Assembly: GCA_030765125.1 (NCBI GenBank)
Contig: JAVCDD010000229.1
Coordinates: forward strand, 1 to 22,185
DNA from: Candidatus Hatepunaea meridiana
GTDB lineage: Bacteria > Electryoneota > AABM5-125-24 > Hatepunaeales > Hatepunaeaceae
Reading direction: 5' to 3'
DNA length: 22,185 nucleotides
Numbering within the stretch: position 1 is the stretch's first letter; each line of letters begins with the position of its first letter. Shown piece by piece: positions 1 through 22,185 of the stretch. The notes beneath the pieces are model-generated. The model was given only the letters and a program-made list of their open reading frames with translations, had not been told where the DNA came from and searched no databases. The translations under genes were made by a program, and so were the position numbers.

Positions 1-294
1 CCCGGGTCGCTTTATGAAACATTCCGACCGGATAAGGCAAAGTGGCTATGGGAGAGATTTGAGTTTGTTTATACTCCGAAGCATGGGAGTTGGTTAAACA
101 TGGCTGAGATAGAATTGAACGTTATTACGGGACAGTGTCTGAATCGAAGGATTGACGATATTGAAGTTGTTAGGAAAGAGGTACATGCATGGCAAGAATC
201 CAGAAACAATAAAAATGCAAAGGTTAATTGGCAGTTCACAACTAAAGATGCTCGTATAAAATTGTCTCGACTTTATCCGACAATTGATGGTTGA
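1..294 (+). CDS. IS630-family (Tc1/mariner superfamily) transposase, C-terminal fragment; 5' end lies outside the window
   Basis: Frame 1 is open from nt 1. It reads PGSLYETFRPDKAKWLWERFEFVYTPKHGSWLNMAEIELNVITGQCLNRRIDDIEVVRKEVHAWQESRNN...VNWQFTTKDARIKLSRLYPTIDG, with a TGA stop at 292..294. The TPKHGSWLNMAEIE and FTT.DARIKL.RLYP motifs are the characteristic C-terminus of IS630-family transposases as I remember them. Confidence 0.75.
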   Translation, partial: PGSLYETFRPDKAKWLWERFEFVYTPKHGSWLNMAEIELNVITGQCLNRRIDDIEVVRKEVHAWQESRNNKNAKVNWQFTTKDARIKLSRLYPTIDG

Positions 295-350
295 CGTGAC
301 ACTAGACGCGGATTAGCAATAATTCTGAATCAAATATTACCTCCAAAAAG
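1..350 (+). mobile_element. right-hand portion of an IS630-family insertion sequence; the right terminal inverted repeat cannot be pinned down without the left end
   Basis: The transposase tail is followed by about 55 bp before homology to the effector-like gene family resumes near 352. A TA-containing junction is expected for IS630 but was not resolved. Confidence 0.45.
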
Positions 351-387
351 TAGAAATGACCTTCAGGATTTTAGCCAACCTGAAGGA

Positions 388-1017
388 ATGCACCCAGGAG
401 GTAATCATCATCATTACAGTTGCTATTTAACGACGCAGGATTTACCAGAGGATAGCAGTGGAACCGAAATCTGGTGGAATAACAGGATTACTGATTCAAT
501 CATTCCAACCATACAGCAAATCGTTGATCAACATAACTCATCTGGCAACTATAGAGGTCGTGACGCAGCCTGGATACAGCTCAGGTCGGGATTCAGATGC
601 CCAATAAGGAATAAAAGTTCACAAGTTAAAGGTGCAAATAACAGTCCGCATTTAATGGGCGCAGCCGTTGATCACAAAATTTTGTGGGATAGTCAAGATC
701 TTAACATTGACGCCGATCGAAGACGTCTTTCCAAAATAACCTATCAGATATTTTTTAAATATGATAGCCTGCTTTTTCAAGGTGGCTATCTCTATGGTGT
801 AAGAATTAATAGTGATGGAACAGCAGTTAATTCAGGCTCTTCAAGGCTACGGGATAATCGTTTCTGGAACAAGGATGGTCAAAGGCGTTATACATATCCC
901 CCTAACCCAACTGAAGTCCGGCATTTGTGGTATGTTTGGAGCGCCGGAGATACTACAAAGGTAGTGATGACCCGTGGACACAGTGATTGGTTTCCCAACA
1001 AGAAAAGGAGAAGATAG
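388..1017 (+). pseudogene. 5'-truncated paralog of the 1956..3659 gene, retaining only the C-terminal LAS/M15-like zinc-peptidase domain. The frame is open from 295 and homology starts near 352.
   Basis: MHPGGNHHHYS...SGFRCPIRNKSSQVKGANNSPHLMGAAVDH...TRGHSDW aligns with residues ~390-586 of the 586-aa ORF (GMHPSGIHHHYS...SGYRCPIKNSNLGGAGGSAHMFGSAIDY...RAHTDIR). The N-terminal ~390 codons are replaced by the IS630 element. The stop at 1015..1017 lies 8 nt before the P1 start. Confidence 0.6.
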
Positions 1018-1025
1018 GAGAAATA

Positions 1026-1883
1026 ATGAAAAGAACATTAGCAATTGTCGTAATAATTCTATCCATGTTTTCAACTAATGCTTTCGCCCAGGAAACGCCT
1101 TTGGACACAATAGTAGTCTGGTTTAGCGATTCGCTGAATCAGAATAGACAGGTAAGCGCGTTCTTTACTATCATAGAATCCCACAATTATCATTTCACTG
1201 GGAAAATGGTCGAAGTTAAACCGGAATATGATTCTTCGAAAGTGCGCGACGCATTTGAAGTTTTCGTCAGATCAATCTCTATTAACGCCCCCGTTTATCA
1301 CCCTTTGGATTTCATTGCCTCACAACATCTGGCGACGCCGCCTGTCGCAGACGATACGCTCGGACAAATTGCGCTGGAGAATTGGGATTCACCGGACATT
1401 CTTGACATGGATCTAAGTCTGTACGTTAACTGGGGTTTTACATCCGATCTCTATGAAATAGCGGATATTTTATATGAACCTCAGGGAATAGGGTACTACT
1501 GTGATGTCTGGAACGAGATGGGTATCGGTTATTTTGAGTATATAGAAGATCAACTGGAAGCCGATTCAACCGAATATATGGGTATCTGGAAATGCTCACA
1601 ATATCTGGCTCGATGCGTTGATAAGGATACTACTATTGAGACGAAAGCACTAGAAATACTGTTGGATTGTGCTGCTTCAATGTCACCAGCGCGTCATAGA
1701 GGTATTGTTGGAGAAGGTATCGTCCAGTTATACATGATTGGATACACGGAAGTCAAAAATACTATTGATTCTCTATTAGTCGACCCTGTTCCATCTGTTA
1801 AACGAAAAGTCGTGTGGGATATCCAGAACCAACAACGAAAGAACAACCTCCTGATGGAGTTTAACCTCGGTTCTGATGAATAA
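1026..1883 (+). CDS. secreted protein of unknown function, paralog P1 of a four-member family
   Basis: ATG at 1026 with GGAG at 1017..1020. Signal peptide MKRTLAIVVIILSMFSTNAFA|QE. The family-conserved blocks are present: TPLDT.VVWF.DSLNQ, FVRSI.INA, LSLYVNWGFT.DLY.IAD and the C-terminal QQRKNNLLMEFNLGSDE. Confidence 0.8.
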   Translation: MKRTLAIVVIILSMFSTNAFAQETPLDTIVVWFSDSLNQNRQVSAFFTIIESHNYHFTGKMVEVKPEYDSSKVRDAFEVFVRSISINAPVYHPLDFIASQHLATPPVADDTLGQIALENWDSPDILDMDLSLYVNWGFTSDLYEIADILYEPQGIGYYCDVWNEMGIGYFEYIEDQLEADSTEYMGIWKCSQYLARCVDKDTTIETKALEILLDCAASMSPARHRGIVGEGIVQLYMIGYTEVKNTIDSLLVDPVPSVKRKVVWDIQNQQRKNNLLMEFNLGSDE

Positions 1884-1903
1884 CTTTTCCTTTGAATTTT
1901 GAC

Positions 1904-1935
1904 AAAACCCACTCCGTTAATTCGGAGTGGGTTTT
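1904..1935 (+). terminator. rho-independent-type hairpin between P1 and the large gene (aaaacccactccg-ttaatt-cggagtgggtttt, followed by a T-rich stretch)
   Basis: 13-bp perfect stem, 6-nt loop, followed by tttcttctct. A copy at 6269..6300 carries compensatory substitutions. The ORF-track start at 1899 is a TTG read through this hairpin and is rejected. Confidence 0.55.
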
Positions 1936-1955
1936 CTTCTCTGACCGGTTACAAC

Positions 1956-3659
1956 ATGACTGGTGTATTTGCCCCCGACCCGATTGATGATTATCTTGTC
2001 AATGGAGCTTCGCTTGAGGCTTACGTTATGCTGAACGATAATAACGTCGGTTCCGATACTATTGCAGTTGATTCGCTGCCTCCACCAGAGATACGGGTAT
2101 ATTTCGCCAACAGCGGCTACGAGGAGGTTCCGAAGGGAGCATTCTTCTACGTCCACTGGGACAGCATCTGGGTGGTGGTGGACAGCTTGACCGATGCTCA
2201 AGTACCGACGGTAACATTGGAGTTCAGTGCAAATGGCAAGATCTTCGGTGCGGGAGACATTGCCTGGGATTCGGATTCATCTTACTGGAAAACAGGCGTA
2301 TCAATTGACGCTGACGCCATTCCGACATTGGAGGAGTGGTATATGTATCCATGCGACATCCTGCGAGCCCACGCCAATTACAGCGACACTCATACAACCG
2401 ATGAAATCCGCTGCTTCGACCTGGTCGTCAACACCGGCAGTCTGCGCAACTACAACGGCTCGCCTCCGGTAGTAATGGCTTTAAGGCGCGATGACGATGC
2501 AGATGTCAATGACAGTGGCTTTGTGGCTAATCGGGTTTTATATGACTGGAATGATAACTACTTCGGAGACAACCTGTTTCTGGAATTGCAGAGCTTTAAT
2601 GTTAATCCCGATACGCTCAAAGCCTGGTTTGAATCGGCACAATTCACACAATACTTGCTTGATCCGTTCAACAATAATCATGGCAGCGCTGCATTCTTCT
2701 CTTTGGACGATTTCAGCGGTGAACCATACAACTACCTGAGTGACCTGTTCCAATCATATACTGTTTGGATATCCCAGGGTTGGCCCACGATAGATACTCC
2801 TTCAACCTCAACCGGCAGGGCACACAGGCTCAGGTACAAGGTTACTATAACAGTCAACAATTGGCGCACGGACTGGTGGCCAAGCCAGAACTCATTTATC
2901 GTTTCCAGTCCGATGATTTACCAGAATCCGGTGGATATTTTGCGGCAGGAGTATTTTGATCTGTATGGGAAAATAAGAAGGATCGTTGGAGATGATACGA
3001 TTTTTTACGTTGATCCTGAATGGATTAGTCCTTTATTATCAAATAACTTTATTGACTATGATGTGCCGTTAGGGATGCATCCAAGCGGTATTCACCATCA
3101 CTACAGCAATCATGACAGTACTCAGAACCTCGCGCCTGCAGATAGTATTTTTGAAATCTGGTGTGATTCGAGCATAACAGTGCTAATTGATTGGATTGGA
3201 TGCTACGATTTCAGTGACATAGACCCAAACCTTGTTATAAACAGAACATTTACTTCAGGTTACAGGTGTCCAATCAAGAACTCTAATCTAGGTGGTGCAG
3301 GTGGGAGTGCACACATGTTTGGCAGCGCTATTGATTATAATTTGTACTGGAATGAGTTCAGACATACGAACGAAGATCATAGAAAGAAGCTTTCGAAAAT
3401 CTTTTACAAGGTCTATTCTAGCGCGAATTTACAGCCTGCCAACCATAATTATACTGGATTGTATGGTCAGAATGTCAACAATTGGGGAACCGAGATTATC
3501 TTTAAACGATCTTACTTCCTCAATGATACTCTCGGAAGAGTTGATGGCTATCCAGATCCAGGGAAAGCCTTAGAATGGCCATTACGGTACATTTCAGGAA
3601 ATGATACGATCATTGTTTGTTATACAAGAGCTCACACAGATATTCGTCATCGAAGATAA
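1956..3659 (+). CDS. large (567-aa) protein with no signal peptide. The N-terminal ~390 aa are unknown. The C-terminus is a LAS-family zinc peptidase domain of peptidase M15 / DUF882 (MepK/YcbK-like or VanX/VanY-like) type. Candidate peptidoglycan-hydrolase effector.
   Basis: The first ATG after the hairpin is at 1956; the N-terminus is not hydrophobic. The C-terminus carries SGYRCPIKNSNLGGAGGSAHMFGSAIDY (the SxHxxGxAxD zinc-ligand motif) and a distal YTRAHTDIRHRR (the H.D.R motif of M15A/DUF882 enzymes). A truncated paralog lies at 388..1017. Confidence 0.7.
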   Translation: MTGVFAPDPIDDYLVNGASLEAYVMLNDNNVGSDTIAVDSLPPPEIRVYFANSGYEEVPKGAFFYVHWDSIWVVVDSLTDAQVPTVTLEFSANGKIFGAGDIAWDSDSSYWKTGVSIDADAIPTLEEWYMYPCDILRAHANYSDTHTTDEIRCFDLVVNTGSLRNYNGSPPVVMALRRDDDADVNDSGFVANRVLYDWNDNYFGDNLFLELQSFNVNPDTLKAWFESAQFTQYLLDPFNNNHGSAAFFSLDDFSGEPYNYLSDLFQSYTVWISQGWPTIDTPSTSTGRAHRLRYKVTITVNNWRTDWWPSQNSFIVSSPMIYQNPVDILRQEYFDLYGKIRRIVGDDTIFYVDPEWISPLLSNNFIDYDVPLGMHPSGIHHHYSNHDSTQNLAPADSIFEIWCDSSITVLIDWIGCYDFSDIDPNLVINRTFTSGYRCPIKNSNLGGAGGSAHMFGSAIDYNLYWNEFRHTNEDHRKKLSKIFYKVYSSANLQPANHNYTGLYGQNVNNWGTEIIFKRSYFLNDTLGRVDGYPDPGKALEWPLRYISGNDTIIVCYTRAHTDIRHRR

Positions 3660-3673
3660 TTTTGGAGATGAAA

Positions 3674-4504
3674 ATGAAGCAGTTCAAATTTTCGTTTTTA
3701 GTTCTATTAATGCCGCTAATGCTTGCTAATGCATCAGCTTGGCAAGATTCAATAGTTGTTATGTTTGACAGAACAAAAAACCAGTATACTCAAAGGTGGG
3801 CGTTCAGGACAATTTCAGAACTCACGCCAGCGTTTGTGAGACCGTTTGCAAATACGACCATAAAGGATGATTTTAACACAACCGATGTTAAAGCCGCCTT
3901 TGTTCGATTCGTTGAGTCAATTACCATAAACAAACCTGATCCGTACCCTCCCGATTTTGTTCCCTGTGCCTATCTTGATACTCCAGGAGATGATCGGGAC
4001 ATTGAGGGTATGATTGAGCTTCCTTATATTCTGAGTTTATGTGTCTCATGGAATATTGGTGGGAATCTATACACTATTGCTGATTCGCTATACATAGGGT
4101 ATAATCATTTGTTTCCCGTATATTGTTTTATCTGGAATCAAATGGATACCAGTTACTTCAATCACGTACTTACCCGAACTCAGACCGATTCAACTTTTGT
4201 GAATGGCGTTGGAATAGCGGAGGCGTACCTTTTGTACGGTGAGGATCCAAAGAAAGAGATGAAGAAAATTGCTCTTGATATCCTCGAAACGGGAGCGTTC
4301 TCGCCCTATTACGAAATCCGTCGTTGGACTGCTTATAGAATTGTGAAAGTATATACTGCAGGTTACACATCACTGTTTTCAAGTGTAAATACGTTATTGC
4401 ATGATTCAAGGCAACCCATCAGGTATGAAATCAACTACGAAATATCTAAACAACAGCGCAGAAACAACGCCCTGATGGAGTTTAACCTTGGTTCTGATGA
4501 ATAA
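3674..4504 (+). CDS. secreted protein, paralog P2. An alternative start at 3668 would add MK.
   Basis: GGAG at 3664..3667, so the ATG at 3674 has better spacing. Signal peptide MKQFKFSFLVLLMPLMLANASA|WQ. Conserved FVESITINKP, SLCVSWNIGGNLYTIADSLY and the C-terminal QQRRNNALMEFNLGSDE. Starts 15 nt after the stop of the large gene. Confidence 0.75.
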   Translation: MKQFKFSFLVLLMPLMLANASAWQDSIVVMFDRTKNQYTQRWAFRTISELTPAFVRPFANTTIKDDFNTTDVKAAFVRFVESITINKPDPYPPDFVPCAYLDTPGDDRDIEGMIELPYILSLCVSWNIGGNLYTIADSLYIGYNHLFPVYCFIWNQMDTSYFNHVLTRTQTDSTFVNGVGIAEAYLLYGEDPKKEMKKIALDILETGAFSPYYEIRRWTAYRIVKVYTAGYTSLFSSVNTLLHDSRQPIRYEINYEISKQQRRNNALMEFNLGSDE

Positions 4505-5369
4505 AGGTGTGAAATATATTGTCTTCATTCTGCTTGGGTTGGTGATGTTTGCTAATAGCGCTTTTGCACAAAGTACTCCTTTAGATACAGTTGTTGTCTG
4601 GTTCAACGATAGTCTAAATCAAGAAAAACAGGTTGGTGCATTCTACACAATTATTGTACAAGAGGACTATCATCGATCAACTGATATGGTTGAAGTAAGT
4701 CCAGAATATGATTCTACTAGAGTTCGTAATGCTTTCGAAAATTTTGTACGATCAATTACAATAAATGCTTACACTAGTTATCCTCCAGGATTTAAAGCTA
4801 GTTTATCATTAAACAATCGACCTGCGCCTGAAGATTCCGTTGGATTGCAGGAAGCTGAAGAATGGGATGTCCCTCATATATTGGATTATGTGCTAAGTTT
4901 ATACGTAAATTGGGGATTCACGACAGACCTCTATACAATTGCTGACTTGCTATATCAACCTCATGTAAATCGTATAGGCTATTACGCAATCATTTGGAAT
5001 GAATTAGGTATGGATTATTTCGAACACCTTGAAGATGAACAGGAATCCGATTCAACATTTTACAAAGGTATTTGGATTTGCTCCGAATACCTAACTCAAG
5101 CATACATAAAAGAAGATGACTTGGAAGAAAAAGCCCTTGATTTGCTAGCTGATCGAACACTATCCGGTGTCTCTTCAGTACAAAGAATGTACGCGGGTGC
5201 GAGAATGGTTGAGATCTATATGAAAGGTTATACAAATGTAAAAGCTTGCATAGATACCCTACTACAAGCTGATGATCAATACGTAAAACGCGAGGTTATA
5301 TGGGATATTCAAGAACAACAACGTAAAAACAATCTCCTGATGGAGTTCGACCTCGGTTCGGATGAATAG
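4497..5369 (+). CDS. secreted protein, paralog P3
   Basis: The ATG at 4497 sits inside the GATGAATAA that terminates P2, giving an 8-nt overlap. Signal peptide MNKGVKYIVFILLGLVMFANSAFA|QS. 60-70% identical to P1 over the N-terminal half. C-terminal QQRKNNLLMEFDLGSDE. Confidence 0.8.
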   Translation: MNKGVKYIVFILLGLVMFANSAFAQSTPLDTVVVWFNDSLNQEKQVGAFYTIIVQEDYHRSTDMVEVSPEYDSTRVRNAFENFVRSITINAYTSYPPGFKASLSLNNRPAPEDSVGLQEAEEWDVPHILDYVLSLYVNWGFTTDLYTIADLLYQPHVNRIGYYAIIWNELGMDYFEHLEDEQESDSTFYKGIWICSEYLTQAYIKEDDLEEKALDLLADRTLSGVSSVQRMYAGARMVEIYMKGYTNVKACIDTLLQADDQYVKREVIWDIQEQQRKNNLLMEFDLGSDE

Positions 5370-6247
5370 ATGTGTAAAATATATTGCCTTCATTCTGCTT
5401 GGGTTGATGATTTCGGTTTCACAAATTTATGCGGAAACTGTTCCGGTTGACACCGTAATCACCTGGTTCAACTCATATTGCGACCAAACCAAACAAGTGA
5501 AAGCGTTTTATACAATTGCAATACCGGTAAGAGAAACGGGAGTTTCTTATACTGGCAATAGTGTTTGTTATTGTCCATATCGAATGCTAGGCGTAAAAGC
5601 AATTTACGATACCAGCTCCGTAAAAGATGCCTTCAAAAAACTTCGTTCGTTCCATAACAATCGCTGATTGTACTTCAAGTTGCGACAGTGTTATTCTCTC
5701 GGAAGAGATTTACGGTCCACTACCTGGTGTTGATTATCAGGATTGGGAACCTAGTTACATCCAGAATTCAATATTGAGCCTTTACCTATGGTGGGAGATC
5801 ACTGATGATTTAAACGATATTGCCGACCATCTTTTTACTGGTTTGAATTACCTTGATGGTTATTACTCGTATCTGTGGGATAAGATTGGCACAAGTTATT
5901 TCGAACATGTTAAAACAAAAGTTCAAACCGATACAACATTTACTTTAGGATTGATGATTGCAGGCGCTTACCTCAAGAGCCCTGAAAATCAAATCGATTC
6001 TATGGCGAGTATTGCGGTCGATATTTTAAAAGCAGGTGTAGAATCTGATGTTCGGCAACTGCGCTCAACAACTTCATTTTTAATAGTCGATGCTTATCTA
6101 AAGGGACACGATGATCTGAAGAATGGGATAGATTCGCTATTGAATGACCCTTCGGCAACTACTCGGAGAAATGTATCTTATCAGATCGAAAGACAACAAC
6201 AGAGAAACAATCTCCTGATGGAGTTCGACCTCGGTTCGGGTGAATAG
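5362..6247 (+). pseudogene. secreted-protein paralog P4, disrupted by a +1 frameshift in an A6 run at 5635..5640. Also possible: a sequencing error or a slippage site.
   Basis: The ATG at 5362 again sits inside GATGAATAG of P3. Signal peptide MNRCVKYIAFILLGLMISVSQIYA|ET. The ORF track splits it into 5362..5667 and 5627..6247. Removing one A from ttcAAAAAActt restores DAFKNFVRSITIADC, matching FVRSI(S/T)INA in P1-P3. C-terminal QQQRNNLLMEFDLGSGE. Confidence 0.7.
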
Positions 6248-6440
6248 CCTTTCCTTTGTGTTTCAACCAAAGCCCGTTCCGTTAATTCGGAGCGGGTTTT
6301 CTTTTTGTACCAGTTACAACCTGACTGGTATATTTGCCCCCGACCCAAATGATGATTATCTTGTCAATGGAGCTTCGCTTGAGGCTTATGTTATGCTAAA
6401 CGATAATAACGTCGGTTCCGATACTATTTTAGTATGCTGC
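6248..6440 (+). repeat. ~185-bp direct repeat of 1884..2063 (~90% identity): the intergenic hairpin plus the first ~55 codons of the large gene. The start codon is changed to CTG.
   Basis: Aligned by eye. Identical stretches include gcccccgaccc, gatgattatcttgtcaatggagcttcgcttgaggcttayGTtatgct and aacgataataacgtcggttccgatactatt. Similarity is lost near 6430-6445, where a secretin fragment begins. Confidence 0.8.
6269..6300 (+). terminator. second copy of the intergenic hairpin (aaagcccgttccg-ttaatt-cggagcgggtttt, followed by ctttttg)
   Basis: Stem preserved relative to 1904..1935 through paired substitutions (ac>gt on the left arm, gt>gc on the right; one G-U wobble). Confidence 0.5.
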
Positions 6441-7138
6441 AGTTAAATGGTTTTAAAGAACTCGATTTTGGCAGTATAACGGCAGTTTTTAAATCGCTGG
6501 CAAATGATCAGATTGGCGAAATTATTGCCAGTCCGCAAATCACAGTTCAATCAAACAACGAAGGTCATATCCAGATAGGCAGCGATTTCTCTGTAAGTAC
6601 TAAGGATTATTCTGGTAACACTGTTACGCAATTTTTTTCCGCAGGTACAATTATTAATGTAAATCCACATATTTTTACATTGGATACAGTAACATTTATT
6701 CACCTTGATCTTGATGTCCAGAAAAGCAGTGCGTCCGCCAGCGATCTTGGTATTGAAGTAAAAAAATCATCCGCAAAAACTTCAATATTATTGCTCGATG
6801 GAGAGGAAACAATGATTGGGGGATTATATTCAAAAGAAAAAGCTCATTCCAGAGATGGTGTTCCTATTCTTAAGGACCTGCCGGGGTAGTTACTTGGATT
6901 GAAGTATCTGTTTGGTTATGAGACGGAGAGTATGATCTACAAAGAACTGATAATCATTCTGCGAGCAGATTTGGTGCCCACACTTGAAGAACGATTGAAG
7001 AATCGACTGAGTGATGCTAAGAAACAAAACATCCTGAAAAGCAGCATAGACAGATATAGAGAGGAAATGCGGAACTACGATGCGCAATTAAATAAGAACA
7101 AACTAAAAAACAATAAAACGAATCGGTTATACCCTTAG
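6434..7138 (+). pseudogene. secretin (GspD/PilQ family) C-terminal domain fragment. It lacks its N-terminal half and has an in-frame TAG at 6887..6889.
   Basis: SPQITVQSNNEGHIQIGSDFSV...LLLDGEETMIGGLYSKEKAHSRDGVPILKDLPG * LLGLKYLFGYETESMIYKELIIILRADLV matches the secretin motifs (S.P.I.T.NNQ.A.I.VG...DGET.VLGGLI....VP.LGDIP.LG.LF....EL.IFITP). Both ORF-track pieces (6434..6889 and 6899..7138) are in frame 2. The fragment starts exactly at the repeat breakpoint, and its 3' end runs into the MITE at 7123. Confidence 0.65.
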
Positions 7139-7328
7139 CTCAGCAATGTATAATCATTGTTAAAGCCCCAATGTCTCTAATATGCAAACCTATTACAAGT
7201 AGTGTGCGAGTCTTTCCAATATATTAGATGAAAGAGTCGATTTAATGATACCGGAGTAGTGAAGCTTGCTTCGCGTCACTACGCATAAGCAAGCTTATGC
7301 ACTCCGGCTGAGCTAAAGGCATAACCGA
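7123..7328. mobile_element. MITE-like element, copy 1 (206 bp), with 22-bp terminal inverted repeats TCGGTTATRCCYTTAGCTCAGC and flanking 9-bp direct repeats ATAAAACGA (7113..7121 and 7329..7337)
   Basis: Left end tcggttatacccttagctcagc. Right end gctgagctaaaggcataaccga, which is the reverse complement with 2 mismatches. An internal palindrome gaagcttgcttcgcg...cgcataagcaagctt. A second copy at 16106..16314 is ~93% identical. Confidence 0.65.
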
Positions 7329-7564
7329 ATAAAACGATTATTGTTCCTTAACACCGTGAGTAAAACCTGTTAATCCTGAACATATCCCTTCGAGAAATCC
7401 ATCTACGCGGTCTTTAGAATCAATCACTCTCTCGCGTGCATTTAAGAATTAATGACCAAAGACAGGTGTTAATGGGAGATTTAAACAAGGACACAGACAG
7501 GAATGCTGAAGATTATCTGGCTATGCTGTCAACCCCAGTCAGGCTATGCGGGAATACCTAATAT

Positions 7565-7638
7565 TGTCATTCCGGACTTGATCCAGAATCCACTATTAAC
7601 AACAACTTACTGGATTCCGGATCAAGTCCGGAATGACA
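7565..7638. repeat. 74-bp near-perfect palindrome (28-bp arms tgtcattccggacttgatccagaatcca / tggattccggatcaagtccggaatgaca, 18-nt centre), ~70 nt past the 3' end of the HK gene
   Basis: The arms are reverse complements with a single mismatch. Arm length, loop length and GTCATTCC...GGAATGAC termini match the palindromes at 21938..22010 and 22087..22159. Confidence 0.7.
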
Positions 7639-7706
7639 AGTTAGAGAAAAATCCTATACCTGTACATCCTGCTGTTGATTAACAGCCATCATCCTTTCGC
7701 ATTGAT

Positions 7707-10700
7707 TTACCCCCCGTCCAAAGCCTGCCTTACCTTTACAGCTATTTCCTTCGGGTGAAATGGCTTTTGAATGAATGATGTGCCATGTTCGAGAACTCCG
7801 TTATGCACAATTGCATTTTTTGTATAACCTGACATATACACCACCTTCAGATCAGACCATAACTCGCAAAGCTTTTCTACCAGCTCTTCTCCGCTCATAT
7901 TTGGCATAACCACATCAGTTAAAACGAGATCAACCTGCTTGTCAAGCTTCCGGCAAATATCATAAGCATCGTTTCCATCTATAGCTTCTAAAACTGTATA
8001 CCCCTGCATTTCCAAGATGTAACGAGTGTATTCACGCACTGCTTCTTGATCCTCGACGACCAGAATTGTTTCGCTTCCCTGGGGAATTTCATCTATCTCA
8101 GCTTTTCGATCAATCTTGCCGGCTTTTGCTTCAACCCTTGGCAGATAGAACTTGAACGTTGTTCCTGTTCCCTCTTCACTGTAAACATAAATGTGTCCAT
8201 TGCTCTGCTTGACGATTCCGAAAACGGTTGAAAGCCCAAGTCCTGTTCCTTTGCCTACTTCCTTTGTTGTGAAGAACGGCTCGTATATTTGCTTTTTCAC
8301 TTCCTTTGACATCCCACAGCCTGTATCGCTTACTGCGATCATTACATATTCACCGGGCACAACTTCGATATGATCCCGTGCATATTCCTCGCTCAGTGTA
8401 ACGTTTAAGGTTTCTAATGTCAACCTCCCACCTTTCTGCATTGCATCGCGGGCGTTCACCACGAGATTGACAATGACCTGCTCGACCTGCCCCGGATCAG
8501 CGTTTACCTGCCATAATCCCTTTGCAGGTATCGTTTTATAATCAATGTTCTCACCGATTAACCTGCGCAGCATCTTGTCTAAAGTCGAAATAATCCGATT
8601 AAGATCGAGGACTTTCGGCTCCAATGTCTGCTTGCGACTGAAAGCAAGCAATTGCCTTGTGAGATCCGCTGCGCTAAGAGCCGAATCTTGAATCGTCGTT
8701 ATTTTATCATAAAGCGGATCTCGTTTATTGAGCGACCTCAGAGCAACATCAGCATAACCGGAAATCACTGTAAGCAGGTTGTTAAAATCGTGCGCCACAC
8801 CACCTGCCAGGCGTCCTACTGATTCCATTTTCTGAGACTGGCGGAATTGATCCTCAAGGGACTTTTGTTCGGTGATATCGCGCGATATTTCTATCGCGGT
8901 CTTGGGGCGTCCATCCGCATATCTGCTTGCTGTACTGACAAGGCTCAATTGATATATTGTGTTGCCGTCTTTGTCAATCGTTTTCGCTTCATGAGAATGA
9001 ACCTTCCCGTCTGCGAAGACTTCTTGTATAATGCAATGCTTGCAGGGTTTGTCAAAACGATGATATACCTCGTAACACTTTTTCTCAGTCACATCTACAC
9101 CGAATGAATCCATAACAACTTCATTAGCCCATACGATATTATAATCTTCGTCTATTATACTCATATAATCGGGGATTGACTTGATGATACCGGATAATTT
9201 ATCCTCGCCTTTTTGTAAATTTTCTTCCGCACGTTTGTGTTCAATCGCTTTTGCCACTTGTGTTGACACAAATTCAATAATTTCCTTTTCACGCTCACCA
9301 ATAGCGCTCGAATCCGAATAGTCCTGAACTACCATCACACCGATTGTTTTGCCCTCAATAATAAGTGGTACTCCAAGCCAGATTTCAGACAGATCGCCAA
9401 AGATTTCGACTTCACCACAGCGTTCCAGTTCCTTTTGATCTTCTTTGTAGCACAGTTGTGATTCACTGGTTCTTACCACGTATTCGGTTATTCCTCTGCC
9501 GAACTTACGCGGTAGTAAAGTAACACCTTTTTCATCTGTGAAGTACGGAAAACTCAACAGTTCATTTTCCTCATCACATAAAGCGATAAAGAAATTATCC
9601 GCGGTCATTACATCCTTAATAATATCATGCACTGCTTTGTATAAATCATCGATGCTTTCAGAGCTTTCAACGGCTTGTGATATCCTATATAGTGAATCCT
9701 GCAGCTTCTCCGCCTGCTTGCGCTCTGTGATTTCTACGGTAAGGTCATCCGCTAGACTGAGTGCGGCAATCCGACTGTTTTTTTGATCCTCATAAGCTTT
9801 CTTCCGTTCCTCCTCCGCCTGCTTGCGCTCGGTGATGTCACTGTCTGCACCGCGGTACCCTAAAAGTTCACCGTTGGAGTCCAGAATCGGCAGACCATTG
9901 GTGGAAAGTACAACAATTCGCCCATCTTTGGTTTGCGCGAGATTCTCCAGATTAATGAATGATTGTTTCTTCTTGAATACCTCTAAGGCTACCGACTTTA
10001 AGGCATCGCGTCCCTCGACAGGATGAAGATCGTAGAAATGTTTCTTGCCTACAATTTCATCGGCCTTATAACCTAATACTTCCTCGACGACAGCGCTAAC
10101 ATGGGTGTAAAGCCCGTTGTGATCGACTTCCCAGATAATCTCCCGACTTGTTTTGGCAACCTGATCGAACCGTTCTTCGCTCATTCGCAGCGCCTCATCT
10201 GCCAGTTTACGGTCGGTTATTTCGCGTAAAACACCAGAATTACCAATGATGCTTCCAGAAGCATCTCTTACGATTCTGCTTCGATCTTCAACCCAATGGA
10301 CTTTACCCCAACTATCCAGGACGCGGAACTCACAGGGAATTTCTTCGCCAGTAGTCATCTTGTGTTCAAATTCCGCGATTACCCGTTCAACATCTTCTGG
10401 AAAGATAATCTCGATAAAACTTCCTTTAGTCATTATTTCTTCGGAGATGTAACCGTATAGGGAAACCTGGGGACTGATATGGACAATTTTACCGGCGGTA
10501 TCGGTGTAGTAGACAATATCTTCGATATTCTCAATAAGACTTCGGTATTTCTCCTCGCTGTCACGCAAGGCTTCTTCAGCCTGTTTGCGCTCGGTGATGT
10601 CTCGAATAACAACATGAATTATCTGTTTGTTTCCAAGCGTATATTTGCACGGAGTTGTTTCGGCTAAAAACACAGAACTGTCTTTCCTCACAAACTTTGT

Positions 10701-11825
10701 CTCAATACTTAACATATCTTTTTTCATTACATCAGCCAACACTTGGGCGGAATGTTTCAATTCTATCTCGGGATGCAATTCAAATACCTTCATTTCGAGC
10801 AGTTCTTTTTTTGAATAGCCAAACTTTTCGACTGTCTTATTATTGGCATCCAAGATATTCATATCCATATCATGGATAATAATCGAATCAGGTGAAAATT
10901 GATAAATCTGTCTGTATCTATCTTCATTTTCCTTTAGAGTTTCTTCTGCCTGTTTGCGTTTGGTGATGTCGTTAAGCGCTCCTACTATAGATACGGTCTT
11001 CCCATCAACAACAACCGGACTTTCGCGAACTTCAACCCATATTTTTCTCCCGTTTTTATGAAAGAGTTCCAGCTCGTATGACGGTTGTGGTTTGCCGGTT
11101 TCTATTGCTTTTAATGTTAGTTCAAATCCTTTTTCATTTATAGGATTGTCGGAAACGAGTTCCGTCCATTTAATTAATGCTTCATCTACTTCGTAACCGA
11201 TAATATCTTTAATCTGAGGACTCAGATAAGTTGGGATATGGTCCGGTGTATGAGAATAATATACGTTTGTACTATGTTCAAAGATGTTTCGCAACTTCTC
11301 TTCATTTTCCCTCAGCGCTTCCTCCTTATTCTTTCTGTCTGACAAATCAACGTCAATACAGAATAATATTGGATGTTTACCCGGAAGTTTAACCGCAGTA
11401 TGAATGGAATATACCGGCACAAGATGACCGCCTTTGTGTAAAAGATCCACCTCGCCGGGAGGTGCAAACTCGCCGGATTTCTCAATATACTTTCCTGTTT
11501 TCAGCGCCTTCTCAAATAGCGGCATAATATCATCAGGTATTATTAGATCTCCAAGATTCTGACCAAGCGCCTCCTCTGCAGTATAACCGTATACCTCTTC
11601 ACTTGCCTTATTCCAGTATAAAACGGTACCCTTCAAGTCATAACCTTGTATTGATACTCCTGGTACAAACTCCATAAGATTACGGAATCGCTCTTCGCTT
11701 TCTCTTAGAGCCTCCGTTGCCTGTTTGCGCTCGGTGATTTCACGCTCCAGTTCTTCATTTTTCCGAGTAAGTTCCGCTGTCCTTTCACGTACACTTGCTT
11801 CCAGCGACTCAATTTCCGATTTCAT
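7707..11825 (-). CDS. cytoplasmic hybrid sensor histidine kinase (1372 aa): N-terminal coiled coil, multiple PAS/PAC domains, a GAF-like domain, HisKA, HATPase_c and a C-terminal receiver domain
   Basis: Repeated PAS linkers DITERKQAEEALRESEE. H-box ESVGRLAGGVAHDFNNLL. G-boxes DTGCGMS and GTGLGLS. Receiver ILVVEDQEAV...LVLTDVVMPNMSGEEL...KVVYMSGYT. No hydrophobic segments. GAGGT 5 nt upstream of the ATG. Confidence 0.9.
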   Translation of the reverse strand: MKSEIESLEASVRERTAELTRKNEELEREITERKQATEALRESEERFRNLMEFVPGVSIQGYDLKGTVLYWNKASEEVYGYTAEEALGQNLGDLIIPDDIMPLFEKALKTGKYIEKSGEFAPPGEVDLLHKGGHLVPVYSIHTAVKLPGKHPILFCIDVDLSDRKNKEEALRENEEKLRNIFEHSTNVYYSHTPDHIPTYLSPQIKDIIGYEVDEALIKWTELVSDNPINEKGFELTLKAIETGKPQPSYELELFHKNGRKIWVEVRESPVVVDGKTVSIVGALNDITKRKQAEETLKENEDRYRQIYQFSPDSIIIHDMDMNILDANNKTVEKFGYSKKELLEMKVFELHPEIELKHSAQVLADVMKKDMLSIETKFVRKDSSVFLAETTPCKYTLGNKQIIHVVIRDITERKQAEEALRDSEEKYRSLIENIEDIVYYTDTAGKIVHISPQVSLYGYISEEIMTKGSFIEIIFPEDVERVIAEFEHKMTTGEEIPCEFRVLDSWGKVHWVEDRSRIVRDASGSIIGNSGVLREITDRKLADEALRMSEERFDQVAKTSREIIWEVDHNGLYTHVSAVVEEVLGYKADEIVGKKHFYDLHPVEGRDALKSVALEVFKKKQSFINLENLAQTKDGRIVVLSTNGLPILDSNGELLGYRGADSDITERKQAEEERKKAYEDQKNSRIAALSLADDLTVEITERKQAEKLQDSLYRISQAVESSESIDDLYKAVHDIIKDVMTADNFFIALCDEENELLSFPYFTDEKGVTLLPRKFGRGITEYVVRTSESQLCYKEDQKELERCGEVEIFGDLSEIWLGVPLIIEGKTIGVMVVQDYSDSSAIGEREKEIIEFVSTQVAKAIEHKRAEENLQKGEDKLSGIIKSIPDYMSIIDEDYNIVWANEVVMDSFGVDVTEKKCYEVYHRFDKPCKHCIIQEVFADGKVHSHEAKTIDKDGNTIYQLSLVSTASRYADGRPKTAIEISRDITEQKSLEDQFRQSQKMESVGRLAGGVAHDFNNLLTVISGYADVALRSLNKRDPLYDKITTIQDSALSAADLTRQLLAFSRKQTLEPKVLDLNRIISTLDKMLRRLIGENIDYKTIPAKGLWQVNADPGQVEQVIVNLVVNARDAMQKGGRLTLETLNVTLSEEYARDHIEVVPGEYVMIAVSDTGCGMSKEVKKQIYEPFFTTKEVGKGTGLGLSTVFGIVKQSNGHIYVYSEEGTGTTFKFYLPRVEAKAGKIDRKAEIDEIPQGSETILVVEDQEAVREYTRYILEMQGYTVLEAIDGNDAYDICRKLDKQVDLVLTDVVMPNMSGEELVEKLCELWSDLKVVYMSGYTKNAIVHNGVLEHGTSFIQKPFHPKEIAVKVRQALDGG

Positions 11826-11863
11826 TATAACCTCAATCTATCTTTTTTACTTTCTTACTTTCT

Positions 11864-12005
11864 ACCCTAATCCAGCGCTAAGAGTGCTGTCAGGTGCCCT
11901 CACCTGACAGATAAAGGGGAAATGATGCGTCGTGTGAGGGCACCCGACACCACTCCTTTAATTGTTGGAAATCCAGAATATACCTCCTTATCGCTGGATT
12001 AGGGT
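11864..12005. repeat. 142-bp intergenic element bounded by 14-bp inverted repeats ACCCTAATCCAGCG / CGCTGGATTAGGGT. It contains a perfect 10-bp-stem hairpin ctgtcaggtg-ccct-cacctgacag (11887..11910) and an alternative pairing partner gtgagggcacc (11934..11944).
   Basis: Seen directly. Flanked on both sides by ACTTTCT-type direct repeats. Lies between the stop of the 717-aa PAS gene and the start of the HK gene. Confidence 0.55.
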
Positions 12006-12014
12006 TTCTACTTT

Positions 12015-14168
12015 CTAACTTTCTTGCTCATCAATAGATGAATATTTCTTTGGCTGCCCGAGTTTCTCCAACAGCTCATTGACTTCGCGTTTCATTTCGA
12101 CGATGCGGTATTCCCTGCCCATAAAGAGCCTATTTGTTTTTTCGATTTCTTCCATTTGCTTTTTCAATGCCTCTTCTGATCGCTTGCGCTCAGTGATGTC
12201 AACAACGATTCCTCTAAATCCGATTGGATCGTTTTCACGCATAATAGGAGAGGAATAGATGATTACAGGAAATTTCGTTCCGTCTTTCCTTATGGCTGTG
12301 TATTCACCACCTCCTAATAGTTCTCCCTTTATTATCCTCGCAATATTTTCAGCTGCTCTTCTTCTGTCAACAGGAGCAACCATCTGCAGCGAGTCGATAC
12401 CCTTCGCGTAATCTTCGCTTGTGTACCCAAACCTTTCAAATCCAATCTGGCTGACAAATGTGAGGTTACCCTCCAAATCACATTCATAAATACACTCAGG
12501 GAAAAGTTCCGCCATATCTCTGAATCGACATTCGCTTTCCAGTAACGTCTTCTCCGCCCGTTTGCGTTCAGTGATATCTTCCCCTGAACTTAGTGTTCCT
12601 GAAATATTTCCTTTATCATCTACCAGAATAATATTATGCCACGCGATCAGCCGTTCTTCGCCTTCCACTGTTAAAATAGGATTTTCATAGTATGCTTCCG
12701 AATCTATATCACCTGCAGTCAAATCCGCATGAACGAATTTCATTTCTTCTCGCAATCTTTCGGGCAGAAAATTTTCTAACCAGTTCTTTCCAAGGATTTC
12801 CTCTTTCTCATAACCCAGAATCTCGCACCCTTTATTGTTTATCATCGTCACTACGCCATTATGATTGAGAGCCACGAACATCACACCTGCAATGTTTAAG
12901 TACGTCTGTGATTTACTCCTTTCTTCCCATAACGCTTCCTCTACTCTCTTACGCTCGGTGATGTCCCTTATGAAGGCTAAGACGGTGGGTTTCGCTTCAT
13001 AATCAGTCAAGGATGCATTTGCCTCAACTGGAAAAGTTGAACCATCTTTTCTGAGAAGCTCAAATTCATAGATATTAGGTACAGGTCTTCCCGCTAGACG
13101 ATCTTGATGTTTTTTCAAAACAAATTCTCTGGAATGCGGCGCAATAAAATCAATGAAGTTTTTATTAATCATTTCTTCAAGGGTGTAACCAACTAATTGA
13201 GCCCCTGCAGGGTTCACATACTTCAAAAGACCATCCTGAATTAAAATTATACAATCTTGGGAGCTCTCAACCAGACTGGAGTACTTCTTCTCGGATTCCT
13301 TCAGCTTTTCCTCCGCCCGTTTGCGATCTGTGATGTCACAAACAATAGACATAAACAACTTCTGTCCACTGGTTTTTAAAGGCACAATTGTTAACTCCAG
13401 AACAATCTTTGTACCATCTTTTCGCAATGCATCTCTCACAATGGGCATTTCAATGGGCTGATCAAGATTATTGTAAATCTGTAATCGACCATAGTGTTTT
13501 GCTTGTAAATCAGACGTTTTCATTGATAAGAGTTCTACGCGAGAGTAACCAAATAATTCGCATGCTTTATCACTGAAATCGATTATTTCTTGATTTTCAT
13601 TTTCCAACACTATTGCATCGCCCGCCTGTTCAAAAAGCGCCCGATAACGCTCCTCACCTATCAGCAGCGTTTCCTCAGTTTTTTTTCGTTCGGTGATGTC
13701 GCGTATGATGGCTGAAGCCCAGTATTTTTCTTTTATGCGAATCGGGGAAACTGCTATTTCTATCGGAAACTCGTTGCCGTCCTTGCGCATCGCGGTCAGT
13801 TCAACCACCTTACCGATGGCATTTCCATCTCCCGTTTTCTTGAATGTCTTGAATCCTTTCTTGAACTGAGCGCTATATTGTTTAGGCATAAGAATCTCGT
13901 GGACGTTCTGATCTGTCATTTCTTCATTGGTGTATCCGAAAATACGTTCCGCTGCCGGATTCCAGTACACGATGTTTCCGTCATCATCAATCAGGATCAC
14001 CGCATCAAGCGCCGAGGCACTGATAACGCGGAATTTCTCCTCACTTTCCTTCAGCAGCTCCTCCATCTGCTTGCGTTCGATTTCCGATCCTTCAAGTTCG
14101 GTAATCCGCTGACGCATCGCAGCTAACTCGTCAATTAGCTGCGCTTTGGTTTTGATTTGATCGTTCAT
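12015..14168 (-). CDS. multi-PAS-domain signalling protein (717 aa) with no recognisable output domain; the C-terminus is a coiled coil
   Basis: At least five PAS/PAC units separated by DITERK(K/R)xEEAL linkers. Ends KQMEEIEKTNRLFMGREYRIVEMKREVNELLEKLGQ, with no H-box or ATPase motifs. The first ~30 codons are identical to the ORF at 15279..15674. Confidence 0.85.
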   Translation of the reverse strand: MNDQIKTKAQLIDELAAMRQRITELEGSEIERKQMEELLKESEEKFRVISASALDAVILIDDDGNIVYWNPAAERIFGYTNEEMTDQNVHEILMPKQYSAQFKKGFKTFKKTGDGNAIGKVVELTAMRKDGNEFPIEIAVSPIRIKEKYWASAIIRDITERKKTEETLLIGEERYRALFEQAGDAIVLENENQEIIDFSDKACELFGYSRVELLSMKTSDLQAKHYGRLQIYNNLDQPIEMPIVRDALRKDGTKIVLELTIVPLKTSGQKLFMSIVCDITDRKRAEEKLKESEKKYSSLVESSQDCIILIQDGLLKYVNPAGAQLVGYTLEEMINKNFIDFIAPHSREFVLKKHQDRLAGRPVPNIYEFELLRKDGSTFPVEANASLTDYEAKPTVLAFIRDITERKRVEEALWEERSKSQTYLNIAGVMFVALNHNGVVTMINNKGCEILGYEKEEILGKNWLENFLPERLREEMKFVHADLTAGDIDSEAYYENPILTVEGEERLIAWHNIILVDDKGNISGTLSSGEDITERKRAEKTLLESECRFRDMAELFPECIYECDLEGNLTFVSQIGFERFGYTSEDYAKGIDSLQMVAPVDRRRAAENIARIIKGELLGGGEYTAIRKDGTKFPVIIYSSPIMRENDPIGFRGIVVDITERKRSEEALKKQMEEIEKTNRLFMGREYRIVEMKREVNELLEKLGQPKKYSSIDEQES

Positions 14169-14175
14169 TTTTATC
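14081..14175. repeat. ~95-bp direct repeat (1 mismatch) shared with 15587..15681, covering the start codon and first ~30 codons of two minus-strand PAS genes
   Basis: tttccgatcc(t/a)tcaagttcggtaatccgctgacgcatcgcagctaactcgtcaattagctgcgctttggttttgatttgatcgttcattttt is present at both sites. Confidence 0.85.
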
Positions 14176-14436
14176 TCTATTTAAATTGATTTGATATTGA
14201 ATCTCTACCACTTCATCCATATTATCATCAACAATGAGTATTCGTTTGGGTTCACTCATATAATATGTCCAATCGATAGAGAGAAGTGAGATGTAGGTGC
14301 TAAGTTGATTTTTCTGAAGTTACTGTAATATAGGCTGTTATTCTCAGATTTCAAAATCTGAGCTGACTATCCTTTCCAAATAGGTTCGGACTATCGGTTC
14401 AAGAAACACCTCATATCCTTTATCTATTTGAGGAAC

Positions 14437-14835
14437 TTAACTCAAGATTCCAAAGTAAAAAACAGCCCCCAAAGAGCTGTTTAAGTGATCAGCGTATACG
14501 TCGCCGGTATAACTCGAATCACGCGTGTGCATACGATAAGCGCTGATGTTATTATTCAGTTGATCTATTTCAGTGATCTCGTTCTGTATGACTGAATATG
14601 ATTCGTTAATCATACCTTCATCCACTTCGGTAAATATCATAGATCGATCATATACCCAGGTATTTCCAACTTCTAAGGGATAAATATAACCTGACTCTTC
14701 CGGCTCCATGTACTTCTCTGTGCAGGACATGAGTGAAAAGCTAAAGACTAACAGGATGCAGAGTATAACTTTCGTTGCCGTCCCTGTATTAGTTGTAGTA
14801 TGATTCAATATACGCTTCCATAACTGCAAAAACAA
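14437..14835 (-). CDS. hypothetical small lipoprotein or secreted protein
   Basis: N-terminal hydrophobic stretch KVILCILLVFSFSLMSC followed by TEK, which could be a lipobox. No family recognised. A weak AT-rich hairpin ctcagatttTGAAatctgag lies downstream at ~14348..14367. Confidence 0.4.
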   Translation of the reverse strand: MFLQLWKRILNHTTTNTGTATKVILCILLVFSFSLMSCTEKYMEPEESGYIYPLEVGNTWVYDRSMIFTEVDEGMINESYSVIQNEITEIDQLNNNISAYRMHTRDSSYTGDVYADHLNSSLGAVFYFGILS

Positions 14836-15278
14836 TTACGAATTAATAGTGTCGGGATATAGGCACTGTGTCGATACCTGTCCGGCTACCGACAGATTTG
14901 TCCGCCTTACGGCGGATTCACCCCCCCCTTGATTCCACCCATGCAAGTTTGGGGAGATGACGTGCAGATATTTGGGATTTCACACAAGCTAAGAGGGGAA
15001 AATGTTTGAGAGGCGCAAGTGCCGTCGTGCTCCAGAGATACGCTTTATTACTTTCTCCCTTTCCCACTTTCTTACTTGCTCACTTGCTTTTTCCGTCACA
15101 CTTCGTCACATTTCCGTCACCCCCTCTAACCCTTACCCAGCTTGGCTTTCCGGCGATTGTGTGACGAAGTGACGCTGGATTCACTACTACTCGCGCGCGA
15201 TGTACAACAAATTATGTCAAAATGCAACTCGTAATGCCGTAAAAATACCATACTTACGAATCCGACACACAGCCTTCC

Positions 15279-15674
15279 TCAATTCCAGGAGCCATTCCTA
15301 TGCCGAAAACGATATTCATGATAATGCTGACCATTCTTGAAAATCTGACCAATATTTGCAAATACACGCGGCGCGTCTTCCGGATGTATATGTTTTGCCC
15401 AGAAACCAGAAGACAAGAATTCTTCCGGATCATACCCTATTAAGGTTTTTATATTCTCGCTTATGTATGTTGCGTCGAAATCACCCGTTGCTTCACAGGT
15501 ATAAATCATGGCAGGACTCGCTTCAAGCAAACGCTGTAGTTGATTGTGTGCGTTTAAAAGCGCTTCCTCCGCTTGCTTGCGTTTGGTTTCCGATCCATCA
15601 AGTTCGGTAATCCGCTGACGCATCGCAGCTAACTCGTCAATTAGCTGCGCTTTGGTTTTGATTTGATCGTTCAT
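15279..15674 (-). pseudogene. truncated PAS-domain paralog (131 aa, a single incomplete PAS domain ending ...YRFRHRNGSWN*)
   Basis: The N-terminus MNDQIKTKAQLIDELAAMRQRITEL is identical to the 717-aa protein. The PAS core ends prematurely, where the conserved continuation after RHRNGSW is missing. GC-rich noncoding DNA follows. Confidence 0.55.
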
Positions 15675-15681
15675 TTTTTTC
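15587..15681. repeat. second copy of the 95-bp PAS-gene 5' repeat (partner of 14081..14175)
   Basis: See the partner feature. Confidence 0.85.
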
Positions 15682-16105
15682 CTTGTGAGTTTTCTGAGTC
15701 GCTATGATGGTTTTCCTCTACCCAGATTCTGTATTAACCTTAACGGATTTCCCACCAATACACTTCGATAACGACTTTGATGTTTCAGCGGAGCGTTTCT
15801 ACCTACCCAAAACCAAATATCCGACATGTACAAAATGTATTAAACGGCGCCATCCTATGAATCTATATGATAAGACTTAAAATAATTGAAATCAAAGGGG
15901 ATGATAAGTTAAGGTGGAAAGAATTCTGAAATGTGAGGTATCACACCGGAATAACTCATGTAGTGATTGCTTAACCCATATCGTCTAATTTGACGATATT
16001 GATTTCCACCTTCCTTCCGGCTGATACAAATCCTTCGACGAATGTGGGAGCATGTTTTTAGTATGTTATGTAAGTGCGCTAACGCTGGTTGGGGGATTAT
16101 ACTAA

Positions 16106-16314
16106 TCGATTATACCCCCCCCTTAGCTCAGCAATGTATAATCATGGTTAAAGCCCCAATGTCTCTAATATGCAAACCTATTACAAGTAGTGCGGGTCTT
16201 TCCAATATATTAGATGAAAGAATCGATTTAATGATACCGGAGCGGTGAAGCTTGCTTCGCATCACTATGCTTAAGCAAGCTTATGCACTCCGGCTGAGCT
16301 AAAGTCATAACCGA
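16106..16314. mobile_element. MITE-like element, copy 2 (209 bp), same orientation as copy 1
   Basis: Left end tcgattataccccccccttagctcagc, right end gctgagctaaagtcataaccga. The interior is collinear with 7123..7328, with scattered substitutions and one 2-bp indel. No clean TSD is visible. Confidence 0.65.
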
Positions 16315-16468
16315 AAAAGAAAAACTAATCACTCCGTTAATCCAATATATCCTCTTTACGATCCTGATCGTTGTTACGCCGTTTGTGGTGGTCGCGAAGT
16401 TCTTACTTTGTTCCCGAAAATTCCTTAAACGGATTTTAAGCGAGCTTCTTATTAATGAATGAAATAAC

Positions 16469-16497
16469 TTGACATAAGGTTAATGCATAGATAACTT
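16469..16497 (+). promoter_or_regulatory. candidate sigma70-type promoter (TTGACA, 17-bp spacer, TAACTT) ~70 nt upstream of the small ORF at 16567
   Basis: Sequence match only. The consensus may not apply to this organism. Confidence 0.3.
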
Positions 16498-16566
16498 ACA
16501 GTATTAACTTACAATACTCCCCACACTCACGTTGGATTATTATAACCAACTTTTATGGAGAATAAT

Positions 16567-16704
16567 CATGCGGAACGCAATCCTTTTATTCACAATCTTA
16601 TGCATCGCACTACTTACAGTAAACACACCATTCGCCCAGAACTACGAAAATGTCGAACAGGTCAATCGGTTTGGTAACTATTGGTATAGAGCTTATGATG
16701 TCTG
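16567..16704 (+). CDS. possible small secreted peptide (45 aa; mature form about 21 aa, NYENVEQVNRFGNYWYRAYDV)
   Basis: ATG at 16567, preceded by GGAGA with a 6-nt spacer. Signal peptide MRNAILLFTILCIALLTVNTPFA|Q. TGA at 16702. Not in the ORF track because it is shorter than 60 aa. A hairpin at 16707..16731 follows. Confidence 0.4.
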
Positions 16705-16754
16705 ATTGACGACAATTAGAATTGTCGCTGACTGGGAAGAATAATTGTCGTTCA

Positions 16755-17030
16755 TCAGAAGGGCACACTCATTGCTTTGTCTGTGAGGCTCCTGATGACC
16801 TTTTCCCCCGTCATGTCCGGGAGTATATAGTCCAACAACAATAGTTTATTCGTGTCTTCAACCACCTTGACAATGGCATCAATTCCATTCAAAGCGGTTT
16901 CGGTTCGAAAACCTGATTTTTGAAGGAATTTTTGAATGAACCGATTTAAATCCTCATCATCTTCAATTATAAGAATAGTGAGAGGAGCGGAATCTTTATT
17001 CTTATTATTGCGATGTTTATCACCTTTCAC
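16755..17030 (-). pseudogene. truncated response-regulator receiver domain (91 aa; ends after ...KAMSVPF, before the conserved Thr/Lys region and any output domain)
   Basis: ILIIEDDEDLNRFIQKFLQKSGFRTETALNGIDAIVKVVEDTNKLLLLDYILPDMTGEKVIRSL is a typical REC N-terminal two-thirds. Stop at 16755; the downstream frames show no REC continuation. Confidence 0.55.
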
Positions 17031-17135
17031 AATTAAACCTCGCGTTATTACAACAGTGGATAGTGAATCCCGAATACGAAATAAAAATCCTCATCCTGTA
17101 TACAATATTGACTGTTTTAATTCTTTGTTTGCAGA

Positions 17136-17729
17136 TCATAGATTTTCAATCAAGGCTAACACCTTGTTTGAGTAACGTGTGCGAGGTGGTTTTAAATTCA
17201 GAGCAAACGTCCCGTATCTTCCTCGATTATAAGATGTCAGCGCCCAATGCAACGGCTCATTAAAATCGAGAAAGTGATTCATATGTTGCTCAAAAATCTG
17301 AATTCCCAAGTTAACGTTTGTGACAGGATCGTATAAATCGGCGGGTTTGATTTCTTTTCTGAGCTCCTTCGCCGCTATCATCCTGATTTGCATCAGACCG
17401 CGAGCCTCTCGTGTTGAGATGGCAAATGGCTCCCATAGTGATTCAATGGTAATAACAGCCTTGATTAGTTCCGGATAATCCGATGACTCGATTATCTCAA
17501 TAACCTGATGAGTCTTTTCATTGCCAATCTTTTCAGCTAACTTGCGATAGCCCCAGTAATTCCAGCTTGAAATCGGAACCTGGCTTGAAATTGATAACGA
17601 ATCATAAAAAATTGGCGTATGTCCAGTACTAACCAAGGAAAATACAACTAAAAGTGAGATTAGTGCATGTTTGATTTGTATTATAAGTCGCTCGACCATG
17701 AATATGCACCGCTTGAACTTGAGTAACAA
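17136..17729 (-). CDS. lytic transglycosylase, SLT-domain protein; start possibly at the internal Met at 17699
   Basis: TIESLWEPFAISTREARGLMQIRMIAAKEL...YDPVTNVNLGIQIF matches the SLT catalytic motif (ES...P.A.S..GA.GLMQ). N-terminal hydrophobic segment ISLLVVFSLVS. Confidence 0.75.
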   Translation of the reverse strand: MLLKFKRCIFMVERLIIQIKHALISLLVVFSLVSTGHTPIFYDSLSISSQVPISSWNYWGYRKLAEKIGNEKTHQVIEIIESSDYPELIKAVITIESLWEPFAISTREARGLMQIRMIAAKELRKEIKPADLYDPVTNVNLGIQIFEQHMNHFLDFNEPLHWALTSYNRGRYGTFALNLKPPRTRYSNKVLALIENL

Positions 17730-17744
17730 AACGGATCTGTTTTA

Positions 17745-18050
17745 CTACACTGAGGAAGTCTCAAGCCTGGCTAATCTTTCCTCTATCCGCGTGAGAGTAT
17801 CGTCTTGTCGTCTATTAAATTCATTCTGGTGAAACATGGGATTATTAACCCACCAGTCCATGCCCATTTCTTTAGCTTTATCCACAGAGCAGATCACCAA
17901 TCGAATCTGGATAGTCAGTAATTCGACATCGGCGATATTAATCCTGATATCACCGGCTATTACAATCCCCTTATCCAGAATACGCTCTAAAATGTCCGCC
18001 AAAGTGCTGGAATTGGTTGAATGTTGCATTGCTTGTTGCTGTATTGCCAC
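17745..18050 (-). CDS. gvpJ: gas vesicle protein of the GvpA/GvpJ family, GvpJ-like (101 aa, GTG start)
   Basis: LADILERILDKGIVIAGDIRINIADVELLTIQIRLVICSVDKAKEMGMDWW is the GvpA-fold core with the extended C-terminus of the J/M subfamily. GGAGA 7 nt upstream of the GTG. Confidence 0.7.
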   Translation of the reverse strand: MAIQQQAMQHSTNSSTLADILERILDKGIVIAGDIRINIADVELLTIQIRLVICSVDKAKEMGMDWWVNNPMFHQNEFNRRQDDTLTRIEERLARLETSSV

Positions 18051-18063
18051 TTAATTATCTCCT

Positions 18064-18459
18064 TTAGAATAATTTCCCAATAGGACCAAGATCAATGTTT
18101 AGGTCGTCTTCCTTTAATCCAAACTCTCTGCTGATTCTATTGATTTCTTCTGTCTGCTGCATTAAAGTTAACCCGAGTTTTTCAATCTCGGCATCTGTCA
18201 ATGATCCTGCGTCGATGCGTCTTATTGCCTGCTTCTCTAAAAGCTCGTGAAGCAGTTTAATAATTGATAACACCAGTTGAGCAAGTCCATTTTTTACCTT
18301 TTCCGCGTCCAAGTTTATTCTATCTTTCCCTTTTATCCTTGAGATAGATTTTGCGGTATTTTGTTTATTAGGCAGAAGAGAACCTTGTCCTTTTTGCATT
18401 ATTTTACTAAAATCGCTCAGTGCATTGGATTCTACAACCGGCTGTTTAAAAGGTGACAT
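18064..18459 (-). CDS. gvpK: gas vesicle protein GvpK
   Basis: GLAQLVLSIIKLLHELLEKQAIRRIDAGSLTDAEIEKLGLTLMQQTEEINRISREFGL matches the GvpK signature (LV.TL.ELLR.L.E.QA.RR...G.LTDEE.ERLG..LM). AGGAGA 6 nt upstream of the ATG. Confidence 0.75.
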   Translation of the reverse strand: MSPFKQPVVESNALSDFSKIMQKGQGSLLPNKQNTAKSISRIKGKDRINLDAEKVKNGLAQLVLSIIKLLHELLEKQAIRRIDAGSLTDAEIEKLGLTLMQQTEEINRISREFGLKEDDLNIDLGPIGKLF

Positions 18460-18469
18460 TCATTATCTC

Positions 18470-18676
18470 CTATGATTTCAATTCCTTCGGAATCAGCTCA
18501 TCTTGAATTGTTTTAATATTAGTTAGAATGAGTTGAAGTTCAAGGTAAATCAGATCGATACCCGCAACTGAGAGTGTTACATCTCCAATAACGACAACAC
18601 CTTTATTAAGGACTCGGTCGAGCAATTCACATATAGAGACATGTTCTGTTTCGTTTAAATTTGAATGGTCGGTCAT
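18470..18676 (-). CDS. small gas vesicle protein of the GvpA/J/M family, GvpM-like (68 aa from the internal ATG at 18676)
   Basis: ICELLDRVLNKGVVVIGDVTLSVAGIDLIYLELQLILTNIK is the GvpA-fold core. AGGAGAG precedes the ATG at 18676. The longer ORF-track version would overlap the upstream ATPase gene. Confidence 0.65.
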   Translation of the reverse strand: MTDHSNLNETEHVSICELLDRVLNKGVVVIGDVTLSVAGIDLIYLELQLILTNIKTIQDELIPKELKS

Positions 18677-18719
18677 AACTCTCCTAAACGGTAATAATGA
18701 TTTATGATGTATTGCATGT

Positions 18720-20654
18720 TCAAGTTTTCCAATAGAGAGCATCTCCCAGTTTCTGAAGCTGCTCCAAACCGCGAGGTTCGCCGTTGCGATAGATCATTAC
18801 CGGAGGAATACTGGTAAAAGTCTGAAAATATTTATGTAAGAGTTTAAATTCGCGCGCGTTTATCTCATTGCACAGATCACAACCATCGGAAGGTGTAGCC
18901 ATATTAATTAACATACTTGGTATGCCGATGCTCATCCTTTCACATGCAGATACAAGATCCTTGGTTTCTTCAAAAGCCATTTCAGTGAGAATTGTAACGA
19001 CATATAGTTTAGATCTCGCTGGATCAATCAATAGTTCGCGCAGATATTTGACATCTTTGGACATTTGCACTAATTTTTTCATAATCTCCGGAAGCTTGAA
19101 AACATTCTTGTATTTAAGAAAAAGATTAAAGAATGTCTTTAACCATTGCTCTATAAATTGCGGAAGTTCAAGAAGTCGAAGCAAATGACCGGTTGGTGCC
19201 GAATCAAGTATAAAATAATCGTATGTGTTTTTAGTGATAAATTCTATAGCGCGTGTGAGAGCCATGATTTCATCCAGTCCTGGTGGTGACACATCCATAA
19301 TTCGTGACATTACTTCACGATCAAAGACAAAATCAACATTGGGTGAAATAGTCTTCAGGAAGTTTTCTAATTCTTCTGAATACTGTTCCTTTAAGGTTCT
19401 AAATTCAGACTGAGCATCGATCTCTAAAGCTATTAATCCAGGCATCAATTCCTTTGGTTCTGAACCAACTTCCTTGTCAAAACAAACCGACAGTGAATGA
19501 GCAGGATCGGTCGAGAAGATAAAGGTTTTCTTTTCTGTAAATTCGCAAGCCAACCGTACTGCCGTCGCGCTGGCTAACGTAGTTTTTCCAACGCCGCCTT
19601 TCCCGGCAAAAAGCATAAATTTAGTTTCAGGAGTAGGGAGACATCGAGATCCCTCTACTCGGTATGACTTAGGTGCAGTCTTCAAATTAGGTTCTCCTGC
19701 ATCTGAAGGTTGCTTACTAATTTCTGAGATGTCTCCCCAAAACGTTTCAAGGACTTTTGTGCCTCGGATTTCCTTTTTATTAAGAGGTATTCCCCAGAGA
19801 GAATAATCTGTGAATTCCTGAATATGAAATTGCAGTGTTTCAATTTGATGTTTTCGCCAATGTGCACACACTCGGCATTTATTTTTAGGATAAAGTTTAT
19901 TTACGATAATTTCATTTACTGGTATTTTTAAGAAAGATAGCTGATTAATAAGTTCTCCAGTCTCATGAATACTTAACTCTTCAGCAAGCATAACTGGTAC
20001 GAATTGGCAGGTGACTGGATCCTGTAATAATGTTTCCATTCGATTAATAGAAGCAGAAAAATCTAAGAGGAATTCATCGATTTCATCTTTACGGTAGAAA
20101 CCACTGAAAAGCTTTTTCATGTAACGATGTTTTGCAAGCAAGGAATCCATGGCATCGATCCATTTACGAATCAATTGCGGCATTTCCAGGAGCCTCAGTG
20201 TATGACCGGTTGGAGCTGTGTCAACGATGATGCAGTCATATATGCCATCCTCAATCCATTTGATTATCTCAAGAAACGCCATAAGTTCGTCCATACCCGG
20301 TAGAGAAATGTCCAAGAATTGGTTAATATCCGCATCATCCAGAAATGTTCCGCGCGATGCAATCTTCCGGAATTTTGCATTGTGTTTCTTCTTGAAATCG
20401 GTCAGGAGAATTTGGGCATCGATTTCGGTGAGTTTTAAGTTCTGGGGAAGGGAGTTTCCAGCGAAGCTGTCCATAAGCGAGTGCGCCGGATCGGTCGAAG
20501 CGATAAGGAAAAAATCCTGAGGACAATTCTGCGCATATTGGATCGCAGTAGCTGCAGCACATGTAGTTTTTCCCGCTCCGCCTTTTCCGCTAAACAGGAT
20601 TAATCGCAAACCCCGTTTTTTTAAGAATGTAGGTATAAGTCCACCCGATAACAT
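18720..20654 (-). CDS. two-domain ArsA/Get3-family P-loop ATPase (annotated as arsenite-transporter ATPase-like), embedded in the gvp operon
   Basis: Two Walker A loops, FSGKGGAGKTT and FAGKGGVGKTT. Two DTAPTGH / DSAPTGH signature motifs and two TDPAHSL motifs. Start taken at the ATG at 20654 (MLSGG...) with GAGGAAAGGG upstream; the ORF-track start at 20666 is a TTG. Confidence 0.85.
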   Translation of the reverse strand: MLSGGLIPTFLKKRGLRLILFSGKGGAGKTTCAAATAIQYAQNCPQDFFLIASTDPAHSLMDSFAGNSLPQNLKLTEIDAQILLTDFKKKHNAKFRKIASRGTFLDDADINQFLDISLPGMDELMAFLEIIKWIEDGIYDCIIVDTAPTGHTLRLLEMPQLIRKWIDAMDSLLAKHRYMKKLFSGFYRKDEIDEFLLDFSASINRMETLLQDPVTCQFVPVMLAEELSIHETGELINQLSFLKIPVNEIIVNKLYPKNKCRVCAHWRKHQIETLQFHIQEFTDYSLWGIPLNKKEIRGTKVLETFWGDISEISKQPSDAGEPNLKTAPKSYRVEGSRCLPTPETKFMLFAGKGGVGKTTLASATAVRLACEFTEKKTFIFSTDPAHSLSVCFDKEVGSEPKELMPGLIALEIDAQSEFRTLKEQYSEELENFLKTISPNVDFVFDREVMSRIMDVSPPGLDEIMALTRAIEFITKNTYDYFILDSAPTGHLLRLLELPQFIEQWLKTFFNLFLKYKNVFKLPEIMKKLVQMSKDVKYLRELLIDPARSKLYVVTILTEMAFEETKDLVSACERMSIGIPSMLINMATPSDGCDLCNEINAREFKLLHKYFQTFTSIPPVMIYRNGEPRGLEQLQKLGDALYWKT

Positions 20655-20689
20655 CCCTTTCCTCAAGTTTAAAGTGGTCGTTCATTGGT

Positions 20690-20923
20690 TTAGAACTTTC
20701 GGCTCTCAAACTCATCAAGTTTGTCGAGAAGATCCTTCTCACGAGCCGTGAATTCGGACTCAGTAATTCTACCGGTTTCAAGCATCATATAGAGTTCACT
20801 TAGCTTGGTTTTAATTGCTTCTCCTTCAGAGAGAAGCTCTTCCTGAGCAGCATTGTGCAACTTTCGAGCAAGCCATATAACACCATGAATTGGAGCAAGC
20901 AGAATATCGTCGATAAGAAACAT
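20690..20923 (-). CDS. gvpG: gas vesicle protein GvpG
   Basis: MFLIDDILLAPIHGVIWLARKL...LSELYMMLETGRITESEFTAREKDLLDKLDE fits the GvpG pattern (MFLLDDLLL.P..G..W......E.......L.EL...LE.GEI.E.EF...E..LL.RL). Confidence 0.7.
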   Translation of the reverse strand: MFLIDDILLAPIHGVIWLARKLHNAAQEELLSEGEAIKTKLSELYMMLETGRITESEFTAREKDLLDKLDEFESRKF

Positions 20924-20954
20924 TGTTTAACTCACATTAGATAAGCGGAGAGTG

Positions 20955-20992
20955 GTGGAATGCGAAAACGGGAGACTATTTTCGCATTCCAC
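20955..20992. promoter_or_regulatory. perfect 14-bp-stem hairpin (gtggaatgcgaaaa-cgggagactat-ttttcgcattccac) immediately 3' of the gvpF/L stop, within the operon
   Basis: Seen directly. On the minus-strand transcript it lies between the gvpF/L stop (20995) and the gvpG start (20923). No strong U-tract follows. Confidence 0.5.
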
Positions 20993-20994
20993 AA

Positions 20995-21762
20995 TTATTC
21001 TTGAGAATCAACCTTCAAGTCAATATCGACAAAATTATGAGGAGCCCAGGGTCCATTGAAGTCGAATGCGAAATTATTGTCGAAAAACTTCGACGCATCG
21101 AATATGCCGTTTTCAAAACTTTTCTGCATATCTCGTTCCACGAGACATGCCAGATTCATTACTTCCTCCTCATTGCGGCAATTATTTCGTTTGATTTCTA
21201 CGCAGCTCTGTTCTAATGCATTTACAACCTGGTTAGTATAGGTTTCACGATCTTCATTAAGAAGTTGTTCAAACCTTCGACCGAGCTCGATCTTATCATT
21301 CTGGTTTATGGTTTGGCTTCGACCGAATAAACGATCACGCAGTATCCGCAGATCCGGATGAACGTGCACAAAGTATTCGAAGATATTCTGAACATCCCAT
21401 GCCACTCGCAAACCCATTTCGACCTTGTTAGCGACATTTCTGAGTTGCTCGATGAAGATGTTTTGGTTGAGAGAGAGAATCTTCCTGACCGCTTCTATGC
21501 TATCGGCAACGACTCCGAAAGTCATGGGCAGCGGTGTAGTCTCTTCCATGAGGAATCTAAGGACTCCCTGGTGAGCCGCTAAGTTGCGACGTTCCGGACG
21601 CAGTTTCCTATTTGCAATGTCACTGACAACGGCTGAAACAACGCTGTCCGAAATATGGTAAACTACGCCATCATCAATACCTATAGCGCCATAATCCTTT
21701 TCTTCAGCATTGGAAACGACAGCATATAGATAATGTCCTTTTTTAACTTTTTCTTCAGGCAT
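20995..21762 (-). CDS. gvpF: gas vesicle protein of the GvpF/GvpL family
   Basis: YLYAVVSNAEEKDYGAIGIDDGVVYHISDSVVSAVVSDIANRKLRPERRNLAAHQGVLRFLMEETTPLPMTFGVV matches the GvpF/L N-terminal signature (YVYGVV....G..G....V....LAAVVS.V.....RPER.NLLAH..VLE.....TVLPMRFG.V). Confidence 0.8.
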   Translation of the reverse strand: MPEEKVKKGHYLYAVVSNAEEKDYGAIGIDDGVVYHISDSVVSAVVSDIANRKLRPERRNLAAHQGVLRFLMEETTPLPMTFGVVADSIEAVRKILSLNQNIFIEQLRNVANKVEMGLRVAWDVQNIFEYFVHVHPDLRILRDRLFGRSQTINQNDKIELGRRFEQLLNEDRETYTNQVVNALEQSCVEIKRNNCRNEEEVMNLACLVERDMQKSFENGIFDASKFFDNNFAFDFNGPWAPHNFVDIDLKVDSQE

Positions 21763-21847
21763 TATGATCTATCCAGAAAAAATGGCAAATTTTCAGATGC
21801 AGTAAAGGTTCTTGTAAAAGTTGGGTGACCCACTGGCTGATGCCCTC

Positions 21848-21895
21848 GTTTAACTCGCTGACAGACGCCTTTGTTTAACCCGCTGGCAGATGGGG
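21848..21895. repeat. two tandem ~23-bp imperfect repeats (gtttaactcgctgacagacgcc / gtttaacccgctggcagatgggg) ~90 nt upstream of the gvpF/L start
   Basis: Seen directly. In position to be an operator or regulator-binding site for the minus-strand gvp operon. Confidence 0.4.
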
Positions 21896-21907
21896 ACATC
21901 TGCTTTA

Positions 21908-22185
21908 ATTAGTGTCTGACCGAAAATCCTTCTCTCTGTCATTCCCGCGAAAGCGGGAATCCAGATAACCTATTGTTTCTCCTGGATTCCCGCTTTCGCG
22001 GGAATGACAGAGAGAAGGTTATATTCAAGAATATAGGGGTTTTCGGTTAGTCACTACTTAGTGTCTGACCGGAAAGCCCCTTTTTTGTCATTCCCGCGAA
22101 GGCGGGAATCCAGACAACTTATTGTTTCTCCTGGATTCCCGCCTTCGCGGGAATGACAAAAGAGGGTTAATATCCAGAAAAACGG
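21908..22185. repeat. tandem ~149-bp units, two copies (the second cut by the window end). Each contains a 73-bp palindrome (tgtcattcccgcgaaRgcgggaatccag - 17 nt - ctggattcccgcYttcgcgggaatgaca) at 21938..22010 and 22087..22159.
   Basis: Unit copies: ttagtgtctgaccgRaaa...tgtcattcccgcg.... Each arm is itself a hairpin (attcccgc-gaaa-gcgggaat). The architecture is the same as the palindrome at 7565..7638. Confidence 0.7.

Follow-up and report, generated by a model that had tools for sequence, protein, structure and literature searches.

Sec-dependent polymorphic toxins with orphan C-terminal cassettes, such as Neisseria MafB/MafI, Bacillus WapA/WapI, and the orphan arrays of Rhs and CdiA, are among the closest described counterparts of the locus presented here, together with peptidoglycan-targeting bacteriocins and bacteriolysins such as colicin M/Cmi, pesticin/Pim, lysostaphin, and zoocin A. 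Lysostaphin and zoocin A carry LAS-fold zinc peptidase domains, and immunity to them is a wall modification by FemABX-like enzymes and not a binding protein. The immunity proteins Cmi and Pim reside in the periplasm, and colicins lack signal peptides and are released via lysis proteins. M15-type peptidoglycan T6SS effectors with signal-peptide immunity neighbours are also known (PMC6833914, PMC12135965), as are orphan immunity arrays (10.1101/471110).

The window (the whole stretch of 22,185 nucleotides that was analysed) is best read as a decayed array of a hitherto undescribed two-gene cassette from an uncultured Antarctic-lake bacterium. The + strand carries a zinc-peptidase gene of the M15/LAS type (E) three times, interspersed with four genes (P) that encode signal-peptide proteins of ~290 aa, and two conserved terminator hairpins. 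An earlier note on this DNA had described such a repeated module, and the module is real, with open reading frames where the note had placed them. At a probability of about 0.5, we take E and P to be a new Sec-exported peptidoglycan-peptidase toxin and its periplasmic immunity proteins, with toxicity and neutralisation inferred, here decayed into a mostly immunity-only array. The features are as follows.

1..305, + strand: right end of an IS630-family insertion sequence (transposase C-terminus to 294, terminal inverted repeat to ~305; NCBIfam transpos_IS630, 1.4e-12)
306..1017, + strand: E0', remaining 3' part of an E gene interrupted by IS630 (first ATG at 388; pre-domain and M15/LAS peptidase domain)
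1026..1883, + strand: P1 (P0003), 285-aa Sec-signal P-family protein, predicted HEAT-like alpha-solenoid (AGGAG upstream of the ATG; signal peptide by heuristic)
1904..1945, + strand: terminator-like hairpin 1 (13-bp stem 1904-1916/1923-1935, then a T-rich tail; dG -22.3 kcal/mol, z -4.4)
1956..3659, + strand: E1, 567-codon open but 5'-truncated E copy (M15/LAS domain at ~nt 3237-3656)
3668..4504, + strand: P2, P-family signal-peptide protein (start 8 nt past the E1 stop)
4497..5369, + strand: P3, P-family signal-peptide protein (ATG overlaps the P2 stop, GATGAATAA)
5362..6247, + strand: P4, P-family gene with a +1 frameshift (A6 run at 5635-5640; ATG overlaps the P3 stop)
6269..6310, + strand: terminator-like hairpin 2 (stem region 6269-6300; dG -21.4 kcal/mol, z -5.6; also found by the terminator scan)
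6321..6433, + strand: E stub, ~38 initial codons of a truncated copy of the E1 type (CTG where E1 has ATG)
6434..7138, + strand: secretin gene remnant (C-terminal secretin domain lacking the N-terminal domains, interrupted at 6887-6898; PF00263, 4.3e-24)

An exhaustive E-family search of 1.8 billion representative proteins returned nine matches, and four full-length E homologs (P0009, P0010, P0012, and P0013) were identified, all with a Sec signal peptide at the N-terminus. In intact E proteins (~1,270-1,330 aa), this signal peptide is followed by ~1,070 aa of unassigned, beta-rich sequence and then by the LAS/M15 zinc peptidase at the C-terminus. The search of 1.8 billion proteins also confirmed the proposed homology of E1 and E0' (E 8.2e-13, 34% identity), both of which carry SG[YF]RCP...S.H..G.A.D...H. 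E1 passes Pfam PF08291 (25.4 bits against a cut-off of 23.2) and E0' scores under that cut-off (19.6 bits). The H-D-H zinc triad predicted for the C-terminal domain was borne out as H453, D460, and H560 of E1, does not vary within the family, and can be aligned with H154/D161 of the Streptomyces albus DD-carboxypeptidase 1LBU. E shares the zinc-binding motif SxHxxGxAxD ... H with this enzyme and with VanX/VanY, MepK, phage T5-type L-Ala-D-Glu peptidases, and ChiX. The structural matches of E1 to M15/LAS enzymes (LysECD7, ChiX, VldE, LysB4, VanX, and the T5 peptidase) are weak. E departs from these enzymes in the ~100 residues that separate the Asp from the last His, in a pre-domain particular to the family (TGR..L.Y, QD..ILRQEY.D, G.HHH), and in the embedding of the peptidase domain in a protein context of >1,000 aa. 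The structure model of E1 is poor outside the peptidase domain.

The P1-P4 proteins form the paralog family that had been proposed (34%-55% identity, E 1e-33 to 1e-93), and a signal-peptide heuristic supports their Sec signals, as the n-region is charged and the h-region strongly hydrophobic in each of them. Structure models give P a HEAT-like alpha-solenoid fold, and P proteins end in a conserved acidic C-terminal tail (..LMEF..E). The window paralogs are as distant from each other as from P of other organisms, and such distances look like those of arrays that gather divergent lineages. P4 is split into two open reading frames (5362-5667 and 5627-6247), and removal of one A from its A6 run restores an intact 294-aa P; gene calls from several independent sources include its 206-aa fragment, P0007, and the nearest relative of P4 is P0004 of locus L001 (48%). 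Neither the ~1,070-aa E carrier region nor the P family matched any Pfam, NCBIfam, PADLOC, or PDB sequence model.

The E-P pairing inferred from the window is conserved and intact in other uncultured bacteria, with one to three P genes directly downstream of E in all four full-length homologs (one in L006/L013, three in L014/L015, one each in L017 and L018). The family is tiny and known from a handful of metagenomic contigs, and the E-P linkage statistics are therefore thin. The island-like setting also recurs: E-P loci lie among mobile or variable genes (restriction-modification, transposase, AlpA-like, tail-fibre or gp25-like), and truncated E copies and E-less P genes, both anticipated by the earlier note, are found elsewhere. 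Moreover, a distant copy of the module formed by E1 residues 282-489 ends a protein with a signal peptide, CarboxypepD_reg, and RHS repeats in L008 (hhalign probability 98.1, E 6.8e-14), which is followed by a signal-peptide HEAT_2 protein. The same arrangement is found in L012, where the HEAT gene is followed by a second, truncated copy of the module. No sequence relationship is detectable between the HEAT proteins of this RHS clade and P. Judging from the alignments, the E C-terminal module is common to two unrelated carriers, the E-type and the L008 RHS-repeat protein, by module shuffling.

This sharing of a C-terminal module is a likeness to the Sec-dependent polymorphic toxins, as are the N-terminal signal peptide, large carrier, and C-terminal toxin-like domain of E, the putative protective gene directly downstream, and the 5'-truncated E fragments, each followed by more putative protective genes. 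E differs in that its known C-termini are all of one fold (M15) and not interchangeable toxin folds, in that it has no conserved demarcation motif (VENN, PxxxxDPxGL), and in its predicted periplasmic target, for which P immunity would be exported and not cytoplasmic. The full-length homologs also diverge evenly along their length (27%-39%) and do not show the conserved-N and swapped-C pattern of classic polymorphic toxins, which counts against the toxin reading. Like the peptidoglycan bacteriocins, E is a large secreted protein whose C-terminal domain would attack the wall, and its peptidase shares the LAS fold of lysostaphin and zoocin A. There is no sequence relationship past the LAS motif; the leaderless, lysis-released colicins differ from E, and immunity by wall modification differs from the binding proposed for P.

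Even divergence is what an ordinary orthologous protein would display, and it is consistent with E being a peptidase, carried on mobile elements, that remodels the cell wall of its own producer, with P proteins as periplasmic regulators, inhibitors, or scaffolds and no other cell targeted. Hydrolase-regulator pairs such as NlpI-MepS and EnvC-amidase provide an analogy, E and P are both Sec-exported to the same compartment, and HEAT-like solenoids are generic protein-binding scaffolds. In L001, two tandem P genes are tightly packed into a polysaccharide-biosynthesis operon, with Bac_transf on one side and WecG on the other; this may indicate a role in the envelope that has nothing to do with immunity and counts against the toxin reading. 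The earlier note had held that P genes widespread without E would speak against immunity; P without an adjacent E does occur in L001 and L002, but this fits orphan immunity genes as well. Nevertheless, we consider self-directed remodelling unlikely, since the very sparse distribution (nine matches), the restriction-modification, transposase, and phage-like neighbours, the broken E copies beside kept P genes, the divergent P paralogs within arrays, and the fusion of the same peptidase module to an RHS-repeat carrier are unusual for a housekeeping enzyme.

The phage-like neighbours raise the question of whether E-P is cargo that serves a prophage, tailocin, or other mobile element, for wall breaching at entry or release or for superinfection exclusion, with P stopping premature lysis. 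A tail-fibre-like gene (PF11133, 3.6e-12) and DUF5659 and endonuclease VII-like genes lie by E in L014/L015, a convergent gp25-like baseplate gene adjoins P in L018, AlpA-like small genes lie upstream in L017, and an endolysin family accounts for the weak PHROG matches of the M15 motif. However, we found no E or P relatives in 2.9 million viral contigs, virion-associated lysins normally have no Sec signal peptide, no complete phage structural module surrounds any locus, and the window has no phage genes, all of which makes a cargo role improbable.

The earlier note itself had taken E1 as a complete, leaderless effector of a contact-dependent or T6SS-type machine encoded elsewhere, a peptidase unable to reach its own periplasm, with P1-P4 as cognate and orphan periplasmic immunity proteins. 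E1 is indeed an intact 567-codon open reading frame with an ATG and no signal peptide, P proteins are periplasm-targeted, M15-like T6SS effectors exist (PMC6833914, PMC12135965), and the gp25-like gene adjoins one homologous locus. Against an E profile of 1314 positions built from the four full-length homologs, however, E1 covers only positions 763-1308 (~756-1321 of P0009 and P0010), so that it was rejected as a full-length protein; it is the C-terminal ~43% (~560 aa) of a family member and ~760 codons are missing. Its homology reaches right up to the upstream terminator hairpin, its ATG is replaced by CTG in the 90%-identical stub, and this ATG stands ~10 nt past the terminator T-tract, with no space for a promoter. 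By the heuristic, E1 has neither a charged n-region nor a strongly hydrophobic h-region because it is only a 5'-truncated remnant. The intact relatives all carry their own export signal, an outcome that the note had named as contrary to its claim. None of the delivery markers (VgrG, PAAR, Hcp, TPS, or others) was detected in E, elsewhere in the window, or next to homologs, with the L018 gp25-like gene as the sole exception; E and the window lack MIX, WHIX, and Rhs-core markers, and no marker of T6SS or CDI was detected. For E, no route across the outer membrane could be identified (no T9SS CTD, TpsB, or T6SS parts). The locus resembles T6SS hydrolase effectors (Tae/Tai, Tge/Tgi, the M15-containing Tpe14 of Acinetobacter baumannii, and M15-like WHIX) in placing a cell-wall hydrolase domain, here LAS/M15, beside a presumably periplasmic signal-peptide protein, and in its immunity-like paralog arrays and orphans (PMC6833914, PMC12135965, 10.1101/471110). 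It departs from them in the Sec signal peptides of intact E, the absence of delivery markers and nearby T6SS genes, and the unmatched carrier and P families, and a leaderless T6SS-type effector is thus very improbable.

Least probable is a role for P in envelope polysaccharide export or assembly, with E remodelling peptidoglycan locally for a trans-envelope machine; the L001 operon and the secretin remnant abutting the array, as its trace, would suit this, but polysaccharide or secretin genes lie near none of the four full-length E-P loci and the window junction is a deletion scar, with E stub codon ~38 fused to the remnant at 6433/6434. PilQ/GspD models cover the remnant in part only. It marks the site of a deletion and probably does not belong to the E-P system; no secretin adjoins E-P in the other loci.

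Every E copy in the window is disabled, as E0 is split by IS630 and the ~760 codons at the 5' end, those of the signal peptide among them, are missing from E1 and the stub. E0' (P0014) matches full-length E profile positions 1088-1308, with homology beginning right at the IS630 end (~306), and the C-termini of P0009, P0010, and P0011 are 40%-42% identical to it (E1, 34%); the heuristic finds neither a charged n-region nor a strongly hydrophobic h-region. The independent JGI contigs L020 and L021 carry a complete IS630 element (HTH and DDE_3 open reading frames) followed by E0' and P1, and the element ends were compared (left CTAGTGTCATGTCACG, right CGTGACACTAG). The IS630/E0'/P1 and P2/P3/P4 junctions are seen again in independent JGI, ENA, and Logan assemblies. 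A 166-nt repeat of hairpin and E start (1903-2068 and 6268-6433) is 90% identical, and one compensatory pair change is kept between the two hairpins (1904-1935 and 6269-6300). Like the AID/rAID orphan-immunity clusters of Bacteroidales (10.1101/471110), the window array comprises divergent immunity-like genes with no working cognate toxin, lies on or beside mobile DNA, contains repeated intergenic sequence, and belongs to an FCB-group organism; it differs in having no XerD-like recombinase, in being short, and in interleaving toxin remnants with P genes, whose protective role here is putative.

In the toxin-immunity reading that we favour, exported E would be a peptidoglycan-cleaving toxin, bacteriolysin-like or polymorphic-toxin-like, and P proteins would wait in the periplasm, bind and block the E peptidase domain, and thereby shield the producer. 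Since all E copies are disabled and only P4 among the four P genes is broken, the locus would work, if at all, mainly as an orphan immunity array with toxin remnants, in which P would shield P-only cells from the toxins of their neighbours.

The repeated module described in the earlier note is real, and the similarity between its copies lies far beyond chance. The P paralogs (~290-aa proteins with signal peptides) match each other at E 1e-33 to 1e-93 in a database of 5.8 billion proteins, and two copies of E, the M15/LAS-type peptidase family, namely E0' and E1, match at 8.2e-13 among 1.8 billion representative proteins. The array and its flanks are laid out as follows.

Features of the E/P array in the window
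1-305, + strand, right end of an IS630 element
306-1017, + strand, E0', truncated E copy
1026-1883, + strand, P1
1904-1935, + strand, terminator-like hairpin 1
1956-3659, + strand, E1
3668-4504, + strand, P2
4497-5369, + strand, P3
5362-6247, + strand, P4, frameshifted
6269-6300, + strand, hairpin 2
6321-6433, + strand, E stub
6434-7138, + strand, secretin (PilQ/GspD-like) remnant, C-terminal secretin domain only, joined directly to stub codon ~38 and interrupted at 6887-6898

The hairpins at both module boundaries were confirmed (-22.3 and -21.4 kcal/mol; z -4.4 and -5.6) and differ by a single compensatory change, A-U to G-C; their loop motif was not found at the other loci. The IS630/E0'/P1 junction is also present in contigs from JGI (two), ENA (one) and Logan (one), and the P2/P3/P4 junctions in an ENA contig, so these junctions are not assembly artefacts. 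The secretin remnant looks like a deletion scar in a pseudogene-rich region. In the non-coding gap past it, nested inverted repeats (7123-7328; 22-nt arms 162 nt apart around 21-nt arms at 7251-7307) may represent a structured RNA or a MITE-like element. Like the rest of the window, they gave no match in Rfam, and a tRNA scan of the whole window was also negative.

The remainder of the window encodes PAS-rich sensor kinases, an SLT transglycosylase and a gas-vesicle cluster on the - strand. The kinase region (7707-15674) holds a 1372-aa hybrid sensor kinase with about six PAS domains, GAF, HisKA/HATPase and a receiver domain, adjoined by a 717-aa PAS-only protein and a PAS fragment of 131 aa (15279-15674), possibly a pseudogene. 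Just 3' of the hybrid histidine kinase end lies a near-perfect 32-nt inverted repeat with a 12-nt loop (7564-7639; dG -51.6 kcal/mol, z -12.6), present in a single copy in the window; it is long for a terminator and may be a palindromic repeat element. The gas-vesicle cluster (17136-21762) comprises two GvpA-type genes, GvpK, GvpL/F and a 648-aa duplicated ArsA-type ATPase, and the SLT-domain lytic transglycosylase is directly downstream of it. The organism, Candidatus Hatepunaea meridiana (Electryoneota, FCB group), belongs to a taxon described from Ace Lake, Antarctica (PMC9324843).

P1-P4 are all signal-peptide proteins, as had been read from the sequence. With a simple n-region/h-region measure, the best 10-residue Kyte-Doolittle mean is 2.7-3.8 after K/R in every P, compared with 1.13 in E1 and 0.72 in E0'. 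Nineteen positions are invariant across 12 P members, and the models predict stacked helical-hairpin repeats of the HEAT/ARM alpha-solenoid type. In P4, a surplus A in the A6 run at 5635-5640 shifts the reading frame, and its removal gives a 294-aa P. Several independent sources call the same broken product of 206 aa, so the frameshift is probably real rather than an assembly error, and slippage or phase variation at the A6 run is possible. The window paralogs share 34-55% identity mutually and are thus as distant from each other as from the P proteins of other organisms, and E0' is nearer to foreign E C-termini (40-42%) than to E1 (34%). Together, these distances suggest that the array gathers old or horizontally acquired lineages and not recent duplicates. 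Identities of E C-termini and of their adjacent P proteins correlate at r = 0.59 over 15 pairs, a value confounded by phylogeny and given no weight. Word-indexed searches with P3 and with the P profile reached only three organisms, and the same search with E1 returned E1 itself only.

The earlier note took E1 for a full-length protein, which proved incorrect. Exhaustive phmmer searching recovered four long E homologs (P0009, 1327 aa; P0010, 1311 aa; P0012, 1285 aa; P0013, 1266 aa), and E1 can be aligned only to their final ~560 residues. On the 1314-position profile built from these four proteins, E1 covers only positions 763-1308 and E0' positions 1088-1308, and positions 1-762 have no match anywhere in the window. 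Homology of E1 extends right up to its ATG, and the 19 in-frame codons upstream are the P1 terminator hairpin. In the stub, this hairpin-to-E junction recurs (90% nucleotide identity) with CTG replacing ATG, showing that the E1 start codon is not conserved; E0' homology starts at the IS630 terminal repeat. Profile coverage, the junction shared by E1 and the stub, and the IS630 boundary thus identify all three window copies as remnants. Read-through from P1 to E1 was rejected, the two being in the same frame with two stop codons (TAA, TGA) between them, and relatedness of P to the missing N-terminal half of E, as in a split gene, found no BLASTP similarity. All four long E proteins carry classical Sec signal peptides at the N-terminus; judged by these alignments, the missing signal peptide of E1 is the result of truncation and not a property of the family. 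The argument that a leaderless peptidase could not reach its own periplasm is thereby lost. Another 4.8-kb contig of the same MAG carries an E fragment (P0008) that is 69% identical to E1 residues 78-275 and then diverges; it may be the other half of an IS-split E0 or another decayed copy. Copies within the MAG agree better in the 5' part of E (90% nt for the stub, 69% aa for P0008) than in the peptidase part (34-47%).

The E C-terminus is a predicted M15/LAS zinc peptidase, and the H/D/H triad proposed for it was confirmed. H453, D460 and H560 of E1 are invariant in an alignment of five family C-termini (columns H126, D133 and H233), the triad is found in E0' too, and the S434-G-Y-R-C-P motif of E1 is invariant across the family. 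The E1 motif aligns with the zinc-site segment of Streptomyces albus DD-carboxypeptidase 1LBU at H154/D161, which we take to be zinc ligands. PF08291 (cut-off 23.2 bits), the alignment of which covers only the ~35-residue motif region, scores E1 (25.4) and P0013 (41.0) above and E0' (19.6) and P0009 (18.0) below the cut-off. Comparison with known M15/LAS structures, suggested in the earlier note, gave weak but coherent matches for the confident part of the E1 model (residues ~400-565), including LysECD7, the RB49 and T5 L-Ala-D-Glu peptidases, ChiX, VldE, LysB4 and VanX; residues 1-400 are modelled unreliably (pLDDT below 50). For the ~1,070-aa region upstream of the peptidase, Pfam, NCBIfam, PADLOC and PDB sequences gave no match. 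NCBIfam holds nothing for E or P, and profile searches of PDB sequences gave nothing for P or the E N-terminal region. A scan of genome contigs with the E C-terminal profile returned only generic M15 matches, in Gemmatimonadota-type MAGs. E-P is not among the phage-defence systems listed in PADLOC, which gave no match. The E carrier, the E pre-domain and the P family appear undescribed in the libraries searched, in agreement with the earlier impression of unrecognised families, whereas the kind of system is already known.

E and the one to three P genes that follow it form a genuine, conserved cassette. At all four full-length E loci whose contigs were readable, P genes start within ~15 nt after E, and their identity was confirmed by the P-family HMM. 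One P gene follows E at L006/L013 (P0009), at L017 (P0010) and at L018 (P0013), and three tandem P genes (295, 292 and 298 aa) follow it at L014/L015/L016 (P0012). The earlier note had made a wide occurrence of P genes without an adjacent E a point against its reading. The pairing holds from the side of E, all four full-length loci keeping P, and not always from the side of P, as contigs L001 and L002 carry P genes alone. L002 has a single P, flanked by a TPR protein on one side and a T9SS-CTD protein on the other.

The same C-terminal module was also found on a second carrier, in a distant clade (contigs L007, L008 and L012) detected by metagenome scan. The 968-aa protein of L008 consists, in order, of a signal peptide, CarboxypepD_reg, RHS/YD repeats, a Gly/Pro-rich linker and an E-type module, in which the M15 core is accompanied by the family-specific motifs TGR..L.Y and QD..LRQEY.D. 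E1 residues 282-489 align with its residues 760-919 (hhalign probability 98.1, E 6.8e-14), and the RHS matches in the L008/L012 clade are to PF05593 (7.6e-8) and TIGR01643. The L008 protein is followed by a 287-aa signal-peptide protein matching Pfam HEAT_2; homology of the HEAT_2 proteins of this clade to P was rejected (hhalign probability 1%). The same gene set recurs in L012, where the RHS part and the module are split over separate ORFs and a second, truncated module copy (3744-4169) comes after the HEAT gene. This copy begins at the TCTDNP junction, where contig L007 also starts (L007 1-240), which suggests a point of repeated recombination or assembly breakage. A downstream candidate protective gene adjoins E or its module at the four full-length loci, in the window and in L007, L008 and L012.

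A C-terminal module shared by two unrelated secreted carriers, each followed by an exported helical-repeat protein, makes up, together with truncated downstream copies, a polymorphic toxin/immunity signature, as in the Rhs, CdiA, MafB and WapA systems. The sharing of the module between the E-type and the L008 RHS-type N-terminal carriers resembles polymorphic toxins, as do the orphan 5'-truncated cassettes with more P genes (E0', E1 and the stub in the window; the L012 fragment). In contrast, full-length E diverges evenly, at 27-39% identity along its length with no close allele pair in the set, and without swapped C-termini. As the best-supported reading, we consider that E is an exported peptidoglycan-peptidase toxin with P as periplasmic immunity proteins, present here as toxin remnants with mostly intact immunity genes, at a probability of about 0.5. 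We do not place it higher because no route for E across the outer membrane is visible, because of the even divergence of full-length E, and because of the P context in L001. The toxin/immunity character of the cassette in the earlier interpretation is retained on this comparison of sequences, while its missing-signal-peptide argument and its T6SS/CDI link are not.

The neighbourhood of full-length E-P is variable, mobile DNA, including Type I and other restriction-modification genes, Fic, RhuM, a split Transposase_mut and AlpA-like small genes. The Sec signal peptides of both intact E and P are compatible with a self-directed wall enzyme borne on mobile elements, with P as its periplasmic regulators; the gene neighbourhood and the recurrence of the module on an RHS carrier would be unusual for a housekeeping enzyme, and we regard the self-directed enzyme as unlikely. 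A phage- or tailocin-related function is improbable. A tail-fibre-like protein and a convergent gp25 baseplate gene among the neighbours hint that some cassettes border phage-tail-like gene sets, PHROGs gave weak endolysin-motif matches only, and the viral contigs of IMG/VR contain no relative of E or P. The two neighbours are a gp25-type baseplate wedge gene converging on the E-P pair (L018 4868-5227, - strand) and a tail-fibre/head-fibre-like gene in a divergent operon adjoining E (L014 8045-9394, - strand; L014/L015).

The leaderless T6SS- or CDI-type effector of the earlier note is very improbable. T6SS already offers examples of M15-type effectors whose neighbours are signal-peptide immunity proteins (PMC6833914, PMC12135965), but unlike T6SS effectors intact E carries signal peptides. 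No Pfam or PADLOC match to the delivery markers VgrG, PAAR, Hcp, MIX, FIX or WHIX was found in E, its homologs or the window ORFs, the rest of the window contains no T6SS, eCIS or CDI genes, and the gp25-like gene of L018 is the sole contractile-system gene near E-P. Unlike CdiA/CdiB, full-length E has no Pfam match except M15, and no Omp85/TpsB neighbour was seen at its loci. The E family proper also differs from Rhs/YD toxins in having no RHS or YD matches, which are confined to the L008/L012 clade, and from T9SS cargo in that the peptidase domain itself is the E C-terminus, the last zinc-ligand His lying 6-11 residues from the end (7 in E1) with no CTD match. Least probable of all is a role tied to polysaccharide or secretin machinery, to which the secretin remnant and L001 could point, where two tandem P genes (9157-10855; 67% identical mutually, 45-48% to P4) lie co-oriented and tightly spaced between Bac_transf and WecG of a polysaccharide-biosynthesis operon with no E-like ORF in 20.8 kb; this context allows an envelope-related role for P, and all four full-length E loci keep the E-P pair.

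Returning to a toxin with immunity proteins, we tentatively propose, at somewhat short of an even chance, a Sec-dependent antibacterial weapon of uncultured bacteria (for one locus, Electryoneota of the FCB group) that combines delivery by the carrier, immunity through HEAT-like P proteins and hoarding of P genes. The ~1,070-aa carrier without known domains would bring the LAS/M15 wall peptidase from the producer into the periplasm of a competitor, and the HEAT-like periplasmic P proteins, a new family, would neutralise E. The conserved acidic C-terminal tail of P (..LMEF..E) may act as a substrate mimic by entering the carboxypeptidase-type active site. As its own toxin genes decayed, a genome would accumulate divergent P genes for acquired defence; the window would be such a case, with three P genes intact and one frameshifted, every E copy defective and an IS630 element flanking the array. 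By analogy, this combination of toxin remnants and mostly intact candidate immunity genes follows a logic comparable to that of orphan-immunity (AID) arrays (10.1101/471110); no recombinase was found in the window array.

In a fragmented MAG, an effector that seems to lack a leader may be a remnant truncated at its 5' end, which only comparison with full-length relatives exposes. The window holds a decayed copy, and its direct value is as a pointer to the E-P family. If the proposed reading is true, profile models would allow hypothetical proteins of ~1,300 aa and hypothetical exported proteins of ~290 aa to be annotated in metagenomes, and both the carrier region and the immunity fold family would be ones that current database models do not recognise, with delivery by a means other than T6SS, CDI or T9SS. 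To our knowledge, interbacterial warfare has not been studied in Electryoneota, and a peptidoglycan-targeting antagonism system would be gained from this candidate phylum.

Follow-up and report, generated by a model that had tools for sequence, protein, structure and literature searches.

Colicin M and pesticin are bacteriocins that act in the periplasm, and each has a periplasmic immunity protein, namely Cmi and Pim, respectively; colicins lack a signal peptide and are set free by lysis proteins, and their activity resides in a phosphatase and a muramidase domain. Antibacterial effectors containing an M15_3 domain are on record for type VI secretion systems, as are periplasmic immunity proteins for type VI peptidoglycan hydrolase effectors in general (PMC6833914). 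One such effector, Tpe14 of Acinetobacter baumannii, comprises LysM, Peptidase M15_3 and M23 domains (PMC6833914).

The window analysed here, a stretch of 22,185 nt from Candidatus Hatepunaea meridiana, carries an open reading frame, ORF B, together with further damaged copies of the same gene and a set of smaller partner genes. As with the type VI effectors, a wall-cleaving M15_3-type domain is encoded beside a signal-peptide protein that is presumably periplasmic, and the loci are accessory and variable; those effectors, however, have no signal peptide and are carried on VgrG/Hcp, whereas the complete members of the present family have Sec signal peptides. The likeness to colicin M and pesticin is one of overall plan: a large multi-domain protein, the C-terminal domain of which would attack the wall or its precursors from the periplasm, with a dedicated periplasmic immunity protein presumably encoded alongside. 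In contrast to these bacteriocins, the activity domain here is of the M15 type, and there is no sequence similarity. Marker domains of dedicated export routes (type V, VI, VII etc.) were found in none of the family proteins, and in the window there is only a secretin pseudogene. We consider it rather likely that the family is a rare one of peptidoglycan-hydrolase toxins, exported by Sec and matched by periplasmic immunity proteins, that ORF B is a 5′-truncated orphan or relic of such a toxin, and that the system is decaying or being reshuffled at this locus.

Organization of the window

The features of the locus are as follows (window positions, with strand):

1..305, +: 3′ end of an IS630-like element, with the C-terminus of the transposase (ORF 100..294); the right terminal inverted repeat ends at 305
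306..1017, +: copy A, an IS-interrupted 3′ remnant reduced to the M15 domain; ORF 388..1017 encodes 209 aa, and homology extends in frame over 307..387
1026..1883, +: partner gene A, 285 aa, with homologs immediately 3′ of each full-length relative
1905..1945, +: intrinsic terminator hairpin, AAAACCCACTCCG-TTAATT-CGGAGTGGGTTTTCTT, between partner gene A and ORF B
1956..3659, +: copy B (ORF B), an uninterrupted ORF of 567 codons, 5′-truncated and equivalent to the C-terminal ~43% of the big family protein
3671..4504, +: partner gene B1, ~277 aa, 11 nt 3′ of ORF B; identity to partner A, 35%
4497..5369, +: partner gene B2, 290 aa; identity to partner A, 55%
5362..6247, +: partner gene B3, frameshifted into ORFs 5362..5667 and 5627..6247; a pseudogene
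6268..6433, +: copy C, in which the terminator and the opening ~37 codons of ORF B are repeated
6434..7138, +: remnant of a secretin gene, C-terminal part only, with an in-frame TAG at 6887-6889; fused to copy C

Copy A of the big gene is cut by the mobile element, which we take, from our own reading of the transposase sequence, to be IS630-like. Its right end was placed at position 305 on the basis of a metagenome contig (L010) that is 100% identical to window positions 1..1346, reaches 916 nt further upstream, and contains two transposase ORFs flanked by 34-nt terminal inverted repeats (L010 positions 1-34 and 1188-1221). This contig is an independent record of the same organism with the identical arrangement of IS and copy A. 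The truncated paralog that the initial annotation had recognized at 388..1017 was confirmed (30% identity to residues 374-562 of ORF B, E 2e-21); moreover, the in-frame translation 5′ of its ATG (..ILPPKSRNDLQDFSQPEGMHPGG) is still similar to ..ISPPFYADLIADRMPVGMHPGG of the relative P0004.

A terminator scan called a second terminator at 6269-6300, the twin of the hairpin at 1905..1945; the two differ by a paired change on both arms, with base pairing kept. The arrangement in which a partner 3′ end is followed by the terminator and then by a truncated start occurs twice, at ORF B and at 6268-6433. Copy C is 90% identical to positions 1903..2068, has CTG at 6321 in place of the ATG, and loses homology sharply at 6433; the ORF that spans it (6240..6446) translates to ..TGIFAPDPNDDYLVNGASLEAYVMLNDNNVGSDTI. 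Within the coding 5′ ~110 nt, copies B and C are ~96% identical, whereas the neighbouring partner 3′ ends are only 77% identical. The secretin remnant that follows matches Pfam PF00263 (Secretin, E 4e-24), gives only partial matches to the NCBIfam PilQ and GspD models, far under cut-off, and is divided between two ORFs, 6434..6889 and 6899..7138, that share a frame. A possible link to secretins was considered but found no support, as this remnant and the secretin on contig L018 share only a generic 31% identity over 42 aa, and any functional connection is anecdotal.

Overall, three damaged copies (A, B and C) stand in tandem with partners A and B1-B3, three of these partner genes being intact, and no full-length big gene was seen on this contig. 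Copies A, B and C with their partners make up an array of 5′-truncated orphan fragments with immunity-like genes, which is one of the hallmarks of polymorphic toxin loci. The orphan arrays of CDI and Rhs systems are likewise built of tandem 5′-truncated fragments, each followed by an immunity-like gene, and here too, short stretches of high identity could support recombination; unlike those systems, there is a single type of toxin domain, there are no two-partner or Rhs features, and the fragments look to be in partial decay.

ORF B and its full-length relatives

ORF B runs from the ATG at 1956 to the TAA at 3657-3659 and encodes 567 aa, as originally described. Its first 390 residues had been reported to be rich in D, N, W and Y, to lack a hydrophobic segment and to belong to no recognizable family, and all of this was borne out: the 19-residue Kyte-Doolittle mean peaks at 1.23 in ORF B, and searches of Pfam, NCBIfam, PHROGs, PADLOC and PDB sequences with the first ~370-390 aa were empty. 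A start at TTG 1899 was rejected, given that it falls within the terminator hairpin and that homology to the relatives begins only at about residue 5 of the ATG form.

An exhaustive HMMER search identified four relatives of 1266-1327 aa (i.e. ~1270-1330 aa), each with a typical N-terminal signal peptide. The whole of ORF B aligns to the last ~560 aa of these four proteins (E 2e-51 to 2e-14), the homology reaching to within ~5 residues of its ATG, and the terminator hairpin of the preceding gene lies ~18 nt further 5′. As judged from these alignments, ORF B is a 5′-truncated copy of the long family gene, from which ~750 codons, including those for the signal peptide, are gone. The initial annotation had not recognized that the genes of this family are much longer and that ORF B corresponds to their 3′ part. 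The parts of the proteins can be summarized thus:

Complete family member, ~1300 aa: Sec signal peptide; ~750 aa with no assigned fold; Ig-like β-sandwich; conserved linker of ~220 aa; divergent C-terminal M15 (LAS) zinc peptidase
ORF B, residues ~15-155: Ig-like β-sandwich
ORF B, residues ~155-370: conserved, with no assigned fold; ILRQEY motif at 328-333
ORF B, residues 373-382: GMHPSGIHHH motif
ORF B, residues ~400-567: M15 core, with SGYRCP at 434-439, H453, D460 and H560

The structure model of residues 155-400 was too low in quality for use. What had been taken for an N-terminal delivery domain is, by this comparison, the middle of a ~1300-aa protein, the true N-terminus of which (a Sec signal peptide and ~750 residues) is missing. 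Similarly, ORF B does lack a signal peptide, as had been noted, but this results from the truncation, the relatives having Sec signal peptides; the deficiency does not, therefore, point to any special route of export, and ORF B, as a broken copy, is not to be listed among toxins devoid of a signal peptide, nor does it represent a new delivery architecture.

The same M15 domain ends all four full-length homologs and each fragment that extends that far, and no homolog of ORF B residues 1-370 with a different C-terminus was found among 1.84 billion representatives. Fusions of the 390-aa region to other toxin domains, for which the initial annotation had suggested a check, were thus not encountered, and with one and the same M15 domain in all homologs, the family is not polymorphic through domain exchange. 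The proposed polymorphic-toxin setting holds insofar as the region has the look of a toxin/immunity island (tandem signal-peptide partner paralogs directly 3′, truncated copies, an IS, and solitary partners elsewhere); a constant N-terminus with exchanged C-terminal toxins does not. Nor is the divergence of copy A from ORF B, taken alone, evidence of diversifying selection: M15 domain identities across the whole family are 20-42%, and a value of 30% falls inside this range. A further family copy, on contig L011, is cut at a different point and preceded by an unrelated ORF. A breakpoint shared between the end of the L018 fragment and the start of ORF B was also entertained, and was dropped, since the residue count gives a gap of ~90 aa.

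It is unlikely, in our estimation, that ORF B works as it stands, that is, as a cytoplasmic or non-classically exported M15 enzyme of 567 aa, for example, a silent cassette for recombination with an expressed full-length gene, or a machine-loaded toxin. Its 567 codons are unbroken with all the catalytic-motif residues retained, which would fit a gene still in use, and the truncation point lies just 5′ of a complete Ig-like domain; likewise, the contrast noted above between the coding 5′ ends of copies B and C and the adjoining partner ends could mean gene conversion or recombination, and the L011 copy shows that truncation has occurred elsewhere. Against this, ORF B has neither a signal peptide nor, in a Pfam scan, a secretion-system marker domain, genes for type V, VI or VII secretion are lacking from the window, and every complete relative has a Sec signal peptide. 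Furthermore, a promoter scan was empty between the terminator and the ATG, this ATG is lost in copy C, and the neighbours are plainly decayed (IS, frameshift, nonsense codon and stub). The missing signal peptide and the position right behind a terminator make it unlikely that ORF B alone is an exported active toxin.

The predicted M15 zinc-peptidase domain

The proteins of MEROPS family M15 (PF08291), among them the Streptomyces albus G D-Ala-D-Ala carboxypeptidase (1LBU), MepK and the phage L-alanoyl-D-glutamate endolysins, have in common with the present family the pattern SG[FY]R...S-x-H-x-x-G-x-A-x-D at their core, which supplies two zinc ligands; a His near the C-terminus is likely to be the third. 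The three LAS motif blocks that the initial annotation had discerned are indeed present in ORF B: SGYRCP at 434-439, SAHMFGSAID at 451-460 (containing H453 and D460) and HTDIR at 560-564. Pfam PF08291 (Peptidase_M15_3) scores 25.4 bits (E 1.6e-5; gathering score 23.2) over a match of only ~32 residues, and two other family members also exceed the gathering score, namely, P0007 (41.0 bits, E 2e-10) and P0006 (23.7 bits), so that three family members reach it; copy A (19.6 bits) and P0003 (18.0 bits) remain below. In addition, PHROG 894 (endolysin) matches ORF B with E 4.7e-5, agreement with PHROGs being limited to the endolysin core motif, and a profile of the domain finds PDB entry 1lbu, the zinc D-Ala-D-Ala carboxypeptidase of Streptomyces albus (E 0.005), in which SRHMYGHAAD aligns with SAHMFGSAID; matches of MepK to the core were sub-threshold. 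Using hhalign, the domain aligned to three ordinary M15_3 proteins, themselves picked by that very motif, with 98.4% probability over a 37-column core, its second half remaining unaligned.

Across the relatives, S434, G435, R437, C438, P439, N442, S451, H453, G456, A458, D460 and H560 are invariant; the H and D of the H-x(6)-D zinc-ligand motif are so in all eight family sequences, and H560 in each sequence that extends to the C-terminus. At the level of sequence, then, the profile matches and invariant residues confirm that an M15 (LAS) zinc-peptidase core lies within the C-terminal ~190 aa of ORF B, in keeping with the original assignment. H560 is the likely third zinc ligand, placed as in M15_3 proteins; its region does not align to ordinary M15 profiles, so this equivalence is deduced from position and conservation. 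The domain departs from ordinary M15 proteins in several further respects: it ends a protein of ~1300 aa and aligns only in its core; D460 and H560 are separated by ~100 residues, compared with nearer 30-50 in the three ordinary M15_3 sequences; a conserved acidic catalytic residue was not detected beside H560; and ~50 residues upstream of the M15 core, the family has an extra conserved motif, GMHPGG-x-HHH.

It might be argued that the M15 likeness is merely a short shared motif in what is really a binding module or an enzyme of other chemistry: all profile matches are confined to ~32-37 residues, the second half cannot be aligned, and fold searches with the ORF B model returned Ig-like matches and no LAS enzymes. 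We regard this as very improbable. The matched stretch is exactly the catalytic core, with two of the three zinc ligands, P0007 attains 41 bits against PF08291, every member keeps the C-terminal His where M15_3 proteins have their third ligand, and the Ig-like domain overwhelmed the fold searches, which are therefore uninformative about this domain. Additionally, the predicted secondary structure would be compatible with the LAS fold: a helix and a strand lead to SGYR, after which come a helix bearing the H, a strand bearing the D, a long helix, further strands and a strand bearing the last H.

Partner genes

At each locus, a partner gene lies 8-16 nt 3′ of the enzyme gene: at all four full-length loci, a homologous gene for a signal-peptide protein of ~290 aa follows after 14-16 nt, in one to three tandem copies, and within the window, the spacings are 8 nt and 11 nt. 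The family numbers only about ten sequences, and the synteny statistics are correspondingly thin. The N-terminus of partner A (MKRTLAIVVIILSMFSTNAFA-QE) is read as a signal peptide. The model of its paralog B2 consists of stacked antiparallel helix pairs that form a HEAT-like α-solenoid, and partner A is predicted to adopt a similar helical-repeat fold; such a solenoid would be a protein-binding fold rather than that of an enzyme. The two ORFs of B3 cover, in an alignment, the N- and C-terminal parts of a single partner protein. We propose partner A as a putative periplasmic immunity or inhibitor protein, and B1 as the candidate cognate immunity gene of copy B, albeit with no kinship to described immunity families among those compared. 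Solitary partner genes also occur on several contigs, where they are flanked by unrelated genes for an HD-GYP response regulator and ClpB.

Distribution and possible function

The exhaustive search yielded about ten family sequences among 1.8 billion representatives. No member was present in 185,579 representative genomes (a set without this MAG), which gave only two unrelated Gemmatimonadota M15 proteins; a word-indexed search returned ORF B alone for ORF B itself and P0003 alone for the family alignment; and exact-sequence look-ups of P0001 and P0002 gave no record. A metagenome scan added just L009 (identical to P0003), L010 and L011. A phage origin was dismissed, there being no tblastn match in 50,697 phage records and only one ordinary small M15 protein on viral contigs, and membership of a defence system was rejected on the strength of an empty PADLOC search. 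The family loci adjoin transposases, restriction-modification genes and Fic genes, neighbours that are typical of accessory islands.

This distribution bears on whether the family is a weapon at all. The alternative, which we think improbable, is a large secreted peptidoglycan peptidase with a housekeeping role in the envelope or a part in nutrient scavenging, which would remodel the wall of its own cell or break down wall debris, with the HEAT-like protein as its regulator, chaperone or scaffold. The closest named relatives of the core remodel walls (the sub-threshold MepK match and that to the S. albus carboxypeptidase), HEAT repeats serve as binding scaffolds of a general kind, and the organism has been described as breaking down complex organic matter (PMC9324843). 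However, the family is very rare and patchy, its loci lie within mobile or defence islands, the partner genes are tandem and divergent and are also present without the enzyme, and copies in the window are easily broken or lost. These points weigh against a housekeeping role; scavenging survives them.

In the toxin-relic reading that we favour, the big protein would be exported by Sec to the periplasm and then released from the cell. Its M15 domain, going by family membership, would cleave the peptide stems or cross-links of peptidoglycan. From their conservation, H453, D460 and H560 would hold the zinc, and R437 would aid catalysis. The co-transcribed HEAT-like periplasmic protein(s) of ~290 aa would bind and block the enzyme and so shield the wall of the producer, as synteny, location and fold suggest. 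Decay or reshuffling in the window would then account for a copy A cut by an IS, a headless copy B, a copy C reduced to a 37-codon stub and one frameshifted partner, although the intact partner genes may still guard against toxins from neighbouring cells. Since partner genes always follow the full-length protein and the copy here is headless, what the locus holds is probably a toxin/antidote island in decay, and not a delivered toxin of a new kind.

The family is very rare in public data, and ~1100 of the 1300 residues of the family protein, together with the entire partner protein, lie outside described families. The way in which the genes are arranged suggests that ‘dark matter’ phyla have a wall-degrading toxin that depends on Sec and is paired with a helical-repeat inhibitor; if so, peptidoglycan biology would gain a new enzyme/inhibitor pair, and the family could serve as a marker of interbacterial competition in anoxic lake communities. 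A more far-reaching view is that the complete family constitutes undescribed giant Sec-exported bacteriolytic toxins of uncultured FCB-group and other environmental bacteria, with a new family of HEAT-repeat periplasmic immunity proteins, and that the tandem truncated modules act as cassettes for recombination, by which an expressed full-length gene beyond the IS would change its enzyme/immunity specificity; we hold this to be doubtful. With respect to such cassettes, the modules do share a near-identical coding 5′ end of ~110 nt after a conserved terminator.

A truncated member of a rare two-gene family

The 22,185-nt stretch is a complete contig of the MAG 'Candidatus Hatepunaea meridiana' (phylum Ca. 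Electryoneota, FCB group), whose source is the anoxic layer of Ace Lake in Antarctica (PMC9324843). ORF B runs from ATG to TAA, encodes 567 aa and is already annotated at NCBI as a 'D-Ala-D-Ala carboxypeptidase family metallohydrolase'. The family to which it belongs, as a truncated member, is very rare and has not been described before; it consists of two genes, a big one and a smaller partner, and the window holds the following copies and remnants:

306..1017: copy A, cut by an IS630-like element, the right inverted repeat of which ends at 305
1026..1883: partner gene A, a single gene downstream of copy A
1956..3659 (+): copy B, i.e. ORF B
3671..4504, 4497..5369 and 5362..6247: partner genes B1, B2 and B3 (the last frameshifted), downstream of copy B
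6268..6433: copy C, in which the terminator recurs together with the opening ~37 codons of copy B (90% identity)
6434-7138: secretin gene remnant, the C-terminal part only, with an in-frame TAG (6887-6889), fused to the copy C stub

A word-indexed homolog search with ORF B returned the query itself only; among 1.84 billion representatives, an exhaustive HMMER search detected eight relatives, four of which (P0003, P0004, P0006 and P0007) are 1266-1327 aa long. The whole of ORF B aligns to the last ~560 residues of these full-length proteins (32% identity and E 2e-51 for residues 9-563 against 759-1321 of P0003); the 390 aa that the initial annotation had described as an N-terminal region really correspond to the middle of a ~1300-aa protein. 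Homology extends to within ~5 residues of the ATG at 1956, directly upstream of which lies an intrinsic-terminator hairpin (1905-1937) belonging to the preceding gene. All four full-length relatives begin with typical Sec signal peptides, e.g. MKKRAILSLLAIISIALPALA-EQ. ORF B thus corresponds to the 3' part of a longer gene, and lacks the signal peptide and ~750 further family residues. The absence of a signal peptide was correctly noted at the outset, and results from truncation; likewise, there is no hydrophobic segment (peak 19-residue hydropathy, 1.23), and the first ~370 aa, previously assigned to no family, indeed have no match in Pfam, NCBIfam, PHROGs, PADLOC or PDB sequences.

The G+C content of ORF B falls from 50.8% (1956-2400) through 46.2% (2401-3030) to 39.6% (3031-3659), against 41.4% for the contig and 44 to 58% for the homolog loci; the gene may be a mosaic, with a front part acquired from a donor of higher G+C. 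Another 5'-truncated family copy, on metagenome contig L011 (1040-2116), starts at the equivalent of ORF B residue ~188 and overlaps, in a different frame, the end of an unrelated ORF of 347 aa. Truncation could have occurred here a second time, independently; alternatively, the copy could be fused to another N-terminus and frameshifted.

In all four full-length loci, a partner homolog (31-36% identity) begins 14-16 nt past the big gene, and one to three copies are present in tandem. The partner proteins (~280-290 aa) have signal peptides, and their C-terminus, ..NNLLMEFNLGSDE, is conserved; their family is itself rare, with seven clusters among 5.8 billion. A lone partner, P0016, is found on several contigs flanked by an HD-GYP response regulator and ClpB, and on contig L018 a fragment of the big gene, devoid of the entire C-terminal part, precedes two partner genes. 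Downstream of the L018 partner genes, as of those in the window, is a secretin gene, here in a PilM/PilO/T2SSB/secretin cluster; the two secretins are barely similar, however.

The M15 domain

The three LAS motif blocks recognized in the initial annotation are present as SGYRCP (aa 434-439), SAHMFGSAID (aa 451-460) and HTDIR (aa 560-564). ORF B scores 25.4 bits against PF08291 (Peptidase_M15_3; cut-off 23.2), over a match of only ~32 residues, and matches PHROG 894 (endolysin) with E 4.7e-5. The sole PDB match to a profile of the C-terminal domain is 1lbu, the zinc D-Ala-D-Ala carboxypeptidase of Streptomyces albus (E 0.005). An hhalign comparison with three ordinary M15_3 proteins gave 98.4% probability over just 37 core columns, a weak control, as the templates were chosen by the same motif. 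It is unlikely that the match is a mere motif: P0007 scores 41 bits against PF08291, and the ligand residues are invariant. S434, G435, R437, C438, P439, N442, S451, H453, G456, A458, D460, S480 and H560 are common to all members, with a few further invariant residues in smaller family alignments. D460 and H560 are separated by ~100 residues, against ~30-50 in ordinary M15_3 proteins, as estimated from three sequences.

The AlphaFold2 model of ORF B, built from an alignment of 8 sequences, has a mean pLDDT of 54.5 and is usable at residues ~400-565, which form an alpha/beta domain (pLDDT 60-88). Residues 155-400 are unmodelled, yet hold the family-conserved ILRQEY and GMHPGG-x-HHH. Fold searches were dominated by an Ig-like domain nearer the N-terminus, and therefore gave no clean test of a LAS fold in the C-terminal domain.

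The GMHPGG-x-HHH(Y) motif (aa 373-382; nt 3072-3101) is kept in most family members, ~50 residues ahead of the M15 core, and may supply a catalytic or second metal-binding histidine that is absent from the C-terminal end. Longer proteins of Gemmatimonadota (Ca. Palauibacter; L007, L008 and L012) have a terminal M15 core and a comparable upstream His-rich motif, in the order GGYHSSHDG ... SGYRCPVRN ... NHNHLAWR, and may be distantly related to this C-terminal domain, as a sister group.

Decay around ORF B

The paralog at 388..1017, within copy A, shares 30% identity with ORF B residues 374-562 (E 2e-21), bearing out the strong divergence first reported, and the in-frame stretch from the IS end to the ATG at 388 is still family-like. 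An independent metagenome contig from the same organism is 100% identical across 1..1346 and includes the IS in full, its terminal repeats being 34 nt long. Copy C has CTG where copy B has ATG, and ends abruptly at its junction with the secretin gene remnant; the two terminator hairpins differ on both arms with pairing kept.

The most probable status of ORF B is that of an orphan or relic, not of an active exported toxin: it has no signal peptide, starts just past a terminator, and has as neighbours a copy cut by an IS, a stub, a secretin pseudogene and a partner with a frameshift. That it is functional as it stands, or serves as a recombination cassette, would accord with the intact ORF and with the ~96% identity of the 5' coding ends of copies B and C, but we consider this doubtful, given the lack of an export signal and a start codon that is not kept in copy C.

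A near-perfect inverted repeat (7564-7639; 32-nt arms, 94% complementary, 12-nt spacer) separates the secretin remnant from the 3' end of a histidine kinase gene, and additional inverted repeats are present at 7123-7328; a terminator or a small mobile element could account for them.

Possible function of the family

The family features fit a toxin/immunity pair with a periplasmic site of action: the Sec-exported protein has a wall-cleaving domain, its tightly linked partner is of a periplasmic binding type and has divergent tandem copies, lone partners occur elsewhere, and the loci adjoin transposases, restriction-modification and Fic genes. Toxicity and immunity, like the route by which the outer membrane would be crossed, are putative. 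A housekeeping or scavenging wall peptidase with its regulator seems quite improbable; rarity, island context and lone partners count against the housekeeping form of this proposal, albeit not against scavenging.

Pairs of a peptidoglycan hydrolase and a periplasmic inhibitor are a known kind of system; novel here are the architecture and the partner family. M15_3-containing antibacterial effectors of type VI systems are documented, and immunity proteins of peptidoglycan hydrolase effectors have signal peptides as a rule (PMC6833914); LysM/M15 examples are known from Neisseria (PMC10210955). In contrast to the type VI effectors, the full-length proteins of this family have signal peptides, and there are no type VI genes in the window. 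The polymorphic-toxin layout proposed initially, in which one N-terminal region is joined to varied toxin domains, is not borne out: every homolog carries the same M15 domain.

Weak gp25/sheath-initiator and phage head-fibre matches lie next to two full-length homologs (L006, 4868-5224; L003, 8045-9878), with no further sign of a phage or contractile-injection link.

Other features of the contig

A gas-vesicle cluster (17136-21762, -) comprises two GvpA-type genes, GvpK, a double ArsA-like ATPase, GvpG and GvpL/F, with an SLT-domain lytic transglycosylase gene at its end; in the parts of the Ace Lake paper at hand, the 'gas vesicle' passages are about another phylum (PMC9324843). Two PAS-domain proteins (12015-14168 and 15279-15674, -), the shorter of 131 aa, are identical over their first ~25 residues (MNDQIKTKAQLIDELAAMRQRITEL), and probably represent a duplicated or truncated sensor gene.

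Follow-up and report, generated by a model that had tools for sequence, protein, structure and literature searches.

Two direct repeats in the 22,185-nucleotide stretch of Candidatus Hatepunaea meridiana DNA analysed here (hereafter the window) are very probably copies of a non-autonomous DNA transposon of about 206 bp, a MITE of the IS1595 family. An initial annotation made from the letters alone had placed the two copies at 7123-7328 and 16106-16314, in direct orientation and about 93% identical. Both the positions and the orientation were borne out, with an identity of 94.4% over 197 nt by blastn. The MITE interpretation given there is now supported by two features of the data: the flanks of the copies are not paralogous, and autonomous insertion sequences (ISs) exist with the same terminal inverted repeats (TIRs). 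The features on which the argument draws are the following.

7123-7328, no strand: MITE copy 1, 206 bp between the TIR termini; the unit may add 1 nt at 7122 and/or 7329
16106-16314, no strand: MITE copy 2, 209 bp, in the orientation of copy 1, decayed and without a recognisable target duplication
7123-7144, plus strand: left TIR of copy 1, TCGGTTATACCCTTAGCTCAGC; 20/22 against the TIR of the 995-bp IS
7307-7328, minus strand: right TIR of copy 1, reading GCTGAGCTAAAGGCATAACCGA on the plus strand and TCGGTTATGCCTTTAGCTCAGC on the minus strand; 22/22 against the IS TIRs
16106-16132, plus strand: left TIR of copy 2, TCGATTATACCCCCCCCTTAGCTCAGC; damaged by a G4-to-A change and five extra C
16293-16314, minus strand: right TIR of copy 2, reading TCGGTTATGACTTTAGCTCAGC on the minus strand; 21/22 against the IS TIR
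7113-7121, no strand: left target-site duplication of copy 1, ATAAAACGA, or the 8-bp TAAAACGA at 7114-7121, with a spacer A at 7122
7329-7337, no strand: right target-site duplication of copy 1, ATAAAACGA, or TAAAACGA at 7330-7337
7251-7307, no strand: internal hairpin (palindrome) of copy 1, CCGGAG...CTCCGG around a perfect 10-bp stem, AAGCTTGCTT/AAGCAAGCTT
6899-7138, plus strand: 3' end of a secretin-like ORF, the stop codon of which now lies within the left TIR of copy 1

Borders and ends of the two copies

Pairwise alignment of the two copies, together with some 30 nt of sequence to either side, showed that their likeness starts and stops no more than 1-2 nt from the TIR termini and that the flanking sequences are unrelated to each other. 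The repeat finder recovered the element in two halves (families D6 and D11), which span 7132-7332 and 16120-16318; in D11, identity between the copies runs unbroken for up to about 70 bp. Relative to copy 1, copy 2 has a 2-bp internal deletion. Coding capacity is absent from both copies, in which stops occur in all six frames and at most 50 codons are open in succession. In addition, concatenated peptides from the MITE frames gave 0 matches in a protein database of 5.8 billion clusters, where the window's own copies are also uncalled, so that the result says nothing about copies elsewhere.

These borders bear directly on a duplication origin of the repeats, for which the initial annotation had named paralogous flanking DNA as the telling sign; the flanks proved unrelated. 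An origin of the repeats from ordinary intergenic DNA, by segmental or tandem-type duplication, would suit such a paralogue-rich region, since the window abounds in local duplications (14059-14175/15565-15681, 1903-2068/6268-6433 and the PAS repeats) and only two copies of the repeat are known. Nevertheless, we regard it as exceedingly improbable: the homology ends exactly at the inverted-repeat termini, a target-type duplication accompanies copy 1, and in other genomes the identical termini bound ISs that encode a transposase. This last point, the sharing of IS termini, effectively refutes the duplication origin.

The TIRs of copy 1 are 22 bp long and complementary at 20 of 22 positions (91%; inverted-repeat pair I13). 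In the window, the degenerate TIR pattern TCGGTTAT-N4-TTAGCTCAGC has 3 matches, against 0.00 expected from 100 shuffles. Inverted repeats had initially been described at the borders of both copies, which holds for both ends of copy 1 and for the right end of copy 2. The left TIR of copy 2, however, is off the consensus, and the window scan with the TIR pattern left it unmatched even when 3 mismatches were allowed. The part of the pattern reading TTAGCTCAGC also resembles a tRNA D-arm, a likeness that we dismissed as coincidental; a tRNA/tmRNA scan of the window returned nothing.

Taken together, copy 1 looks like a well-preserved insertion, with good TIRs on both sides and a perfect duplication, while copy 2, with its mutated inner TIR, its 2-bp deletion and no duplication, looks older or damaged. 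Judged from its sequence, copy 1 looks still competent for transposition, and copy 2 is probably not because its TIR is damaged.

Partner insertion sequences of the IS1595 family

Species-representative genomes were scanned with the TIR pattern, which yielded 20 loci, about 15 of them genuine; the 5 chance matches fell in Pelagibacter, Prochlorococcus, Clostridia and Actinomycetota. Five contigs (L021-L025) contain complete ISs of 995 bp, bounded by the 22-bp end of the MITE and each with a single ORF of 300 aa, whose stop codon sits within the right TIR of the IS. Four of them (L022-L025) carry TCGGTTATGCCTTTAGCTCAGC at both ends, and the fifth (L021) has one mismatch in its right TIR. The IS ORF matches the Pfam families Zn_ribbon_IS1595 (PF12760, E = 2e-18) and DDE_Tnp_IS1595 (PF12762, E = 4e-13), and the full transposase (P0001, 300 aa) reaches 194 bits against a cutoff of 75 with the NCBIfam model NF033547 (transpos_IS1595). 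The contigs encoding P0001 and P0002 hold the complete 995-bp IS. At locus L020, the ORF begins 66 nt past the TIR and its first 205 codons match the same two Pfam families; P0001 is the full-length form of this protein. The motifs of the partner transposase look like the DDN(K/R)+ER4R7 type. An autonomous IS with the same TIRs, which the initial annotation had proposed as the way to assign the family, is thus at hand in these 995-bp elements with their IS1595-family transposase. We therefore place the MITE in the IS1595 family, because its 22-bp ends bound transposase-encoding ISs of that family.

The same ends also appear in a fragmented form. In the MAG CAZAGU01, eight TIR matches are located at the ends of contigs. 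They represent two sequence types with four members apiece, and these types are exactly the two ends of one of the complete ISs (L022). Their presence at eight contig ends indicates a multi-copy repeat that was collapsed in assembly. Related ISs of 982-1000 bp, with 1-4 differences in the TIR and transposases 62-67% identical, were found as well (L026/L027, L031/L032 and L033). One IS of this clade, 982 bp long, belongs to Candidatus Electryonea clarkiae and has perfect 22-bp TIRs, CCGGTTATGCCCTTAGCTCAGC, which are identical to either TIR of copy 1 at 20 of 22 positions; its transposase ORF is truncated to 210 aa. [quoted passage not shown] Electryonea clarkiae represent two genera of the candidate phylum Electryoneota from Ace Lake, Antarctica (PMC9324843).

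Within the window itself, no IS1595-type transposase was found, a point against the MITE reading; the nearest documented source of a cognate enzyme is the sister genus Ca. Electryonea clarkiae with its truncated ORF. The plasmid collection held no DNA match to the MITE, and the closest annotated transposases there, labelled 'IS1595 family transposase', are at most 42% identical. Since the element has only its TIRs in common with the ISs, encodes nothing and lies in a window without a transposase, we propose that it is an IS1595-family MITE mobilised in trans. A transposase of about 300 aa, with an N-terminal zinc ribbon and a C-terminal DDE domain, would be supplied from elsewhere by a full-length IS of about 1 kb with the same ends. 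Judging from the family, this enzyme would bind the 22-bp TIRs and cut out or copy the element, which would then be inserted where an A/T-rich target has been cut in a staggered fashion, the two cuts lying 8-9 bp apart. Once the gaps are filled in, a short direct repeat would be left.

How the core of the MITE was acquired is a separate matter. Similarity between the core and the interior of the ISs is absent beyond the 22-25 terminal nucleotides, and a simple internal-deletion derivative of the IS was rejected, since the core resembles none of the ISs. Three other MAGs contain small elements with the same ends and unrelated cores, of 307 bp (L004), 220 bp (L005) and 192 bp (L014). An apparent 8-bp duplication at the first of these (L004) was set aside as ambiguous, its flanks being also inverted repeats of each other.

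The element fits well among known systems. Members of the IS1595 family encode a single zinc-finger and DDE transposase and usually generate 8-bp duplications (Siguier, Gagnevin & Chandler 2009, summarised in PMC8101967). The MITE has the 22-bp termini of the 995-bp ISs, and its A/T-rich duplication of 8-9 bp is compatible with the usual 8 bp; it differs from these ISs in its length of 206 bp, in having no ORF and in sharing nothing but the TIRs. A close parallel is the IS1595-associated MITE of Haloquadratum walsbyi, the partner of which is ISHwa6 (165 bp, IR 25, DR 8, 7 copies; PMC3852290 Table 4). Both elements are smaller than 250 bp, have TIRs of 22-25 bp, are flanked by a repeat of roughly 8 bp and can be paired with an IS from the IS1595 family. 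The former, however, has an archaeal host, an unrelated sequence and more copies, whereas the window element comes from an Electryoneota bacterium. MITEPye1 of Paracoccus yeei, from the IS1182 family, is present in 1-3 intergenic copies per chromosome and forms a long stem-loop (PMC11578231). It is recognised by the same characters (small size, TIRs, direct repeats, no transposase and TIRs common with an IS) and resembles our element in its low copy number, intergenic location and long stem-loop fold, but belongs to another IS family with other TIRs and another duplication length. Finally, the eukaryotic Merlin transposons and their MITEs are related to IS1016/IS1595 (PMC8101967). The likeness consists of the DDE_Tnp_IS1595 catalytic domain of the partner transposase and of duplications of 8-9 bp; the Merlin elements are nonetheless eukaryotic, have TIRs that begin with GG and show no sequence relation to the window element.

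With the MITE reading, two otherwise unexplained repeats are now annotated in the genome of a barely studied candidate phylum (Electryoneota, Ace Lake), and an IS1595-type IS/MITE system common to uncultured FCB-group bacteria is recognised. General knowledge of MITEs and of IS1595 elements is left unchanged.

Insertion sites, the bracketed region and neighbouring genes

The direct repeat around copy 1 can be fitted equally well in two ways, either as a duplication of 9 bp (element 7122-7328) or as one of 8 bp (element 7122-7329). On the left, a single A separates the duplication from the TIR. This 1-nt offset counts against the MITE reading, as does copy 2, where inspection of the flanks revealed no recognisable target duplication. 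The 9-bp duplication first reported for copy 1 is accordingly confirmed as a perfect repeat on both sides, with the reservation that it is offset by 1 nt on the left and that 8 bp fits equally. Of 21,925 window positions, only 3 (~1.4e-4) have a direct repeat of at least 8 nt within 1 nt of a 206-bp segment, so the one at copy 1 is no chance feature. The predicted empty site for copy 1 is ...AAAAACAATAAAACGATTATTGTTCC....

One of the related ISs (L026/L027) is flanked by TCATTTAA, a direct repeat of 8 bp that is displaced by 1 nt just as at copy 1. Clean duplications are absent at several full-length ISs in metagenome contigs (L021-L023, L031 and L033), for which chimeric assembly at repeats may be responsible; as a consequence, the duplication length for this IS clade rests on few cases. 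Among 32 distinct TIR ends, the 10-11 nt adjoining the TIR are about 90% A/T and the positions further out are not, which points to an A/T-rich target of roughly the length of the duplication. Besides, the 13 nt to the right of copy 1 (7329-7341, ATAAAACGATTAT) and those to the right of one of the small elements (L014 384-396, ATAAAATGATTAT) are identical at 12 of 13 positions. Both are of the form ATAA-N5-TTAT; the elements may favour such a target, or the likeness may be fortuitous given how A/T-rich the targets are.

The two copies enclose 9.2 kb that encode PAS proteins and a hybrid histidine kinase, and the whole (7123-16314) could be imagined as one composite mobile unit that uses the outermost TIRs. 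Indeed, the outer ends, namely the left TIR of copy 1 and the right TIR of copy 2, are intact and correctly facing, and the damaged TIR is an inner one. We nevertheless judge a composite unit very improbable. The sequences outside it form no direct repeat (...ATAAAACGAA on the left versus AAAAGAAAAA... on the right), and copy 1 has a duplication of its own, which shows that it inserted alone; these two observations together make a composite-transposon origin unlikely. Furthermore, a second instance of the 9-kb unit was not found.

The outcome of the searches for further copies and for empty sites also counts against the MITE reading. A metagenome scan with a MITE-specific two-anchor pattern recovered the same locus again (L030) and two chance matches, so that two MITE copies were found in all, and scans of viral contigs returned only chance matches in coding DNA. 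Independent contigs from Ace Lake-type assemblies (L030, L037 and L038) are 99.9-100% identical to the window. One of them (L030) is 100% identical over 6878-9181 and carries copy 1 at the same site, and the other two (L037 and L038), reached through small proteins encoded nearby, carry copy 2, identical and at the same site. All three hold the insertions, and neither an empty site nor a presence/absence polymorphism was seen among them. From window position 9182 onward, inside the PAS-repeat part of the gene for the 1372-aa kinase, the first contig diverges from the window (L030 2305-3085), which means either that strains vary in their PAS-domain content or that repeats caused a misassembly in one of the two.

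It had also been suggested that the copies could mediate deletion or inversion of the interval between them. Because they are direct repeats, RecA-type recombination could delete the 9-kb PAS/kinase block, and this sensor-kinase region could be lost in that way; inversion is not possible. Nothing in the window or in the three independent contigs indicates a rearrangement of the bracketed region.

The genes on either side of copy 1 converge, and its insertion point falls within the final codons of what is left of a secretin-like gene. The secretin-like ORF ends ...KNNKTNRLYP* at a TAG in the TIR and would end ...KNNKTIIVP* with the MITE removed, so the MITE accounts for an ORF that ends inside the repeat. 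The gene (6268-7138) has an in-frame TAG at 6887-6889 (...DLPG*LLGLKYLFGY...), which is present in the independent contig L030 too. Towards its 5' end, 6268-6433 repeats 1903-2068 at 90% identity and is full of stops. On account of the in-frame TAG and the stop-riddled, duplicated 5' part, the secretin-like gene is probably a pseudogene, and the insertion of copy 1 would then have struck a pseudogene. The region beside the secretin remnant (987-6247) holds an uncharacterised set of genes amplified in tandem. It consists of four paralogous ORFs, 206-298 aa long and conserved at their 3' ends (repeat families D3/D4, ...LLMEFNLGSDE*), with a 586-aa ORF, which has no NCBIfam match, interleaved among them.

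Copy 2 occupies a gap of about 0.9 kb that is flanked by an apparently frameshifted response-regulator gene and by a fragment of a PAS-domain gene. The response-regulator gene (16610-17030) appears frameshifted in that the match to the receiver-domain profile breaks off at position 72 of 111 (window 16755) and the remainder (...IVTKPIDLFDI...) runs on in another frame. On the other side, a 117-bp duplication with 94% identity (14059-14175/15565-15681) covers the 5' ends and the upstream hairpin (CGCAGCTAACTCGTCAATTAGCTGCG) of two PAS-domain genes, the second of which (15279-15674) is only a fragment of 131 aa. Just to the right of the neighbourhood of copy 2 lies a gas-vesicle cluster (17745-20666, L036) with two Gas_vesicle/GvpA-type genes, GvpK and an ArsA-like double ATPase.

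Fold of the core and other small repeats

The internal palindrome mentioned in the initial annotation is real and lies at 7251-7307 in copy 1. A strong hairpin fold is usual for MITEs. Folded as RNA, the whole of copy 1 reaches -74.7 kcal/mol (z = -7.5), and copy 2 has a z of -3.8. At the tip of the hairpin, the two copies differ by one compensatory change from G-C to A-T (GCGT/ACGC at 7272-7285 in copy 1 versus GCAT/ATGC at 16260-16273 in copy 2).

Such stability, the compensatory change and the position of copy 1 between converging genes would suit a structured RNA or DNA module, for instance a stabilising or terminating hairpin or a small RNA gene, with selection acting on the core and the TIRs being incidental. 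We hold this to be highly improbable on several grounds. Most of the folding energy comes from the pairing of TIR with TIR, and two sequences cannot establish covariation. Scans of the window identified no promoter-like or terminator-like site inside either copy, and an Rfam scan of the entire window at gathering thresholds gave 0 matches. In addition, the MITEs of other MAGs that have the same TIRs contain unrelated cores. A mixed scenario also appears very improbable, in which IS1595-type ends have repeatedly been joined to unrelated structured cores and the present core, with its conserved 10-bp stem and one compensatory change, would be a selected module such as a transcript-end hairpin, or in which the pair of copies would make the 9-kb PAS/kinase block mobilisable. 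The most probable reading of the repeats is still that of an IS1595-family MITE.

A second family of small repeats, made of nested palindromes, was noticed alongside the MITE. Its arms, such as TGTCATTCCCGCGAAAGCGGGAATCCAG, are each a hairpin. Three copies lie in the window (7564-7639, 21928-22018 and 22078-22166), and the distance between MITE copy 1 and one of these is 236 bp. A copy with 86% identity is present in the MAG JABMRV01 bin.11 (L014 1144-1221), and the motif TTGTCATTCC... adjoins the IS in Ca. Electryonea clarkiae (L031 ~4915-4940). This family looks like a REP- or MITE-like element common to these uncultured bacteria.

Follow-up and report, generated by a model that had tools for sequence, protein, structure and literature searches.

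The ATPase encoded among the gas-vesicle (gvp) genes of 'Candidatus Hatepunaea meridiana' belongs to a gvp-dedicated clade and is a conserved part of a widespread gvpF–gvpG–ATPase–gvpJ/M–gvpK–gvpJ cluster type. It is a SIMIBI-class member of the Get3/ArsA family, in which a single chain carries two Get3-like halves as a pseudo-dimer, and it is not a subunit of an arsenite pump. We infer from homology that it likely acts, driven by ATP, as a chaperone of hydrophobic proteins of the GvpA family, and the client, the zinc binding and the ATP dependence considered below all draw on homology in the same way.

Organisation of the gvp gene block

The window, meaning the whole stretch of DNA analysed here, is one entire 22,185-bp contig of the 'Candidatus Hatepunaea meridiana' MAG. 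Pfam searches identified on its minus strand a block consisting of gvpF/L, gvpG, the two-domain ArsA-type ATPase gene, a GvpM-like gene, gvpK and a GvpJ-like gene (Table 1), so that the order, the short gaps and the ribosome-binding sites described in the original prediction agree with both the Pfam assignments and the spacing. The intergenic gaps amounted to 71 nt between gvpF/L and gvpG, 35 nt between gvpG and the ATPase gene, 10 nt between the GvpM-like gene and gvpK, and 13 nt between gvpK and the GvpJ-like gene, with Shine–Dalgarno sites throughout the block. In related loci, an FL gene likewise precedes G-ArsA at the place that gvpF/L occupies here. For the GvpJ-like gene, the top NCBIfam match was the halo GvpJ model with 53.5 bits, which is under its cut-off.

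The ATPase gene starts at ATG 20654, preceded by GAGGAAAGGG, and the same start is used by NCBI (P0001, 644 aa, 100% match); the program-listed open reading frame begins 12 nt earlier, at a TTG. The start of the GvpM-like gene is more probably ATG 18676 than 18742, because an AGGAG site precedes the former. Starting at 18676 would leave a 43-nt gap from the ATPase stop, and starting at 18742 would give a 23-nt overlap. Scanning the minus strand from 16500 to 22185 yielded no terminator-like sites. Promoter-like sites were not enriched (16 found versus 13.4 expected) and, being no commoner than in shuffled sequence, led to no promoter assignment. The SLT-domain lytic transglycosylase gene may be co-transcribed with the gvp block; it is no conserved member of gvp clusters, a similar gene after the block being present in only one of the compared loci (L025). 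The PAS kinase and response-regulator fragments encoded downstream were considered as counterparts of the kinase and regulator found inside related gvp clusters and were set aside, as they share only generic domain similarity of 24–34%.

Table 1. Features of the window around the gvp block.
Feature	Coordinates	Strand	Evidence and remarks
gvpF/L	20995..21762	-	Pfam GvpL_GvpF, E 5.9e-60; first gene of the block in the contig
gvpG	20690..20923	-	Pfam GvpG, E 1.6e-18
Two-domain Get3/ArsA-family ATPase, 644 aa	18720..20654	-	ArsA_ATPase PF02374, E 1.5e-124, two matched stretches
GvpM-like GvpA-family paralogue	18470..18676 (longest ORF to 18742)	-	Pfam Gas_vesicle, E 2.4e-16
gvpK	18064..18459	-	Pfam GvpK, E 2.9e-32
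GvpJ-like GvpA-family paralogue	17745..18050	-	Pfam Gas_vesicle, E 7.6e-18
SLT-domain lytic transglycosylase	17136..17729	-	Pfam SLT, E 5.6e-18; directly downstream of the gvp block
Palindromic repeat, two tandem copies	21906..22158	.	Repeat families D2, I1, I2; non-coding leader upstream of gvpF, contig end

Searching the window by tblastn with GvpA and GvpN queries from a related cluster revealed neither gvpN nor a third GvpA-type gene, in agreement with the original prediction that both gvpA and gvpN are absent from it. Upstream of gvpF, the contig continues for 423 bp and ends in repeats. The 27-nt core of the palindromic repeat occurs in four copies, versus 0 expected by chance, and no Rfam family matched anywhere in the window, upstream palindromes included. 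Because the contig breaks in these repeats just upstream of gvpF, the absence of gvpA and gvpN is most simply read as a limit of the assembly. Comparing the GvpF of the window with metagenome contigs yielded no relative, and a related GvpN compared with 5.8 billion proteins gave no Hatepunaea-named match among the best 120, which we attribute to the conservation of GvpN above 70% across phyla.

Gene order across phyla and the presence of GvpN

Among the 80 best genome loci, 75 contained gvp genes, and this extended to an identity as low as about 30%. These loci were distributed over Acidobacteriota, Verrucomicrobiota, Desulfobacterota, Pseudomonadota, Chloroflexota, Planctomycetota, Bacteroidota, Spirochaetota and archaea. 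As synteny is conserved to this extent, the gvp linkage of the ATPase is non-accidental, and the dedication to gas-vesicle assembly originally put forward is plausible. The gene order F-G-ArsA-J/M-K-J is shared by loci from many phyla. When the window was counted together with 83 loci, gvpG lay directly upstream of the ATPase gene in 46 of the 84 sequences, and a GvpA/J/M-family gene directly followed the ATPase gene in 39. Cultured carriers include Methylobacter psychrophilus Z-0021 and a gas-vacuolate Polaromonas.

Every sufficiently long relative of the F-G-ArsA-J/M-K-J type has gvpA and the GvpN gene upstream at a distance of a few kb, oriented like the rest of the cluster; in the related locus L001, the upstream genes read gvpA-(x)-gvpN-(x)-(x). 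Annotating the surroundings of two homologues (59% identity) with Pfam likewise placed both genes upstream. In complete clusters of this type, the ATPase accompanies GvpN, with gvpA and gvpN upstream, and the idea that it takes the place of GvpN is not supported. GvpN, the canonical gas-vesicle ATPase (AAA+, AAA_5), is likewise gvp-encoded but has an unrelated fold. Since GvpN and the Get3-type ATPase co-occur at 39 of the 80 related genome loci, the two are no alternatives in this cluster type. Compact Acidobacteriota clusters with the order F-(G)-ArsA-F-J/M-(F)-K-J/M-J/M contain the ATPase and no GvpN within 10 kb.

The association of gvp genes with this type of ATPase is itself not new, as it was published in 2010, and it is widespread; the novelty implied at the outset is thus not upheld. 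The passages of Castillo & Saier 2010 (PMC2963123) that treat these proteins report two-domain ArsA homologues in gvp operons of Chlorobi/Bacteroidetes, cyanobacteria, a delta-proteobacterium and an acidobacterium, and propose that they energise a step of vesicle biogenesis alongside, and distinct from, that of GvpN. According to the same passages, the members of Clusters 4 and 6 resemble the ATPase in having about 640 residues and two domains, in lying among gvpF/L, G, J, K and M (and N where visible) with no ars genes or arsR nearby, and in missing the ArsA cysteines. From this context and from 45–60% identity to gvp-linked homologues, we infer that the ATPase of the window is a member of their gvp-associated ArsA clade. 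It derives from the uncultured FCB-group phylum Ca. Electryoneota, which lies outside the sampling of the 2010 study, and has about 60% identity to its nearest database relatives. This copy therefore adds a new phylum, a gene order in which the ATPase accompanies GvpN, and residue-level evidence for a Get3-like and not ArsA-like protein, where the Get3-type CxxC motifs of the two halves and the helical subdomain of Get3 length extend beyond what those passages cover. The literature searched on gas vesicles with Get3/ArsA-type ATPases yielded nothing relevant beyond this paper and no experimental work on the gvp-linked clade, while ArsA or ATPases come up only in unrelated contexts in the papers on Nodularia, Chloroploca and Anabaena 7120.

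Get3-like and ArsA-like features of the ATPase

The ATPase matched the TIGR00345 model (GET3_arsA_TRC40) with 408.7 bits versus a cut-off of 135 bits, and PF02374 in two stretches with 415.6 bits versus a cut-off of 24.3. Its N half (residues ~1–335) and C half (~336–644) share 32% identity (E 9e-47), indicating a fused A1-A2 two-domain chain within the gvp operon as originally recognised. The deviant Walker A motif GKGGxGKT, the DPAHS switch I and the D[TS]APTGH switch II are each present in both halves. Across 73 locus-derived homologues, the lysines of Walker A (K24 and K352 in the ATPase of the window), the aspartates of the switches and the histidines of DTAPTGH are essentially invariant in both halves, and both nucleotide sites are intact. 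An AF2 model was obtained with a pLDDT of 80 and a pTM of 0.77. In Foldseek searches with this model, fused ArsAs matched over the full length and Get3 matched each half.

Get3/TRC40 proteins (yeast 2WOJ; archaeal 3ZQ6 and 3UG6) share with the ATPase the deviant Walker A, switches I and II, the PG[ILM]DE motif, CxxC and the length of the helical subdomain, but are homodimers of 35–40 kDa chains, whereas the gvp-linked protein consists of fused halves. The CxxC motifs are C260/C263 in the N half and C592/C595 in the C half, and align with the zinc-binding CxxC of the Get3 dimer interface, both that of M. thermautotrophicus and M. jannaschii Get3 and C285/C288 of yeast Get3. All four cysteines are invariant in 26 close homologues, and among the 73 locus-derived homologues they are kept in 65–68 (N half) and 59–63 (C half). 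The segment after switch II comprises 58 and 51 residues in the two halves, compared with 57 in Get3 and 44 and 31 in ArsA, and the AF2 model predicts these Get3-length subdomains, which correspond to the TRC40-insert region, to be helical. Each half is 28–32% identical to Get3 structures versus 20–21% to ArsA. Basic and aromatic residues are conserved in the helical subdomains (LLAKHRYMKKLF and LFLKYKNVFKLP), which do not have a plainly Met-rich surface, and this observation counts against the chaperone model. The top PDB sequence match was ArsA1 of Chlamydomonas reinhardtii (5ZME/5ZMF, E 4.2e-69), which is likewise a monomeric pseudo-dimer of Get3-like halves with no role in arsenic resistance. 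This fused Get3 serves chloroplast tail-anchored proteins; it is eukaryotic, unrelated to gas vesicles, devoid of CxxC at the aligned position and about 23% identical to the ATPase in the structural alignment.

A conventional ArsA, i.e. the catalytic subunit of an arsenite efflux pump lying among gvp genes by chance, would share the Pfam family and the fused two-domain architecture. ArsA structures were also the top full-length Foldseek matches, and many database homologues are auto-named 'arsenite-transporting ATPase'. E. coli R773 ArsA (1F48) and L. ferriphilum ArsA (9NBW) indeed have the A1-A2 architecture, the fold and the DTAPTGH signal-transduction motifs in common with the ATPase, with TM-scores of 0.63 (query-normalised) and 0.70–0.72 (target-normalised). 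The ATPase, however, reached only 169.6 bits versus the cut-off of 650 on the ArsA equivalog model TIGR04291 and 197 bits versus 800 on the haloarchaeal ArsA model NF041417, and is 25% identical to E. coli ArsA. The metalloid-binding positions Cys113, Cys172 and Cys422 (E. coli ArsA numbering, with the reference sequence verified against 1F48) are occupied by non-cysteine residues in both halves. Both ArsA structures lack CxxC and have a shortened helical subdomain, unlike the gvp-linked ATPase, which in turn lacks the ArsB/ArsD/Acr3 context. Pfam scans of the 22-kb contig, including its other large ORFs, revealed no arsB, arsD, arsR, acr3 or arsC. Given in addition the gvp clusters at nearly all related loci, a conventional arsenic-resistance protein, the outcome that would have undone the original prediction, is exceedingly improbable.

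Candidate roles in gas-vesicle assembly

How the aggregation-prone and extremely hydrophobic GvpA stays soluble and enters the growing wall is an open question, which gains relevance from the engineering of gas vesicles as acoustic reporters. A Get3-like clade in the gvp operons of many phyla would be an obvious candidate for this solubility and insertion step, and could improve heterologous expression of those gvp clusters that carry it. GvpA and GvpJ possess a highly hydrophobic region, GvpA represents a cellular burden, and for a cluster without a Get3-type ATPase GvpF and GvpG have been proposed as chaperones (PMC11445434). The best explanation, in which we have moderate confidence, is a gvp-dedicated fused Get3-like ATPase that accompanies GvpN and works like Get3 on GvpA-family clients. 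In the mechanism that we propose, the two CxxC pairs would hold one zinc ion between the halves as a hinge, and binding of ATP would close the halves such that the helical subdomains build a composite groove. This groove would shield a hydrophobic segment of newly made GvpA, GvpJ or GvpM, or of GvpG, until ATP hydrolysis, probably triggered at a GvpF/G/K assembly complex, opens the ATPase and the client passes to the vesicle shell as this forms or grows. The enlargement of vesicles would remain the separate task of GvpN.

Several points count against the chaperone model. Clients of Get3 are helical C-terminal membrane anchors, whereas proteins of the GvpA family have no tail anchor and, once assembled into the shell, fold their hydrophobic core into a β-hairpin. 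The gvp cluster contains no recognisable gene for a Get1/2-like receptor and, unlike in Get3 systems, no Get1/2/4/5-like partner was recognised near the ATPase. To our knowledge, the well-studied gvp clusters of Halobacterium, Anabaena flos-aquae, B. megaterium and Serratia make vesicles without a Get3-type ATPase, so that its function would be accessory or lineage-specific.

In another reading, the ATPase would use ATP to assemble or remodel the soluble scaffold of GvpF/L, G and K, for example by loading or recycling a nucleation complex, and would carry no shell protein. Nothing at the sequence level separates this from the chaperone model. In nearly all loci the ATPase gene has gvpF-gvpG on one side and gvpJ/M-gvpK on the other, which speaks for a scaffold role, as does the proposal in the relevant passages of Castillo & Saier (PMC2963123), which goes no further than the energising of a biogenic step other than the GvpN step. 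The helical subdomain retained from Get3, however, would point to the binding of hydrophobic peptides, and we regard a pure scaffold factor as unlikely.

Two further readings were set aside together with the conventional ArsA. A ParA/MinD-like ATPase could space or segregate gas vesicles in the way that McdA/ParA systems position carboxysomes, and organelle clusters often carry such ATPases. The SIMIBI class and the deviant Walker A are in common, and weak Pfam matches to CbiA, ParA and AAA_31 cover the P-loop. Yet the Get3/ArsA signal of 408 bits contrasts with 40 bits for ParA_partition, the cycle of ATP-dependent dimerisation used by ParA systems is lost when the two halves are covalently joined and have a CxxC hinge and helical subdomain of the Get3 type, and no partner adaptor gene is evident, rendering a positioning role improbable. 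A general bacterial Get3 for tail-anchored proteins that is loosely linked to gvp genes, or a redox-switched, ATP-independent CxxC holdase, would account for the Get3 hallmarks in both halves and for the closest PDB relative being the tail-anchored targeting factor 5ZME. A housekeeping factor would nevertheless not be expected at a fixed position of the gvp operon across many phyla, gvp clusters account for nearly all of the clade in the 80 best loci, and the strict conservation of both ATP sites argues against a purely ATP-independent role, so that this reading is quite improbable.

The presumed destination of clients of the gvp-linked ATPase is a protein-shelled organelle, as opposed to the lipid membrane served by Get3. 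In a bolder form of the chaperone model, which we put forward tentatively and consider doubtful, the ATPase is a targeting chaperone that would capture hydrophobic GvpA-family shell proteins and, with expenditure of ATP, deliver them to the gas-filled organelle and, in the compact Acidobacteriota clusters, would be the sole assembly ATPase in replacement of GvpN. If true, this would constitute a bacterial Get3-type pathway with a destination other than a lipid membrane.

The gas-vesicle gene block

The window, one complete 22,185-bp contig from a metagenome-assembled genome (MAG) assigned to Ca. Electryoneota (FCB group), carries a two-domain ATPase of the ArsA/Get3 family amid gas-vesicle (gvp) genes. 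Pfam scans and tblastn confirmed throughout the gene content of the original prediction, including the absence from the window of gvpA and gvpN, as tblastn with the GvpA and GvpN of a related cluster located neither gene there. The ATPase is 100% identical over 644 aa to the NCBI protein 'ArsA family ATPase' and starts at the ATG at 20654, preceded by GAGGAAAGGG. For the GvpM-like gene the ATG at 18676, with AGGAG in front, is most likely the start. The genes are separated by gaps of 10–71 nt and no minus-strand terminator-like sites were found across the block, an arrangement compatible with a single operon without proving one. An SLT-domain lytic transglycosylase follows gvpJ after 15 nt on the same strand; since a comparable gene after the gvp block was found only in L025, among the loci compared, it does not count among the conserved genes of the cluster.

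Features of the window, with Pfam E-values
Feature	Position	Strand	E-value
gvpF/L	20995-21762	-	5.9e-60
gvpG	20690-20923	-	1.6e-18
ArsA_ATPase (two matched stretches)	18720-20654	-	1.5e-124
GvpA-family, GvpM-like	18470-18742	-	2.4e-16
gvpK	18064-18459	-	2.9e-32
GvpA-family, GvpJ-like	17745-18050	-	7.6e-18
SLT transglycosylase	17136-17729	-	5.6e-18
Tandem palindromic units	21906-22158
117-nt direct repeat	14059-14175, 15565-15681
Truncated PAS ORF / response regulator regions	15279-15674, 16755-17030
Secretin ORF (partial domain match)	6434-6889		4.3e-24
Six ORFs before the secretin ORF	388-6247	+

A fused Get3-like ATPase

The two halves of the ATPase share 32% identity (E 9e-47). The protein passed the broad GET3/ArsA/TRC40 model TIGR00345 (408.7 bits; cut-off 135) and widely failed the arsenical-pump equivalog TIGR04291 (169.6 bits; cut-off 650). 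We aligned both halves with E. coli ArsA and yeast Get3, each reference being 100% identical to its PDB entry (1F48 and 2WOJ). E. coli ArsA is 25% identical to the ATPase, and the positions aligned with its metalloid-binding cysteines (Cys113, Cys172 and Cys422) are non-cysteine in either half, the Cys422 position being occupied by a Get3-like PG[ML]DE motif. Each half carries a CxxC (C260-R-V-C263 and C592-D-L-C595) that aligns with the zinc-binding CxxC of yeast Get3 (C285/C288) and of archaeal Get3 (3ZQ6, 3UG6). The helical segment after switch II spans 58 and 51 residues in the two halves and 57 in Get3, whereas the ArsA halves have 44 and 31.

In a set of 26 close homologues none of the four cysteines varies; among 73 locus-derived homologues the N-half cysteines are kept in 65–68 and the C-half cysteines in 59–63, and the Walker A lysines, switch aspartates and DTAPTGH histidines of both halves show essentially no variation. 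The AlphaFold2 model (pLDDT 80, pTM 0.77) superposes at full length on fused ArsAs and Chlamydomonas ArsA1 (target-normalised TM-score 0.61–0.73, 20–23% identity), and its single halves on Get3/TRC40 (28–32% identity). Chlamydomonas ArsA1, a Get3 fusion that serves tail-anchored proteins of the chloroplast, is also the top PDB sequence match (E 4.2e-69); it lacks the CxxC. Together, these data show a fused, pseudo-dimeric, Get3-like ATPase with intact ATP sites, a Get3-type CxxC and a helical subdomain of Get3-like length. A functional arsenic-resistance ArsA is rejected by the TIGR04291 score, by the missing metalloid cysteines and by the gene content: Pfam scans of the other large ORFs in the window revealed PAS sensor kinases, part of a secretin and ORFs of no recognised kind, and no ars genes. 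This makes a conventional arsA, the case that the original prediction had set against itself, very improbable.

Association with gvp genes and a possible role

Relatives were sampled as the best 80 loci from one genome per GTDB species and typed by tblastn with the Gvp proteins of the window and GvpA and GvpN of L001, a related gvp cluster. The prediction of a gvp-dedicated ATPase was borne out, with gvp genes at 75 of these loci. Of the remaining five, two are short contigs of 3.2 and 5.2 kb and three come from Myxococcaceae, and in this sample the ATPase clade is strictly linked to gvp genes. Across 84 sequences (83 loci and the window), gvpG is the upstream neighbour of the ATPase in 46, and a GvpA/J/M-family gene directly follows it in 39. 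Carriers among the best loci belong to Acidobacteriota, Verrucomicrobiota, Desulfobacterota, Gemmatimonadota, Pseudomonadota (including the cultured Methylobacter psychrophilus and a Polaromonas MAG), Chloroflexota, Planctomycetota, Spirochaetota, Bacteroidota, Hydrogenedentes and archaea. The Myxococcaceae proteins (L071, L075, L078) are two-domain and ArsA-like, at 28% identity, with Gln for the second Walker A lysine and Ser or Thr for the second DTAPTGH histidine; as their neighbourhoods contain no gvp genes, they make up a separate clade whose second site is degenerate.

The central point, the association of the ATPase with gvp genes, was already published in 2010. Castillo & Saier (Int J Microbiol 2010, PMC2963123) described two-domain ArsA homologues, ~640 aa long and encoded in the gvp operons of Polaribacter irgensii, Pelodictyon luteolum, Anabaena variabilis, Nostoc PCC 7120, a delta-proteobacterium and an acidobacterium, with neither ars genes nor the ArsA cysteines, and proposed that they supply energy to a step in vesicle biogenesis other than the one served by GvpN. 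Since a full-text literature search returned no other paper linking gas vesicles with ArsA/Get3 homologues and no experiment, and NCBIfam has no model dedicated to the gvp-linked clade, the association is known but neglected. The ATPase of the window, whose nearest database relatives are about 60% identical, is a new clade member from a previously unsampled phylum.

We consider it very probable that the ATPase is dedicated to gas-vesicle biogenesis. In Get3, a zinc site serves as hinge, ATP drives closure into a hydrophobic groove and hydrolysis leads to release. By analogy, zinc would be the hinge of the ATPase and ATP-driven closure would create a groove for a hydrophobic stretch from GvpA, GvpJ or GvpM (or GvpG), which upon hydrolysis would be released and handed over at a GvpF/G/K assembly site. 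Work on a cluster without such an ATPase supports the need for a chaperone: both GvpA and GvpJ of that cluster are hydrophobic, its GvpA burdens the cell, and a chaperone role was proposed for GvpF and GvpG (PMC11445434). Against such a chaperone weigh that Gvp shell proteins are not tail-anchored, that the cluster has no evident receptor and that the helical subdomains contain conserved basic and aromatic motifs. Model gas-vesicle organisms also, to our knowledge, make vesicles without this ATPase. On balance, this specific chaperone and hand-over mechanism appears about evenly poised.

Relation to GvpN and the contig end

Precomputed Pfam neighbourhoods were compared for two 59%-identity homologues, from an AABM5-125-24 (Electryoneota) MAG and a Pseudomonadota MAG. 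Both share the order CDC48-like AAA, (Hsp20), two gvpF/L, PAS kinase, response regulator, gvpA (72 aa), an unknown, GvpN (AAA_5, about 323 aa), two small unknowns, gvpF, gvpG, ATPase, gvpJ/M, gvpK and gvpJ. The original prediction had the ATPase standing where GvpN usually is; this fails for clusters of this architecture (type 1), because the relatives have both. GvpN was found in 39 of the 80 best loci. Type-1 clusters (L001 1-1855, 6279-6611, 8006-8672; L003, a further locus, 937-1431) further contain the CDC48-like double-AAA protein, sometimes Hsp20, and three small conserved Pfam-less proteins, one of which (74 aa) has two CxxC pairs suggesting a zinc ribbon; the PAS kinase and response regulator lie between gvpF/L and gvpA. 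We know of no description of these additional components in model gvp systems.

A second architecture, gvpF-(gvpG)-ATPase-gvpF-gvpJ/M-(gvpF)-gvpK-gvpJ/M-gvpJ/M, occurs in Acidobacteriota (Pyrinomonadaceae, Blastocatellia, Thermoanaerobaculia; L041-L061, L064-L065, L069, L072, L076, L079, L081; e.g. L042 8813-15169). Within 10 kb of these clusters tblastn found no GvpN, which it would not have missed since GvpN is >70% identical across phyla, and no CDC48-like AAA was present. In L042, from a chromosome-level assembly, Pfam places the cluster between ABC transporters at one end and a kinase plus regulator at the opposite end. The Get3-like protein is the sole ATPase within these gvp clusters.

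The block in the window is the downstream half of type 1. By comparison with its relatives, gvpA and gvpN of this organism are expected some kilobases upstream of gvpF, and their apparent absence is most likely a contig-end artefact. The 423 bp from gvpF to the contig end are non-coding and hold two tandem units of ~104 nt (88% identical), each containing a 37-nt perfect palindrome whose loop measures 17 nt and whose core reads GTCATTCCCGCGAARGCGGGAATCCAG. Within the window these units are confined to this end; they matched no Rfam family, resemble a REP- or MITE-like element and plausibly caused the assembly to break off here. Searches for the sequence past this end retrieved no continuation.

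Elsewhere in the window, the 117-nt direct repeat (94% identical) places a second copy of 'MNDQIKTKAQLIDELAAMRQRITEL', the N-terminus of a multi-PAS protein of 717 aa, in a truncated 131-aa PAS ORF. A response regulator close by is truncated as well (Response_reg positions 1-72 of 111), and 14.2–17.1 kb has the appearance of gene remnants from a rearrangement. The 151-aa secretin ORF has only a partial domain match, and the six ORFs before it have little or no Pfam signal apart from one weak Peptidase_M15 match. Together they may represent a divergent gene cluster for a pilus or for secretion, in which the secretin is truncated or mis-called.
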